56,324 nucleotides of DNA from contig CAYMRH010000003.1 of the NCBI GenBank assembly GCA_964392785.1, positions 1 through 56,324 on the forward strand. Direction: 5' to 3'. Positions 1 through 56,324 of the stretch are shown one piece after another. Origin of the DNA: an uncultured Brevinematales bacterium. GTDB lineage: Bacteria > Spirochaetota > Brevinematia > Brevinematales > JAOACQ01. Numbering within the stretch: the stretch's first letter is position 1; each line of letters opens with the position of its first letter. The translations under genes were made by a program, and so were the position numbers. The notes under the pieces are model-generated. The model was not told the DNA's origin, ran no database searches, and was given only the letters and a program-made list of their open reading frames with translations.

Positions 1-1
1 A

Positions 2-1033
2 ATCCTGGACGCTGACCGTGAAGGACAAGGACGGCAAAACCGTCCGGACCCTGACGAGGACGATCTTCCCCGCGCCGTGGAACTGCTCGCGCTGTCCCTG
101 ACCAACCGCTCTTTTCACGGGCTGGTCCTGGAAGAAAAGAAATTCAACGCCATCCGCGCGCTGGACGAATTCCGCCGGAACCCGGACGCAACCGCCCACG
201 CCCGCCACGAGATCCGGCGCATGGTTTACGGAAAGTCCGGACCCGGTCTGGACGCGTTCGCCACAGCCGCCGACTACCTGGACACGACCCTGACCAACAT
301 CCGGGACTATTACGACTCTTTCTACCGCCCGGAAAACATGGTTATCGTGGTGACGGGTCGCGTCCCGTTAAAAGAGGTCCTGGGGAAAATTTCCGCGTCT
401 TTAGGCCGATGGAAACCGCCCGCTCCGGCCCCGGACCGCGCCCTCAAACCCCGCGCGGCCCTGCCGCTCGCTCCCGAAAAGAACGCGACCAACCGCGTCA
501 CGCTCCCGGTCATGCAGTCCATCGTCATGATGGCCGCGCCGTCCGCCCCCTATTCCGACATGACGAACTACATTGCCCTGTCGCTGGCCAACCAGATCTT
601 CGGCGGCGGCGGCCTGACATCGCGCCTGTCCCGCACCATCCGCGACCGACACGGTCTCACCTACGGCGTTTACACCTACCTGGTCCCGGTCGGCGACGAA
701 AGCGTTTACTACCTGTTCATGCAGAACGCGGGGCGGGACGTTCCCCTGGCGCTCCGCCTGTACCGTGACGAACTGGAACGATACAGGACGGAAGGACCCA
801 ACGACCTGGAGATCGCCAAGTTCAAGACCAGCCTTCTGTCCGGCGTGGTGTTCCATTACGAAAACAGCCCCTCCATCGCGAACCAGCTCCTGTACTTCGA
901 GATGCGCCGCAACGACCCGCGCGGAGACGGGCAGTTCATCCGCATCCTGCACGGCCTGGACCGGGACCGGATCATGAACGCCGTGCGCAGCGGTTTTCCG
1001 GCCCGATATTTTATTTCCATAGCGGGAGAATGA
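2..1033 (+). CDS. M16 (insulinase/pitrilysin) family peptidase, C-terminal part; 5' end lies upstream of the window
   Basis: The reading frame is open from nt 2 with no stop, so the first listed start at 77 (GTG) is internal. The protein composition and length fit the inactive C-terminal domain of M16 peptidases. Stop at 1031-1033. Confidence 0.6.
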   Translation: MLDADREGQGRQNRPDPDEDDLPRAVELLALSLTNRSFHGLVLEEKKFNAIRALDEFRRNPDATAHARHEIRRMVYGKSGPGLDAFATAADYLDTTLTNIRDYYDSFYRPENMVIVVTGRVPLKEVLGKISASLGRWKPPAPAPDRALKPRAALPLAPEKNATNRVTLPVMQSIVMMAAPSAPYSDMTNYIALSLANQIFGGGGLTSRLSRTIRDRHGLTYGVYTYLVPVGDESVYYLFMQNAGRDVPLALRLYRDELERYRTEGPNDLEIAKFKTSLLSGVVFHYENSPSIANQLLYFEMRRNDPRGDGQFIRILHGLDRDRIMNAVRSGFPARYFISIAGE

Positions 1034-1034
1034 C

Positions 1035-1436
1035 ATGACGGAAGCGTCCCTGCGCCTGGACAAGTGGCTGAAAACCGCGCGGTTCTTCAAACGCCGCGAG
1101 GACGCCTCCGACGCCGTGGAAGGCGGGGCGGTCAAGGTGAACGGGGAGCGCGTGAAGCCCTCCAAAACCGTGAAAGCGGGGGACACGCTCACCGTCCGGA
1201 AGGGCAGCGCGTACAGGAATTACCGCGTGCTGGGCGTGGCGGCCAAACCCGTGAGCGTGGCCGACGCGCGCCGTCTTTACGAATGCCTGGACACGGATTC
1301 TGACAGCCGGACTCCCGAGCAGAAGGAAATCCTGAAGGAACTGGAGCGGATCGAGCGGGAGAACCGCAAGCTCTGGCGGGAAAAGCCGGACAAGAAAAAG
1401 ATGCGGGAACTCCGGAGCCGGAAGTACGGGCAGTAG
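1035..1436 (+). CDS. hslR: S4-domain ribosome-associated heat shock protein Hsp15
   Basis: Starts 2 nt after the previous stop. N-terminal RLDKWLKTARFFKRR plus VKVNGERVKPSKTVKAGDTLTV matches the Hsp15/S4 RNA-binding fold. Basic C-terminal tail. Confidence 0.7.
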   Translation: MTEASLRLDKWLKTARFFKRREDASDAVEGGAVKVNGERVKPSKTVKAGDTLTVRKGSAYRNYRVLGVAAKPVSVADARRLYECLDTDSDSRTPEQKEILKELERIERENRKLWREKPDKKKMRELRSRKYGQ

Positions 1437-1536
1437 AGAAACAGGACTTTTCTAAAAGTGCGCTCTATGGTCTCCCCGAGCCCTTCGTCTCCCGGTCTGC
1501 CGAACAACCCTTCCGGCACGGCTCATCCGGACGGAC

Positions 1537-1572
1537 TTGACAATTCGTACTATTAACAGTATTATTAATAGT
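1537..1572 (+). promoter_or_regulatory. Sigma70-like promoter overlapped by an 8 bp-arm inverted repeat; candidate autoregulatory operator of the YefM/RelE pair
   Basis: TTGACA at 1537-1542, a 17 nt spacer, then TATTAT at 1560-1565. Inverted repeat ACTATTAA (1549-1556) / TTAATAGT (1565-1572) with an 8 nt spacer. GGAGG ribosome-binding site at 1583-1587 before the ATG at 1593. Confidence 0.5.
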
Positions 1573-1592
1573 CCTGACAACGGAGGCCTTCC

Positions 1593-1850
1593 ATGAGCGC
1601 CACGATCACCGCCAACGAACTGAAAACCCGGGGCATCCGCGCCATTGGCCGCGCCATGGAAGACTCCGGAGAAGCCTTTATTACGGTCCGCGGAAAACCC
1701 GAGTTTGTGGTCCTTCCCGTCCGTTCCTATAACAAATTCCGGGAACTGGAACTGGAAATCGCCATCCAGGAATCGCGACGCGACCTGAAGAAAGGCAAAT
1801 TCCGCCGGGGATCGGCGGCGGAGCATATCAAGAGAATCCGGAATGCCTAG
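1593..1850 (+). CDS. Type II antitoxin, Phd/YefM family
   Basis: 85 aa with a YefM-like N-terminus (ITANELKTRGIRAIGRAMEDSGEAFITVRGKPEFVVLPVRSY). Overlaps the downstream toxin gene by 8 nt. Confidence 0.7.
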   Translation: MSATITANELKTRGIRAIGRAMEDSGEAFITVRGKPEFVVLPVRSYNKFRELELEIAIQESRRDLKKGKFRRGSAAEHIKRIRNA

Positions 1851-2115
1851 GCTGATCTTCACGGACAGTTACGAAAAGAGGGCCCGGCGCTTTCTCCGGC
1901 GCCATCCTGATATCCTCGGCGCCTACCAGAAAACCCTGGAATTGCTGGAATTGAATCCCCGTCACCCGTCCCTGCGTCTTCACAAACTCCGGGGTCGGTT
2001 GTCCGAATACTATTCCGTATCCATCAACATGAGCTGCCGGATCTGTATCGATCTGACCATGGAGCAGGACACCGTAATCCCCGTGTCCGTGGGCACGCAT
2101 GACGAGATCTACTGA
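1843..2115 (+). CDS. Type II toxin, RelE/ParE family
   Basis: 90 aa. FTDSYEKRARRFLRRHPDILGAYQKTLELLELNPRHPSLRLHKLRGRLSEYYSVSIN...RICI is the RelE/ParE consensus pattern. Translationally coupled to the upstream antitoxin. Confidence 0.65.
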   Translation: MPRLIFTDSYEKRARRFLRRHPDILGAYQKTLELLELNPRHPSLRLHKLRGRLSEYYSVSINMSCRICIDLTMEQDTVIPVSVGTHDEIY

Positions 2116-2151
2116 AGCAACGGGTTGTTCCACGCAATAAAAAAAGAAAAA

Positions 2152-2172
2152 GGGGGAGCCGAAAAGCTCCCC
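2152..2172 (-). terminator. Rho-independent terminator hairpin downstream of flgM; also closes the convergent toxin gene
   Basis: GGGGGAGC-cgaaa-GCTCCCCC stem-loop. A T-rich tract follows on the minus strand (complement of aataaaaaaagaaaaa at 2136-2151). Confidence 0.5.
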
Positions 2173-2208
2173 CTCTATTCCGTTACGGTGTTTTCTGATT
2201 GGGGCGGA

Positions 2209-2496
2209 TTACAGACCCAGCGCCTTCATGATGCGTTCGGCGACGGTCTTCAGGACTTCCTCGTTGTTGTAATCGCCGCGTTCGATTTTCGCCTTGACTT
2301 CGTCTATCTTGTCCTGGCGGATGTCCGGGGCCTTGTTGACCAGTTCCCGGATCTTCTCCTGTTCGGCCAGCTGTTTGGCTTCCCGGGAGATCTCGGCGAC
2401 ATCGGCACTTGTGGAAGTATCCGTCTTCCGCGTCACTTTACTGGTTTTCGCTTCCGTGTTGACCTTCTGGACTCCGTCCACTCCGCGAATTTCCAT
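2209..2496 (-). CDS. flgM: Anti-sigma-28 factor FlgM
   Basis: The C-terminal DIRQDKIDEVKAKIERGDYNNEEVLKTVAERIMKALGL is the FlgM signature. The preferred start is the ATG at 2496 (MEIRGV...), preceded by AAGGAGG. The ORF listed from 2514 adds 6 residues without a ribosome-binding site. Confidence 0.65.
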   Translation of the reverse strand: MEIRGVDGVQKVNTEAKTSKVTRKTDTSTSADVAEISREAKQLAEQEKIRELVNKAPDIRQDKIDEVKAKIERGDYNNEEVLKTVAERIMKALGL

Positions 2497-2523
2497 AAAG
2501 TGCCTCCTTTCCATCCATGGATA

Positions 2524-2551
2524 TTTTCGGCCTGTTTTTCACTAATCTTTA
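2524..2551 (-). promoter_or_regulatory. Sigma28 (FliA)-type promoter upstream of flgM
   Basis: On the minus strand TAAAG (2551-2547), a 15 nt spacer, then GCCGAAAA (2531-2524). Consensus is TAAA-N15-GCCGATAA. It lies about 30 nt upstream of the flgM start. Confidence 0.4.
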
Positions 2552-2607
2552 GGATCCTGACTGTTCCTTATTATACCCCCGGGAGCCGAATAAAGCCAAT
2601 CCGGGGC

Positions 2608-3297
2608 CTATTCCAATTCCTTCCCTGGCTTCAAGTTATTTCTCACGGCCAGGGTAAATTCCCCTCTTTCTTCCAGGGGTCCCTCCAGCAGGCGCTCCGC
2701 CGTGCCGGTCCTGAATTCCTCGTTCGCCTTGGTCATTTCCCTTCCCATTAATATTTCGGCATTTCCGAAAATTTGCTGAATCTGGCCCAGGACTTTCCTG
2801 ATCTGGTGGGAAGAGACGTATAAAACCAGGGTACAATCCAGTTCTTTATATTTATACAGCTCTTTCCGGATCTTTCCTTCCGATTTGGACAAAAAACCCG
2901 CGAAAACGACGGTCCCGCCGGAAAAACCGCACACGGACAACAAGGTTGTGAGCGCGCTCGGCCCCGGCACGGGCACCACGGCCATGCCGTTTTTCCGCGC
3001 TTCTTCCACGGCAAACCGGCCGGGATCGGATACGCCCGGAACGCCGGCGTCCGTCACCAGCGCCACGGATTGGCCCGACTGGAGCAGTTTGACGATTCCG
3101 TTCGCGCTGTTTCTTTCGTTGGCGGGAGAATACTCGATCAGGCGCTTATGGATGCCGTAATGGTTGAGAAGTTTCAGGTGGCGTTCCCGGTTTTCGCAGG
3201 CGATCACGTCCGCGGCTTTTAGGACCTCCAGGGCCCGGAGCGTGATGTCGGCCAGGTTGCCGATGGGCGTGGCGACCACGAAGAGCGTTCCGCTCAT
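2608..3297 (-). CDS. rsmI: 16S rRNA (cytidine1402-2'-O)-methyltransferase RsmI
   Basis: MSGTLFVVATPIGNLADITLRALEVLKAADVIACE... is the tetrapyrrole-methylase-fold RsmI N-terminus. The start ATG at 3297 overlaps the folD stop (ATGA). The listed 334 aa ORF carries a spurious 105 aa Arg/Gly-rich extension read through folD. Confidence 0.85.
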   Translation of the reverse strand: MSGTLFVVATPIGNLADITLRALEVLKAADVIACENRERHLKLLNHYGIHKRLIEYSPANERNSANGIVKLLQSGQSVALVTDAGVPGVSDPGRFAVEEARKNGMAVVPVPGPSALTTLLSVCGFSGGTVVFAGFLSKSEGKIRKELYKYKELDCTLVLYVSSHQIRKVLGQIQQIFGNAEILMGREMTKANEEFRTGTAERLLEGPLEERGEFTLAVRNNLKPGKELE

Positions 3298-4154
3298 TCC
3301 AGGGTCTCGTTCTGGAGGCGGGCCAGTTTCAGGGTGTTGTCCAAAAGCATGGCCACCGTCATGAGCCCCACGCCGCCGGGCACGGGCGTAATGGCGGCGG
3401 TTTTGGGCGCCACGGCGTCGTAATCCACGTCCCCGACCACTCGGTACCCCTTGGGCAGCGAGGTATCCGGCACGCGGTTGATGCCCACGTCCACGACCAC
3501 GGCCCCGTCCTTGACGAAGTCGGCCGTCACGAAGCGCGGCTTGCCGATGGCGGCCACCAGAACGTCCGCCTCGCGGCACACGGCCTGCAGGTTCCTGGTT
3601 TTGGAATGGCACACCGTGACCGTGGCGTTTTTCTGCAGCAGGAGAATGGCCGCCGGTTTTCCCACGATGTTGCTCCTGCCCAGCACCACCGCGTTCTTGC
3701 CGTAAAGGTCCACCTGGTAGTGGTCCAGCATGCGGATAATGCCCTTGGGCGTGCAGGGTTCCGCCACGGCGCTACCCGCGAAGAGCTTCCCGAAATTGTA
3801 GGGATGAAAACAGTCCACGTCCTTGCCGGGGTCGATCGCATCGATCACGCGGCTTTCGTCAATATGATCCGGCACGGGCATCTGCACCAGGATTCCGTTC
3901 ACGGTCGCGTCCGCGTTCAGTTCCCGGATTTTGTCCAGAAGCGCCGCTTCCTCGGTGTCCGCGGGCATGCGGATCACCAGCGACTGGATACCGGTTTCCC
4001 GGCACCCCTTTTCCTTGGAGGCCACGTAGCTGGCGGAAGCCCCGTCGTCACCCACCAGGATCACGGCCAGTTTGACCGGCTTGCCGAACGCGGCCACTTC
4101 CGTCTTGACCCGGTTGCGTTCGATTTCCGCGAGCGATTTACCGTCCAGGATCAT
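3294..4154 (-). CDS. folD: Bifunctional methylenetetrahydrofolate dehydrogenase/cyclohydrolase FolD
   Basis: 286 aa collinear with FolD (ILVGDDGASASYVASKEK..., GILVQMPVP, VVLGRSNIVGKP, PGGVGLMTVAML). Confidence 0.9.
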   Translation of the reverse strand: MILDGKSLAEIERNRVKTEVAAFGKPVKLAVILVGDDGASASYVASKEKGCRETGIQSLVIRMPADTEEAALLDKIRELNADATVNGILVQMPVPDHIDESRVIDAIDPGKDVDCFHPYNFGKLFAGSAVAEPCTPKGIIRMLDHYQVDLYGKNAVVLGRSNIVGKPAAILLLQKNATVTVCHSKTRNLQAVCREADVLVAAIGKPRFVTADFVKDGAVVVDVGINRVPDTSLPKGYRVVGDVDYDAVAPKTAAITPVPGGVGLMTVAMLLDNTLKLARLQNETLE

Positions 4155-4572
4155 CGGTTTCTCCGTCCTGTTTTTCTTTCGTGTCCTTTTCCGCTTTGTC
4201 CCCGGCCATGCCGGAAATCTGGTCCGCGGACAGTGTGACCGGTTCCCATTTTTTGATGTGAAGGACTTTTTCCTCGAATTCCCGCGCCAGCTTTTCCTCT
4301 TCCCGGTCGCGCCGGTCTTCCATAAGAAGCATGTGGACCACCGCGGCGGCCTTCTGCGCGAAATCGTCGATCACTTTCTGGTGCCCGGCCCTTTTGTAGA
4401 GCTTGACCGCGGCCACCTGCTTTTTTTCGTCGAAATAGAGGTGATCCGCCACGCGGATAATGCCGTCCCTGTAATCCGTGGCCAGATAGACCTTGAGCGC
4501 GTTCTTGAAATCGCCGCCGTTGAACAGCTCGTTGCCGCGCCGGATCAGCGCCGCCCGGTCGGATTCGTCCAT
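4138..4572 (-). CDS. Hypothetical protein, Lys/Glu-rich
   Basis: 144 aa ORF with protein-like composition and no recognised motif. Its stop overlaps the folD start by 17 nt. Confidence 0.4.
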   Translation of the reverse strand: MDESDRAALIRRGNELFNGGDFKNALKVYLATDYRDGIIRVADHLYFDEKKQVAAVKLYKRAGHQKVIDDFAQKAAAVVHMLLMEDRRDREEEKLAREFEEKVLHIKKWEPVTLSADQISGMAGDKAEKDTKEKQDGETDDPGR

Positions 4573-5696
4573 GGCGCCTTGCCTCCGGGGTGATTATAGC
4601 ACGGGGGGGAGGGTTTTGGAAGAATATTCGTTGCCACGGAGGGCCCCACAAAATTGCCACGAAGACACAAAGGCACAGAGAGCTCATGATAACCGCTCAG
4701 GGGGCCAGGCTACGAGTCATTTCGATTTGCGACATCCGCTCGCCCTCTCGACGCGGCTCGGGGCAGGCTCGCGGGCAAAAAGGGCTCCGCCCTTTTCAAA
4801 CCGTGCGATTGACGCAGCCCTTGCCTTGATTAAATATTATATCGATTTCACATCACGGTGCGGAACCGCCAACTTCAGTAGGGGCGCGACCACTACTGCA
4901 CCGCGCCATTTCTTTTCATAAAATCAGTGATCCTGGCAGGATGGGCATGCGCTCGCCGCGCGGGCGAAAAGGGCTCCGCCCTTTTCAATCCCTATTCGCG
5001 CCGCTCTCTCAAGGGTAAGAGCGTCGGGCAGAAACGCCTGGGGTGAGAATCGGGGATATTTCGCATCCGGAGCCCACGACGGGCGACGTACTTTCGCCGA
5101 CAGGATGTCCAGGCGAAAGTGCTTCCATGGATTGAATTGATATACGTAATCCCGCACTCACAACATCCTGTTCGTGCGGGACCTCCGCATCCTGCTTCGG
5201 TCCCCTCACCGAAGGACATCACGTTCGGCAGGCTCAGTGCAGGCCCTGTCCTTCTCAGAAGAGCCGCATTTCTTCCCTGAAGAAGAAGCGAGAGCTAAGC
5301 GCGCGGAGATTGTTTTGATTTGGGATTGGCCTCCCGCGCATACGAGTGGCTAAGGCGCGTGGGGGATAGGAACGGAGAAACGGGAGAACGAATAGGTGTT
5401 AAAGAAATCCCGCTCTCCGAGCGTGCAGCACCTGCACGCAGGTGCTGGACGGCCGAGGAGAGCTAAGGCGCGCGAGGGGTAATGAACGGAAGAACGAATC
5501 GGCATAACAACTCGCTCTCCGTGGTTCGACACGGCCGCCGCGATAAATCAATGATCCGCCGTCGCCAGTATTCCTTGGCCCGAAATCCGAAGAATACCAC
5601 CATATGGCGTCAGAACTGTTTATTGGAAAATTATAGATAGCTGAAAAGGCAATACCTGTAATATGCAGCAGGAAAACTAGAATTATGCCTAACTTC
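4573..5696. repeat. 1.1 kb non-coding, repeat- and hairpin-rich region
   Basis: No credible ORF in any frame. Two copies of a ~30 nt hairpin repeat, CGCGGGCRAAAAGGGCTCCGCCCTTTTCAA, at 4771-4800 and 4961-4990. Degenerate ~70 bp direct repeats at about 5346-5420 and 5461-5525 (GCTAAGGCGCGYG...GAACGGARAA...GAACGAAT...CGCTCTCCG). A long imperfect hairpin at 5412-5463 (GCTCTCC...CAGCACCTGC ac GCAGGTGCTG...GGAGAGC). One copy of the CCACGAAGACACAAAGGCACAGAGAG motif at 4657-4683. Confidence 0.5.
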
Positions 5697-7625
5697 CTAA
5701 TATTCACATATTACCCCGTTTATTGATTTTAAATATGTACTGCCATTAGTGAGCGTCGCATTAATTATCACGCTCTCATTATTTATCCCAATTACTTGTG
5801 TTGCTAATGCGTTTTTAAAAGTAACAACATTGATTATATTGTTTAACTTGTTCACAAGGACAATCAAACCTCTTTCTTCTCCTTTTAATACATAATAACC
5901 GTTGATCACACTAATATTATTATTATTTAAATAGACATTGTGTTCTCGCCCAGGAGAAAATAAAAAATAATACTGATCACTTACACCATTCTCAAAATCA
6001 TATCTTTTTCCATCAATCACAAGAGGTTTGTTCTTAAATACGTTATTATTTACGATACCTGATTTTCCTTTTAAATCTTTCACTTTCGCAAAAGCATTCC
6101 AGTTATTATATGCATCGATAATTGTCATGCCCGCTTTTTCAAATTCTTCTTTCTTGATATCAATATTAATATTGTAACCAGGCACTTCTCCGGTTAAATA
6201 GCCTTCCCAAACCGGGCCATTATAATCATTAATATATGGCACTATTAAAACAACATTCTTTACGGTGCCAACAGTAATCTTGGCTTCCTTTTCTGAAAAT
6301 ACTACCCGGTTATTTGGATTGTCATATAAATGCTCCAGCCCGGCTTCAACATGAAAATTACCATCTATCCACACTTCTTTTATCTTGTTCAGCGACGTGT
6401 CGTAACTATATAAAGTTATTCTAGTCTTTTGCACCCAGTTGTTTTTAACTACAATATTGTTAATCTGATTCATGTAGTAACGATAATCAGTCCCGTATTG
6501 TTCGCTATCGAATATCTTCTTCTCCAAATCAATAAGACCTGCCGGTTTGAATACTTCAAAAACAGCTATCATTCCATAAAAGTTGATTACTGGATAACGG
6601 AATAATGCATATTGAATACTGTTAATATTGGTGATTACGGGAATATCTTTATAGATCTTTCTGATATAGTTGAAGTTGTAGCCCAGAAGATCTTCCAGCA
6701 CAACTACTTTACCGTTTTTTCTGAGCAATGTTTTATCTTTTCTTGTGTTAGGAAATAACTTTGATGCTTCTGGAGTCTTATATTTCAATTTACCTATTAA
6801 TAACGTTTCGTCAATGTTTCCTCTGGAAAGATTTGGGTCAACCGAATAACCATTTGGCACAAAGAACTTTATATAATCGTTTTCTTTAAACTTTGTCTGA
6901 TTCGAATATTTTGTTGTGCTAGGAACTTCTACTGAAATAAACTTCTCAATCTGTACCGATTTCGCCACCAATTCCTTCGTTTCTATATTCTGAACGTTCA
7001 TCCAGCCCGTTTTCCCGCTGTCACTCACCACCAAGAATCTTTCCCCGTTGCCTTTCAACACGCGATATTTTTCGTTGGAAGTAACGGTTTCAATACTATT
7101 TTGAGACAACGGGTTGTCAAAATTATCTTTTGGAGAATAAGGCGTGTCATAGATCAAAGCCGGGCTTTTAGCAGTAAACACATTATCTTTTACTTTTAAG
7201 AATTTGCTTGAATCCCAATCTGCAAGAGCGCTTCTCAGCACCCAGCCACCCTTCGACAGGCTCAGGGTCCGGCTTTGTGCGCTTTGTGGCTTAGTGGTGA
7301 GCACTACCCTTGCCCAGCCGTCTTTCACCTCGTACATCCTCACCCTGTCGTACTTCATCACCTGCTCCGGGGCGTTTTTTCCGTCCCCGGCTTCAGGATT
7401 ATAAAATGCGGGCGTTTTGTCGGCCGGGATGTTTGGGAACAGGATCGCGTTGTTCTTGACGCAATACATGTCTTTGTATTTGCCGGAAGGGATGTCTGCG
7501 TCTTTTGTCTCTGCCGGGACCATGTCAGAGCCGGCCGTTTGATCAGCGGCATAAAGGGGTTTCTCAAATGCATTAATACCGAACAACGCCGCCAGAAAGA
7601 CAAGAATGGAAAGGATCAGTTTCAT
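5697..7625 (-). CDS. Secreted hypothetical protein with a compositionally chimeric gene
   Basis: 642 aa with signal peptide MKLILSILVFLAALFGINAFEKPLYAA. The 5' third (about 7000-7625) has genome-typical GC. The 3' two thirds (5697 to about 7000) are strongly AT-rich with Asn/Lys/Ile/Tyr-rich sequence. No known domain recognised. Confidence 0.6.
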   Translation of the reverse strand: MKLILSILVFLAALFGINAFEKPLYAADQTAGSDMVPAETKDADIPSGKYKDMYCVKNNAILFPNIPADKTPAFYNPEAGDGKNAPEQVMKYDRVRMYEVKDGWARVVLTTKPQSAQSRTLSLSKGGWVLRSALADWDSSKFLKVKDNVFTAKSPALIYDTPYSPKDNFDNPLSQNSIETVTSNEKYRVLKGNGERFLVVSDSGKTGWMNVQNIETKELVAKSVQIEKFISVEVPSTTKYSNQTKFKENDYIKFFVPNGYSVDPNLSRGNIDETLLIGKLKYKTPEASKLFPNTRKDKTLLRKNGKVVVLEDLLGYNFNYIRKIYKDIPVITNINSIQYALFRYPVINFYGMIAVFEVFKPAGLIDLEKKIFDSEQYGTDYRYYMNQINNIVVKNNWVQKTRITLYSYDTSLNKIKEVWIDGNFHVEAGLEHLYDNPNNRVVFSEKEAKITVGTVKNVVLIVPYINDYNGPVWEGYLTGEVPGYNINIDIKKEEFEKAGMTIIDAYNNWNAFAKVKDLKGKSGIVNNNVFKNKPLVIDGKRYDFENGVSDQYYFLFSPGREHNVYLNNNNISVINGYYVLKGEERGLIVLVNKLNNIINVVTFKNALATQVIGINNESVIINATLTNGSTYLKSINGVICEY

Positions 7626-7689
7626 GGTGTTGGCTCCAACAAATATTGATCTGCTGTTATTTTAGCCGTTCGCCCGGCCCTTCGATATA

Positions 7690-7862
7690 CGGCCTCGACT
7701 TCGGCCTCACCGGCGTCTCGATAGTCCGGCAAAGCAAGGAGCGGTGAACTCGACGACCGGTTCGGCCGAGACTTCGGTCCCCGAGCGATGCCCTGAGCTC
7801 AGCCGAACGGGTTTACGGCTTCCTCGTCCAGCAGCACTATCGAGGGGCCGAAGTCGAGGCCG
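7690..7862. repeat. Large imperfect palindrome between the ribD-like gene end and the start of the 642 aa gene
   Basis: Perfect 17 bp arms CGGCCTCGACTTCGGCC (7690-7706) and GGCCGAAGTCGAGGCCG (7846-7862). Nested arms TCGATAGT and CACTATCGA. Can fold into a ~170 nt hairpin. Confidence 0.5.
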
Positions 7863-7985
7863 CCACACTCCTTTATGAGTTCTCTGCGTCATCGCGTGAT
7901 CGGATTCCGCGCCTGCCCCAAGCCGTCACCCTGAGCGGAGCCTGCGGTGAGCTTGTCGAACCGTCGAAGGCAGCATTTTCATTAT

Positions 7986-8639
7986 CTACTTCCCGATCCG
8001 GTACCTCAGCCACACCGACCCGTCGGGCAGGGTTTCGGTGTGGAACAAAGTGACCGGCACGGTTTTTCCGCCCTTTTCCAGGTCGGGCGCGATGAAGATC
8101 CCGCTGTTGGTCTGCCCGCCCACAAGATAGGGGCACACCAGAAGGGAGAGTTCGTCCGCCAGGCCCTCGCGCAGGAGCGCCCCGTTGAGCGGCCCGCCGC
8201 TGTCCGTGCGGATGGTCTCGATGCGGTATTTCTTGCGGAGTTCTTCGAGGGCGCGGCGCAGGTCCACGAATTTTTTTCCGGCGCGGATGTAGGGCACGCC
8301 CAGGGACTTGAGAAAGGCGATGTGGTCTTCCGGAGTAATTTCCGAAACGAGGACGATCACGTCCTTCCAGAACGGTTCGCTGCGGATGCGCTCCAGGTTT
8401 TTCACCTGGCCCCGCGTGTCCACGATCACGAGCCACTGTCCGCTCGTCTTTTCCGCGTCGCGGGCCGGCGGTTTGCGGCCGTTGTCCCGGTAGGCGGCCA
8501 GGATCGTGCCGCTTCCGGACAGCATGGCGTCGGCCTGGAAGCGTCCGGCCAGTTCGTAGTAGAGGGCAATGTCGCCGCGGAAATGGTCCAGCCGTCCGTC
8601 CACGCTCACGGCGTTATGGATGATGACTTTCGGGAGCAA
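7986..8639 (-). CDS. RibD C-terminal domain / dihydrofolate reductase-like pyrimidine reductase family protein
   Basis: 217 aa. MLPKVIIHNAVSVDGRLD... and GGPLNGALLREGLADELSLLVCPYLVGG match the RibD_C reductase fold. Confidence 0.7.
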   Translation of the reverse strand: MLPKVIIHNAVSVDGRLDHFRGDIALYYELAGRFQADAMLSGSGTILAAYRDNGRKPPARDAEKTSGQWLVIVDTRGQVKNLERIRSEPFWKDVIVLVSEITPEDHIAFLKSLGVPYIRAGKKFVDLRRALEELRKKYRIETIRTDSGGPLNGALLREGLADELSLLVCPYLVGGQTNSGIFIAPDLEKGGKTVPVTLFHTETLPDGSVWLRYRIGK

Positions 8640-8773
8640 AACAACCTCCCGCGGAATATTTCACCACGAAGCCACAAAGAGCACGAAGATCATCTTTCGA
8701 ACACGGGCAGACACCAATTTTATCTTTCTCTTTGTGACTTTGAGTCTTTGTGGTTTAAGGAATCTATTGATTC

Positions 8774-9715
8774 TTATTTCTGGTCTCGAGACTCGGCAGA
8801 AGCCGGATTCATCCGGCCGAATTCCATGGTCCAGCACAGCGTGCCGGAGAGCGCGGCGATCAGGTTGTACTGCAGGCCCAGGGAAATCCGCGTGGGGATG
8901 CCGAACACGCTAAATCCGGAAAAATTCAGACCGCCGGTGGCGTTCCAGCCGCCGTATTCCAGGGTATAATTCCCGCCCGCCAGAAATGAAAATCCCGGCG
9001 TCACGCGGTATTCCAGTCCCGCCTTGAGCGTTTTGTAGTCTCCGTCCAGCGAAAAGGCGGCCATCAGGTCCAGGGCGGACAGCCGGTACAGCAAGGCGGC
9101 TTCCGCAAAAAAGGCGCGGATGTCAGACAGCCCGGCTGAAACCCCCACAAACAGGAAATCCAGCGCGTTCCACTGGCCGTATGCCCGCGCGCCGCCAACG
9201 GGATTGAACATGTAGGTGTATTCGGGAATCAGTTCCAGCCCGGCGTAAACGCCGGCACCGGCTAGCCAGCGGCCCGTTCTTAAAAAAGTCCACTGCCCTT
9301 TCAGGGCGAAAGAAAACGGAAAAACCATGTTGGAGGCGCCCGTGTCGTCATACGCGACAAAACCGGGCAGGTAAATCATGTCCGCGGCGAACGCCGTGTC
9401 CGGCAGTAAATCCGAAATCGTGAAGGTGTTCCGGAGCGCGGAAAAGTAAAACCAGGACGTGGCGATGTCCAGACGGCTCACGCGGTCCTGCGGCAGGCCC
9501 CGGTCCAGGGACAATATGCCGCCTGTGGCGATCACGTCCGTGCGGTTGGGCAGGAAGAATTCGGAGGAAAACAGCCCGTAGGCCGGCGTCCCGCCCGAAA
9601 AACTAACGGACCACCAGAACAGGATGGCGCACAGAAGAGGCGTCCACCGACACCACCAGGAAATAGATCCCCGGCTGGACGGTGCGCCCGAACTGGTCTT
9701 GACCATTCCAGACAT
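8774..9715 (-). CDS. Putative outer-membrane beta-barrel protein, possibly a PorP/SprF-like partner of the upstream T9SS-CTD cargo
   Basis: 313 aa with alternating hydrophobic residues, Gly/Tyr/Phe-rich, aromatic C-terminal region. A signal-peptide-like stretch (WTPLLCAILFWWSVSFSGG) lies downstream of a long N-region. The N-terminal ~37 codons overlap the 3' end of the S8 peptidase gene, so the start is uncertain. Confidence 0.45.
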   Translation of the reverse strand: MSGMVKTSSGAPSSRGSISWWCRWTPLLCAILFWWSVSFSGGTPAYGLFSSEFFLPNRTDVIATGGILSLDRGLPQDRVSRLDIATSWFYFSALRNTFTISDLLPDTAFAADMIYLPGFVAYDDTGASNMVFPFSFALKGQWTFLRTGRWLAGAGVYAGLELIPEYTYMFNPVGGARAYGQWNALDFLFVGVSAGLSDIRAFFAEAALLYRLSALDLMAAFSLDGDYKTLKAGLEYRVTPGFSFLAGGNYTLEYGGWNATGGLNFSGFSVFGIPTRISLGLQYNLIAALSGTLCWTMEFGRMNPASAESRDQK

Positions 9716-11702
9716 ACTCCTTGACCTGCACCGAATCGATGCGGGCCTCTCCGTAATCCCGGACCAGGCCGCCGTTTTTGTCGTACACGCGGGCCCGAAC
9801 GGTTTTTCCCACCTGCGCGTTGTTGGAGCGGAACAGGACGTAGAGTTTGTTGTCCTTGTCCCCGGTCGCGCTCAGGATATTGTTTTTGACGGACACGTCC
9901 AGGCGGTTGCTGACGGGCGCCGCGGTGAGCAGGAACGCAAGGTCCGCCACGCCGTAGCCGAAGGTGTTGGTCCACACGCCGGGGTTCGACTTGAAGGCGT
10001 TGGTCTTCGCGTTGGCCGTGAGGCGGATCCGCACGTCCTCCGCGGTCAGGTAGGGTTCCTTTTCCAGCATCTGGGCGATGATGCCCGTCACCACGGGCGC
10101 GGCCATGCTGGTTCCGCGCAGCGCGCGATAGTAGTCATTCACCTTGTCCGTAAAATTCTGACTGTAGGCCAGCGGCGCGATGATATAGGCGCCCGGCGCG
10201 GCCACGTCCGGCCGGTTTTTGCCGTCCCGCGTGGGTCCGCGGCTGGAAAACTCGGCAATGTCGGCCAGCGTCGATCCGGAGGCGACCGGCACTCCCAGGA
10301 AATTGGTGTAGTCCGTGCGCGTCACCATCGCGCCCACGGAAATGGCCTTCTTCTGGGCGGCCTGGCCTGTGAGAGTTCCGGAGTAATCCGGCGCGCTGAA
10401 CTGGTTCATGGTTGAGGAAGAGGAAACAATATATCCGTCCACCGCAACGGGAACAGGACGGTGCGCGAACACGATCTGCCACGTCCCGTTCTTGGATGAA
10501 TTCAGGTACAGGGACAGGCATTTTTCGTTCGCGCCGTTCGCATAGGACTGCATTTCCAGGTCTGAATTTTGATAGGATGAGAAACTGGACGTATTGGTAA
10601 ACCAGACATTCGTCTGGCCGTTCGGTTGAACCAGGGCTATTGTCAGATTGGAAAAATTATACCAGTATTCCATGAACACGCTGGAGCCGCCGCTGTAAAA
10701 GAACGACAGCGAGTTTGTCGATCCCACGGGCGTGAGATGCCGGGTGTGCACCGGTTCGTCCCCGCTGTTTCCGGCTGACCACACGACAATTTTTCCGGCG
10801 TCCCCGTAGAAATCCACCACGGCGTCCATGGCCATGTTGAAATCGTCGAATTCCGTGTGGCTTCCGGACATGGACCCCAAACTCAGGTTGATCACGCAGG
10901 GTTTGTTGTACTGCCTCGCCTTGTACATGATGTAACTCACCGCGTCCAGGATGCCGCCCAGGTTGTCGAAGGCGTATTTGACCACCACGAGCGTCGCCTG
11001 GGGCGAAACGCCCCCGTAAACTCCGGCTGAAGCGCTCCCGTTTCCCGCCGCGATCCCGGCCACGTGGGTGCCGTGGTAAATCAGTCCGTCTTCCATTGCG
11101 TCCCGGGAGGTGCAGACGCCGGTGTCGATGTCGTTCTTGGTCCACTCGCGCCCGTAGTCGAACCCGTACGGCCTGTTGCCGCCGGACTGCGTCTGGTCCC
11201 AGATAAACAGGATGCGCGACAGGCCGTTGTCCGTGGTGAAATCGGGATGGCTGATGTCGATGCCCGTGTCCACGATCCCCACGATCACGTCGTTGCCCCG
11301 GTAGCCGGCGGCTTCCGTCTGGTGGGCCGAAACGGTCACGCGCGCCTGGTCCATGTGCCTTTTCACGAAGGGCGTGTAGTTCAGGAAGTCCAGGGACGGT
11401 TCGGTTTTCAGCGCGGGCAGGGCGGTCAGCGGGACCAGCGCCGTGAAAAATTTCCCGGCGCGGGTCTGGACACGCGCGCCGTATTTCAGGAGGGAATTCG
11501 CGTCCCCTTTGCCGAACACCAGGATCTCCCGCGGCAGGGCGGTCCCCAGGGAAAACGCCTGCAGGAGGTTCCGGGACTTGTCCGGAAAACCGTCCAGTCG
11601 GCCCTGGCTCGCGCCGATCAGGCTCTCCAGGTAGGAATTGAACGTGGCCGCGCCCAGCGGAACGCAGAAAAAGAAAAGCAGAACGAACGCCCGGACCGTC
11701 AT
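9603..11702 (-). CDS. Secreted S8 (subtilisin-like) serine peptidase with a C-terminal T9SS-type sorting domain
   Basis: Signal peptide MTVRAFVLLFFFCVPLGAATF. Catalytic triad motifs GIVDTGID (Asp), HGTHVAGIAAGNG (His) and GTSMAAPVVTGIIAQ (Ser). The C-terminus VWNGQDQFGRTVQPGIYFLVVSVDASSVRHPVLVVR resembles the Por/T9SS CTD (also FlgD-Ig-like). Confidence 0.85.
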   Translation of the reverse strand: MTVRAFVLLFFFCVPLGAATFNSYLESLIGASQGRLDGFPDKSRNLLQAFSLGTALPREILVFGKGDANSLLKYGARVQTRAGKFFTALVPLTALPALKTEPSLDFLNYTPFVKRHMDQARVTVSAHQTEAAGYRGNDVIVGIVDTGIDISHPDFTTDNGLSRILFIWDQTQSGGNRPYGFDYGREWTKNDIDTGVCTSRDAMEDGLIYHGTHVAGIAAGNGSASAGVYGGVSPQATLVVVKYAFDNLGGILDAVSYIMYKARQYNKPCVINLSLGSMSGSHTEFDDFNMAMDAVVDFYGDAGKIVVWSAGNSGDEPVHTRHLTPVGSTNSLSFFYSGGSSVFMEYWYNFSNLTIALVQPNGQTNVWFTNTSSFSSYQNSDLEMQSYANGANEKCLSLYLNSSKNGTWQIVFAHRPVPVAVDGYIVSSSSTMNQFSAPDYSGTLTGQAAQKKAISVGAMVTRTDYTNFLGVPVASGSTLADIAEFSSRGPTRDGKNRPDVAAPGAYIIAPLAYSQNFTDKVNDYYRALRGTSMAAPVVTGIIAQMLEKEPYLTAEDVRIRLTANAKTNAFKSNPGVWTNTFGYGVADLAFLLTAAPVSNRLDVSVKNNILSATGDKDNKLYVLFRSNNAQVGKTVRARVYDKNGGLVRDYGEARIDSVQVKEYVWNGQDQFGRTVQPGIYFLVVSVDASSVRHPVLVVR

Positions 11703-11727
11703 GAAAACTTCCTTGACCGCGGCCGCG

Positions 11728-12375
11728 TCACAGCTCCCGGATTTTGGCGCAGAATTCCTCTATGTTTTTGTCCGTGAAAAACGCGGAGCCCATGACCAGA
11801 TAGTTCGCGCCGCAGGACAGCACCTGCATGTAATTGTCGCGCCCGATGCCGCCGTCGATCTGGATGTCCACCTTGCGGCCGCCGATGAGGTTCTTGAGTT
11901 CCCTCAGCCGCGCGAAGGATTCCGGCATGAATTTCTGCCCGGAAAAACCCGGTTCCACGCTCATCAGGAGCACCAGATCGATGCGGTCCAGGAACGGCTG
12001 CAGGTCCTCCACGGGCGTGGACGGTTTGACGGACACGCCGGCGGTTTTTCCGGACTTGCGCACGGCTTCCAGCACGGGAAAGATTTCCGAACGCGCGGAC
12101 TCGTAATGGACGGTGATGTGTTCCACCGGAAGTTCCAGGAACGCGCCGTAGCGTTCCGGCGTGTCCAGGTCGATCATGAGGTGCACGTCGGACGGGATTC
12201 CGCTTCTGGCCGCCACGTCCGCGATCACCTTGGCGCCGAAGGAAATATTGGGCACGAAGTGGTTGTCCATCACGTCGTAATGGATGCTGTCCACGCCCGC
12301 GCGCCGGAACAGATCCAGCGCCCGGGGCAGGTCGGAAAAATCGGCGGCAAAAAGCGACGGGGCGATCTTTCTCAT
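11728..12375 (-). CDS. rpe: Ribulose-phosphate 3-epimerase
   Basis: 215 aa collinear with Rpe (SLFAADFSDLPRALD, HYDVMDNHFVPNISFG, DGGIG...VMGSAFF). Confidence 0.9.
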   Translation of the reverse strand: MRKIAPSLFAADFSDLPRALDLFRRAGVDSIHYDVMDNHFVPNISFGAKVIADVAARSGIPSDVHLMIDLDTPERYGAFLELPVEHITVHYESARSEIFPVLEAVRKSGKTAGVSVKPSTPVEDLQPFLDRIDLVLLMSVEPGFSGQKFMPESFARLRELKNLIGGRKVDIQIDGGIGRDNYMQVLSCGANYLVMGSAFFTDKNIEEFCAKIREL

Positions 12376-12570
12376 GCCTCGACACCATAATAGAATATAA
12401 AAGCCGCATTGACAGACAGGTCATCCCGAGCGGACCTGTGGTGAGCGCTTCGACTTTGCTCAGCGTAAACTCCGTCGAAACAGACGAGGGATGCAATATT
12501 CCGATATGCAAATGGCCGTTTCTCGTCTCCGCTCGAAATGACCATTTGCTGTCCTGCCCAGGCGCTTCTT

Positions 12571-13680
12571 TTACGGGGCGTCATATTCCGTTTCCTTCAC
12601 GAAATTGTTGTTGATGACCAGAGACACGCGGGCTTTCCCGTAGGCCTTGAACGTGACCACGATGAATTCGTTGGGCACGGCGATCTTGGCCAGGATCTCC
12701 TGCTGCTGGCCGCGTTCGTCCGTCATGAGAACGCGCACCACGGGCTGTCCGGCCGCGGGATCGGCCGTTTCGTTCGTCACCGTCCCGCCCATGGAACCCA
12801 GCATATAGGAAAAGATGAAGTAATTGAACTTGCTTCGCTCCAGGTCGTCTTCCCCGTACACGCCCACCTGCAGCTTCAGGTCGGAATTGCGCGGGATCAC
12901 CGTGCCGGCGGCCGTGTTCTGGGACAAAATCATGCCGTCCTCGTCGGAATTCCTGGTCGGGATTTTCTCCAGGACGGGCTGGATGGAAGCGGCCAGAAGC
13001 GTTTTCACCACCAGGTCCGCTCCCTGCCGCGTGTAATCCTGCACGCGGAACTCCCCGCGCGCCACGTCGGAATTCACCAGGAGTTTCATCTTGACCGCGC
13101 GCTCCACTTCCCGGCCCTCCGCCAGGTCCTGGCTGATCACGGTGTCCACGGCGTAATCCGCGTTCTGGATGACCGTCAGTTCGTAGCCGATGTTTTTTTC
13201 CGAAAGGATTTTTTCCGCCTCGGCGCGCGAGATTCCCGTCACGTTGGGGACGGTATAGACGTCCCGGCCCATGCTGACCAGAAGCGTGACGGTGCGCCCC
13301 TTGCGGACGGTGATGCCCGAACGGGGAAACTGTTCGATCACGGTGAATTTTTCTATTCCGGCGTCGAACTTGCCGTCCACTTCCACGGCCAGCCCCTTTT
13401 CCTGCACCGCGATGGACGCGTCCACCACGTTCATACCTTTGACGGACGGCACCTTGGCGAGCGGTTTGGCAAGACTGGCGACCAGAAGGACCGCCACGGA
13501 CACCGCGGCGGCCAACAGCCCCGCGATGATCAGGAATAAAAACATTCTGCGGATGAACCGCGTGTAGATGTCGGCGCCCCTGGCGCTGAAATAATCCCGG
13601 GCTTTCGTTTCCGCCATTTTCACGGCGGCGCGGAATTTCCGGTAGGCTTCCCGCCAATCAAATTTCCGAGCTGCGTCCAT
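12571..13680 (-). CDS. Membrane-anchored PASTA domain-containing protein
   Basis: 369 aa. N-terminal cytoplasmic segment plus a TM helix (LFLIIAGLLAAAVSVAVLLVASLA) followed by repeated PASTA-like units (VPNVTGISRAEAEKILSEKNIGYEL...). Immediately upstream of fmt. Confidence 0.7.
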   Translation of the reverse strand: MDAARKFDWREAYRKFRAAVKMAETKARDYFSARGADIYTRFIRRMFLFLIIAGLLAAAVSVAVLLVASLAKPLAKVPSVKGMNVVDASIAVQEKGLAVEVDGKFDAGIEKFTVIEQFPRSGITVRKGRTVTLLVSMGRDVYTVPNVTGISRAEAEKILSEKNIGYELTVIQNADYAVDTVISQDLAEGREVERAVKMKLLVNSDVARGEFRVQDYTRQGADLVVKTLLAASIQPVLEKIPTRNSDEDGMILSQNTAAGTVIPRNSDLKLQVGVYGEDDLERSKFNYFIFSYMLGSMGGTVTNETADPAAGQPVVRVLMTDERGQQQEILAKIAVPNEFIVVTFKAYGKARVSLVINNNFVKETEYDAP

Positions 13681-13707
13681 GTCCTGCGTCTCCCAGTGTG
13701 GTCCGGT

Positions 13708-14649
13708 CTAAAAAGGCTTTCCGGCGGCCGGCCGGTAACCGTTCATGAACCCGGCAAAATCCATGTCTTTTTTCCCGGCGGGTTTGATTCTCCTCACGGA
13801 AACGGACCCTTCGCGGCAGGCCACCACCAGGGCGTTCCGGTCCGCCCGGATCACGGTCCCCGGCGCGCCGGATTCGCCGGACAACTCCACCTGCGTGAGA
13901 TAGACCGTTGTCCCTTCGCGCTCCGGGCCGCCGCGGTATTGGGTGAATACGCCCGGCCAGGCGCAATAAGCCCGCCATCTATTATAGATGTCCCGTGCCG
14001 TATTTTCAATAAACGAGACGCGGCCGTCCTCTTTCCGGATCAGGCGCGTCAGCGTGGCCCGGGATTCGTCCTGCGGCCTGGGGCGGGCCGTTCCGTTCTC
14101 CAGCTGCCGGACGGTTTCCTCCAGGATTTCCGCACCCATGCGCGCCAGCCGGCCGCACAGGCCGGGATATGTTTCGTCCGGCGCCAGGGCCGTTTCCTTC
14201 TGCAGGAGGATATCGCCGCGGTCCAGTTCCTTCACCATGGCCTGTACGGTCACGCCCGTCGTTGTGTCCCCGTTCGCGATCGCGGCCTGGATGGGAGACG
14301 CGCCGCGGTATTTCGGCAACAGAGATGCGTGGACGTTGACGGAACGCAGCCGCGGCAGGTGCAGCACGGATTCGGGAATGATCATTCCGTAGGACACGAC
14401 CGCGGACAGGTCCGGCCGCAGGGCCGCGAACTCTTGCTGGAAGGATGCGTCCTTCAGGTCGCACGGCTGGAGCACGGGAATACCGCGGTCCAACGCATAG
14501 CGCTTGACCGGGGTCATTCGGATTTCCTTCATGCCGCGACCGCAGCAGGCGTCCGTGTTCGTGATCACGGCCGCCACGCCGAAGGCCTCGTGGCAGAGTT
14601 CCAGGGAAGGCATGGAGAAATCCGAACTCCCCCAGAAAACCAGTTTCAT
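13708..14649 (-). CDS. fmt: Methionyl-tRNA formyltransferase
   Basis: 313 aa (MKLVFWGSSDFSMPSLE, SLLPKYRGASPIQAAIANGDTTTGVTVQAM). The conserved fmt-def gene pair. Confidence 0.9.
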   Translation of the reverse strand: MKLVFWGSSDFSMPSLELCHEAFGVAAVITNTDACCGRGMKEIRMTPVKRYALDRGIPVLQPCDLKDASFQQEFAALRPDLSAVVSYGMIIPESVLHLPRLRSVNVHASLLPKYRGASPIQAAIANGDTTTGVTVQAMVKELDRGDILLQKETALAPDETYPGLCGRLARMGAEILEETVRQLENGTARPRPQDESRATLTRLIRKEDGRVSFIENTARDIYNRWRAYCAWPGVFTQYRGGPEREGTTVYLTQVELSGESGAPGTVIRADRNALVVACREGSVSVRRIKPAGKKDMDFAGFMNGYRPAAGKPF

Positions 14650-15179
14650 AGCAGGATTTTCCCCAGTTTGGCGCGGTTTTTTTCCAGAAGGGCTTCCAGG
14701 ATTTCCGCGTTGGCGGTCTTGTCCTCGGGGGACAGGTGGTCTATGAAGAGAACGCCGTCCAGGTGGTCCATTTCATGCTGGAGGACCCGGGCGAACAGTT
14801 CGTCCGCGTCGATCACGAACGTCTTTCCGGACAACAGAGTCCCTTTCAGTTTGATGCTTTTGGGCCGGCGCACGCTGCCCCACACTTCGGGAAAGGAGAG
14901 ACAACCCTCCTGGTAGTCTTCTTCGTCGGCCGAACGGTGGATGATCTTCGGGTTGATGAGCGTGATCTTGCGTTCGCCGTTGGATTTCGTCAGGTCCACC
15001 ACCAGGATGCGCTTGCAGATCCCCACCTGGGGCGCGGCCAGGCCGATCCCGTTTTCGTCAGCCAGGGTGTCGTGAAGATCCGCGGCGATCCGGCGGATCT
15101 CGTCCGTAATGCCGCCGATTTCCTCCGATTTTTGCCTCAAAAGCGGGTTTCCGTAGGTGATAATTTCCCTTTTGGCCAT
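14646..15179 (-). CDS. def: Peptide deformylase
   Basis: GIGLAAPQVG, EGCLSFP and QHEMDHLDG motifs. 4 nt overlap with fmt. Confidence 0.9.
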   Translation of the reverse strand: MAKREIITYGNPLLRQKSEEIGGITDEIRRIAADLHDTLADENGIGLAAPQVGICKRILVVDLTKSNGERKITLINPKIIHRSADEEDYQEGCLSFPEVWGSVRRPKSIKLKGTLLSGKTFVIDADELFARVLQHEMDHLDGVLFIDHLSPEDKTANAEILEALLEKNRAKLGKILL

Positions 15180-15350
15180 GTTTTCCTGCCCTTCAGCCCT
15201 GAATATCAGCCCATATGATAAGCAAAAATCATCGAAATAACCACTATTTTAAAACCCTGAAAATAGGGCCCAAAAAGGTAATGGATTTAAGAAAACTTCC
15301 GATTTTTACTATGTTATCCGAGAGCCGCATTGGCGCAGAAGGAGAGGGTT

Positions 15351-16301
15351 ATGAAGTTCCAGAAACTCATCCTGACGGTCCTGATGATCTGCACGGGAAC
15401 CGCAGCGGGATTCTCCGTCATCAGCCGGACGCTGATCGATTTTTCCAAATACGATCAGAACCTGAAAGCCCAGTACACCGAACCCGAAGAGGGCTACGTG
15501 ACGAACATTGACGGCCAGCCCCAGGTCGTCCTGGGTTACAGGGACTACCTGCTGGAAAACTGGAGAGTGGACCTGAACGAAACTTCGTCCGGGATGGCCA
15601 ACAGGATTTACAGCTACTGCCGCCCCGTGGCCAGCCAGCGGTTCGAGACCGTCCTGGGCGCCCGGATCCACTTCCCGAACTGGCGTAACAATTCCTACGC
15701 GATCATCCGCCCGCCTTTCCCCATCCGGATTTACGACGAAAACGGCCAGTACGCCAACGCCGAAAACGGCGTGATGCCCAACGTGGCGGAAATCAAGACC
15801 ATGTCCATCTGGGTCAGCGGCCGGAACTACCGCTACGGCCTGGCCGTGCGCCTCATCGACCGCTACAGCAAGATCCACGAATTCTTCCTGGGCTGGATCC
15901 ATTTTGACGGATGGCGCAAGCTCGTGTGGACCAACCCCAATTATACCGAAACGGTGATCGCCAAGAGCCTGTCCCGCGAACCGCTCTACCCCTACGACAT
16001 CCCCTTCATGATGTTCGATTCCCTGGTCATCTACCGCCCGTCCGACCAGATCGGCGGCGATTTTGTGGTGTATTTCAAGTCCATCGAAATGGAATACACG
16101 CCGTACATCGTGGACACCACGTTCACCGACGACATCCGCGACGAAGAGGTGTGGGGCATCATCACCGCCAAGATGAAACGCCGCAAAGCCATCGAGGAAA
16201 AGCGGATGGTGGAAGACCTCTATCTCTATCAGCAGGAAAAGCGCCGCATCCAGGCCGCCAAGGACGAGGTCGGCGGACAGCGGACCGGGACCAACCGTTA
16301 G
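15351..16301 (+). CDS. Secreted hypothetical protein
   Basis: Signal peptide MKFQKLILTVLMICTGTAAGFS. The ORF listed from 15330 adds 7 residues. Aromatic-rich mature protein with no recognised domain. Followed by a strong terminator. Confidence 0.5.
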   Translation: MKFQKLILTVLMICTGTAAGFSVISRTLIDFSKYDQNLKAQYTEPEEGYVTNIDGQPQVVLGYRDYLLENWRVDLNETSSGMANRIYSYCRPVASQRFETVLGARIHFPNWRNNSYAIIRPPFPIRIYDENGQYANAENGVMPNVAEIKTMSIWVSGRNYRYGLAVRLIDRYSKIHEFFLGWIHFDGWRKLVWTNPNYTETVIAKSLSREPLYPYDIPFMMFDSLVIYRPSDQIGGDFVVYFKSIEMEYTPYIVDTTFTDDIRDEEVWGIITAKMKRRKAIEEKRMVEDLYLYQQEKRRIQAAKDEVGGQRTGTNR

Positions 16302-16324
16302 AACTGACGATTCATCATAGCCAC

Positions 16325-16363
16325 GGCGCCCCCGCTGACACCAGAGCGGGGGCGCTTTTTTTA
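16325..16363 (+). terminator. Rho-independent terminator
   Basis: GGCGCCCCCGC...GCGGGGGCGC stem followed by TTTTTTTT (16356-16363). Confidence 0.6.
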
Positions 16364-16462
16364 TTCCGACGGTCGCAGGCCGGAAACCCCAAACCTTCGA
16401 TGCGGTTTATTTGACACGATTTTTCCCAATTTCCACGCGGAATAATTTTTCCGTCCAAACTC

Positions 16463-16490
16463 TTTACAACGAAAGATTTTCCACTATAAT
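16463..16490 (+). promoter_or_regulatory. Candidate sigma70 promoter for the downstream membrane protein gene
   Basis: TTTACA (16463-16468), a 16 nt spacer, then TATAAT (16485-16490). Downstream direct repeats CAGTCAAAAATTTTCCG / CAGTCAAAATTTCCG (about 16507-16545) lie in the 5' UTR. Confidence 0.35.
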
Positions 16491-16652
16491 ATCGTTCGCC
16501 AATAAACAAAGCCTTCAGTCAAAAATTTTCCGGTCCAGTCAAAATTTCCGTGTTGTTGAAGCAGGACCTGTGAGCGGCAGGAACGCCAGAAAAACTCCCG
16601 GACGCAAAGCGCCGTTTTACCGGCGCCGGATGGGTGCCGGACGGAGCATCGA

Positions 16653-17360
16653 ATGAAAAAAAGCATGCAGGAATCCTTTGCGACCTATTCGTTCGCTCCG
16701 TTCATGCTCTCGCTGTACAAGAGCGATCTGGTCAAGCTGATCACGGTCACCAAGGGCCGTTTCCCGAAAGTGGACATCCAGATCGGGCGCAAACGCCTGG
16801 AAAACCGGATCAACGAACTGTCCGACCTGGAAGACCTGATCAAAAGGGACAAGTTCAAGCCGGTGGAGTACCGGTGTTTTTACATGAGCGTCCAGGCGTC
16901 GCTCGCCACCATGGTGGCCGCGAACCTGGTGCTGGAGATCTCGCCGGAATATTACAGCCTTTACGTGGCGGACTCGGCGGACGAAAACCTCAAGGACCTG
17001 GTCCGGGACATCAAGGCCATCGTGCGGAACCGGAACATTTACCGGTTTTTCCGGAACAAGGCCGTCACCGCGGCGGTTTTCGCGGTGGATTTCCTGCTGT
17101 TGGGTTATATCGTCCTGTTCAAGGATATGATCGAACGGAACCTGAACGTCACCATACCGGACGCGCTCTTCATTCTGTTCGCGGCCCTGGTGAACGGGAT
17201 GTTCCTGGTTCCGCACGGGAAGAACAAGATTTATCTCTTCCCGGAAACCCAGGTCCCGGCCCTGACGCGCAACCGGGAAATGCTGTTGGTGGGCGCGCTG
17301 ATGCTGGGCTTAGGCGTCACGCTGATCGTTGTTGTCCTGAGGGTGCTGAAGTTTATCTGA
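16653..17360 (+). CDS. Hypothetical integral membrane protein
   Basis: 235 aa with several predicted TM helices and realistic composition. The competing overlapping ORFs are Pro/Gly/Arg-rich shadow frames. Confidence 0.45.
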   Translation: MKKSMQESFATYSFAPFMLSLYKSDLVKLITVTKGRFPKVDIQIGRKRLENRINELSDLEDLIKRDKFKPVEYRCFYMSVQASLATMVAANLVLEISPEYYSLYVADSADENLKDLVRDIKAIVRNRNIYRFFRNKAVTAAVFAVDFLLLGYIVLFKDMIERNLNVTIPDALFILFAALVNGMFLVPHGKNKIYLFPETQVPALTRNREMLLVGALMLGLGVTLIVVVLRVLKFI

Positions 17361-17435
17361 TCCGATCGTCTGGACCGGAGTCTGTTGATAGGCCGGACCT
17401 GCAGTGGGATTGCAGACTGGGGAGGGGATTTTAAA

Positions 17436-19550
17436 ATGGAAGAACTCGTCCGGGACCTTGTCCGTTCCAAGAAATCCATCGACCAGGCCGCGTTCGTCAC
17501 CAAACGGGACGGGCGCGTGTCCGAATTCGACGCCGCCAAAATCGCCACCGCGGTCCACAAGGCCTTCCAGGCCACCGGCGAGGGCAACTACAACCAGGCC
17601 TGGGAAATCACGGCCATCGTGGTGAGCAAGCTCGACAAAAGCGTGGTGGAAATCGAATACATCCAGGACGTGGTGGAAGACACCCTCATGAACATGGGTT
17701 TCCGCCGGACGGCCAAGGCCTACATCCTCTACCGCGCCAAGCGGAACGAACTCCGGAACATCAGCAAAACCCTGAACGAAAGCCTGAATATCATCGAGAA
17801 TTACGTGAATCTGCGCGACTGGCGCGTGAACGAAAACTCCAACATGAGCTATTCCCTCCAGGGCTTAAACGCCCACGTGTCTTCCTCCATTACCGCAAAC
17901 TATTGGCTTTCCAAGATTTACACGCCGGAGATCGGCGAAGCCCACCGGTCCGGGGCCATCCATATCCACGACCTGGGGTCGCTTTCCGCCTACTGCGTGG
18001 GCTGGGACCTGGAACAGCTTCTGATCCAGGGTTTCGGCGGGGTCCCGGGAAAAATCGAGAGCGCGCCCGCGAAACACTTCCGCACCGCGCTGGGCCAGAT
18101 CGTGAATTTCTTCTACACCCTGCAGGGCGAGGCGGCCGGGGCGCAGGCGTTCGCCAATTTTGACACGCTGCTCGCGCCGTTCGTCCGTTACGACGGGCTC
18201 GCGTACGAGGACGTCAAGCAGGCCCTCCAGGAATTCGTCTTCAACCTGAACGTCCCCACGCGCACCGGTTTCCAGACGCCGTTCACCAACATCACCTTCG
18301 ACCTGGTGTGCCCCGGCATCCTGCGCGACAAGGGCGTGATCGTGGGCGGGGAAATCCGGGAGGAAACCTACGGCGATTTCGCGAAGGAGATCGAGTGGAT
18401 CAACCGCGCCTTTGCGGAAGTCATGCTGGCCGGGGACTCGAAAAACCGCCCGTTCACGTTCCCCATTCCGACCTACAACGTCACGAAAAGTTTCGACTGG
18501 TCCAACCCGGCTTACGACGCCATCTGGGCCATGACGGCGCGTTACGGAACGCCCTACTTCAGCAACTTCATCAATTCCGACATGAACGAGGAGGACGCGC
18601 GCAGCATGTGCTGCCGGCTCAGGCTGGACAACCGCGAGGTGAGGTCCCAGCTGGACCGCGTGTCCGCGGCGTCCGGCCATTCCGGAGACGAAGCGTCTTC
18701 CGGCGCCCGTCGCGGCGGGCTTTTCGCCGCCAACCCCATGACCGGCTCGATCGGCGTGGTGACCGTGAATCTGCCCGTGATCGCCTTCGAAGCGGCGGAC
18801 GAAGCCGATTTCTTCTCGCGCCTGCGCCACATCATGGAAGTGTCCAAGACATCGCTGGAAATGAAGCGCAAGGCCGTGGAGGAACTCACCGGCAAGGGAC
18901 TCTATCCCTACACGCGCATATACCTGAAGGACATCAAAAAGCGCAGCGGCCGCTTCTGGACCAACCACTTCTCCACCATCGGCCTCATCGGGATGAACGA
19001 GGCCGCCATGAATTTCCTGAAAGTCCCGTATCATTCCGCCGAGGGCCGCGCGTTCGGGCTGAAAGTCCTGGACTTCATGCTGTCCGTCCTGGAAACCTTC
19101 AAGAAGGAAACGGGCAATCTCTACAACCTGGAGGCGTCCCCCGCGGAAGGCGCGAGTTACCGCCTGGCCAAGGCGGACCGGAAAAAGTATCCGGACATCC
19201 TCGCGTCCGGTTCCGAGGAAACGCCCTACTACACCAACTCCGTGCACCTGCCCGTGAACGCCACGGACGACATCTTCGAGCTCCTGGACCACCAGGACGA
19301 ACTGCAGTCGCGTTTCACCGGCGGCACGGTCATCCATATTTTCGTGGGCGAGAAGATCACGGACCCGAAATCGGTGGCCAGCGTGGTCAGGACCGTCGCC
19401 ACCCGGTACCGCCTGCCCTATTTTTCCATCACGCCCACGTTCTCCGTGTGCCCCGTTCACGGCTACATTGCCGGCGAACACCCGTGCTGCCCCATGCCGC
19501 ACACGGAACAGGAACTGAAACAGTACGGCAAATACATCGAAGCGATCTGA
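17436..19550 (+). CDS. nrdD: Anaerobic ribonucleoside-triphosphate reductase (class III RNR) catalytic subunit, lacking the glycyl-radical tail
   Basis: Preferred start is the ATG at 17436 (MEELVRDL) after GGAGGGGA; the listed 17385 is a TTG. NrdD-typical blocks include GGVPGKIESAPAKHFRTALGQIVNFFYTLQGEAAGAQAFANFDTLLAPFV. It ends after a Cys-rich stretch SVCPVHGYIAGEHPCCPMPH without the RVxGY glycyl-radical motif. Confidence 0.85.
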   Translation: MEELVRDLVRSKKSIDQAAFVTKRDGRVSEFDAAKIATAVHKAFQATGEGNYNQAWEITAIVVSKLDKSVVEIEYIQDVVEDTLMNMGFRRTAKAYILYRAKRNELRNISKTLNESLNIIENYVNLRDWRVNENSNMSYSLQGLNAHVSSSITANYWLSKIYTPEIGEAHRSGAIHIHDLGSLSAYCVGWDLEQLLIQGFGGVPGKIESAPAKHFRTALGQIVNFFYTLQGEAAGAQAFANFDTLLAPFVRYDGLAYEDVKQALQEFVFNLNVPTRTGFQTPFTNITFDLVCPGILRDKGVIVGGEIREETYGDFAKEIEWINRAFAEVMLAGDSKNRPFTFPIPTYNVTKSFDWSNPAYDAIWAMTARYGTPYFSNFINSDMNEEDARSMCCRLRLDNREVRSQLDRVSAASGHSGDEASSGARRGGLFAANPMTGSIGVVTVNLPVIAFEAADEADFFSRLRHIMEVSKTSLEMKRKAVEELTGKGLYPYTRIYLKDIKKRSGRFWTNHFSTIGLIGMNEAAMNFLKVPYHSAEGRAFGLKVLDFMLSVLETFKKETGNLYNLEASPAEGASYRLAKADRKKYPDILASGSEETPYYTNSVHLPVNATDDIFELLDHQDELQSRFTGGTVIHIFVGEKITDPKSVASVVRTVATRYRLPYFSITPTFSVCPVHGYIAGEHPCCPMPHTEQELKQYGKYIEAI

Positions 19551-19588
19551 CAGGCGAAAGTCGCGCCTGAGCATAGTGGAGGGGAGTC

Positions 19589-19738
19589 ATGACCGAACAG
19601 AAGGAAAAAAAGCTCGTCGTTCCCACGGAAGTTTATTCCCGCGTGGTGGGCTACTACCGCCCCGTCCAGCACTGGAACACCGGCAAACAGCAGGAATTCG
19701 GGGAACGCAACACCTACGAAAAGAAACTGGGCTTGTAA
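19589..19738 (+). CDS. Small ORF carrying the class III RNR glycyl-radical motif (detached NrdD C-terminal tail)
   Basis: 49 aa: MTEQKEKKLVVPTEVYSRVVGYYRPVQHWNTGKQQEFGERNTYEKKLGL. RVVGYY fits the glycyl-radical loop consensus RVxGY. Its own GGAGGGGAG ribosome-binding site lies 5 nt upstream. It is in a different frame from nrdD and separated from it by 38 nt. Confidence 0.5.
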   Translation: MTEQKEKKLVVPTEVYSRVVGYYRPVQHWNTGKQQEFGERNTYEKKLGL

Positions 19739-19807
19739 TACCGCCGTTTCCAGCGGCTTCAAACGCCCCGGATTGAAAAAGATCGAGCGTCCGTTCGGGA
19801 GCGATTT

Positions 19808-20455
19808 GTGTTTAAGGGCATCCGGAGATCTTCCCTGATCGACTTTCCCGGCCTTGTCTGCGCCACGCTGTTTACGGGCGGCTGCAATTTTGACTGCCCG
19901 TGGTGCCACAACCGGGAACTGGTGGACCCGCACCTTCTCAATTCCATGCAGGACATTCCCGAAGACATGATCCGCGAATTCCTGGTTTCCCGCAGGGGAA
20001 AACTGCAGGGCGTTTGCGTCACGGGCGGCGAACCCACCCTGTGGGGCCGGAAACTGGGCGAATTTTTCACCTGGTGCAAGGACACCGGTCTCCAGACCAA
20101 GCTGGACACCAACGGCTACCTGCCGGACACCCTGGCCGAATATCTGGACGCGCGGGTCCTGGATTTCGTGGCCATGGACCTGAAAAACATTTTTCCCAAA
20201 TACTCCGAAACCGCCAACCTCCCGGACCTGGATCTGTCCCGGATCAAACGGTCCGTGGAACTGATCCGCAAAAGCGGCGTTCCGCACCAGTTCCGCACCA
20301 CGGTCGTACCGGGCCTGGTCGTGGAAAGCGAGGTGCGCGAATTTTTCAGCGATCTGGGGGAAGCGGTCGTGTTCCAGGAGTACCGGGAGCCGGTTCAGGA
20401 AGCGGTTGACAGGGGAACCGGGCCTTTACCCCGGGAATCCTCCCGTTCAGAATAA
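19808..20455 (+). CDS. nrdG: Anaerobic ribonucleoside-triphosphate reductase activating protein (radical SAM)
   Basis: GTG start. Radical-SAM cluster motif CNFDCPWCHN and a glycine-rich VCVTGGEPTL. Confidence 0.85.
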   Translation: MFKGIRRSSLIDFPGLVCATLFTGGCNFDCPWCHNRELVDPHLLNSMQDIPEDMIREFLVSRRGKLQGVCVTGGEPTLWGRKLGEFFTWCKDTGLQTKLDTNGYLPDTLAEYLDARVLDFVAMDLKNIFPKYSETANLPDLDLSRIKRSVELIRKSGVPHQFRTTVVPGLVVESEVREFFSDLGEAVVFQEYREPVQEAVDRGTGPLPRESSRSE

Positions 20456-20545
20456 CCTATCCCGCATTTTAACACTTCCGTTTCTGCCCGAAATCCCGGT
20501 CCAATAACGAAAATCCTTTCGTACACAGGTCAAATGGATCAAAAG

Positions 20546-20575
20546 TTGACAGTGTGCGTACACTTATACTATAAT
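20546..20575 (+). promoter_or_regulatory. Candidate promoter of the MerR-like gene with a dyad in the spacer
   Basis: TTGACA (20546-20551), an 18 nt spacer containing the imperfect dyad GTGTGCGTACAC, then TATAAT (20570-20575). Set in an AT-rich 150 bp intergenic region. The gene starts at 20605. Confidence 0.4.
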
Positions 20576-20604
20576 CTATAATTAACATATTCGTAAAGGG
20601 TTGC

Positions 20605-21297
20605 ATGGAAGAGCATTTGACACTGAACGACATCCTCTCATCGAGCCAACTGAGCGTCAATGACGTGATCGTACTGATGGACGAAGGCGTGATCAGCACG
20701 ATTGGCGAACCCCGGGAAGACAGCGAATGGTATTTTGCCCGCGATTCCCGCGCCGTGGTCATGTCCGTGGACAACCTCATGACCATGGGCTACCCCCTCA
20801 AAGACGCCGTCAAAATCGTGAAAAACTTCGGTAATCCGGAAAACAGGAAAAACCCCTCCGAGACCAGGCGCAACCGCAAGATCCTTTTTACCCCCAGCGA
20901 ACTGGCGCGGCTGTTCGCCGTATCCCCCCGGGCCGTGAAATACTGGGAGGAAAAACAGCTCATCCGCCCGTTCAGCCGGTCCAAGAGCGGCATCCGTTTC
21001 TACCATAAAAAAACCAAGATCGAGATCATGCTCCTGAAGGCCTTCCAGAGCCTGGGTTTTTCCCTGGACAAGATCAAGGTCTTCCTGGATTTGTACAACT
21101 TCATCCTGGAGGACGTGCCGGGAAAAAAGCCCGACACGAACAAGATCCAGAACTTCCTGGCCAACCTGGACTCCCTGGACCGAAAACTCGCCGAATTCGA
21201 AACCTCCGTCGAGTCGCTGAAAAAACTGTCCGGCAAGGGCCGGCAAAAGCTCAATCTCTACCTGAAACGGGACGCCCAGAAGGGAGACAAGTCATGA
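20605..21297 (+). CDS. MerR family transcriptional regulator
   Basis: Helix-turn-helix LFTPSELARLFAVSPRAVKYWEEKQLIRP with a long coiled-coil-like C-terminal region. Its stop overlaps the start of the downstream ferredoxin gene (ATGA). Confidence 0.7.
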   Translation: MEEHLTLNDILSSSQLSVNDVIVLMDEGVISTIGEPREDSEWYFARDSRAVVMSVDNLMTMGYPLKDAVKIVKNFGNPENRKNPSETRRNRKILFTPSELARLFAVSPRAVKYWEEKQLIRPFSRSKSGIRFYHKKTKIEIMLLKAFQSLGFSLDKIKVFLDLYNFILEDVPGKKPDTNKIQNFLANLDSLDRKLAEFETSVESLKKLSGKGRQKLNLYLKRDAQKGDKS

Positions 21298-21506
21298 GGC
21301 ATAAAGTCCTGATCGATCCCGAAATCTGCAAGGGCTGCCGGCTCTGCGTGCCGGAATGCCCGAAAGGCATCCTGTCCGTGGCGGAAAAATTCAATTCCAG
21401 GGGCTGGCAGTTCGTGGAAGACAACGGGAAAGATGCCTGCATCGGCTGCAAGAAATGCGCGATCGTCTGCCCGGACGTGGCCATCCGCATAGTCCGGGAG
21501 GATTGA
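21294..21506 (+). CDS. 2-oxoacid:ferredoxin oxidoreductase delta subunit (2x[4Fe-4S] ferredoxin)
   Basis: 70 aa with two CxxCxxCxxxCP clusters (CKGCRLCVPECP, CIGCKKCAIVCP). Confidence 0.75.
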   Translation: MRHKVLIDPEICKGCRLCVPECPKGILSVAEKFNSRGWQFVEDNGKDACIGCKKCAIVCPDVAIRIVRED

Positions 21507-21507
21507 C

Positions 21508-22560
21508 ATGGAAAAGACCGTCTTCATGAAAGGCAACGAGGCCATGGCCGAAGGCGCCATCCTGGCCGGCTGCCGTTACTATTTCGGCTACCCCATCACC
21601 CCCCAGAACGAAGTTCCGGCCTATATGTCCTGGCGCCTGCCCCAGGTGGGCGGCACGTTCGTCCAGGCGGAAAGCGAAGTCGCGTCGATCAACATGGTGT
21701 TCGGCAGCGCCGCGGCCGGCGGAAGGGCCATGACCAGCACATCCTCTCCGGGTTACAGTCTCATGCAGGAGGGCGTGTCCTATCTCGCGGCGGCGCAACT
21801 GCCCTGCGTGATCGCCAACGTGCAGCGCGGCGGCCCGGGGCTGGGCAACATCGCGGCCGGTCAGGCCGACTACTTCCAGGCCGTGAAAGGCGGCGGGCAC
21901 GGGGATTACCGCCTGATCGTGCTGGCGCCCAATTCCCCGCAGGAAATGATGGACCTGACCATGCTGGCCTTCGACCTGGCCGACCGTTACCGCATACCCG
22001 TCCTGATCCTGTCCGACGCCATCGTCGGCCAGATGATGGAAAGCGTCACGCTGCGCACGGACCGCAAACCCGAAACGACCCCGAAACCCTGGGCGCTTAC
22101 CGGCGCCTCCGACCGCCCCAAGAACGTGGTCCGGTCCCTGTGGCTGGACGACGACGGCGTGGCCGTCAACAACGACATCCTCCAGAAGAAATACCGGTCC
22201 GTCGAGGAACAGGAAGTCCGCTTCGAGAGCTTCCGGACCGAAGACGCGGAAGCGGTCGTGGTCGCCTACGGCGCCAGCGCCCGGATCGCGTACGGCGCGG
22301 TCCAGCAGGCGCGCGAAAAAGGCCTGAAAGCGGGACTCCTGCGGCCCGTCACGCTCTACCCCTTCCCGTCCCGCGAAATTGAACGGCTCGCCAACAGCGG
22401 AGCCAAAAAATTCCTGGTGGTGGAAATGAGCGCGGGCCAGATGGTGGAAGACGTGAAACTGGCCCTGAACGGAAAGGCGGCCGTGTCTTTCTACGGGAAA
22501 ATGGGCGGGAAATTCCCGGAAGAAGAGATCGTGGCGGAAAAGATCGCCGCCCTTTTTTGA
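21508..22560 (+). CDS. 2-oxoacid:ferredoxin oxidoreductase alpha subunit
   Basis: 350 aa. GNEAMAEGAILAGCRYYFGYPITPQNEV is the KorA/PorA/OorA N-terminus. Confidence 0.85.
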   Translation: MEKTVFMKGNEAMAEGAILAGCRYYFGYPITPQNEVPAYMSWRLPQVGGTFVQAESEVASINMVFGSAAAGGRAMTSTSSPGYSLMQEGVSYLAAAQLPCVIANVQRGGPGLGNIAAGQADYFQAVKGGGHGDYRLIVLAPNSPQEMMDLTMLAFDLADRYRIPVLILSDAIVGQMMESVTLRTDRKPETTPKPWALTGASDRPKNVVRSLWLDDDGVAVNNDILQKKYRSVEEQEVRFESFRTEDAEAVVVAYGASARIAYGAVQQAREKGLKAGLLRPVTLYPFPSREIERLANSGAKKFLVVEMSAGQMVEDVKLALNGKAAVSFYGKMGGKFPEEEIVAEKIAALF

Positions 22561-22585
22561 TCCGGGAATCCGGACAGGAGCGTAT

Positions 22586-23383
22586 ATGCCGGCACACACC
22601 GTATTTGACAAACCGGTCAGCCTGACCGAAAAACCCTTCAGCTACTGCCCGGGGTGCGGCCACGGGACCGTTCACCGGCTGATCTGCGAGGTGGTGGACG
22701 AACTGGGCGTGCGCGAAAAAACCGTGGCGATCGCGCCGGTGGGTTGCGCCGTTCTGGCGTACGACTACTGGGATTTTGACGTGAGCGAAGCCGCCCACGG
22801 CCGCGCGGCCGCCGTGGCCACCGGAATCAAGCGCACCCTGCCGGACCGGCTGGTGATCTGCTACCAGGGAGACGGGGACCTCGCGTCCATCGGCATGGCG
22901 GAAACCATCCACGCCGCCAACCGCGGGGAAAACTTTACCGTCATCTTCATCAACAACACCAACTACGGCATGACGGGAGGCCAGATGGCCCCCACCACGG
23001 TCGTGGGCCAGAAAACCGCCACGACTCCCGCCGGCCGCAATCCGGCCACGGAAGGGTATCCCATCCGCATGGCGGAACTGGTCTCGGGACTGGAGGCGGT
23101 GAAATATTGCGTCCGGACCACCGTGGCGGACTTCAAGGGCATCATCCAGACCCGCGCGGCCATCAAAAAGGCCTTTCAGCTCCAGCTGAACCCGGGCGGT
23201 TATTCCTTCGTGGAAGTCCTGTCCAACTGCAACACCAACTGGGGCCTTTCGCCCTCGGAATCGAACCGGTATATCATGGACGAACTGGTCAAAACTTTTC
23301 CCCTGGGCGTATTCAAGGACCAGACGGCCGGCGGCGCGCGAAGCCAGAAGGCCGCGCGGGAAAAAGCGGAGATGGCGTTATGA
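22586..23383 (+). CDS. 2-oxoacid:ferredoxin oxidoreductase beta subunit (TPP-binding)
   Basis: CPGCGHG and the TPP motif GDGD...NNTNYGMTGGQ. Confidence 0.85.
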   Translation: MPAHTVFDKPVSLTEKPFSYCPGCGHGTVHRLICEVVDELGVREKTVAIAPVGCAVLAYDYWDFDVSEAAHGRAAAVATGIKRTLPDRLVICYQGDGDLASIGMAETIHAANRGENFTVIFINNTNYGMTGGQMAPTTVVGQKTATTPAGRNPATEGYPIRMAELVSGLEAVKYCVRTTVADFKGIIQTRAAIKKAFQLQLNPGGYSFVEVLSNCNTNWGLSPSESNRYIMDELVKTFPLGVFKDQTAGGARSQKAAREKAEMAL

Positions 23384-23916
23384 CCAGCCGGATCATTCTT
23401 TCGGGTTTCGGGGGCCAGGGCGTTTTGTCGGCCGGAACGATGATCGGCGAGGCGGGCATGGCGCAGGGCTTGAAATCCACGTTTTACCCGTCCTACGGCG
23501 CGGAAATGCGGGGCGGCACGGCCAACTGTCACGTGATATTGTCCGACGGGCCCATCGCATCCCCCGTCATTTCCTCGAACGCGGATATCCTGATCGCCCT
23601 GAACAAACCGTCCCTGGACAAATTCCTGCCGCGCACAAAGGAGGACGGACTGGTCCTTCTGAACACATCCGTCGTCAGGGAGGCGGTGGACACCGGAAAA
23701 CGGACGGTGATCCGCATGCCCGTGGAGGAACTGGCGCTGGAAAAGATCGGCAACCCCAGAATGGCGAACGTGATCCTGCTGGGCGCGCTGGCCAAGGCGA
23801 CCGGACTTTTGAAACTGGACGAACTGAAAAAATCCATCGCGGAAAAGTTCAAAAAGAAAGGCGATCAGGTGGTCCAATTGAACTGGAAAGCTTTGGAGTT
23901 AGGATATCAGTATTAG
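23380..23916 (+). CDS. 2-oxoacid:ferredoxin oxidoreductase gamma subunit
   Basis: Start ATG at 23380 overlaps the beta stop (ATGA). MTSRIILSGFGGQGVLSAG is the gamma-subunit N-terminus. The delta-alpha-beta-gamma order matches OorDABC/KorDABG-type operons. Confidence 0.8.
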   Translation: MTSRIILSGFGGQGVLSAGTMIGEAGMAQGLKSTFYPSYGAEMRGGTANCHVILSDGPIASPVISSNADILIALNKPSLDKFLPRTKEDGLVLLNTSVVREAVDTGKRTVIRMPVEELALEKIGNPRMANVILLGALAKATGLLKLDELKKSIAEKFKKKGDQVVQLNWKALELGYQY

Positions 23917-24021
23917 TTGTCAGTTGTCAGTTGTCAGTTGCTAGTTTCCAGTGGATATTGGAAAAATGTTGTTCTTTAATACCGGCAACTGATCACTGAC
24001 AACCAGCAACTGACCACTCGC
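23917..24021. repeat. Heptamer-repeat palindrome (GTTGTCA)n and inverted copy between the oxidoreductase operon and the DEAD-box helicase gene
   Basis: TTA GTTGTCA GTTGTCA GTTGTCA GTTGCTA GTTTCCA GTGG, a ~30 nt centre, then CAACTGATCACTGACAACCAGCAACTGACCACTCG (inverted heptamers). Likely a bidirectional terminator or regulatory hairpin. Confidence 0.5.
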
Positions 24022-25305
24022 CTACCGCCGTCTCCTGCCGAACCCGCCGCGTCCCCGGCGTCCGCCGGAATGCCAGGATCGGGGCGCGCCCTTGGGTCCC
24101 CTGCTCTCTTCCGGGTAAGCCACAAACTCCTCCGTGGGCATTTCGGGATGACGGATCAGCGGAAGCTGCATCCGGATCAGCCGTTCGATGTTGGCCACGT
24201 CGTTCTTCTGGTCCGGTGTCGCGAAGGAAATCGCGCGTCCGGCGCGTCCCGCGCGGGCGGTACGGCCTATGCGGTGCACGTAATTTTCCCCCTCGTCGGG
24301 CAGGTCGAAATTCACGACCAGTTCGATCCGGGACACGTCAATGCCGCGCGCCGCGATATCCGTGGCCACGAGCACGCGGTAATAACCCGTCTTGAAGCCC
24401 TGCAGGGCCTCCTTTCTCTGGTTCAGCGAACGGTCGGAATGGATTTCCGCCGCGGAGTACCCCATGTCCCGCACGCTTTTGGCGATCTTGCGCGCGCGGA
24501 ACTTGGTGCGCGTGAAAAGCAGGACGGAGCCGGGATACTGCTGCAGGACTTTCTTCAACAGCCCCGTTTTCATGTCCTGGGACACGATATAGAGTTCCTG
24601 CGTGACGCGGTCCACTGTGGTTCCCGCCGGCGCCATTTCCACGTGCACGGGCAGTTTCATGTTATTTTCCACCATCTGGAGGATTTCCTCGGGCATGGTG
24701 GCGGAAAACAGCATGGTCTGGCGTTCGCGCGGAACGGACGCGAGGATCTTTTCCACCTGGGGCGCGAAGCCCATGTCCAGCATGCGGTCCGCCTCGTCCA
24801 GCACCATCATGCGCACTTTGTCCAGCCGGACCGTCCTGCGTTCCAGGTGGTCGATCAGACGGCCGGGCGTGGCGATCAGAATGCGCGGATGACGGCGCAG
24901 GTGGTCCATCTGGACGTTCATGGACGCGCCGCCGATCAGGCACGCCGTCCGGATCCCGAACGGCAGGGCGATGTGTTTCGCGGCTTCGTCGATCTGCAGC
25001 GCGAGCTCGCGGGTGGGAGCCAGGACAAGACCCGTGAAGTCGCCGCCCATGCGCGTCAGGTTCTGGACCATGGGAACGATGAACGCGTGGGTTTTCCCCG
25101 TACCGGTCTGGGCGATGCCGATCACGTCTTTGCCTTCCAGCGCCATGGGAATGGCGCTCGACTGGATGGGCGTGGGGTTCTGGAATTTTATCTTGTCCAG
25201 GATTTCCAGGATCTTGGGGGCTATCCCCAGCCCGAAAAATCCCTGACGGGATTCCGCGGGCGGTGTGTTTTCCGGGTTGTGGTTGTGGGTGTTGATGCCG
25301 AACAT
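24022..25305 (-). CDS. DEAD-box ATP-dependent RNA helicase (RhlE/DeaD-like) with an RGG-rich C-terminal tail
   Basis: Q-motif region, AQTGTGKTHAF (motif I), DEAD, SAT and HRIGRTARAGRAG (motif VI). C-terminus RSWHSGGRRGRGGFGRRRR. Confidence 0.9.
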   Translation of the reverse strand: MFGINTHNHNPENTPPAESRQGFFGLGIAPKILEILDKIKFQNPTPIQSSAIPMALEGKDVIGIAQTGTGKTHAFIVPMVQNLTRMGGDFTGLVLAPTRELALQIDEAAKHIALPFGIRTACLIGGASMNVQMDHLRRHPRILIATPGRLIDHLERRTVRLDKVRMMVLDEADRMLDMGFAPQVEKILASVPRERQTMLFSATMPEEILQMVENNMKLPVHVEMAPAGTTVDRVTQELYIVSQDMKTGLLKKVLQQYPGSVLLFTRTKFRARKIAKSVRDMGYSAAEIHSDRSLNQRKEALQGFKTGYYRVLVATDIAARGIDVSRIELVVNFDLPDEGENYVHRIGRTARAGRAGRAISFATPDQKNDVANIERLIRMQLPLIRHPEMPTEEFVAYPEESRGPKGAPRSWHSGGRRGRGGFGRRRR

Positions 25306-25424
25306 GATTCAAACCTCGTATCAGTCATGATGTTTTAACCGTTTATTATAAGAGAAAAACGGAAAAATCGGAATGAAATTTCCGGATTTATTTTCAGGCG
25401 GGAAGGAGCGGCCGGTTCGTTAAT

Positions 25425-25522
25425 CGACAGTTGCCAGTTGCCGGTTCCCGACCCGTGTTCGGGGCCGTTCACTGACAACTGGCAACTGATAACTGATTAA
25501 TGACAACTGATTACTGACAACT
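25425..25522. repeat. Second heptamer-repeat palindrome (GTTGCCA / TGACAAC units) in the 5' leader region of the helicase gene
   Basis: CGACA GTTGCCA GTTGCCG GTTCCCG acccgtgttcggggc CGTTCAC TGACAAC TGGCAAC TGATAAC TGATTAA TGACAAC TGATTAC TGACAAC. Same heptamer family as 23917-24021. Confidence 0.5.
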
Positions 25523-26054
25523 ACTTCTTAGCCGTCTCAGAAACCAGTTTTCCGACCACAGGGCGTTTGGACAATACGCCCTTGCCGTGCGGCGCGCCCT
25601 TGATCCGAGCGGTTATATCCGTCCCGATCTTTCCGCCGCGGTGTTCGCCTTTGGACCAGGCGCCCACGCCCGTCATGTCGTACACCAGTCCGTCCACGGA
25701 CAGATACATGGGCCGGCCGTCCTTGCCGTCATACTGGGCCAGTTCTTCGGCGGTAAACGCCGGGACCAGTTTGCCGACCACAGGCCGTTTGGACAATACG
25801 CCTTTTCCGTGCGGCGCGCCCTTGATCCGAGCGGTTATATCCGTCCCGATCTTTCCGCCGCGGTGTTCGCCTTTGGACCAGGCGCCCACGCCCGTCATGT
25901 CGTACACCAGTCCGTCCACGGACAGATACATGGGCCGGCCGTCCTTGCCGTCGAACTGGACCAGCTCGTTCGTCGTGAAATAGTTCGTGTTCCCGGCAAA
26001 CGCGATAGCGGCCGCGGTCAGGACCAGGCCCAGCGCCGTCAGTATTCGTTTCAT
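25521..26054 (-). CDS. Secreted protein with two tandem cytochrome b5-like heme/steroid-binding domains
   Basis: Signal peptide MKRILTALGLVLTAAAIAFA. Two nearly identical 74 aa units (FT.EEL.QYDGKDGRPMYLSVDGLVYDMTGVGAWSKGEHRGGKIGTDITARIKGAPHGKGVLSKRPVVGKLV) encoded by a near-perfect 222 bp tandem DNA duplication. Confidence 0.6.
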   Translation of the reverse strand: MKRILTALGLVLTAAAIAFAGNTNYFTTNELVQFDGKDGRPMYLSVDGLVYDMTGVGAWSKGEHRGGKIGTDITARIKGAPHGKGVLSKRPVVGKLVPAFTAEELAQYDGKDGRPMYLSVDGLVYDMTGVGAWSKGEHRGGKIGTDITARIKGAPHGKGVLSKRPVVGKLVSETAKK

Positions 26055-26115
26055 AGGTTATCCTCCGTTCTGATTTTCGTTACAACCGCCCCGGCCGGAT
26101 CCGGGACATCCGGTT

Positions 26116-26298
26116 TTACTTTTTGCAGGTGCTGATACCGAACGGAACGTACAGCGGGCACCAGCCGATGAGCGCGGTGGCCAGCGGCACGACGGCCAAG
26201 AGCCCCCACCAGGACTTGAAATAAATGCCCAACGCCGCGATCACGACGGCCAGAACGATGCGGATGATCCGGTCAACGGTTCCCACGTTCTTTTTCAT
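26116..26298 (-). CDS. DUF2892 / YgaP-like small membrane protein
   Basis: 60 aa. TALIGWCPLYVPFGISTC matches the DUF2892 C-terminal motif. Two TM helices. Confidence 0.55.
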   Translation of the reverse strand: MKKNVGTVDRIIRIVLAVVIAALGIYFKSWWGLLAVVPLATALIGWCPLYVPFGISTCKK

Positions 26299-26454
26299 AA
26301 ATTGCCTCCAGAATATTCCGGTGCGGGAATCCGTCCGAACGGTCCCGCCCGGTCCTGAAATTATAATCAGAAAAGGTGCAATCCGGCAAGCGCGGCCGCC
26401 GTTTGACAGGGAAGCGGTTCTCCCCTACCATATCCTGTTGAAAAGGAGGCCTCC

Positions 26455-27141
26455 ATGGCCCTGACCGCCGAACAGGTGAAAACCGAAACCCGCCACTACA
26501 TGCAGAAGGTTTTCGGATGGATGTTTTTCGGGCTCCTGATCTCGGCCGGGATCGCCTTCTACACGGCCATGACCCCATCGCTGTACCGCGTCATCCTGGG
26601 GAACCGGGCCCTGTACTTCGGCATCATCATCGGACAAGTCGCGCTCATCTTCCTCCTGTTCTGGCTGATCCCGAAAATCCGCGCCTGGCTCGCCGTCACG
26701 CTCTTCATCATCTACTGCGTCGCGACCGGGTTCACGCTCTCCGTCATTTTCGTGATCTACACCACCACCTCCATCGCGCTGTCGTTCGGGATCGCCGCCG
26801 TCATGTTCGGCAGCATGAGTGTGTACGGCTTTTTCACCAAAACGGACCTGACCTCCATCGGGAGCATCCTGGTCATGGGACTCTGGGGGCTCGTGATCGC
26901 CATGGTGGTGAATTTCTTCATGAAGAACGAAATCCTGCATTATGTCGTCTCCGCCGCGGGCGTGGTGATCTTCACCGGCCTCACGGCGTACGACACGCAG
27001 AAAATCAAGAACATGAACATCATCGGAAACGAGGGAACGGAAGAGGACCTGAAGGAGGCCGTGACGGGCGCGGCCATCCTGTACCTGGATTTCATCAACC
27101 TGTTCCTCTTCCTGCTGCGGCTGGTGGGACGCCGGCGCTGA
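26455..27141 (+). CDS. Bax inhibitor-1 / YccA family membrane protein
   Basis: 228 aa with seven TM helices. The conserved LTAYDTQKI motif near the C-terminus. AAAGGAGG ribosome-binding site. Confidence 0.8.
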   Translation: MALTAEQVKTETRHYMQKVFGWMFFGLLISAGIAFYTAMTPSLYRVILGNRALYFGIIIGQVALIFLLFWLIPKIRAWLAVTLFIIYCVATGFTLSVIFVIYTTTSIALSFGIAAVMFGSMSVYGFFTKTDLTSIGSILVMGLWGLVIAMVVNFFMKNEILHYVVSAAGVVIFTGLTAYDTQKIKNMNIIGNEGTEEDLKEAVTGAAILYLDFINLFLFLLRLVGRRR

Positions 27142-27168
27142 TCGGGAAACAAAACCGGGAGGTTCTCC

Positions 27169-28056
27169 ATGGAATGGAATTCCGTCTGGCCTTACGCCCT
27201 GGGCGCGGCCGTTCTGCTGATTTTCTTCTTTTCGGGCGTGCGGATCGTCCGGCCCACCCACCGCGGACTGGTGGAATTCCTGGGCCGGTATTCCGGGTTT
27301 GCGATGCCGGGGTTCCACTTCATTGTCCCGGTCTTCCAGAAAATCTACCTGGTGGACATTACCGAACGCATGGTGGACGCGGAACCCCAGGAAATCATCA
27401 CGAACGACAACCTGAACGCCAAGGTGGACGCGCAGGTTTACTACAAGGTGCAGGGCAACGAGGAAAGCGTCAAGCGCTGCCAGTATAACGTGAACAACTA
27501 CGAATACCAGATCGTGAACCTGGCGCGCACCACGCTCCGCAGCATCATCGGCACGCTCACGCTCAAATCCGCCAACAGCGAACGGAACAAGATCAATTCC
27601 GAACTGCACAAGACGCTGGCGGAAGAAACCGACAAGTGGGGAATCGATATTGTCCGCACGGAACTGAAGGAGATCGAACCGCCCAAGGACGTGCAGGAAA
27701 CCATGAACAAGGTCGTGAAGGCCGAAAACGAGAAGATCGCGGCCATCGATTTCGCCACGGCGCGGGAAACCGCCGCGGACGGGGAAAAGCGCGCCAAGAT
27801 CAAGGAAGCGGAGGGCGTCAAACAGGCCAACATCCTGCGCGCGGAAGGCGAGTCCCAGGCCATCCGCCTCATCAACGAAGCAGCCGAAAAATACTTCGTG
27901 GGCAACGCGCAAATCCTGAAAAAACTGGAAACGCTGGAATCCGCCCTGAAATCCAACACGAAATTCGTCCTGCCCACGGACCAGGAACTGGTGAACGTGA
28001 TCGGGGACATGGCGGGGGTCAACCCTCTGGTTCTCCGCGGCCAGGACAAGAAATAA
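27169..28056 (+). CDS. SPFH/Band 7 (stomatin/prohibitin-like) family protein
   Basis: N-terminal TM helix, then the SPFH core (VRIVRPTHRGLVEFLGRYSGFAMPGFHFIVPVFQKIYLVDITE...) and a coiled-coil Ala/Glu-rich C-terminus. Confidence 0.85.
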   Translation: MEWNSVWPYALGAAVLLIFFFSGVRIVRPTHRGLVEFLGRYSGFAMPGFHFIVPVFQKIYLVDITERMVDAEPQEIITNDNLNAKVDAQVYYKVQGNEESVKRCQYNVNNYEYQIVNLARTTLRSIIGTLTLKSANSERNKINSELHKTLAEETDKWGIDIVRTELKEIEPPKDVQETMNKVVKAENEKIAAIDFATARETAADGEKRAKIKEAEGVKQANILRAEGESQAIRLINEAAEKYFVGNAQILKKLETLESALKSNTKFVLPTDQELVNVIGDMAGVNPLVLRGQDKK

Positions 28057-28059
28057 TCC

Positions 28060-28578
28060 ATGACCGTCCTGCGCGCCCGGGTCCCCGCGTTTGCGTGGGT
28101 GGCGCATATTTCAGCCGTTCTGGCGCTGGTGTTTCTTCTGGCCCTGGTGTACGCCCGCATGGCGGGCCCGTCGCGGCCCGCGGCGCTCGTCCTGCTTTCG
28201 GGCGCGATCATCCTGTCGGTTTTTCTGCTCGTGGCCGCGCCTCTACTCGCCAAAGTCACCTTCGACGGCCGGACGCTCGTTCTAAGTTTCCCGCCCCAGA
28301 AATCCAGACGGTTTGACGCGGGCGCCATCCTGTCCGTAAGCGCCGCCGATTATTCCAATGACGCCGGCCTCAAGCCCGTTTTCAGGACGAACGGAATGTC
28401 CCTGGGTCCGTTCAAACTGGGTTTTTTCATCCTCGCTTCGCGAAAGCCCGCCATGATCATGACGGACCGCTCCCGTGTGCTCGTCATCCATACCGAGGAC
28501 ACGGACATCCTGATCGGCCACGATCACGCGGATGAGCTGGAGCGGGCCGTCCGCCGGTGCCTGGATAAAACCGGATGA
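28060..28578 (+). CDS. Hypothetical membrane protein
   Basis: 172 aa with two N-terminal TM helices and no recognised catalytic motif. Overlaps the next gene by 4 nt. Confidence 0.45.
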   Translation: MTVLRARVPAFAWVAHISAVLALVFLLALVYARMAGPSRPAALVLLSGAIILSVFLLVAAPLLAKVTFDGRTLVLSFPPQKSRRFDAGAILSVSAADYSNDAGLKPVFRTNGMSLGPFKLGFFILASRKPAMIMTDRSRVLVIHTEDTDILIGHDHADELERAVRRCLDKTG

Positions 28579-29201
28579 AAATATCCAACTACGATCGACT
28601 CGCTCCCTGGTACGAACTGCTGTCCGGATTGTCGGAACGGACATTCCGCAACAGCGGCATCGACGCGCTGGATCTGAAGAAAACCGATGCGGTGCTGGAA
28701 GTCGGCTGCGGCACGGGCGAAGGGCTCATCCGGATGGCCGAATCGATCGGACCGCGCGGTTCCGTCACCGGCCTGGATCTGTCCGAGGGCATGCTCGCCG
28801 TTGCGGCGAAAAAACTCCGCCGGAAGGGAATGGATAAACGCGTCCGGCTTGTGCGCGGCAGCGCGCTCCGGATGCCGTTTGCGAAGAATTCGTTCCAAAA
28901 AGTATTCTTGTCTTTTACGCTGGAACTCTTTTCGGATCGGGACATGGATAAACTGCTGAACGAAATCCGGCGCGTTCTTTCGCCCCGGGGAAGGCTTTCC
29001 GTCGTTTCGCTCGAGGCCCGGACGCGTTCCAACCTGATGACCAAACTCTATGTGTTCCTACACCGGAAATTCCCGTCCGTGATCGACTGCCGGCCGGTCC
29101 CCGTCCGAAACATCCTGGAACAAAACGGGTTCCGGGTTCTCCGCCACGATCAGAAGAGCCTCTTCGGCCTTCCGGTGGGGATTCTGCTGGCGGGGAAATA
29201 A
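28575..29201 (+). CDS. Class I SAM-dependent methyltransferase (UbiE/COQ5-like)
   Basis: SAM-binding motif VLEVGCGTGEG and post-I acidic residue (LDLSEGM). Confidence 0.8.
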   Translation: MKISNYDRLAPWYELLSGLSERTFRNSGIDALDLKKTDAVLEVGCGTGEGLIRMAESIGPRGSVTGLDLSEGMLAVAAKKLRRKGMDKRVRLVRGSALRMPFAKNSFQKVFLSFTLELFSDRDMDKLLNEIRRVLSPRGRLSVVSLEARTRSNLMTKLYVFLHRKFPSVIDCRPVPVRNILEQNGFRVLRHDQKSLFGLPVGILLAGK

Positions 29202-29204
29202 GCC

Positions 29205-29522
29205 CTATTCCAGCAATGCTTTTCGCCGGATCGAACTCCTGCTTTTCCCGGATTCCGAAACAGATGTGAACTCGTAAACCCTACCCCGCCCGTCTTTCAT
29301 GTCATAACCGGTCGTCCCGCCGTCCGTCGTCTCTTCGCAATACCATGTCCCGGGAACTTCCTTCAAATCCGAAACGAATTTTCTGAACTCTTCCCCGGTC
29401 ACCTGACGCCCGTCAATCTCATAGGCTTTTTCGGCGCCGGGGGTGTTCGTTTCCGGTTTGCCGTCTGCCCCGCAGGAAAACAAAGCCAAAACCGCCGCCG
29501 CCATCATGATGTTCCGGATCAT
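29205..29522 (-). CDS. Hypothetical lipoprotein
   Basis: Signal peptide with lipobox LFSC (MIRNIMMAAAVLALFSCGA). 105 aa. Confidence 0.5.
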   Translation of the reverse strand: MIRNIMMAAAVLALFSCGADGKPETNTPGAEKAYEIDGRQVTGEEFRKFVSDLKEVPGTWYCEETTDGGTTGYDMKDGRGRVYEFTSVSESGKSRSSIRRKALLE

Positions 29523-29595
29523 CCTGTCTTGCCTCCTATTCCGCCGGCGCCGCTTTTTTCTTCCTGCCGGACGGCTTCGATAACAATTCGATGAG

Positions 29596-29927
29596 TTATT
29601 CGCGGTGACCGTAGCACATCATCTCGTCGCCCGATTTCAGCACCATCGATCCGTGCGGCGCGCCGATGATTTCCTGCCGCTTTCCGTGCTTGCGGTTGAT
29701 GGCCAGAACCAGAATGAGCTCGAACCGGCCCTTGAGATCGGACAGCGACGGGTTGGTCACCACCGATTCGGATTCCGGGGAGTGAAACCGACGCCCGAAA
29801 ACGCCGACTGCGCCCGGGAAGAGGCGATTTCGTGCGAGAGACCCGTCATCTCGAGAGCGACGGAGCCAAACCGGACAACGATGATCGAGAGCAGAATGAA
29901 GACAAGCAGGCTGACGAGGGCTATCAT
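29596..29927 (-). pseudogene. TrkA-C (RCK_C) domain membrane protein gene disrupted by a -1 frameshift in a C4/G4 homopolymer
   Basis: Starts at the ATG at 29927 after GGAGG. The first frame reads MIALVSLLVFILLSIIVVRFGSVALEMTGLSHEIASSRAQSAFSGVGFTP and stops at 29757-29759. A second frame continues ...SPESESVVTNPSLSDLKGRFELILVLAINRKHGKRQEIIGAPHGSMVLKSGDEMMCYGHRE (RCK_C-like) to the TAA at 29596-29598. The frames join at the run 29777-29780. Confidence 0.5.
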
Positions 29928-30160
29928 GGCAAACCTCCGTTCCGGTTCCCGAGATGCCATTTTAACGGATCCCTCAATCGCTGTCATGTTTCTCAGCCGC
30001 GGACCCCCAAAAAAACAGGCCAATATTTTGGCATGAACCGTCATTCGGTGTAAAGTAAAGATGAGTCCGAAACGGGCCAGTGCAGGTCGCATCAGACCGG
30101 CCGGTTTTCCTGAAAATATCCGCGCGGGTTTCGCCGGACTCAATAAACAAGGGGGCTCCC

Positions 30161-31405
30161 ATGAAAATCGCGAAAATCCTGACCCTGACGATAGTTTCGG
30201 CACTTCTGTTTTTATCCGGATGCCAGGCGGGCAAAAACACCATTACCGTTATCGGCACCTGGGGCGGCAGCGAGCTCGAAACATTCAAAAAGATGGCCGA
30301 AGGATCGGGATATAAAATCCGGTTCGAGACGACCCGGGACCTGGACGCGGTTCTCGCGGCCCGGGGAAAGGCCGGCAACCTGCCGGACATCGGCATCCTG
30401 CCCAATCCCTCCAAGCTGAAGGAACTCGCCAGCCAGGGACTCATCCAGTCCATCGATTACTTGGACCACGGCAAACTGGAGAAAAAATATTCGCCCGTGT
30501 GGATCGATCTGGGCAGTTTCGGCGGGTTTCTCTACGGCGTGTTCATCAAGGCCGCCAACAAGTCCGTCATCTGGTACAGCCCGAAGGAATTCAGAAAATA
30601 CGGCTGGTCCGTTCCCCGTTCCTGGAATGATCTGGTCGCGCTGACCGACCGCATCCGCCGTTCGGGCAAAACCCCCTGGGCCATCGGCGCCGATATCGGC
30701 TGGCCTCTTTCCGACTGGATCGAAAACATCGTCGTCCGCACGTCCGGCCCGGAATTTTACGAAAAATGGATCCGCCACGAGGTTCCCTGGAACCATTCCC
30801 GCATCCGCAAGGCGTTCGAAACCTGGGGAGAGATCACGCTCAACTCCAACAACCTGGCCGGAGGAATCGACGGCACGCTGGCCGACTCGTTCCAGAACGC
30901 CGGCTTTTCCGTTTTTCTCGCGGAGCCGAAGGCCTACCTTACGTACGCGGGCGATTTCATGGGCGGGATCGTCCGTTCGCAACTGACCAACCTCGTGTCG
31001 GGCGAGGACATCGACTTTTTCCCCTTCCCGCCCGTCAAGGAATCCGTCACCAACCCGGTCGTGGGTGGGGCGGACGTGGTCGTGGCGTTCCGCGACCGGC
31101 CCGAGGTGCGGAAATTCCTGGAATGGCTCACGTCCGAAAAAGCCAACACGATCGCCGCGCAGAACGGGTTCGTGACGCCCCATAAGCTCGTTCCGTCCGG
31201 GGCTTACTCCGATCCGCTGAACCTCAAATCCGCCATGATGCTGCGGAACGCGGAAGTTTTCGTGTTCGACGCGTCGGACCTCATGCCGCCGGCGGTCGGC
31301 AACCAGGGCGGATTCTGGGACGCGTGCAAGCGCTATCTCCAGAACCCGGACAGTCTGGACGACATCCTTCTGCAGATGGAAAAGCTGGCCCGGCAGAGCG
31401 ACTGA
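30161..31405 (+). CDS. ABC transporter substrate-binding lipoprotein (extracellular solute-binding family 1, sugar-type)
   Basis: Start ATG at 30161 after AAGGGGG; the listed 30080 start adds 27 non-protein-like residues. Lipobox LFLSGCQ. Family-1 binding-protein architecture. Confidence 0.85.
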   Translation: MKIAKILTLTIVSALLFLSGCQAGKNTITVIGTWGGSELETFKKMAEGSGYKIRFETTRDLDAVLAARGKAGNLPDIGILPNPSKLKELASQGLIQSIDYLDHGKLEKKYSPVWIDLGSFGGFLYGVFIKAANKSVIWYSPKEFRKYGWSVPRSWNDLVALTDRIRRSGKTPWAIGADIGWPLSDWIENIVVRTSGPEFYEKWIRHEVPWNHSRIRKAFETWGEITLNSNNLAGGIDGTLADSFQNAGFSVFLAEPKAYLTYAGDFMGGIVRSQLTNLVSGEDIDFFPFPPVKESVTNPVVGGADVVVAFRDRPEVRKFLEWLTSEKANTIAAQNGFVTPHKLVPSGAYSDPLNLKSAMMLRNAEVFVFDASDLMPPAVGNQGGFWDACKRYLQNPDSLDDILLQMEKLARQSD

Positions 31406-31415
31406 CGGAAAACCG

Positions 31416-32549
31416 ATGAGAAACACCGGAAGAAAAAATCGGGACTGGTTCGCGTTCGTCTGGCTGGCCCCCGCGATCGTTCTGCTCTCGGCTTTTCTCC
31501 TCAAACCGGCCGTGGAAACGGTGGTCCTGAGCTTCTCCGAAAAACAGGTATCGGACGCGCGGCAGGTCCGCAGGGAACTTCTTTCCTACTTTTCCGAACG
31601 CGGAATCCGGGCCGAATCATCCTCTCGGTTTCAGTCCCTGACGGACTGGCAGGCCGCCATAACCGATTTTCAGGCGCGGCACCGGGTGTCTCTGGATCCC
31701 GGCTCCCTCAAAAGCGGCCTGTCACTGGAGCAGACGGCGGAATTCCTGACGACGCGCATGGCCCTCCAGAACCGCACGGGCGGCCGCCGGTTCGCCGGAT
31801 TCACCCACTACGCGCGACTTCTCGGGGATGCCAATTTCCTGACGGCCGTCAAAAACAATCTCCTGTGGCTTTTTTCCTTTACCATACTGACCGTCGTTTT
31901 AGGACTGGCCATCGCGTCGTTCGTGGAGAGGGTCCGCTGGTCGGGAATCGCCAAGACTCTCATTTTTCTGCCCATGGCCATCTCGTTCGTGGCGGCCGCC
32001 GTCATCTGGGCGCTGATGTACGACAAGGACCCGTCCGTCGGCACGGTCAACGCCGTCATCGGCGGCGTCCTGCGTCTGTTCGGTGCCGGACATTTTGACG
32101 GTATCGCCTTCCTGGGCCGGCCCGACACCGTCAACGCCGCGCTCATCGTGTCCGGAATCTGGATGTGGACGGGCTACTGCATGGTGATTTTCAGCGCCGC
32201 TCTGCGTTCGATTTCCACGGACGTGCTCGAGGCCGCAAAAATCGACGGAGCGTCCGTCCTGCAGACTTTTTTCCTCGTGGAAATTCCCATCATTCTGCCC
32301 ACGATTATCGTCGTCATCACCACCATGGCCATCATCATCCTGAAAGTTTTTGACATTGTCTATACCCTCACCGGCGGCGGGCCGTTCGGCGCGAGCGAAG
32401 TGATCGCCAACCGTATGTACCGCACGGCTTTCAACGAAGGACGGATGGAGTACGGCTCCTCCATGGCCGTCATCCTCTTTTTGGCCGTCCTGCCCGTGCT
32501 GATCCTGAATACCATCCACTATTCCCGCGAAAGGAAAAACGCGCGATGA
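31416..32549 (+). CDS. Sugar ABC transporter permease (MalF/UgpA-like) with a long periplasmic insert
   Basis: EAA motif EAAKIDGASVLQTFFLVEIPIILP. Six TM helices plus an N-terminal extracytoplasmic loop. Confidence 0.85.
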   Translation: MRNTGRKNRDWFAFVWLAPAIVLLSAFLLKPAVETVVLSFSEKQVSDARQVRRELLSYFSERGIRAESSSRFQSLTDWQAAITDFQARHRVSLDPGSLKSGLSLEQTAEFLTTRMALQNRTGGRRFAGFTHYARLLGDANFLTAVKNNLLWLFSFTILTVVLGLAIASFVERVRWSGIAKTLIFLPMAISFVAAAVIWALMYDKDPSVGTVNAVIGGVLRLFGAGHFDGIAFLGRPDTVNAALIVSGIWMWTGYCMVIFSAALRSISTDVLEAAKIDGASVLQTFFLVEIPIILPTIIVVITTMAIIILKVFDIVYTLTGGGPFGASEVIANRMYRTAFNEGRMEYGSSMAVILFLAVLPVLILNTIHYSRERKNAR

Positions 32550-33391
32550 AAACACGACGGCGGAAATTCTTCATATTCTCGAATCTTTTTCTGTTCCTTT
32601 TTACGGCCATCTGGTTTGTCCCGACCATCGCGCTCTTTGTCAGTTCGTTCCGCCTGCCCGCAGATCTCTCCGTCTCCGGCTGGTGGAACGCTTTTCTCCA
32701 TCCCGATCGCCTTACGCTGTCCAATTATAAACTCGTCCTCTTCCAGTCCGGCATCGCGCGGGCGTTTTTGAATTCCCTCATTATTTCCATCCCGTCCACG
32801 ATCATCCCGGTGGCCGTGGCGTCGCTGGCGGCCTATTCGTTCGCCTTTATGGAATTCCCGTTCCGAAAAACGCTGTTCATCACGATTCTCGCCCTGCAGG
32901 TCATCCCGCTACAGATCACCCTCATCCCCACGCTCGTCATGCTCAAAGATCTGCGCCTGGCGGGCACGTTCCCGGGCTTGTGGCTCGCCCATTCGGCCTA
33001 CGGCCTGCCGTTCGGAATCTACCTGCTCCACAATTTCTTTTCCAAAATCCCGTCCTCCATCCTGGAATCGGCGCAGATGGACGGCGCCTCCCACCGGCAG
33101 ATCTTCCTCAAGATCATCCTGCCGCTGTCCGTCCCGGCGCTGGCGAGCCTGGCGATTTTCCAGTTCCTTTGGGTTTGGAACGATCTCCTCATCGCGCTGG
33201 TGTATTTGGGCGGCACGCCGGACGTGGCCCCGCTCACCATCCGCATCGCGGGCATGAAGGGGTCGCTGGAATCGGGCTGGCATATCATGACGACGGCGGC
33301 GTTCATCTCGATGGTCCTGCCGCTTGCGGTGTTCTTTGCATTGCAGAAGTATTTTGTGAGAGGGATCCTGGCGGGGGCGGTGAAGGAATAG
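32546..33391 (+). CDS. Sugar ABC transporter permease (MalG/UgpE-like)
   Basis: EAA motif ESAQMDGASHRQIFLKIILPLSVPALA. 4 nt overlap with the upstream permease gene. No ATPase gene adjacent. Confidence 0.85.
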   Translation: MKTRRRKFFIFSNLFLFLFTAIWFVPTIALFVSSFRLPADLSVSGWWNAFLHPDRLTLSNYKLVLFQSGIARAFLNSLIISIPSTIIPVAVASLAAYSFAFMEFPFRKTLFITILALQVIPLQITLIPTLVMLKDLRLAGTFPGLWLAHSAYGLPFGIYLLHNFFSKIPSSILESAQMDGASHRQIFLKIILPLSVPALASLAIFQFLWVWNDLLIALVYLGGTPDVAPLTIRIAGMKGSLESGWHIMTTAAFISMVLPLAVFFALQKYFVRGILAGAVKE

Positions 33392-33480
33392 GTTTTTAGC
33401 CGCAGAGACACGGAGGACGCAGAGTTTACATAATAGTAGGGGCTATGAGCCCCTCTGGCCCCAAGTATTTTTTTCGCCTC

Positions 33481-33693
33481 GCCGGCGTGGCCATAAGGGG
33501 GCCTGCCCCCTTAAACCCCGGGTGCGCGCGGTGCCCTCTCACGGGCAGGACATTGCGAAAGAAACGCGCGGGGGTAAGAATCGCAAACACTCGCCATCGT
33601 GGCGAGGGTTTGCTCATCGAAAGACATCCTGTCTTTCTTAGAAATACTTCGTTTCCTTCACGGAGTAGAATCGAGGGCACAGCGCCGGAAGCA
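33481..33693. repeat. Left ~215 bp inverted repeat bounding the AT-rich island
   Basis: GCCGGCGTGGCCATAAGGGGGCCTGCCCCCTTAAACCCCGG...TGCGAAAGAAACGCGCGGGGGTAAGAATCGCAAACACTCGCCATC...CTTCACGGAGTAGAATCGAGGGCACAGCGCCGGAAGCA. About 75% identical to the reverse complement of 44400-44626. Contains the hairpin TAAGGGGGC-ct-GCCCCCTTA. Confidence 0.6.
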
Positions 33694-33722
33694 AGAACGG
33701 AGAAGGAGTATTAGATATCCAT

Positions 33723-36218
33723 TTATAATTCATTTGCACCAATCACTGTGTCATAGAGTCCAATATCTTCGCCTTCGTGCTTGTTGACTCCGGTATAAAC
33801 CAGACTCGAATCTTCATAGCGTTTGAATTTATAAACGGCATCATTCATTAAAGCGCTGTTAAAAACGTTAAGGCTGACCAATAACTCGAAATCTTTCACA
33901 TTCAATCCCGTTACTTTCTTGAAAAGGCCTGGTTCCAATTGGGTAATTACATCCCGCAAAGTTCTCTCACGGAAATCAGTCAAATACATGAAAATCGGTA
34001 TACGAGTCGCAAATTTAATGAGTTTTTCTTGAATCTGCTTTCTGAGATTTTTATAGGTCTTTTCTTCTTCCGTCAATTTCTTCAGCTCTTTTTTAGTTAG
34101 GTCTCGGTCATTCGCTTCATTCTTTAACTTCTTGATCGCATCCGACTTGTTTATTATAGTTTCAATTTCCTGATTCAGTCTGCGGAAACCCTCGATGTTC
34201 ATAAGCGCCTGCATGGCTTTTTCATTGTTCATAAGTTTTTGGAGTGTGTCATTATCAACATTGACGAGAAGCGCGCTTTCCCATCGGCGCGCCAGTAACG
34301 TAGCGGTGGTTCCGCTCATAGCGATATCTAACACACCCGCCGGATCAATCTCTTTCATGCTCATTCCGTCATAACACAGTACCGGCAAGAAATGAATGAA
34401 ATCCGCTACTTTCTTTTCAGGATTCGTTTCATAAACACTCAGACGGCAGCTATAATCCGCGATTTGCCTTAAAGCCCTGTCCGGTGCAAAATCGAACACA
34501 TAGCACTCACTTTTAATGATTTCTTCTTTATTGGGTGATGAATGATCCGGATTTCTCACCGTCCAGGGCGACTGAACACGGAAAGCCGCTTGAAAGTAAG
34601 TTTCCGGACTGGATGTATTTCTCAGCATGAGAATACCAGTCCACGGTTTTATCGTAACGCCTGTGGTCAGTTTACCGCAGGAAAGCGTGATGGTTTTTGT
34701 TTTCAAAGGGTCGTCCATTGCCTCCAAAACTGGAGGCAGTGCGTCAACTCCTATACCCGCATCGGAACCGGCTGCTACAACAACCTGATAATCATGATAA
34801 AATTTATTCTGCTTTTGGCCAATCAGGGATTTCATGGCATGGCAGGCCGAAACACTGGGCATAAACCAGAGAGTATGGGTTAGTATATTCAATAAACGAG
34901 CGTCTGAAAACGGTAATGGGGGTTTCTGCGCACCCAGTTTTAAATTATCGACAGTTGTTTCCAGTAAGGAACCACGTATCAGATCAAGCCACTTCTGGAC
35001 TTCGTTTTCGTGTACAAATTTCGCACGACTGCCCAATCCCTCGGCGGAGAAAAATTCGTTTAAGTCAAACTCGTTGAATTCTCCTTTCAGGGCGATTTCC
35101 CTTATACTGTCGGGAAGCTGGTAAGTCAGCATGACCATCCTAGGCAGGGCCGCGTAGGGATTTTCTCCGTCCTTCCAATCTTCCTTTGCTTTCTGTTCGT
35201 CTGAATAAGTCCAGTTGAATATCTGTTCTTCGATAAATTCCCCCGATGTAATGGCCCGAAACGGGGTGCCTGAAAGGTATAGATAGTGGCTTGTTGTTAG
35301 CGGCATGATGCTTTCATCAAAATATTCAATACCTTCGCCCTCTGCAAAGGCAGTTTCTTTTCTATCTTCCGCCTCAAATAATTCCTTGGCATTCTCGCGC
35401 CATGCGCCGTAATGATACTCGTCAAAAATAACACAATCCCAATGAATAGCATGAGCCCATTCGTTTTTTAGTTTGATTCCGCCCGCCTCGTTACGCCCGA
35501 GGAAATCCTGAAAAGACGCAAAACAAATGAAGGGTTTGTTTTTCTTCACTTCCTCATAAGTCAAACCGTTACGGGAAATGAATTGCCAGCCTTTGAAATC
35601 AATATGGGACTTCAAATCTTCTTCCCAAGCGCTCTGGACGGCGGGCTTGAAAGTCAATATCAGGACTTTTGACCAGCCCATGGATTTGGCCAACTGATAA
35701 GAGGCGAAGGTTTTACCAAAACGCATTTTCGCGTTCCAGAGAAAGTGAGGTGTTTTACGCGGATTTTCCTTTTTGAATGATTTGAAATAGACCATTGCTT
35801 TTTTGACGGCCTCTTTTTGTTCCGGCCGCATGGAAAAATCCAGGGTGCGGGATTCCTCATTCAATTCACCCCTTTTCACAGCCAACACGGCGGCTTTTAC
35901 CTTCTCAACCGAACATTGAAACCACTCGCCCTCGGGGTTTTTTATACCGATTAATCTTAAATAGCGATGAACATCATGGTCAGTAAAGGAGCTTCCGTCT
36001 CCCCGCATGGCCGATTCTTCAAGAACGATCCGGTAAGGTAAAGGCCCCGGCCTGACCGTTGGGTACTGCTCGGCCACCCGCTCTTGGGCACTTTTTGTCG
36101 TATAACCGACCTTTAATAGCCCCTTATACTGCGGATTGGTGTCTTCATAAGCATAAATGATCGGCTTGACTTCGGGCCTTTGTGGAAATATTTCTTTAAC
36201 GGCCACTCTTATCTCCAC
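33723..36218 (-). CDS. T5orf172/GIY-YIG-like nuclease domain fused to an SF2 helicase/ATPase (restriction-subunit-like), 831 aa
   Basis: The N-terminus PIIYAYEDTNPQYKGLLKVGYTTKSAQERVAEQ resembles the T5orf172/GIY-YIG domain. Walker A AKMRFGKTFASYQ and motif II VIFDEYHYG. Last gene of the five-gene operon. Confidence 0.6.
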   Translation of the reverse strand: MEIRVAVKEIFPQRPEVKPIIYAYEDTNPQYKGLLKVGYTTKSAQERVAEQYPTVRPGPLPYRIVLEESAMRGDGSSFTDHDVHRYLRLIGIKNPEGEWFQCSVEKVKAAVLAVKRGELNEESRTLDFSMRPEQKEAVKKAMVYFKSFKKENPRKTPHFLWNAKMRFGKTFASYQLAKSMGWSKVLILTFKPAVQSAWEEDLKSHIDFKGWQFISRNGLTYEEVKKNKPFICFASFQDFLGRNEAGGIKLKNEWAHAIHWDCVIFDEYHYGAWRENAKELFEAEDRKETAFAEGEGIEYFDESIMPLTTSHYLYLSGTPFRAITSGEFIEEQIFNWTYSDEQKAKEDWKDGENPYAALPRMVMLTYQLPDSIREIALKGEFNEFDLNEFFSAEGLGSRAKFVHENEVQKWLDLIRGSLLETTVDNLKLGAQKPPLPFSDARLLNILTHTLWFMPSVSACHAMKSLIGQKQNKFYHDYQVVVAAGSDAGIGVDALPPVLEAMDDPLKTKTITLSCGKLTTGVTIKPWTGILMLRNTSSPETYFQAAFRVQSPWTVRNPDHSSPNKEEIIKSECYVFDFAPDRALRQIADYSCRLSVYETNPEKKVADFIHFLPVLCYDGMSMKEIDPAGVLDIAMSGTTATLLARRWESALLVNVDNDTLQKLMNNEKAMQALMNIEGFRRLNQEIETIINKSDAIKKLKNEANDRDLTKKELKKLTEEEKTYKNLRKQIQEKLIKFATRIPIFMYLTDFRERTLRDVITQLEPGLFKKVTGLNVKDFELLVSLNVFNSALMNDAVYKFKRYEDSSLVYTGVNKHEGEDIGLYDTVIGANEL

Positions 36219-36245
36219 CTACTTAATTTTTATAGCATTGTAATA

Positions 36246-37751
36246 TTAAGCATTATCTGAATCCATGGGACGAATCATCGATTCGATGAACTCAATATCC
36301 TTGTCACTTAAACCAAAATGCGAGTATAACATTTTATCTGTCCATTTCTTTTTCATATTCATTTTTGGAACAAATGCAAATCTATCCTTTGTTATATGTT
36401 GCGTGTTTTTCCGCAACCCAACAAGAAATCTTACAAATCTTGTTCTTATATATCTGTTTAAATTATCCGCTTCATCCTGATTATCGTATGCACCAACGAC
36501 AATATATGTTTCGGTGCAGGCGCTCATAGGGGGCGCAATTATTGGTTTTCCCATAATCATACGTGGATAATCTCTGGTTTCACCGCCCTCACCATAGCCC
36601 ATAGATAGAAACACTTTCCATAAAGGAATTAATTCAAAACCATTTTCTATATCCTTTCTTTCGATCTTACCAACAGTTTTATTGGCATATAGCTTAATAT
36701 TACCTTTACCAGTTGGTTTGATAAACGTCCTTAGTCCGAAAGGTTTTTGCCGGGATACTTGTTCGCTGAGCGATGGATATTTTTTCTCCAATACCTTATC
36801 AAGGATTGATATCGCTTTGTTAAAACGGACAAATGTATCAAATTGATTAAGCTTTCGTTTCATCGAGTCTTCATTGTTATTCATATTTGTCGTAACAAGA
36901 CAGTCTCCTTGGTAATCGCGTTCCCATAAGAAGTAACAAACACCGCCAATAACTTTTACTCCGGGAAATACATCCGATGCAATAGGATAATCAACCAATC
37001 TTGATATTCTTTTATCATTCAACATGCTGTCTCTGAATTCATCAAGGCCTTTGCCTCCTGCAAACCAACGCGAAGGAATAATAAAGCTGAGATATCTTGG
37101 ATTTAATTTCTTGGCAGTATTGACAAATAATTGATAAATTGGGGATGAGCCTGTGCTATCACCGGCATCACTCAATTGATACGGCGGGTTGCCTACAATC
37201 ACGTCAAATTTCATATTAAATAACTCCTCCGTCTGTTCGGTATGGATAAACTGATACGCATGCGTTTCCAGCGTTTCGCCGCGATCATATTCAACTTGGC
37301 TTGCGCCACAATAAACACATTTACCGTCTTCCCATTTGTGTTTGATGCTTTTAAACATGATATTGCCAACTTCATTTGTAAAAGCACTGCAAACGGAATA
37401 CTTTCCATCCGCTATTTTTGAACAGTATAGCGACCTTCGTGATAAAAGAGCGGTCAGCTCGGTAATGGCAATACCGAATATCTGTTTGGTGTAAATATGA
37501 TTTAGACGCTTTTGCATACTCGGAATTTCTTTTTCAAGACCCGCAATAAGCCGTTTGGCGATTTCCCGCAGGAATACGCCTGATTTTGAAACAGGATCAA
37601 GAAATGTCACATTTTTGTTTTTCCAGAGATCTGCAGGCAGTAAATCCAGTATTCTGTTGGCCAACTGTGGCGGTGTAAACACCTCGTCACTACTTAAATT
37701 GGCAAGGCAAGATAAAACATCCGGGTTATAGCCGGTATTAATCAGCATCAA
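36246..37751 (-). CDS. N6-adenine DNA methyltransferase (gamma-class, Eco57I/TaqI-like), 501 aa
   Basis: Motif X DEVFTPPQLANRIL, motif I FLDPVSKSGVFL and motif IV FDVIVGNPPYQ. The C-terminal half is a probable target-recognition region. Confidence 0.75.
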   Translation of the reverse strand: MMLINTGYNPDVLSCLANLSSDEVFTPPQLANRILDLLPADLWKNKNVTFLDPVSKSGVFLREIAKRLIAGLEKEIPSMQKRLNHIYTKQIFGIAITELTALLSRRSLYCSKIADGKYSVCSAFTNEVGNIMFKSIKHKWEDGKCVYCGASQVEYDRGETLETHAYQFIHTEQTEELFNMKFDVIVGNPPYQLSDAGDSTGSSPIYQLFVNTAKKLNPRYLSFIIPSRWFAGGKGLDEFRDSMLNDKRISRLVDYPIASDVFPGVKVIGGVCYFLWERDYQGDCLVTTNMNNNEDSMKRKLNQFDTFVRFNKAISILDKVLEKKYPSLSEQVSRQKPFGLRTFIKPTGKGNIKLYANKTVGKIERKDIENGFELIPLWKVFLSMGYGEGGETRDYPRMIMGKPIIAPPMSACTETYIVVGAYDNQDEADNLNRYIRTRFVRFLVGLRKNTQHITKDRFAFVPKMNMKKKWTDKMLYSHFGLSDKDIEFIESMIRPMDSDNA

Positions 37752-38409
37752 TTAGCCTCAGAAAATGAGTAACGGGGTACTCTCTGACAGGATCGGGTAT
37801 AAATACATCATCCCCTAGGTCGGAAAAAAGCGGCTCGCTCTTTATTTCTTCATGGGCTAAAAGTCCGTGAAAAGTAAAATCGCGCCTTTTGATATTGCTT
37901 CCATTAACGGGCGACCATTCGGAAAATGTGATGGGATTCTGAGTCACCCCAACGGTTTTAAGAGTCAGCGCGTCGCCCCAAATGATATTTTTACTTAATA
38001 TGAACTTGACCGAATCGAGGCATTCTTTCTTGATCTGATTTTGGAATATAGTCACATATCTTTCATTAAATATCTCGAAAAGACGGTTCCGGCAGTCCTG
38101 AACGTTATCTTCCAGAATATCGATGCCGTAAACACTGGAAATAACCAAAACGGCATTACGCTCATATTCAATCTGGCTTTTAGCATACTTCGTTTCAACC
38201 ATGCTTAATTTGCGCCGGAGAATTACGGCTAAAAAGTTGCCTGCTCCACAGGCCGGTTCCAGAAAACGGGATTCAATTCTTTCCGTTTCTTGTTTGACAA
38301 GATCCAGCATAGCATTGACTTCCCGCGACGCGGTATAGACCTCGCCGTGGTCAGTTACACGCTGTTTGGAAACGACTTGGGATGCTTGTTTCATTTGCGT
38401 CATATTCAA
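37738..38409 (-). CDS. Truncated methyltransferase-like paralog (SAM-binding motifs X and I present, catalytic NPPY absent), 223 aa
   Basis: HGEVYTASREVNAMLDLV (motif X-like) and FLEPACGAGNFL (motif I). No NPPY/DPPY; the corresponding position reads NIIWGDAL. Overlaps the downstream MTase gene by 14 nt. Confidence 0.55.
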   Translation of the reverse strand: MNMTQMKQASQVVSKQRVTDHGEVYTASREVNAMLDLVKQETERIESRFLEPACGAGNFLAVILRRKLSMVETKYAKSQIEYERNAVLVISSVYGIDILEDNVQDCRNRLFEIFNERYVTIFQNQIKKECLDSVKFILSKNIIWGDALTLKTVGVTQNPITFSEWSPVNGSNIKRRDFTFHGLLAHEEIKSEPLFSDLGDDVFIPDPVREYPVTHFLRLIDAD

Positions 38410-39143
38410 TTCAATTGCCTTTCTTTTTTACTTAACTTATCGTTATCAATAATATAGTATTCGAGAGTTTGATTATTCTTTGTATTCTTATTCTTAAGAA
38501 TATTCAGAAATACAAAACCAGCTAAAGCCTGATGGTCTCTGATGGCATGTTTAAAATTGATAAAATGAAGAATTATTAGTACAACAGCAATTACTATAAC
38601 ACAAGTATCTTTGAAAATTATTGATCTAGAAACAATGCACAAAGTTATTAATAACCAGGCCGCTAATGCTGAAATTGAGGCAATACATATTGTACCTAGC
38701 GAGGTTGAAACATCTGCCAATCTTTTCATTCTGGTAATATCATATTTAAAATTCGTATTCGCTTTTGAATGATCAATCACTGAATTTACGATTAAATACG
38801 ACCTTTTCTTTTGATTAACAAGTTTAATATTATCTTTGTAATTATTAAATATAATTAGATTATTATTTACAGCATAATCAACAATATCATTGAAATTGCT
38901 TGAATAACATGAACGCCAAACAAAAGCATAATATATTACACCAAATATAAAACCTAATCCTCCAGAAGCAAGTAAGCCAGAAAGTATAATAATTGCATTT
39001 CCGAGCGAACCATTAACTAGTAATGAATGAAAATAATTGAGAACAGTATAACGATCTGATGAAAGTAAAAAATATAATATCAATTCAACAAAAAACACCA
39101 GGCTCGGTAAAATATAGCGAAAATAGCTTTGCATATCTTTCAT
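38406..39143 (-). CDS. Hypothetical polytopic membrane protein, 245 aa
   Basis: At least 4 predicted TM helices. AT-rich codon usage matches the island. 4 nt start/stop overlaps with both neighbouring genes. Confidence 0.5.
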   Translation of the reverse strand: MKDMQSYFRYILPSLVFFVELILYFLLSSDRYTVLNYFHSLLVNGSLGNAIIILSGLLASGGLGFIFGVIYYAFVWRSCYSSNFNDIVDYAVNNNLIIFNNYKDNIKLVNQKKRSYLIVNSVIDHSKANTNFKYDITRMKRLADVSTSLGTICIASISALAAWLLITLCIVSRSIIFKDTCVIVIAVVLIILHFINFKHAIRDHQALAGFVFLNILKNKNTKNNQTLEYYIIDNDKLSKKERQLN

Positions 39144-39757
39144 GATATGATAACCCCATATTCCTTCTGAAGCAATGATATTTCATTAGGTAACTTATAG
39201 TCTAAATCATTAATGAACTCGATTATTTCGCACACATGAAGAGTCTTTTTATTGTGAATTGGCAGGGCAATGTATTCGATTGGAATAACAATATTTATTA
39301 GATAATCAAGAGCCTCCTCGCTCCAATATCTTTTAGCCAAATTAACATCCAATAAACCGCTTTCAACAAAAACCTTAATGTTCATAAAATAATTAATTAT
39401 CTTTCTTCTGTAAGCATCTAAATTATTGTCATTATTTGAAGAATTTATACACTCAAGATATTTATTAACTAAAATAATTAATTTATCCTTCTTTACTATA
39501 TCAGTATCATCACTATAAATATAGCATTTATGATCCCTTGCAAAATCACAAAGTGATTTTATTGCTTGGTGCATATCTTTGGTTGAATATTGTTCAACTG
39601 CCTTAATAAAGTTGTTGTATTTTGTATCTTTTCTTGATTTTAAGATTGTGTATATTGATAAAATGAAAGCAAGCAACGCAATGATTACATCCGCATGATT
39701 TATGAGTAATCTGATTGGCCATAGAAGCCAATTAACAATAGTACAAAGATTGCCCAT
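39140..39757 (-). CDS. Hypothetical membrane-anchored protein, 205 aa; first gene of the island operon
   Basis: N-terminal TM helices (LCTIVNWLLWPIRLLINHADVIIALLAFILSIYTIL) and a soluble C-terminal domain with no recognised motif. Confidence 0.5.
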   Translation of the reverse strand: MGNLCTIVNWLLWPIRLLINHADVIIALLAFILSIYTILKSRKDTKYNNFIKAVEQYSTKDMHQAIKSLCDFARDHKCYIYSDDTDIVKKDKLIILVNKYLECINSSNNDNNLDAYRRKIINYFMNIKVFVESGLLDVNLAKRYWSEEALDYLINIVIPIEYIALPIHNKKTLHVCEIIEFINDLDYKLPNEISLLQKEYGVIIS

Positions 39758-39976
39758 ACATATCCAACTATTTATTATAATGCAATCACATTATACCCCC
39801 TCCCCCTCCATCTCGTCAAAGCATGATTAGGATTCAGGATATAGGATTTAGGGTTCAGAGGGGTAGGCAGGTCCTTGTTAGGGTCTAGAGGCCAAGATTT
39901 GGGATTCAGGGGGATAGACGGGTCATAGTAGGGATCAGAGGACTGGATTTAGATTTAGATAAAATATTCCGCTTGT

Positions 39977-40147
39977 CTAGAGTAATGATAAAAATACTGT
40001 AATGATAATTATTACTAAAAATAATACAACAGGAATAAGAATTAATAGTTGGCAACCGGTTAATTTTAATTTTGCGCCACAATTCGGACATATTTTTGCG
40101 CTAGAACTGATTTCTTTACCACATTCTCTGCAATTGACTAGAGCCAC
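39977..40147 (-). CDS. Small zinc-ribbon membrane protein, 56 aa, below the ORF-track cutoff
   Basis: Hand-translated: V(GTG)ALVNCRECGKEISSSAKICPNCGAKLKLTGCQLLILIPVVLFLVIIIITVFLSLL*. A CxxC-x12-CxxC zinc ribbon plus a C-terminal TM helix. AGGAG lies 6 nt upstream of the GTG. The overlapping 61 aa ORF listed at 39906..40091 is judged spurious. Confidence 0.35.
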   Translation of the reverse strand: MALVNCRECGKEISSSAKICPNCGAKLKLTGCQLLILIPVVLFLVIIIITVFLSLL

Positions 40148-40187
40148 ACCGCTCTCCTTTCAGCTCGTTTTCTAAGCGAAACCAATT

Positions 40188-40540
40188 ATACCCCCTCCCC
40201 CGCCCCGGCGTCAAAGCATTATTAGGATTCAGGGTCTAGGATTTAGGGTTCAGTTATATATTAACCAGCTGGCTGCCCCTAAATCCTGGATCCTGACCCA
40301 TAAACTGCCCTTAAAAACGAGGTCATCGGCCCAAATAACGAGGCTGTCCTCCTTAATAACGAGGACAACGCCCTTCCGAACGAGGTTACCGGCCTTCGGA
40401 ACGGCAATGCCGGGGTTCAGAAGGAGGATATCCTCCCTTTTCAGGGGAACAGCGGGGTTCTGAGGGGGAATGGCCTCGCTTTTTGGGGGAATAGTGGGGT
40501 TCTGAAGACCAATTTCGGGGTTTTGGCAGCCGCAGTGACA
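40188..40540. repeat. Composite repeat copy A upstream of the small zinc-ribbon gene: ATTATACCCCCTCCCCC box, TTAGGR-like degenerate repeats, then a 21 bp tandem array
   Basis: CCAATTATACCCCCTCCCCCGCCCCGGCGTCAAAGCATTATTAGGATTCAGGGTCTAGGATTTAGGGTTCAG at 40188-40260. About ten ~21 bp units follow from 40315 (AACGAGGTCATCGGCCCAAAT, AACGAGGCTGTCCTCCTTAAT, AACGAGGACAACGCCCTTCCG, AACGAGGTTACCGGCCTTCGG, ...GGGAATAGTGGGGTTCTGAAG). Confidence 0.55.
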
Positions 40541-40935
40541 CAGAGACGCAGAGGATAACCCTCGTCGAAGTTTATCCTGAGCGAGCGTTGAAAGCGCGAG
40601 TCGAAGGGCTAGGGATGACCATGCTCGTTTCCTGACGTCAGAGGCGCTTGGAGCGCCGGCCGCGTAGCGCCACGGACGCTCCTAAGAGGCGGGCTGGGCT
40701 CTGACTAAAGTGTCAGGTGAATACTCTCACGGTACAATTAATCATTTAACTCTACCTTTATAACTCTTTTCAAGAAATACCCCACAATGTTCTCACATAA
40801 CTGTTCGGGGCTTGGCGTAATGGGCGCTTTTCAGCACAAAACTTGATAAGAAACACAGTGTTTATATTTAGCACATAATTTCAAACGAAATACGTCCGCC
40901 CCTATTACATCAAGCACTTGTTAACGGTTCAAGTA

Positions 40936-43608
40936 TTACTGTAATTTTATTGTTTTTTTACAGTTGGGATAATTCGTGCAACCTAAGAAATCTCCATATT
41001 TCCCTGTTCTCTTTATCATATAGCCGCTATAGCAATTTGGGCAGAGGATTTCATCATCTAATATTTCTAAATTGTTAAACGTTTGATCGCAATTAGGATA
41101 ATGTGAACAGCCTAGAAAGTGAGTGCCATTTGATGGGTTTTGTCTAATAATAAGCTTCCCTGTTTTACAGTATGGACAATTTGTAGTTTTGAGCGATCCG
41201 TCAGCAGAAGTTAACAAATAAATATTATCATTTATTATTTCTTCAATAAATAATGAAGGTTCAGTCGGGGTAAGTAATACAACCTCATTTTTAGTTCTTG
41301 TTAACGCTACATAAAACAACCTACGTTCCTCCGCAAATCTAAACTCTTCGTCATCACTGAGCAAAAGAGATAAGATTGGGTCGTCAGTCATTTTATTGGG
41401 AAATCCAAGCAATTGATTCTTAAGATTTAATACGATTACATTGTCCGCCTCAGTTCCTTTTGACTTGTGTACGGTTAAATATTTAATGTCCATATCTTCA
41501 AATCCTTTAACTACTAATTTACCAGTTCTCTCAATGTATTTAACCCTACTATTTGTGGTTTTCTTTATTAATTCGTTAATATCAAACCCATGTCTGCCTA
41601 AAACTAAGATTGATTTGCTTCCATATCTATTTACAAGATTTTGTATTTCGTTTATGAATGAATCTTCCATCTCTTCTTGCGTGTAATAAACAATTCTAAC
41701 AGGGTCTTTCAAAGGTTCTTTCTTAGACTTAGGGGATTTTGATATTTGTTTGGGATTTTTTTGAATGTATTTTGATGCAATGTCAATAAGTGCTTGTGAA
41801 TTTCTGTATGTCTGTTCAATCAATAGTTGTTCATGTATTCCTAGGTATTTTTCGAAATTACTGAATAAAGATATATCGCTACCTGCAAAACGATAAATCG
41901 ATTGCCAATCGTCTCCAACACAAATCAATTTTGCACCAGATAAATCACGAATTTCCTTGATCAAATGAAATCGTGAATACGAAATGTCTTGATATTCATC
42001 TACTATTATATACTGATAGTTGAATTTTATTTTATTACTTTTTATGATACCAGTAGCCATATTTATCATATCATTGAAATCAATCTCATTTCTTTCTTTT
42101 AAAGTTTGGTCGTATTTTTCAAGAATTGGAAGCGCAAATTGCAAGAACATTGCTTGACGTTCTAGCATAAAGTCGCTTTGGAATTTTGTTTTATCCGAAA
42201 ACAATTTGACTAACGAAATCTTGTTTAAACCTCTTGATTTACTTAGATTAACAAAGCTTTCAATAAGGTTATTAATTTCCTTGCCGATATTTATGTCATT
42301 GATCGATATTTCTGTGTAAATTATTTTTGGATCTCTCGGCTTGAAAGCAACCTTTTCCGCTTCCAACATTTCCTTCAGCTTCTTTAACAATATTTTATCT
42401 CTATTGTAATAGGAATATGTTTCTAGTAATTTGGTGCCGTAGGCTTTGTGTGTTTCCCTTTTTAATTGCATAGTTTCTAAATATTTTTGTTCATTAAAAG
42501 GTGTGAGCCATTTTGCCCGATTATATTCGTCTACGCCAAAATGTTCTAAATATATTTCATAATCTGTTAGAAAAAAGTCAGGACGATACATTGCCTGTCC
42601 ATAAGGGTATGGTTTTTCATACTCATACTCAACTCCATTCAGATATAAATAGTTAGCTATTATTAGTTCCTCAACACTTTTAACCCTCTCTCCTTGCATG
42701 GTATTTAGATTTGGTTTTGAAACGATGTTTGAAGGTTCGCATTTTGATTTCAATGTTTGAAAATCAATCCCCTTTTCTGTATCTATTTTTTCTCCCAAAG
42801 ACTTGTAATTGTCAAATTCTTCAGGAATATTCATATAGCATGCAACGTATTGAATAAAAGATTGCAATGCTTCCATATCGTTGAAAATGTCTGTTTTTAA
42901 ATACTCTTTGATCACTCCACTCATTGTGTTTTCATTTGTAACGGCAGGAATGACCGAATAGTATTTTTTTATTATATCATAACCAAGTTTATGAAAAGTA
43001 GTTGCCAGTGCACCAAATCCTAATTTATGAATTCTTTCATTTAACTCTTCTACGGTTTTTTTTGTAAAAGATAATAACAAGATGTTATTGGGATTGATAT
43101 TTTTCTGTTCAATTAGATATTTCACTTTTCCAAGGATTGTAAGTGTTTTACCCGAACCCGCACCAGCAATTATTAAATTCGAGTATTCGTCTGTTATCAA
43201 TGCAGTCCGTTGCTGATCATCTAGCTTTTTTCCTTCGATATTGTCAAAATACTTTTCTAATATTTCTTTTTGTTTATTAACGTAATTTTGGTTATATCGA
43301 GCAATATATCCGTCAAAATCACTGAATATATCATTAAATGTCTTAACGGTTTCTTCTTTCTTGTAATAATAAGTTTTGTTAGCAAAATACTTACTCACAT
43401 CCGAATATTCTGTTTTTATCTGGTCACGGTGTACCCAAGTAACATAATCGTTAAGTGATTGAATACGATGAATAAATTCAGTAATCAGTTGTAAGTTCTC
43501 TAAATAAACAGCGTCTTGATACTTTCTCCTTTCAGATAGTTGCTGGAAAACAATAGAGAAAGCAATTATCACAAACAGGGCGAAAATAAGAGTTAGAATC
43601 GTAACCAC
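40936..43608 (-). CDS. Membrane-anchored UvrD/Rep-family (SF1) helicase with an internal restriction-endonuclease-like insert and two C-terminal topoisomerase-type C4 zinc ribbons, 890 aa
   Basis: N-terminal TM helix VTILTLIFALFVIIAFSIVF. Motif I LIIAGAGSGKTLTILGK and motif II YQYIIVDEYQDISYSRF. Insert around ...YRPDFFLTDYEIYLEHFG... . The C-terminus reads NCPYCKTGKL...GCSHYPNCD and LCPNCYSGYM...GCTNYPNCK. Confidence 0.7.
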   Translation of the reverse strand: MVTILTLIFALFVIIAFSIVFQQLSERRKYQDAVYLENLQLITEFIHRIQSLNDYVTWVHRDQIKTEYSDVSKYFANKTYYYKKEETVKTFNDIFSDFDGYIARYNQNYVNKQKEILEKYFDNIEGKKLDDQQRTALITDEYSNLIIAGAGSGKTLTILGKVKYLIEQKNINPNNILLLSFTKKTVEELNERIHKLGFGALATTFHKLGYDIIKKYYSVIPAVTNENTMSGVIKEYLKTDIFNDMEALQSFIQYVACYMNIPEEFDNYKSLGEKIDTEKGIDFQTLKSKCEPSNIVSKPNLNTMQGERVKSVEELIIANYLYLNGVEYEYEKPYPYGQAMYRPDFFLTDYEIYLEHFGVDEYNRAKWLTPFNEQKYLETMQLKRETHKAYGTKLLETYSYYNRDKILLKKLKEMLEAEKVAFKPRDPKIIYTEISINDINIGKEINNLIESFVNLSKSRGLNKISLVKLFSDKTKFQSDFMLERQAMFLQFALPILEKYDQTLKERNEIDFNDMINMATGIIKSNKIKFNYQYIIVDEYQDISYSRFHLIKEIRDLSGAKLICVGDDWQSIYRFAGSDISLFSNFEKYLGIHEQLLIEQTYRNSQALIDIASKYIQKNPKQISKSPKSKKEPLKDPVRIVYYTQEEMEDSFINEIQNLVNRYGSKSILVLGRHGFDINELIKKTTNSRVKYIERTGKLVVKGFEDMDIKYLTVHKSKGTEADNVIVLNLKNQLLGFPNKMTDDPILSLLLSDDEEFRFAEERRLFYVALTRTKNEVVLLTPTEPSLFIEEIINDNIYLLTSADGSLKTTNCPYCKTGKLIIRQNPSNGTHFLGCSHYPNCDQTFNNLEILDDEILCPNCYSGYMIKRTGKYGDFLGCTNYPNCKKTIKLQ

Positions 43609-43689
43609 AATTTATCTTCCCGAATTATGTTTATGTTACATCGGGTTTGTTTCTTTTGCCTGACCGCTAACTCATATATATACGAATCC

Positions 43690-44120
43690 CATTATACCTC
43701 CTCCCCCTCCGCAGCGTCAAAACCATATTAGGATTCAGGGGCTAGGGTTTAGGATTTAGGAGGGTAGGCAGGTCCTCATTAGGGGCCAGTATTTAGGATA
43801 CAGGGAAATATGCACCAACTGATGTGTTCCTGAATCCTAATCCCTAAAACCCGACCCCTAAACTCTAACCCCTAAATCCTAGACCCTAACCACCACCCCC
43901 GGAACCCTAAAACCTGAATCCTGACCCCTAACATGGCCTACGGAAGGGGAACGTTGCCACTCTGAACGCCATCATTGCCCTTCCGGATAGCAACGTTGCC
44001 CTACAGAACGAGGACATTGGCCTTCCGGACCCCAACGTCGGGGTTCAGAAGGAGGATGTCCTCCCTTTTTAGGGGAATAGTGGGGTTCTGAGGACCAATT
44101 TCGGGGTTTTTTGGTCGTAA
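43690..44120. repeat. Composite repeat copy B upstream of the UvrD-like helicase gene; includes an inverted block of TTAGGR repeats
   Basis: CATTATACCTCCTCCCCCTCCGCAGCGTCAAAACCATATTAGGATTCAGGGGCTAGGGTTTAGGATTTAGG... at 43690-43800. CCTAAATCC/CCCTAAAAC units read in the opposite direction at 43830-43930 (potential long hairpin). 21 bp array at 43940-44120 (AACGCCATCATTGCCCTTCCGG, AACGAGGACATTGGCCTTCCGG, ...GGAATAGTGGGGTTCTGAGG). The 3' part is near-identical to 40400-40540. Confidence 0.55.
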
Positions 44121-44399
44121 ACCACAAAGACACAAAGGAACACAAAGTCAGCTGCGGAGGGCGCGGAGAGCCGGAGGGTTGCCCTCGACCGCCCCCTTCG
44201 ACACGGCCGCCGCGGTGAGCCGCGTCGAACCGTCAGGGCATCGCCTCGGTCGCGGTTGGCGAGCGGAGCCTGCGGTGAGCGAAGCCGAGACTTTTACACC
44301 GAGCCTTGCCCCGAGCAACGTCGAGGGGTAGCCGAGGTGCCATCCTGGCTCCCGTGCACTGGCGCTAGAACATCCATGTTCGCGCCAGTACCTACGGCC

Positions 44400-44626
44400 T
44401 CGTGCCTCCGGCGCTGTGCTCACGATTCTACTCCGTGAAAGAAACGAAGCGTTCCTGAGAAGGGCAGGATGCCCTTCGATGAGCGCACCCTCCGCAGGAT
44501 GCGGAGTGTGCGCGATTCCCACCCCCGTGAGTTTCTTTCACAACGCTTTGCCCATGAAGAGAGCATAGCGCGATTCCGGGGTATAAGGGGGCGGGCCCCC
44601 TTAATGCCGGCGCGGCGAGCGCACGC
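44400..44626. repeat. Right ~225 bp inverted repeat bounding the AT-rich island
   Basis: Reverse complement aligns with 33481-33693 at about 75% identity. Contains the hairpin TAAGGGGGC-gg-GCCCCCTTA and CGATTCTACTCCGTGAAAGAAACGAAGCG, which matches CTTCACGGAGTAGAATCG in the left copy. Confidence 0.6.
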
Positions 44627-44653
44627 CAGCCCGGCGAGGGCACTCCAGCGGTG

Positions 44654-45499
44654 TCACCGCACAATCACATTATCAATCAACCTCGTCTTTCCAAAAAACA
44701 CCGCCAGGGCGATCACCGCTCCGCCGGTCACGGCCTTCAGGTCCTCCAGGGTTTCCGGGTCCGCGACGCTCACGTAGTCGATCTTCGCGTAGGGAATTTC
44801 CGTCCGGATCATGTCCCGCACGGTTTTGACGATCACCGAGGCGTCCCGTTCCCCCGTCCGGATCATGTCCGAACCGGCCGTCAGCGCCTGCCAGAGCACG
44901 GGCGCGTCCTTTCGTTCTTTTTCGCTCAAGTACCGGTTTCGGGAACTCATGGCCAGCCCGTCTTTTTCCCGCACCACCGGCATGACCCGGACCTGAACGG
45001 GCATGTTCAGGTCCTGGACCATTTTCCGGATAATCACGGATTGTTGGTAGTCCTTCTGCCCGAAGTAGGCCGTAGCGGGCCGGACAATATTGAACAATTT
45101 GGCCACCACCGTGGTCACGCCGCGGAAATGCCCCGGCCGGGACAGACCGCACAGGTGGTCGGGCAATTCTTCCACGTCCACGTACGTTTCAAATCCTTCC
45201 GGATACATGTGCCTTGCGGACGGGTAAAAAAGAAAATCGCATTTTTCCTTTTCCAGAAGCGCTTTGTCGTTTTCGAACGGCCGGGGGTAGCGGCTCAGAT
45301 CCTCGGCGGGACCGAACTGGGTCGGGTTGACGAAAATGCTCGCCACGACAATATTATTTTCCTTTCGCGCCTGCCGGACCAGGCTCAAATGCCCCTCGTG
45401 CAGGGCGCCCATGGTGGGAACGAACCCGATGGTCTTTTTTTTCCGGATCAGTTGCTCGGACAGGACCGACATTTCGGAAGGCTTCTTGATGATTTTCAC
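44654..45499 (-). CDS. panC: Pantoate--beta-alanine ligase
   Basis: 281 aa. FVPTMGALHEGHLSLV and the downstream FVNPTQFG are PanC signatures. Confidence 0.9.
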   Translation of the reverse strand: MKIIKKPSEMSVLSEQLIRKKKTIGFVPTMGALHEGHLSLVRQARKENNIVVASIFVNPTQFGPAEDLSRYPRPFENDKALLEKEKCDFLFYPSARHMYPEGFETYVDVEELPDHLCGLSRPGHFRGVTTVVAKLFNIVRPATAYFGQKDYQQSVIIRKMVQDLNMPVQVRVMPVVREKDGLAMSSRNRYLSEKERKDAPVLWQALTAGSDMIRTGERDASVIVKTVRDMIRTEIPYAKIDYVSVADPETLEDLKAVTGGAVIALAVFFGKTRLIDNVIVR

Positions 45500-45521
45500 G
45501 ATCTCCCCCGATGACGAAAAG

Positions 45522-45854
45522 TCATTGGTTCAGGAGTTTATCAATGGATATTTTCAATTTGGGAATTTCATCACGGATAGCGCTCCAGACCAGCGCCAGG
45601 TTGACGCCAAAATACTCGTGAATCAGTTTGTCTCGCATGCCGGTGATCTTACGCCAGGGAATGTCCGGATGCCCGGGTTTTTCACCGTCCGGGATGCTTT
45701 TAGCGGCTTCGCCGATGATTTCAAGACTTCGGATAAAGGCCCGCTGTTTCAACTCATCATTTTCCAAATCCTTAAAGGTCATGGCATTCGTTTCGCGAAG
45801 CAGGAATTCATTTTCCTTCGCAATGTGAGAGCAATAGAATTTATAGTTTTTCAT
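45522..45854 (-). CDS. HepT-like (DUF86) toxin, nucleotidyltransferase substrate-binding protein
   Basis: 110 aa. RDKLIHEYFGVNLALVW is the DUF86/HepT Rx4HxY motif region. Confidence 0.75.
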   Translation of the reverse strand: MKNYKFYCSHIAKENEFLLRETNAMTFKDLENDELKQRAFIRSLEIIGEAAKSIPDGEKPGHPDIPWRKITGMRDKLIHEYFGVNLALVWSAIRDEIPKLKISIDKLLNQ

Positions 45855-46137
45855 ATCTGACTTCTTTCATGATCTCGGGAAGGATCAGGGGGCTGATTTG
45901 TTCCTGCGTGAGAAGATCCACTTTCTTCTGAAAAGAGTCTTCCAGAAGAAAATAGAGCTCCATATAATGATCGAAACTGAGCTGGTCCGGCTTGAATTTG
46001 ACCAGGAGGTCTATGTCGGAATCCTCTTTTTGATCGCCCCGGGCGTAGGAACCGAACACGCCGATTTCCGATACGCCGAAATTCCTGATGGCTTCCCGGT
46101 TTTTCCTGAGAACATCTTCGATATCCCGCAGCGTCAT
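45841..46137 (-). CDS. MNT-type minimal nucleotidyltransferase antitoxin
   Basis: Start ATG at 46137 (MTLRDIEDV...) overlaps the pyrG stop (ATGA). Motif GVFGSYARGDQKEDSDIDLLV. 14 nt overlap with hepT. The listed longer ORF would overlap pyrG. Confidence 0.75.
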   Translation of the reverse strand: MTLRDIEDVLRKNREAIRNFGVSEIGVFGSYARGDQKEDSDIDLLVKFKPDQLSFDHYMELYFLLEDSFQKKVDLLTQEQISPLILPEIMKEVRYEKL

Positions 46138-47963
46138 GACGCGGAAGCCCCCGTTTTTTTGTTCCTGTATTTCAGCGCGGCGCCGATGAAGCTCGCGAAG
46201 ACCGGGTGCGGATCGATGGGAGAGGACTTGAATTCCGGGTGGAACTGGCCTCCCAGAAACCACGGGTGGTTCTTGATTTCCACCATCTCCACCAGCCCCC
46301 CTTCCGCCACGGCGCTCACGGACAGGCCCTTCTGCTGCAGCGTTTCCACGTAGTCGGGGTTCACCTCGTAGCGGTGGCGGTGGCGTTCCTCGATCTCCTC
46401 TTTCTGGTACACCTCGAACGCGAGCGATCCGCGCTGGATTTTCGACTTGCTGGCGCCCTTGCGCATCGTGCCGCCCATATAGACCACGTTTTTCAGGTTG
46501 GCCAGGAGTTCGATCACGGGGTTTTCAGCCGTCTCCACGAATTCCCGGGAATGCGCGCCGGCAATGCCGCACACGTTCCGCGCGTATTCGATCACCATGC
46601 ACTGCAGGCCCAGGCAGATGCCCAGGGTGGGAATCCCGTTCTCGCGCGTGTGGCGGATGGCCTTGATTTTGCCCTCGATGCCGCGGCTGCCGAACCCGCC
46701 GGGAACGAGAACGCCGTCGATCTCGTCGGAAATGAGCCCCTTGTAGCCGGTCGCCTTGAGGACGGCCTTGACCCGCTGCAGGTCCCTGTCGGTAATGTCT
46801 TCCTCCAGCACGCAGAAGCCGGTGGCCGTGTCGCGGTAATACATGTCGTCCAGGAAGTCCCGGTCGGCTTCGTCCGGGATTCTGTTCAACAGGCTTTCAA
46901 AGTGGTCCACGGCGGCCTGTTTCAACACGCCGTTCTCGTAGATCTCCCCCTCCAGGGACTCGGCGTCCACCTTGCGGATGGTCACTCCCACCCGGTTGGC
47001 AATCCCGCCGTGTTTCAGCGCGGCGTCCACGGACTTGTAGGTGTCTTCCAGGTTGATGTATTTGCCGATCATGGCTATGGTCACGCGCTCGGCGGGGTTG
47101 GATTCAATGTCCACCATCTTGCGCCATTTGGTCAGGTCCGGCTTGCGAACGGGGAGTCCCAGCTTGTCCAGGATGGTTCGGTCCGCGCCCTGGCTATGGA
47201 AAATGAGCGGGACTTCGTGCACGGTCTTTTTGACGTCCACAGCGGTGAAGATGCACTCCTCCTCGATGTTGCAGAAGAGCGCCATCTTGGTCTTGAGCGA
47301 CGCGGGCATCATGACTTCGCAGCGGCAGAACAGGAAATCCGGCTGGATCCCCATGGACATGAGTTCCTTCACGGAATGCTGGGTGGGCTTGGTCTTGAGC
47401 TCCCCGGAACCCTTGATGGTGGGCACCAGCGTCAGGTGGGCGAATTTTACGTTGGCGCGCCCTTCCTGGATGGAGAACTGGCGCACGGCCTCGATGAACG
47501 GCAGGCCCTCGATGTCCCCCACCGTTCCGCCCAGTTCCACGATGATGACGTCGGAATCCTTGCCCTCGTCCAGCACGCGGATGCGGCGCTTGATTTCGTC
47601 CGTGATGTGGGGAATCACCTGCACGGTCTCGCCCAGGTAGTCCCCGCGCCGTTCGGCGTCTATGACCGTCTGGTACACCTGGCCTGTGGTCAAACTGGAG
47701 AGTCGGGAGGTCTGGACCCGCACGTAGCGCTCGTAGTTGCCCAGGTCCAGGTCGGTTTCGGCCCCGTCGTCGGTCACGTACACTTCCCCGTGCTGGTAGG
47801 GGCTCATGGTGCCGGCGTCCACGTTCAGGTAGGGGTCGATCTTCATCATGTTGATCTTGTAGCCGGCGGCCTTGAGGAGGACGCCGATGGAGGCCGCCGT
47901 GACACCCTTGCCCAGGGAGGAACAGACCCCGCCCGTCACGAAAATGTACTTTTTACAGGCCAT
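46134..47963 (-). CDS. pyrG: CTP synthase
   Basis: MACKKYIFVTGGVCSSLGKGVTAAS N-terminus. Glutamine amidotransferase C-terminal domain (GICLGLQ). Confidence 0.9.
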   Translation of the reverse strand: MACKKYIFVTGGVCSSLGKGVTAASIGVLLKAAGYKINMMKIDPYLNVDAGTMSPYQHGEVYVTDDGAETDLDLGNYERYVRVQTSRLSSLTTGQVYQTVIDAERRGDYLGETVQVIPHITDEIKRRIRVLDEGKDSDVIIVELGGTVGDIEGLPFIEAVRQFSIQEGRANVKFAHLTLVPTIKGSGELKTKPTQHSVKELMSMGIQPDFLFCRCEVMMPASLKTKMALFCNIEEECIFTAVDVKKTVHEVPLIFHSQGADRTILDKLGLPVRKPDLTKWRKMVDIESNPAERVTIAMIGKYINLEDTYKSVDAALKHGGIANRVGVTIRKVDAESLEGEIYENGVLKQAAVDHFESLLNRIPDEADRDFLDDMYYRDTATGFCVLEEDITDRDLQRVKAVLKATGYKGLISDEIDGVLVPGGFGSRGIEGKIKAIRHTRENGIPTLGICLGLQCMVIEYARNVCGIAGAHSREFVETAENPVIELLANLKNVVYMGGTMRKGASKSKIQRGSLAFEVYQKEEIEERHRHRYEVNPDYVETLQQKGLSVSAVAEGGLVEMVEIKNHPWFLGGQFHPEFKSSPIDPHPVFASFIGAALKYRNKKTGASAS

Positions 47964-48090
47964 TTCGCTCTCCCCGTTAGACCGTTTTGAACGGACCCAG
48001 ACGGCCGTTCTATTATAAATAAAACTTGATTTTACCGCAAAAAGACCTTATTTTGATTCGCTTGGAAGCGCGTAATAAGCGGGAGAGCTG

Positions 48091-48543
48091 ATGATCTTCA
48101 AGTTCACGATCTCCGGCAAGGAAGAACAGGTCGTCGAATTCGAAAAGGAGCTCCTGGATATCCTTTTGCGCGTCGTCGGCGACAACGACATGATCGCCCA
48201 CGAGATCCATTTCTGCGTCCACGAAGCCATCCTGAACGTGATCCAGCACACCTACAAGTGGAACCTGGACCTCCCCCTGGACATCCGCATCGACGTGTCC
48301 AAGGCGGTCAAGGGAAAGCAGACCCTGGAGATCTCCATCAAGGACAACGGTCCCGCCATCGAGAAGCCGATCATCCCGCCCAAGCAGATCGAACAGTTCC
48401 AGCTCCGCAAGCGGGGGCTCTACATGATCAGCAAGATCATGGACGAGTTCACCATCGAACCGCAGGAGAAAACCGGCAACATCACCTACATGAAGAAAAT
48501 CCTCTCCACCAAAAGCGACAGCGTCGTGGAACCCCTGATATAA
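48091..48543 (+). CDS. Anti-sigma regulatory factor, Ser/Thr protein kinase (RsbW/SpoIIAB-like HATPase_c fold)
   Basis: N-box HEAILNVIQH and G1 box DNGPAI. 150 aa. Confidence 0.7.
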   Translation: MIFKFTISGKEEQVVEFEKELLDILLRVVGDNDMIAHEIHFCVHEAILNVIQHTYKWNLDLPLDIRIDVSKAVKGKQTLEISIKDNGPAIEKPIIPPKQIEQFQLRKRGLYMISKIMDEFTIEPQEKTGNITYMKKILSTKSDSVVEPLI

Positions 48544-48568
48544 GACGGCCGGACCGGAGGATTCTTTC

Positions 48569-48970
48569 TTGGAAAGCAAACTGAACGTTCAGGTCAGCCT
48601 GGTGCAGGACATCATCGGAGTGATCCGGGTGTCCGGGGAACTGACCGTCTTTGTTGAAGAATTCGACCTCCTGTACAAGGAAGTGGTGGCCTACAACAAG
48701 ATGGGCATTTTCCGGTTCGTGATCGACCTGAACACGCTCACCTACATCGACTCCTCCGGCGTGGGCATCATCATGCGGCTGGCCACCAACGCCATGAAGC
48801 AGTCCTCGGTGATCTGCGTAATCTGCGAACAGCCGCAGGTTCTCAAGATCCTGGCCGTGTCCAACGTGGACAAAATGGTCCGTTTCGTCAAAACCATAGA
48901 GGAAGGCATTGACCATTACCGCGAAAAAGACGGCATAACCGTCAAGATTTCCAAAAAAACGCTCAAGTAG
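48569..48970 (+). CDS. STAS-domain anti-sigma-factor antagonist (RsbV/SpoIIAA-like)
   Basis: 133 aa. The phosphorylatable serine context IDSSGVGI. Confidence 0.75.
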   Translation: MESKLNVQVSLVQDIIGVIRVSGELTVFVEEFDLLYKEVVAYNKMGIFRFVIDLNTLTYIDSSGVGIIMRLATNAMKQSSVICVICEQPQVLKILAVSNVDKMVRFVKTIEEGIDHYREKDGITVKISKKTLK

Positions 48971-49099
48971 CCCCTTCTAACTTCCGCCCCTGTTTACAGA
49001 TAGCTTTTCAATTCCCCCGCTTGATCCGCTAATCCCAATCCGATTTCTTCCGAAAATTAGAGGGTCCGCACCGCACAGGCCGGAGGTTTGATTATATCC

Positions 49100-50656
49100 A
49101 TGAACAAGCTGATTCACGCGCTGAAAACCGCGGCCCTCGTTCTGTCCGCAACCGCTCTCCTGTTTTCCCTCAGGCCCTTCGCGGAACTCAAAACGCTCTC
49201 GATCGAGGGAGACGCCTGGAAAGTGACGGACACGGACAACATCGTGCCCGGAACCCTGAACGGCCGGACGGTTTACCGCCTGGACGAAACGGCCGCGGAC
49301 CGTCCCGAATACCTGGACCTGGACCTGGATTTTGAAAAAACGGCGCGCCCCATTCCGAACTACAAGGTGATCCGTTCCCGCTTCGAGCTGAACCGGTACC
49401 AGTTCGTGAACGGCAGCTCGTCCGGCAAGTTCTATTATTCCGACCACGGCATTTCCCTGTTGCCGGACCCGTCCTCCATGTTCGCCCCGGGTAACGTCAC
49501 GGGCAGTTTCACCATCGAATTCTGGCTGTATCTCTACCAGACCTACAACAACCAGTACGTGATCCGCTACATGGGCAACAACCTCTCCGACGAACAGGAC
49601 CAGAACGTGTACGGCCTGTCCGTCTTTCTCCGCAACGGCCGGATCGTTTACCGGTTCGAGAATTTCTTCTGGTCCCAGGAACGCGACGGCCGCGAATCGT
49701 TCAGCGTGGAAGTGGGCGACGAGGAAAACTCCGTTCCGCACGCGTGGGAACACCACGCGGTGAGCTTCAACATCCTGAACGGCAGGATGTCCGCATTCAA
49801 AAACGGCGTGGAACAGGAAACCCGGTGGGTGACGCGGGACGGAAACATGCGGTCCCCCATCCTCATCCCCCGGGTCAAGCCGGAACTGTCCACGCCCATC
49901 CTGATCGGCCAGAACGGGTCCTTCGCCCTGGACAATCTCCGGTTCGCCCGGAATTATCGGGACCAGTTTTACCTGAAAAAACACCGGAACCGGGAATCAC
50001 GGCTGGTCACGGACGTGTACCGCCTGAGCGACCATATCTGCGCCCTGCAGAAAATCCGGTTCGATTTCGAGGCCCCGGACTACTCCCACCTGAAGCTCTC
50101 CTACCGGATTTCGGACCGTTATTTCAAGCCCGATAACGCGGTTCTCCCGTGGGTATCCGTGCAGAACGGGCTGGACAGTTTCCCGGCCGCCCATGCGGAG
50201 GGCAAATACGTCCAGTTCCGGGTCCTGGCCTATCCGTACGAGGACACGGACGGCGGCATCACCATCCGGTCCGTCCGCCTGGATTATACTGAGGACACGC
50301 CGCCCTACGCGCCGGCCATTGTCTCCGCCACGCCCCTGGATTCCGCCGTGCGGATCACCTGGGTCCCGAGCCCGGAGGACGACATAGCCCGATACGAGGT
50401 TTACTACGGCAATAAAACGGAACACTACATCTGCGCCGACGCCGCCGAAGGCAGGTCCCCCGTTTCCGTCCCGTCGTCGTCCGTCGGCAAACTGACGCCT
50501 ATGACCGTCACCCTGACGGGCCTGGAGAACGAAAAACCGTATTTCATTTCCATCCGCGCGGTGGACACAAAAGGGCAGAAGAGCCCCTACTCCCGGGAAT
50601 TTTACGCGCGGCCCAGCACGGTGGAAAACCCGGACCGCTTCAGCGTGGACCGGTAA
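49100..50656 (+). CDS. Secreted protein with a concanavalin A-like/LamG domain and a C-terminal fibronectin type III domain
   Basis: Preferred start is the ATG at 49100 (MNKLIHALKTAALVLSATALLFS signal peptide). A LamG-like core (GSFTIEFWLY...). An FN3-like region at the C-terminus (PPYAPAIVSATPLDSAVRITWVPS...YEVYYG...LTGLENEKPYFISIRAVD). Confidence 0.6.
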   Translation: MNKLIHALKTAALVLSATALLFSLRPFAELKTLSIEGDAWKVTDTDNIVPGTLNGRTVYRLDETAADRPEYLDLDLDFEKTARPIPNYKVIRSRFELNRYQFVNGSSSGKFYYSDHGISLLPDPSSMFAPGNVTGSFTIEFWLYLYQTYNNQYVIRYMGNNLSDEQDQNVYGLSVFLRNGRIVYRFENFFWSQERDGRESFSVEVGDEENSVPHAWEHHAVSFNILNGRMSAFKNGVEQETRWVTRDGNMRSPILIPRVKPELSTPILIGQNGSFALDNLRFARNYRDQFYLKKHRNRESRLVTDVYRLSDHICALQKIRFDFEAPDYSHLKLSYRISDRYFKPDNAVLPWVSVQNGLDSFPAAHAEGKYVQFRVLAYPYEDTDGGITIRSVRLDYTEDTPPYAPAIVSATPLDSAVRITWVPSPEDDIARYEVYYGNKTEHYICADAAEGRSPVSVPSSSVGKLTPMTVTLTGLENEKPYFISIRAVDTKGQKSPYSREFYARPSTVENPDRFSVDR

Positions 50657-50972
50657 CGGATGGCTCAAAGAGAAGCGGCTGTCCTAAAAGGTGAAACAAA
50701 GTGTCATGGCGAGGCCTTTTGAAAGCCTGTCCCGAGCTCTCAAACGCGAACCGGAAAATCAAAAAGAACCCCTGATTCTGTTTTTTAGGTGCGACTCTCT
50801 CATCTGTCATGCCCGCGGAAGCGGGCATCTCTCGCGGTGATAAATGATAAACAGACTCCCGCGTTCGCGGAAGTGACCACGCGGGATCGTGTCCTGCCGG
50901 AAGGTGCGGGTCAGGCCCAATTCCGCGGGACGCGCAATCACTTTCAGCAACCTTTCGGGTCAATCGATTTTT

Positions 50973-51848
50973 TCAGCGCCTGATTTCGGTTCCGATACCG
51001 GCGTCGGTGAGGAGTTCCAGCAGCACGGAATGCTCCACCGTCCCGTCGATGATGTGGACCTTTTCCACCCCGTTCTTGATGGCCTTGACGGCGGAATCGA
51101 TTTTCGGGATCATACCGGACGTGATGATCCCCTCTTTCTTCAGTTCCGCGATCCCCTGCTCGTCAATGCTCGGGATGAAGGAGGATTCGTCACCCAGTTT
51201 CCGGTAAATGCCCCGGATGTCGGTCATATAGATGAGCTTTTCCGCTTTGAGGCTTTCCGCGATCTCTCCCGCGGCGGTGTCCGCGTTCACGTTGTAGGTT
51301 TTGCCGTCCTCGCCGATCGCCACCGGTGAAATGACGGGAATGTACCCGTCCCGCGTGAGCGACTGGATGATGCCCGGATTGATCCGCACGATGGTGCCCA
51401 CCTGCCCGAAGTCCAGCCCCTTGCCGCTTTTGTCTTCCTTCTTTTTGGCCACGATCAGGTTGGAGTCCTTGCCGGAAACGCCCACGGCCTTCCCGCCGTT
51501 CTTGTTCGCCAGCGCCACGATGTCCTTGTTGATGAGTCCGCTCAAAACCATTTCGGTGATGTCCATGGTTTCCGCGTCGGTGACCCGGTGGCCTTCCACG
51601 AACACGGCTTCCTTGCCCAGCCGCTCCATCAGGCTCGTGATGTGCGGGCCGCCGCCGTGGACCACGACCACGTTCATCCCGATCAGTTTCAGGAGAACAA
51701 AGTCCTGGATCACCTTTTCCTTGAGCTCCGGGCTGTCCATGGCGTTGCCGCCGTACTTGATCACGGCGGTTTTTCCGCCGAACTCCCTGATATACGGCAG
51801 GGCTTCCATGATGATCCGGGCCTTTTCAATATACTTCTGCATGGTCAC
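50973..51848 (-). CDS. argB: Acetylglutamate kinase
   Basis: 291 aa. KTAVIKYGGNAM and VVVHGGGPHI motifs. Confidence 0.9.
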   Translation of the reverse strand: MTMQKYIEKARIIMEALPYIREFGGKTAVIKYGGNAMDSPELKEKVIQDFVLLKLIGMNVVVVHGGGPHITSLMERLGKEAVFVEGHRVTDAETMDITEMVLSGLINKDIVALANKNGGKAVGVSGKDSNLIVAKKKEDKSGKGLDFGQVGTIVRINPGIIQSLTRDGYIPVISPVAIGEDGKTYNVNADTAAGEIAESLKAEKLIYMTDIRGIYRKLGDESSFIPSIDEQGIAELKKEGIITSGMIPKIDSAVKAIKNGVEKVHIIDGTVEHSVLLELLTDAGIGTEIRR

Positions 51849-51911
51849 ACCTTATATATCAATATATCCTGATACACTTATATTAAGCAATACCTCTTCC
51901 CTTCCGTCATA

Positions 51912-52748
51912 TTATAACCGGAAACGGCCCTGACGGACAGCATTACAGCCCACGGCCACGGCCACGGGAAGAGTGGCGATATGACAGGGCATGGTTTTGA
52001 CGCGCACGTCCATCGCGGTTTCCCCGAAACGCAAACCCTGGAACCCGACGGGAAGGGCGTTCACCTTCTCCCGGATTTTTTCGGACAGTTTTTTTTCGGC
52101 CGGGGTCATGGTCTCTTCGTCCATGCGTTCCAGGAGCCGCTTCCTGGATTCCCGCACGGCTTTCTCCAGGTTGCCGCCCACGCCCACGCCCAGAATATAC
52201 GGCGGGCAGGCCTTCGCACCCACGGCCCGGACCTGGCCCGTCACCCATTCCGCGATCTCGTCCTCGCCGGCCGTGGGCAGAAGAAAACCGGCGCCGGACG
52301 CGTTTTCCGAACCGCCGCCCTTGATCAGCACGTCCGCGTCCAGGCTGTCTCCGTCAGTCGTTTCCATGTCGATGAAAACCGGCGCGCCCGTGCCGGTGTT
52401 TTCCCGGGTCAGCGGGTCCGCCATGGACCGCCTGAGATAATATTTTTCATAGACCGTTCTGACGGTTTCGTCCGCGGCCTTCTGAATGTCAAAACCGATC
52501 CGCACGTCCCGGCCCGCTTTCAAAAACAGCTGGACGTAACCCGTGTCCTGGCAGAGGGCGCGGTTTTCCGTTTGCGCGATCCGGGCGTTTTCCACGAACA
52601 CGTCCACGGCTTTTTTCCGGACGGGATCCTTTTGGGCGTCCCGCAATCGGGACAGATAATCCCGGACGTCTTCCCTGAGCCGGAAATTCGCGCGGACAAG
52701 TTCCTCTTCCAGTTTATTCCGGAAATCGGATTCGCGGATCTCTTTCAT
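51912..52748 (-). CDS. Fe-S hydro-lyase, tartrate/fumarate family alpha subunit (class I fumarate hydratase alpha-like)
   Basis: Start ATG at 52748 (MKEIRESDF) overlaps the FmdB stop by 1 nt. CQDTG and KGGGSEN motifs. No beta-subunit gene adjacent. Confidence 0.7.
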   Translation of the reverse strand: MKEIRESDFRNKLEEELVRANFRLREDVRDYLSRLRDAQKDPVRKKAVDVFVENARIAQTENRALCQDTGYVQLFLKAGRDVRIGFDIQKAADETVRTVYEKYYLRRSMADPLTRENTGTGAPVFIDMETTDGDSLDADVLIKGGGSENASGAGFLLPTAGEDEIAEWVTGQVRAVGAKACPPYILGVGVGGNLEKAVRESRKRLLERMDEETMTPAEKKLSEKIREKVNALPVGFQGLRFGETAMDVRVKTMPCHIATLPVAVAVGCNAVRQGRFRL

Positions 52749-53020
52749 CACTCGCCGTCTTTCGCGGCCGCGGCGGGGCAGTTCGCGCATTTCGGGCCGG
52801 ATCCGCTTTTCGCTTCGCAAACCGGGGACGCGCCCGCTTTTTTGGGGGAATCGGTTTTATAGAAGCCCGATCCCTTGAAAATGATCCCGGCGCCGCCGCC
52901 GATCAGCCGTTTGGCCGGGCCGCCGCATTCCAGGCAGTTCTCCAGGGGCTTTTCCGTAATGGACTGGAAAACCTCGAACGTTTTTCCGCATTGACCGCAA
53001 AGGTAGTCGTAATGGGGCAT
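52748..53020 (-). CDS. FmdB-family zinc-ribbon putative regulatory protein
   Basis: MPHYDYLCGQCGKTFEVFQSITEKPLENCLECGG is the FmdB zinc-ribbon signature. Gly/Ala-rich tail. Confidence 0.65.
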   Translation of the reverse strand: MPHYDYLCGQCGKTFEVFQSITEKPLENCLECGGPAKRLIGGGAGIIFKGSGFYKTDSPKKAGASPVCEAKSGSGPKCANCPAAAAKDGE

Positions 53021-53038
53021 GGTATTCTCCCGTGTCTT

Positions 53039-54268
53039 TCAGATCATCAGTCTTTTCATGCGTTCCACGGCTTCCGTTACGTCCTCCCGTTTCCCGAAAG
53101 CCGTGAGCCGGAAATACCCTTCGCCGCATTTGCCGAATCCGGACCCCGGAGTTCCCGCCACCTGGCACTGGGTCAGGAGCACGTCAAAAAACCCCCACGA
53201 CGAGGAGTTTCCCGGTGTCTTAAACCAGAGATACGGGGAATTCGTACCCCCCGAATACTTCAGGCCCAGTTTGTCCAGCCCGGCGGCGATAATCCCGGCG
53301 TTCTCCAGGTAATAATCGATATTCTCCCGGGACTGACGCTGCCCTTCTTCCGTAAAGACGGCGGCGGCCCCCTTCTGGATCAGATAGGCCACCCCGTTGA
53401 ATTTTGTGGACTGCCGGCGGAACCAGAGGGCGTTCAGCGAATGGGCTTTGCCGGCGCCGTCGTATGCCGAAACTTCCTTCGGCACCACCGTATAAGCGCA
53501 GCGCGTTCCCGTGAACCCGGCCGTTTTGGACAGGCTCCGGAACTCGATGGCCACTTCCCGCGCGCCTTCGATCTCGAAGATACTGTGCGGGATTTCCGGG
53601 TCCCGGATGAACGCCTCGTAGGCGGCGTCAAAAAGGATCAGGGACCTGTTTTTCCGGGCGTAATCCACCCAGGTTTTCAGGCAGTCCCGGGACGCGACCT
53701 GGCCCGTCGGGTTGTTCGGGAAGCAGAGGTAGATCAGGTCCGCGCGCTTTTTCGGCAGATCCGGGGTAAAACCGTTGGACTCCGTGCAGTCCATGTAAAT
53801 ATAGTTCCTGTAGCGCCCGCCGGCAAACGCCCCGGACCGGCCCGCCATCACGTTGGAATCGGAATAAACGGGGTAAACCGGGTCGGGTATGGCCACGGAT
53901 ACCTTGCCGGAAAACAGCTCCTGGATGTTGGCCGTGTCCTCTTTCGCCCCGGTGGATATGAAAATCTCGTCCGGCGAAAGCTTCACTCCGCGGGAGGCGA
54001 AATCCGATTTCGCGATCGCCTCGCGCAGGAAGTCGTAACCCTGTTCCGGCCCGTAACCCCGGAAAGTTTCGCCGTTTCCCATGTCCCGAACGCCCTCTTC
54101 CAGGCCGTTCATGACGGCCCGCGGCAGGGGTTTTGTCACGTCCCCGATCCCCAGACGGATCACCTTCCGGTCGGGATGGGCGGCCTGGTATTCCCGGACG
54201 CGCTTGTTGACCTCGGAAAAGAGATAACTGCCCTGCAGTTTCAGGAAATTCTCGTTGATCCGGATCAC
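53039..54268 (-). CDS. dapL: LL-diaminopimelate aminotransferase
   Basis: [18 protein letters not shown]-terminus and a PLP-lysine region [10 protein letters not shown]. The preferred start is the GTG at 54268 after GAGGAG. The listed TTG at 54283 lacks a ribosome-binding site. Confidence 0.85.
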
Positions 54269-54355
54269 GGCATCGCTCCTCAAATTACTCTATTTTCGGC
54301 CTGAAAGAGTCCGTTTCTTCTGTTTTTGGGCCTGTTTTGACGGTTCCTTTTCTCC

Positions 54356-54371
54356 TGTTTCACGTGAAACA
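54356..54371. promoter_or_regulatory. parS centromere-like site (perfect palindrome)
   Basis: TGTTTCACGTGAAACA, a 16/16 match to the canonical parS palindrome, about 275 bp downstream of parB. Confidence 0.75.
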
Positions 54372-54646
54372 TCAGGGGTAAATAGAACTGAAAAATGGTG
54401 GAAATCACGCAATCTTACTGCAATGAGCCGCATAAATCCCATCATAATATCGGAAAAAGCATTTTTATCAGGAAACCGCCCCAAAAGGCATGTGTAATAT
54501 AATCGTCATTCTGAGCCCGTCGAAGAATAACGATTTAAATCCTTGAGAAACAAACCTTCGACAAGCTCAGGGTGACCCCTGACAGTTCTTTTGGGGCGAT
54601 TCGTAGCACTGTTATCAATCAGACTACAAATCTGATTCCCCCGCCC

Positions 54647-55513
54647 CTACCGCGACTTATGCGCGATGTGGCGGTAAATGGTCTCCAGTTCCTGCTTCGA
54701 GAAGTAGAAGATCTCCACCCGCCCTTTCTTGTCCGTTCCCCGGATCTCGACCTTGGCGCCCACGGCCCGGACAAACTTTTCCTGGATGTCTGCCAGCTTG
54801 TGGTCTTTGCGCTTTTTTGTTTCACGTGAAACGCCCTTTTTCCTCGCACCGTCCAGCGCCTCGCGCGCGGCATCTTCCGCCTCGCGGACGGAAAGCCCCT
54901 TTTCCGCGATCCGGTCCGCCAGGGTGATCTGCTCGTCAATGTTGGCCAGGGACAATATCGCGCGGGCGTGGCCTTCCGTAATGACCCCGGTCATGATCTT
55001 TTCCCGCACGCTCTCGGGAAGTTTCAGGAGGCGCAGGGTGTTCGCCACGGAACTGCGGTCCTTCCCGATCTTTTTGGCGAATTCGTCCTGGGTCGCTCCC
55101 AACCGGTCCATGATTTCCCGGTAGGCCAGGGCACGCTCCACGGCGTTCAGGTCGTCCCTCTGGATGTTCTCGATCAGCGCGATCTCCAGCTTGTCTTCCT
55201 CGGAATAATTCCGGAGGATCACCGGGATTTCCAGAAGGCCCGCCATCTTGGCCGCGCGCAGCCGCCGTTCTCCCGCCACGAGTTCGTAGCGGCCGTCCCC
55301 CAGGTCGGTCACGATCACGGGCTGGATCACGCCCTTTTCCCGGATGGACCCGCACAACTCTTTAAGCGATTCCTCGGAAAACCGTTTGCGGGGCTGGTAG
55401 CGGTTGGGCAGGATTTTATGGATGTCCACCTTCGTGGCGCTGCCCTGATCGTCCGGCCGGATTTCGCCCTCGTTCACCAGGGCCATGATGCCTTTGCCGA
55501 GTCCGTGTTTCAT
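54647..55513 (-). CDS. parB: Chromosome partitioning protein ParB (Spo0J)
   Basis: GLGKGIMALV N-terminus, ParB box ...IQPVIV..., HTH. 4 nt overlap with parA. Confidence 0.9.
   Translation of the reverse strand: MKHGLGKGIMALVNEGEIRPDDQGSATKVDIHKILPNRYQPRKRFSEESLKELCGSIREKGVIQPVIVTDLGDGRYELVAGERRLRAAKMAGLLEIPVILRNYSEEDKLEIALIENIQRDDLNAVERALAYREIMDRLGATQDEFAKKIGKDRSSVANTLRLLKLPESVREKIMTGVITEGHARAILSLANIDEQITLADRIAEKGLSVREAEDAAREALDGARKKGVSRETKKRKDHKLADIQEKFVRAVGAKVEIRGTDKKGRVEIFYFSKQELETIYRHIAHKSR
54818..54833. promoter_or_regulatory. Second parS site within the 3' end of parB
   Basis: TGTTTCACGTGAAACG, a 15/16 match to the palindrome, inside the parB coding sequence. B. subtilis spo0J also carries an internal parS. 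Confidence 0.65.
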
Positions 55514-56286
55514 GCCGTCACCCCGCTTTTTTTCAGGAATTCCCTGCCGAACTGCAGGTAGGCGTCCGCGCCCTGGCTTTTGTAATCGTATTCGTAAATG
55601 GCCAGACCGTGGCTCGGCGCTTCCGACAGGCGGACGTTCCGGGGCACGATCGTATCGTACACCTTTTCCTTGAAGTAGTTTCTCACCTCTTCCACCACCT
55701 GCTTGGACAGCTTGGTCCGGGGATCGAACATCGTGATGACCACGCCCTCGATGGAGAGGTCCCTGTTGGGGCCGCTTTTCACGAGCTTGATGGCTTTCAA
55801 AAGCTGCGTGAGCCCTTCCATGGCGTAGAATTCGCTCTGCATGGGAATGAGCACGCTCTGCGCCGCCACCAGGCCGTTCAGCGTGAAGAGCCCGAGCGAG
55901 GGCGGAGTGTCGATGAGGATGAATTCATAATCATCCTTCACCGTGTCCAGCGCCTCGCGCAGGATGTATTCCCGGCGCGGCGAACCCATGAGCTCGATCT
56001 GCGCGCCGGCCAGGTCCAGACTCACCGGCACCAGGTGAAGGTATTCGTAACGCGTGGGCAGGATCACGTCTTTGAGCGTTTTCGCGCCGATGAGCACCTC
56101 GTAGATTCCGCCCCCGGTGCGATCCCGGAAATCCACGCCCAGCCCGCTGCAGGAATTGCCCTGGGGGTCAATGTCGATCAACAGCGTGCGTTTCTGTGCG
56201 TTGGATAAAAACGCGGCCAGGTTGATGGCCGTGGTGGTTTTGCCGACGCCGCCTTTCTGGTTCGCAATCACGATCACTTTCGCCAT
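55510..56286 (-). CDS. parA: Chromosome partitioning ATPase ParA (Soj)
   Basis: MAKVIVIANQKGGVGKTTTAINLAAFL deviant Walker A. 258 aa. Confidence 0.9.
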   Translation of the reverse strand: MAKVIVIANQKGGVGKTTTAINLAAFLSNAQKRTLLIDIDPQGNSCSGLGVDFRDRTGGGIYEVLIGAKTLKDVILPTRYEYLHLVPVSLDLAGAQIELMGSPRREYILREALDTVKDDYEFILIDTPPSLGLFTLNGLVAAQSVLIPMQSEFYAMEGLTQLLKAIKLVKSGPNRDLSIEGVVITMFDPRTKLSKQVVEEVRNYFKEKVYDTIVPRNVRLSEAPSHGLAIYEYDYKSQGADAYLQFGREFLKKSGVTA

Positions 56287-56324
56287 ATCGGGCTCCGGTA
56301 TTGCCGTATTGTCATGAGGGTGCG

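What the first reader, a model, noticed from the sequence alone, without database searches (positions are those of the whole stretch)
40936..43608. Membrane-tethered UvrD-family helicase with a nuclease-like insert and two topoisomerase-type zinc ribbons, framed by long direct repeats
The 890 aa protein starts with a TM helix, has SF1 motifs (GAGSGKT, DEYQD), a restriction-endonuclease-fold-like insert (YRPDFFLTDYEIYLEHFG region) between motifs I and II, and two C-terminal CxxC...GC.HYPNC zinc ribbons of the topoisomerase I type. A nuclease-related domain with a UvrD helicase and a zf-C4_Topoisom domain is a recognised co-occurrence, but a membrane anchor on such a protein is unusual. The gene sits alone between two ~430 bp composite direct repeats (40188-40540 and 43690-44120), so it could be deleted or duplicated by homologous recombination. 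It may be a stand-alone defense or repair gene, or a cassette captured separately from the upstream operon.
Basis: partly seen in the sequence, partly recalled or inferred. Interest (0 to 1): 0.7.

Follow-up and report, generated by a model that had tools for sequence, protein, structure and literature searches.

The report
Membrane-anchored helicase-nuclease in defence island
The gene encodes a membrane-tethered DNA helicase with a built-in DNA-cutting domain and two zinc fingers, belonging to a large uncharacterised family that sits alone among anti-phage genes and mobile elements, so it is a good candidate for a new single-protein defence against invading DNA.

Summary
ORF 40936-43608 (minus strand, 890 aa) has an N-terminal hydrophobic helix, intact SF1/UvrD motifs, a ~260-aa insert between motifs I and II, and two Top1-type zinc ribbons. 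The insert core (residues 307-399) is a confident PD-(D/E)xK nuclease fold of the Vsr / T7 endonuclease I type, with nine residues invariant across 123 divergent relatives. The helicase core is closest to DNA helicase IV but scores below the equivalog cutoff.

The protein is not unusual within its family. 113 of 120 close homologs (68-79% identical; named ones mostly Bacteroidota) keep the anchor, and 119 of 120 keep both ribbons. It has no conserved neighbour. It lies next to Gabija, Qat, Avs4, type I R-M and DpdF-like genes, inside integrative or conjugative elements, and on 82 plasmids.

Here it is a 28-37% GC cassette in a ~10.7-kb foreign island of a ~59% GC Brevinematia genome. The "direct repeats" are real, but the core has three copies. 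Each carries a near-consensus sigma-70 promoter facing a minus-strand gene.

Best reading: a horizontally acquired, stand-alone, membrane-localised helicase-nuclease acting on entering foreign DNA. This function is inferred, not shown.

The parts
40936..43608 (-). Helicase-nuclease gene, 890 aa, GTG start
   Evidence: ORF. Pfam finds UvrD-helicase, AAA_19, UvrD_C and Zn_ribbon_Top1. An identical protein, P0001, is in NCBI.
43537..43605 (-). N-terminal single-pass membrane anchor (residues 2-24), predicted N-out/C-in
   Evidence: Kyte-Doolittle hydropathy 2.96 over 19 residues, followed by RRK. AF2 predicts a helix at 2-29. Conserved in 113 of 120 close homologs and in essentially every intact close genomic homolog. 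Topology is inferred from the positive-inside rule.
43234..43521 (-). Helical juxtamembrane domain (residues 30-125), function unknown
   Evidence: AF2 predicts helices with pLDDT of about 70-90. Many columns are invariant in A1. No Pfam or PADLOC hit.
42898..43224 (-). Helicase domain 1A, N-terminal half (residues 129-237), with Walker A GAGSGKT at 149-155
   Evidence: Pfam UvrD-helicase stretch 129-237. Aligns to PcrA residues 12-102.
42109..42897 (-). Insert at the position of the 1B domain (residues 238-500): a helical scaffold plus the nuclease domain
   Evidence: It lies between the two PcrA-aligned blocks, query 215 and 489 against PcrA 102 and 170. It is present in 1,279 cluster representatives at E<=1e-10.
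42412..42690 (-). PD-(D/E)xK nuclease core (residues 307-399), Vsr / T7 endonuclease I-like. Candidate active site: E314, D344, E355, H356, K383
41239..42108 (-). Helicase domain 1A C-terminal half and 2A (residues 501-790), with motifs II-VI and no 2B domain
   Evidence: DEYQD at 537-541, GDDWQSIYRF, TYRNS, TVHKSKGTE and VALTRTK are invariant in A1. Only about 65 residues correspond to PcrA 325-559.
41083..41184 (-). Zinc ribbon 1, topoisomerase I type (residues 809-842)
   Evidence: Pfam Zn_ribbon_Top1. C811, C814, C834 and C840 are invariant.
40942..41049 (-). Zinc ribbon 2, topoisomerase I type (residues 854-889)
   Evidence: Pfam Zn_ribbon_Top1, best stretch 855-889. C856, C859, C877 and C883 are invariant.
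43683..43760 (-). Promoter module copy 3, in front of the helicase: heptamer array, TTGACG (43720-43715), 18-nt G-rich spacer, TATAAT (43696-43691)
   Evidence: Matches 11 of 12 positions of the sigma-70 consensus, joint best in the 11.4-kb island. Aligned with copies 1 and 2.
43761..44114 (.). Upstream part of the composite repeat: 7/14-bp arrays in both orientations and 42-bp repeats
40177..40530 (.). Composite repeat copy 2 (promoter core 40185-40214 on the minus strand, plus heptamer inverted repeat and 21/42-bp arrays), in front of the small zinc-ribbon/TM ORF
39784..39888 (-). Promoter module copy 1 (partial repeat; -35/-10 at 39819-39790), in front of the five-gene DUF4760 / membrane protein / R-M operon
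40531..40935 (.). Non-coding spacer between the helicase stop codon and repeat copy 2. Its left half has intermediate GC (about 51-56% per 200-nt window)
   Evidence: Fine GC profile. No credible ORF. No other long match in the window.

Best explanation
The gene encodes a stand-alone, inner-membrane-tethered SF1 (helicase IV-like) DNA translocase. A Vsr / endonuclease I-type PD-(D/E)xK nuclease is nested where UvrD-type helicases carry domain 1B, and two topoisomerase-I-type zinc ribbons sit at the C-terminus.

Proposed mechanism:
1. The N-out/C-in anchor holds the whole catalytic body at the cytoplasmic face of the membrane (inferred).
2. The zinc ribbons bind single-stranded DNA or DNA ends. 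This role is inferred from my own knowledge of topoisomerase I C-terminal domains.
3. The ATP-driven motor, which lacks the 2B domain, translocates along and unwinds the DNA (homology).
4. The embedded nuclease cuts the strand or branch point passing the 1B position (inferred).

The gene always occurs alone, among varied anti-phage systems and on integrative, conjugative or plasmid DNA. Its most likely role is therefore to destroy DNA that enters at the membrane (phage injection or conjugation). Self/non-self discrimination would come at least partly from location, as shown for SNIPE.

In this window it is a foreign low-GC cassette inside a mosaic island of a Brevinematia genome. It is likely expressed from one of three copies of a near-consensus sigma-70 promoter module that was duplicated in front of each acquired transcription unit.
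For: Architecture.

Nuclease fold and homology.

Catalytic-type residues E314, D344, E355, H356 and K383 are 100% invariant in 123 representatives, one per 50%-identity cluster. All helicase motifs and all 8 Cys are invariant in the 36-sequence alignment of close homologs.

The anchor is conserved in 113 of 120 close homologs and in 47 of 82 divergent representatives. At least one zinc ribbon is present in 67 of those 82.

No conserved partner gene in 80 loci.

Neighbours are defence genes:
- Qat and an AAA_15/21 pair between integrases
- an AAA_13 ATPase gene, with relaxase and T4SS coupling-protein genes further downstream
- Gabija
- Avs4 and a PDC-S37/Hhe-like protein, a DpdF-like fusion, and type I HsdR
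- GIY-YIG and 2x DUF262, and multiubiquitin/ThiF, on plasmids
- in the window itself, a split type IIG-like R-M.

Mobility: 82 plasmids carry relatives, 52 of them mobilizable or conjugative.

Horizontal acquisition: the gene's 200-nt windows are 28-37% GC against about 59%. The host PyrG is Brevinematia-like, while the named helicase relatives are mostly Bacteroidota. The island is absent downstream of panC in two relatives.

Promoter modules.

Precedent for localisation-based defence: SNIPE, PMC13190303.
Against: - No experiment and no published test of this family was found. A defence function rests on guilt by association.
- The lysine of the canonical (D/E)xK triad is F357 here, which aligns to K67 of T7 endonuclease I (residue number from my own knowledge; alignment). 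Catalysis would need K383 or H356 instead, so the domain could be a DNA-binding module only.
- The full-length model is mediocre (pLDDT 67), so the position of the nuclease relative to the DNA path is not established.
- The TM segment was judged by hydropathy and AF2 only. No dedicated topology predictor was available.
- 35 of 82 divergent relatives lack a TM-like segment, so membrane location cannot be essential to the whole superfamily.
- The family is not a PADLOC family of its own. Its whole-protein hits there are generic UvrD-core (GajB) hits.
- The context survey covered about a dozen loci in detail, without a genome-wide background control.
Confidence: 0.55

Rival explanations
1. It serves the mobile elements that carry it rather than the host. 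Possible roles are processing or protecting transferred DNA, entry exclusion or competition against rival plasmids and ICEs, or replication restart of the element at the membrane.
For: Relatives are frequent on plasmids: 82 records, 52 of them conjugative or mobilizable. One homolog sits a few kb from relaxase and T4SS coupling-protein genes, and another sits between integrases. The family is essentially absent from curated phage genomes.
Against: Defence systems are also typically carried by such elements, so this context does not discriminate. There is no conserved linkage to relaxase, T4SS or replication genes in 80 loci. In the window there are no transfer or replication genes at all.
Confidence: 0.2
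2. The nuclease-fold insert is catalytically dead and only binds DNA, for example branched or mismatched structures. The protein would then be a membrane-bound translocase or sensor rather than a DNA-degrading effector.
Against: E314, D344, E355, H356 and K383 are invariant across 123 divergent representatives. That pattern is what an active site with a relocated lysine would show. Vsr itself lacks the canonical Lys and is active (my own knowledge of the enzyme).
Confidence: 0.15
3. It is the host's housekeeping DNA helicase IV (HelD) orthologue, involved in repair, recombination or RNA-polymerase recycling.
For: The best NCBIfam model is PRK11054 DNA helicase IV (E 1e-100). JGI names many homologs 'DNA helicase IV'. 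HelD-RNAP structures appear in the fold search.
Against: The score of 338 bits is below the equivalog cutoff of 543. There is no Helicase_IV_N hit. The gene is 28-37% GC in a 59% GC genome and is absent from the same position in related genomes. There is no conserved synteny. The taxonomic distribution is patchy and about 8 of 80 loci carry frameshifted or truncated copies. The nuclease, the anchor and the zinc ribbons lie outside the two regions matched by the helicase IV model (437-797 being the best).
Confidence: 0.05
4. The flanking repeats act mainly as recombination substrates that let the helicase cassette be deleted or amplified (on/off variation), rather than as promoters.
For: Direct repeats with blocks of 83-89% identity bracket the gene. 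Truncated or frameshifted copies of the gene are common elsewhere.
Against: The longest uninterrupted blocks are only about 70-100 nt at 83-89% identity, which is a poor substrate for homologous recombination. The conserved core coincides exactly with an 11/12 sigma-70 match placed 26-76 nt upstream of three start codons. No variant contig was available. The module was found in no other public sequence.
Confidence: 0.1

Closest known systems
DNA helicase IV (E. coli HelD; NCBIfam PRK11054) within the UvrD/Rep/PcrA SF1A class
   Same: It is the best-scoring curated family (E 1e-100), and all SF1 motifs are present. It has no 2B domain, and an insertion interrupts domain 1A.
   Different: It scores below the equivalog cutoff (338 against 543 bits). 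The membrane anchor, the PD-(D/E)xK nuclease in the insert and the two zinc ribbons lie outside the matched regions of the helicase IV model. It is horizontally mobile and non-syntenic.
Single-protein or two-protein helicase-nuclease defence systems: Hhe (helicase plus Vsr endonuclease), Gabija GajA/GajB, Nhi, Hna
   Same: It combines a helicase with a nuclease and lies in defence islands. Hhe also uses a Vsr-type nuclease (bioRxiv 10.1101/2022.06.16.496414). GajB is a UvrD-type helicase.
   Different: Hhe is about twice the size, with its nuclease at the C-terminus (active-site residue E1731). The PADLOC Hhe model exists but was not hit by the insert. There is no GajA partner here. The nuclease is nested inside the motor domain, and the protein is membrane-anchored. 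Nhi and Hna were recalled from memory only and were not tested.
SNIPE (membrane-bound GIY-YIG nuclease that cleaves phage DNA during injection; PMC13190303)
   Same: An N-terminal single-pass anchor, predicted N-out, holds a cytoplasmic nuclease-bearing body. It is a single-gene system. The TM segment is present in a majority of homologs but not all (59% in SNIPE, 57% of divergent representatives here).
   Different: There is no DUF4041 and no GIY-YIG domain. The nuclease fold is different and an ATP-driven helicase is present. No evidence of interaction with phage or host membrane proteins exists.
Phage T7 endonuclease I and Vsr / DUF559-type PD-(D/E)xK nucleases
   Different: The canonical Lys position is Phe or Tyr. 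There is an invariant His next to the Glu and an invariant Lys in helix 2. The domain is embedded in a helicase rather than free-standing.
NERD-UvrD-zf-C4_Topoisom proteins
   Same: It combines a restriction-endonuclease-fold domain, a UvrD helicase and Top1-type zinc ribbons.
   Different: Pfam detects no NERD domain even at E<=10. The nuclease belongs to a different family and sits inside the helicase, not at the N-terminus.

Membership tests
UvrD/Rep/PcrA SF1A helicases | Pfam UvrD-helicase and UvrD_C above gathering score; motifs I (GxGKT) and II (DExQD) | tested here: met
   150.4 bits against a cutoff of 23, and 63.8 against 25.6. GAGSGKT is at 149 and DEYQD at 537. PcrA is matched at 4e-31.
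UvrD/Rep/PcrA SF1A helicases | Four-subdomain layout including a 2B domain | tested here: not met
   Only about 65 residues (643-708) correspond to PcrA 325-559. AF2 shows only short strands there.
DNA helicase IV (HelD), NCBIfam PRK11054 equivalog | Whole-protein score at or above the curated cutoff (543 bits) | tested here: not met
   338 bits. The best stretch is 437-797 against profile positions 344-679.
DNA helicase IV (HelD) | Helicase_IV_N N-terminal domain | tested here: not met
   No such Pfam hit for the whole protein or for residues 1-141 at E<=10.
DNA helicase IV (HelD) | Vertically inherited housekeeping gene with stable neighbourhood | tested here: not met
   No conserved neighbour in 80 loci. 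It lies in a low-GC island that is absent in relatives.
PD-(D/E)xK (restriction-endonuclease-like) nucleases, Vsr / endonuclease I branch | alpha-beta-beta-beta-alpha-beta core fold | tested here: met
PD-(D/E)xK nucleases | Acidic residues: E in helix 1, D at strand 2, E/D in strand 3 | tested here: met
   E314, D344 and E355 are 100% invariant and align to the corresponding positions of T7 endonuclease I.
PD-(D/E)xK nucleases | Lys two residues after the strand-3 acidic residue | tested here: not met
   This position is F357 (85% F, otherwise Y). The invariant K383 and H356 are possible substitutes.
PD-(D/E)xK nucleases | Metal-dependent DNA cleavage | not testable with these tools
   Needs biochemistry.
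NERD domain (PF08378) | Match to the Pfam model | tested here: not met
   No family at E<=10 for residues 225-511.
Zn_ribbon_Top1 (PF01396) | Pfam score above gathering; four Cys ligands | tested here: met
   73.6 bits against a cutoff of 32, in two stretches. All 8 Cys are invariant.
Gabija (GajB) | UvrD-type helicase encoded next to a GajA ATPase-TOPRIM nuclease | tested here: not met
   GajB models hit only the shared UvrD core. No GajA gene lies in the island. Where Gabija is adjacent elsewhere, it has its own GajB.
Hhe | Match to the Hhe model; very large protein with a C-terminal Vsr domain | tested here: not met
   The PADLOC Hhe model (1911 positions) exists. It is not among the hits of the insert at E<=1 or among the top 25 hits of the whole protein. 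Lower-ranked hits were not shown.
SNIPE | DUF4041 plus a GIY-YIG nuclease behind an N-terminal TM helix | tested here: not met
   Neither domain appears in Pfam. Only the anchor topology is analogous.
Single-pass membrane protein (N-out/C-in signal anchor) | Hydrophobic helix of about 20 residues, positive charges on the cytoplasmic side, experimental localisation | tested here: inconclusive
   Hydropathy of 2.96 and the RRK flank fit, and the feature is conserved. No dedicated predictor and no experiment were available.

The most novel reading that the evidence does not exclude
This family is a widespread, so far unnamed single-protein immune system. It uses its membrane anchor to meet foreign DNA at the point of entry, loads on it through Top1-type zinc ribbons, reels it in with an ATP-driven SF1 motor and cuts it with a nuclease built into the motor. 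This would be a motorised counterpart of SNIPE that tells self from non-self by location. In this genome it would have been domesticated by a duplicated host-type promoter module that drives foreign cassettes.
Probability: 0.3. Interest if true: 0.75.

Novelty: new variant of a known kind. Interest (0 to 1): 0.5.

Why it matters
Helicase-nuclease proteins are a recurring solution in bacterial immunity, but how they spare the host chromosome is mostly unknown. A large family (1,279 cluster representatives carry the insert at E<=1e-10) combines a motor, an embedded nuclease, ssDNA-binding fingers and, in most members, a membrane anchor. That offers a directly testable case of discrimination by location, a principle shown so far only for SNIPE. 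The family is compact (one gene, 890 aa), highly conserved and easy to transplant, so it is experimentally tractable.

The locus also shows how a high-GC spirochaete may express low-GC foreign genes: the same near-consensus promoter module is copied in front of each acquired unit.

Tried and rejected
- Pfam on the insert alone and on the N-terminal 141 residues at E<=10 gave nothing useful.
- A single-sequence PDB search with the insert gave only noise. The profile search was needed.
- The full-length AF2 model has pLDDT 67, and its Foldseek hits only restate the UvrD class.
The host had to be inferred from PyrG.
- The window's genome is not among the loci returned by the reference-genome scan.
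- Scans for the promoter module in metagenome contigs (two patterns) and in viral contigs gave 0 hits, so its wider distribution is unknown.
- Rfam at gathering threshold on the whole window, and at E<=1 on 44100-44700, gave nothing credible. There are no tRNA genes that could mark an integration site.
- The afdb50 fold library was unavailable.
- Literature searches for helicase IV in defence, PDC-S68/S69, UvrD with a TM segment, NERD/UvrD and Hhe found no description of this architecture. One query was rejected for syntax.
- I considered the 21/42-bp arrays as coding sequence. The + strand reads as 7-residue repeats, but there is no start codon and a stop lies just upstream, and the only ORF there is a 51-aa low-complexity artefact. 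I left this unexplained.
- An integron-like cassette array was considered. No integrase gene is seen in the ORFs examined across and around the island (about 30-48 kb), and the repeats lie 5' of the genes with promoters, unlike attC sites.
Full report
**1. Observation**

The ORF at 40936-43608 lies on the minus strand, starts with GTG and encodes 890 aa. An identical protein is on record from an NCBI contig of 78,187 nt.

- Residues 2-20 have a mean Kyte-Doolittle hydropathy of 2.96 and are followed by R27-R28-K29.
- Pfam finds a split UvrD-helicase domain (129-237, resuming after the insert), AAA_19, UvrD_C and two Zn_ribbon_Top1 units, all above their curated cutoffs.
- GAGSGKT is at 149-155, DEYQD at 537-541, and YRPDFFLTDYEIYLEHFG at 341-358.
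- The two four-Cys sets are at 811/814/834/840 and 856/859/877/883.

The repeats are also real. Three collinear blocks of 83-89% identity link 40177-40530 with 43683-44114. The core words are expected 0.15 and 0.00 times by chance in the window.

**2. The insert is a nuclease domain**

Pfam has no model for the insert. Several other lines of evidence agree on what it is.
- PADLOC matches protein residues ~299-370 to a PD-(D/E)xK model (HEAT_CxxC_PDDEXK, 2e-5) and to two candidate defence families, PDC-S69 (1e-13) and PDC-S68 (2e-11).
- An exhaustive HMMER search with the insert finds 2,223 cluster representatives at E<=1e-3 and 1,279 at E<=1e-10. Most are proteins of 850-1,300 aa with the insert at the same relative position.
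- In 123 of these divergent representatives, E314, Y330, E331, P343, D344, F345, E355, H356 and K383 are 100% invariant.
- A profile of the domain hits phage T7 endonuclease I in the PDB (E 7e-4 to 0.07). The alignment places E314, D344 and E355 on T7 E20, D55 and E65 (T7 residue numbers from my own knowledge; alignment).
- A domain-only AlphaFold model is very confident (pLDDT 96.3, pTM 0.89) and has the alpha-beta-beta-beta-alpha-beta core.
- The viral structure library gives Endonuclease I, Vsr-like homing endonucleases, DUF559 and DUF2726.
- PHROGs gives a Holliday-junction resolvase family at 9e-4.

One caveat applies. The canonical Lys position (K67 of T7 endonuclease I) is F357 here. 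If the domain is catalytic, it would have to use K383 from helix 2, or H356.

**3. [quoted passage not shown]

The PcrA alignment pairs query 129-215 with PcrA 12-102, query 489-643 with PcrA 170-325, and query 708-787 with PcrA 559-626. Two conclusions follow.
- The insert occupies the place of domain 1B.
- There is essentially no 2B domain.

All helicase motifs are invariant in a 36-sequence alignment of close homologs. The best curated family is DNA helicase IV (PRK11054, E 1e-100), but its 338 bits fall below the equivalog cutoff of 543. The full-length model is only moderate (pLDDT 67), and its structural neighbours are PcrA, UvrD, Rep, AddA and HelD. Residues 30-125 form a conserved helical domain with no detectable relatives.

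**4. The family**

The 120 best database hits are full-length (about 888 aa) and 68-79% identical. Those with an organism name come mostly from Bacteroidota, plus one Chlorobaculum. They are labelled only 'UvrD-helicase domain-containing protein' or 'DNA helicase IV'. The reference-genome scan adds an Ignavibacteriae MAG to the close family. It also adds relatives at 33-47% identity in Firmicutes, Actinobacteria, Spirochaetes, Mollicutes and one Bathyarchaeia.

The anchor is the rule in this family, not an oddity.

| Set | TM-like N-terminus | C-terminal zinc ribbons |
|---|---|---|
| Close homologs | 113 of 120 | two ribbons in 119 of 120 |
| Full-length divergent representatives | 47 of 82 | at least one in 67 of 82 |

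About eight of 80 genomic loci carry frameshifted or truncated copies.

**5. Genomic context**

Clustering the three genes on each side of the helicase in the loci found no conserved partner. The largest 'clusters' are fragments of the helicase itself and recombinases.

The flanks are defence or mobile-element genes:
- QatABCD and an AAA_15/21 pair inside an integrase-bounded island
- an AAA_13 ATPase gene, with relaxase and T4SS coupling-protein genes further downstream
- Gabija
- Avs4 together with a PDC-S37/Hhe-like giant, a DpdF-like fusion, and a type I HsdR
- a pooled scan of 146 neighbours shows SNF2, ResIII, HNH, RT, OLD-TOPRIM, integrases and TnpB-like proteins.

Relatives occur on 82 plasmids, 52 of them conjugative or mobilizable. 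There they lie next to a GIY-YIG nuclease with two DUF262 proteins, or next to multiubiquitin/ThiF genes. Curated phage genomes essentially lack the family.

**6. The window**

The host is a Brevinematia-class spirochaete, judged from PyrG: the named hits at 65-71% identity are Brevinematia or Brevinematales. Its genome is about 59% GC.

The gene lies in a ~10.7-kb island (33.7-44.1 kb) with mosaic composition.

| Block | Coordinates (kb) | GC |
|---|---|---|
| R-M genes | 33.7-38.4 | 32-50% |
| Two membrane-protein genes | 38.4-39.8 | 25-31% |
| Helicase | 40.8-43.6 | 28-37% |
| Module DNA between blocks | 39.8-40.8 and 43.6-44.2 | 37-57% |

In the two nearest available relatives, pyrG-panC is followed directly by housekeeping genes. 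The island is therefore an insertion at a synteny break.

**7. The repeats**

The core has three copies, not two (39784-39888, 40177-40253, 43683-43760). Read on the minus strand, each copy is a heptamer array followed by TTGACG, an 18-nt G-rich spacer and TATAAT.

These three are the best sigma-70 matches in the whole island (11 of 12 positions each). They lie roughly 26, 31 and 76 nt (estimated 5' UTR lengths) upstream of three start codons:
- a five-gene operon (a DUF4760 membrane protein, a second membrane protein, and a split type IIG-like R-M)
- a 56-aa zinc-ribbon/TM ORF
- the helicase.

I therefore read the repeats as a duplicated promoter module that drives foreign, low-GC cassettes in a high-GC host. 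Function as a promoter is inferred from the consensus match and the position only. Recombination between copies could delete the helicase, but this was not tested. The module was not found in any other public sequence scanned.

**8. Mechanism (inferred)**

The anchor places the enzyme at the cytoplasmic face of the membrane. The Top1-type ribbons bind ssDNA or DNA ends. The 2B-less SF1 motor translocates, and the nuclease at the 1B position cuts.

The gene is stand-alone, mobile and embedded in defence islands. Together with the SNIPE precedent for location-based discrimination (PMC13190303), this favours an anti-invader role. My confidence in that role is about 0.55.

The rivals are a function serving the mobile element that carries it, a non-catalytic nuclease fold, and a housekeeping HelD. 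The last is the least likely.

**9. Comparison and novelty**

The protein is not a member of any of the following:
- HelD (below the equivalog cutoff, no Helicase_IV_N, no synteny)
- NERD-UvrD proteins (no NERD domain)
- Gabija (no GajA partner)
- Hhe (a different, much larger protein; its model was not hit)
- SNIPE (different domains).

It works most like the helicase-nuclease class of defence proteins. It has two distinctive traits: a nuclease nested inside the motor, and a membrane tether. No paper describing it was found in the searchable library. That does not prove that none exists.

I rate it a new variant of a known kind, with interest 0.5. It is a well-supported candidate and experimentally tractable. 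It is also a common database family, and its function here rests on inference.

Noticed in passing
window 33474-33696 and 44400-44618 (inverted); weaker copies at 4944-5068 and 5245-5308: The whole low-GC island is bracketed by inverted copies of a ~220-bp GC-rich element (78.6% identity over 224 nt, E 5e-49). A third, diverged copy lies next to the other low-GC gene of the window (5697-7625). The copies keep several hairpins through double (compensatory) changes: 13 of 48 predicted pairs, but from only 3 sequences. There is no Rfam match. It could be a host REP/MITE-like element, a structured RNA, or a site where foreign DNA lands.
   Followed up: partly
window 39977-40147 (-): An unannotated-size ORF of 56 aa encodes a Zn_Ribbon_1 domain (Pfam 2e-8, above cutoff) followed by a TM helix. 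It has an AGGAGA ribosome-binding site and its own copy of the promoter module.
   Followed up: partly
window 33723-39757 (-): A five-gene operon with overlapping stop and start codons runs behind promoter copy 1. It encodes a DUF4760 membrane protein (205 aa), a second multi-TM protein (245 aa), an MTase N-terminal fragment (223 aa), an Eco57I-type MTase (501 aa) and a T5orf172-ResIII protein (831 aa). The last two together match one fused PADLOC type IIG enzyme model (PDLC03626), so this is a split version.
   Followed up: partly
window 40307-40507 and 43950-44029: 21-bp and 42-bp tandem arrays lie upstream of two promoter modules. On the + strand they read as 7-residue peptide repeats but have no start codon. 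They contain GC hairpins followed by T runs. Their role is unknown (regulator binding sites, insulators or a gene remnant).
   Followed up: partly
window 45522-46263 (-): Two small genes sit between pyrG and panC and look like a nucleotidyltransferase/HEPN (DUF86) toxin-antitoxin pair, judged from motifs only (GSYARGD..DxD; RDKLIHEY). The pair is absent in relatives, where pyrG and panC are adjacent (L086, L088).
   Followed up: no
window 5697-7625 (-): A 642-aa protein with a signal-peptide-like N-terminus is encoded in a second low-GC patch (34% GC at 6-7 kb), adjacent to a copy of the GC-rich element. It is probably another horizontally acquired gene.
   Followed up: no
loci L024, L028, L029, L036, L039, L040, L050, L079: About 8 of 80 reference-genome loci carry frameshifted or truncated copies of the helicase. 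That is consistent with frequent loss of a costly accessory gene.
   Followed up: partly
L008 (= L005) 5912-9761 and L025 5429-9323: In two unrelated genomes (a Chlorobaculum MAG and a Bacteroidota MAG) the helicase lies directly next to Gabija genes: GajA and GajB in L008, GajA and a probable GajB in L025. This may be chance within defence islands or a functional pairing.
   Followed up: no
L018 5293-9933 and 12826-17514: In Flavobacterium fluviatile the helicase sits between a 1,547-aa PDC-S37/Hhe-like protein and a full-length Avs4. This is a compact three-gene defence cluster that might be worth testing as a unit.
   Followed up: no
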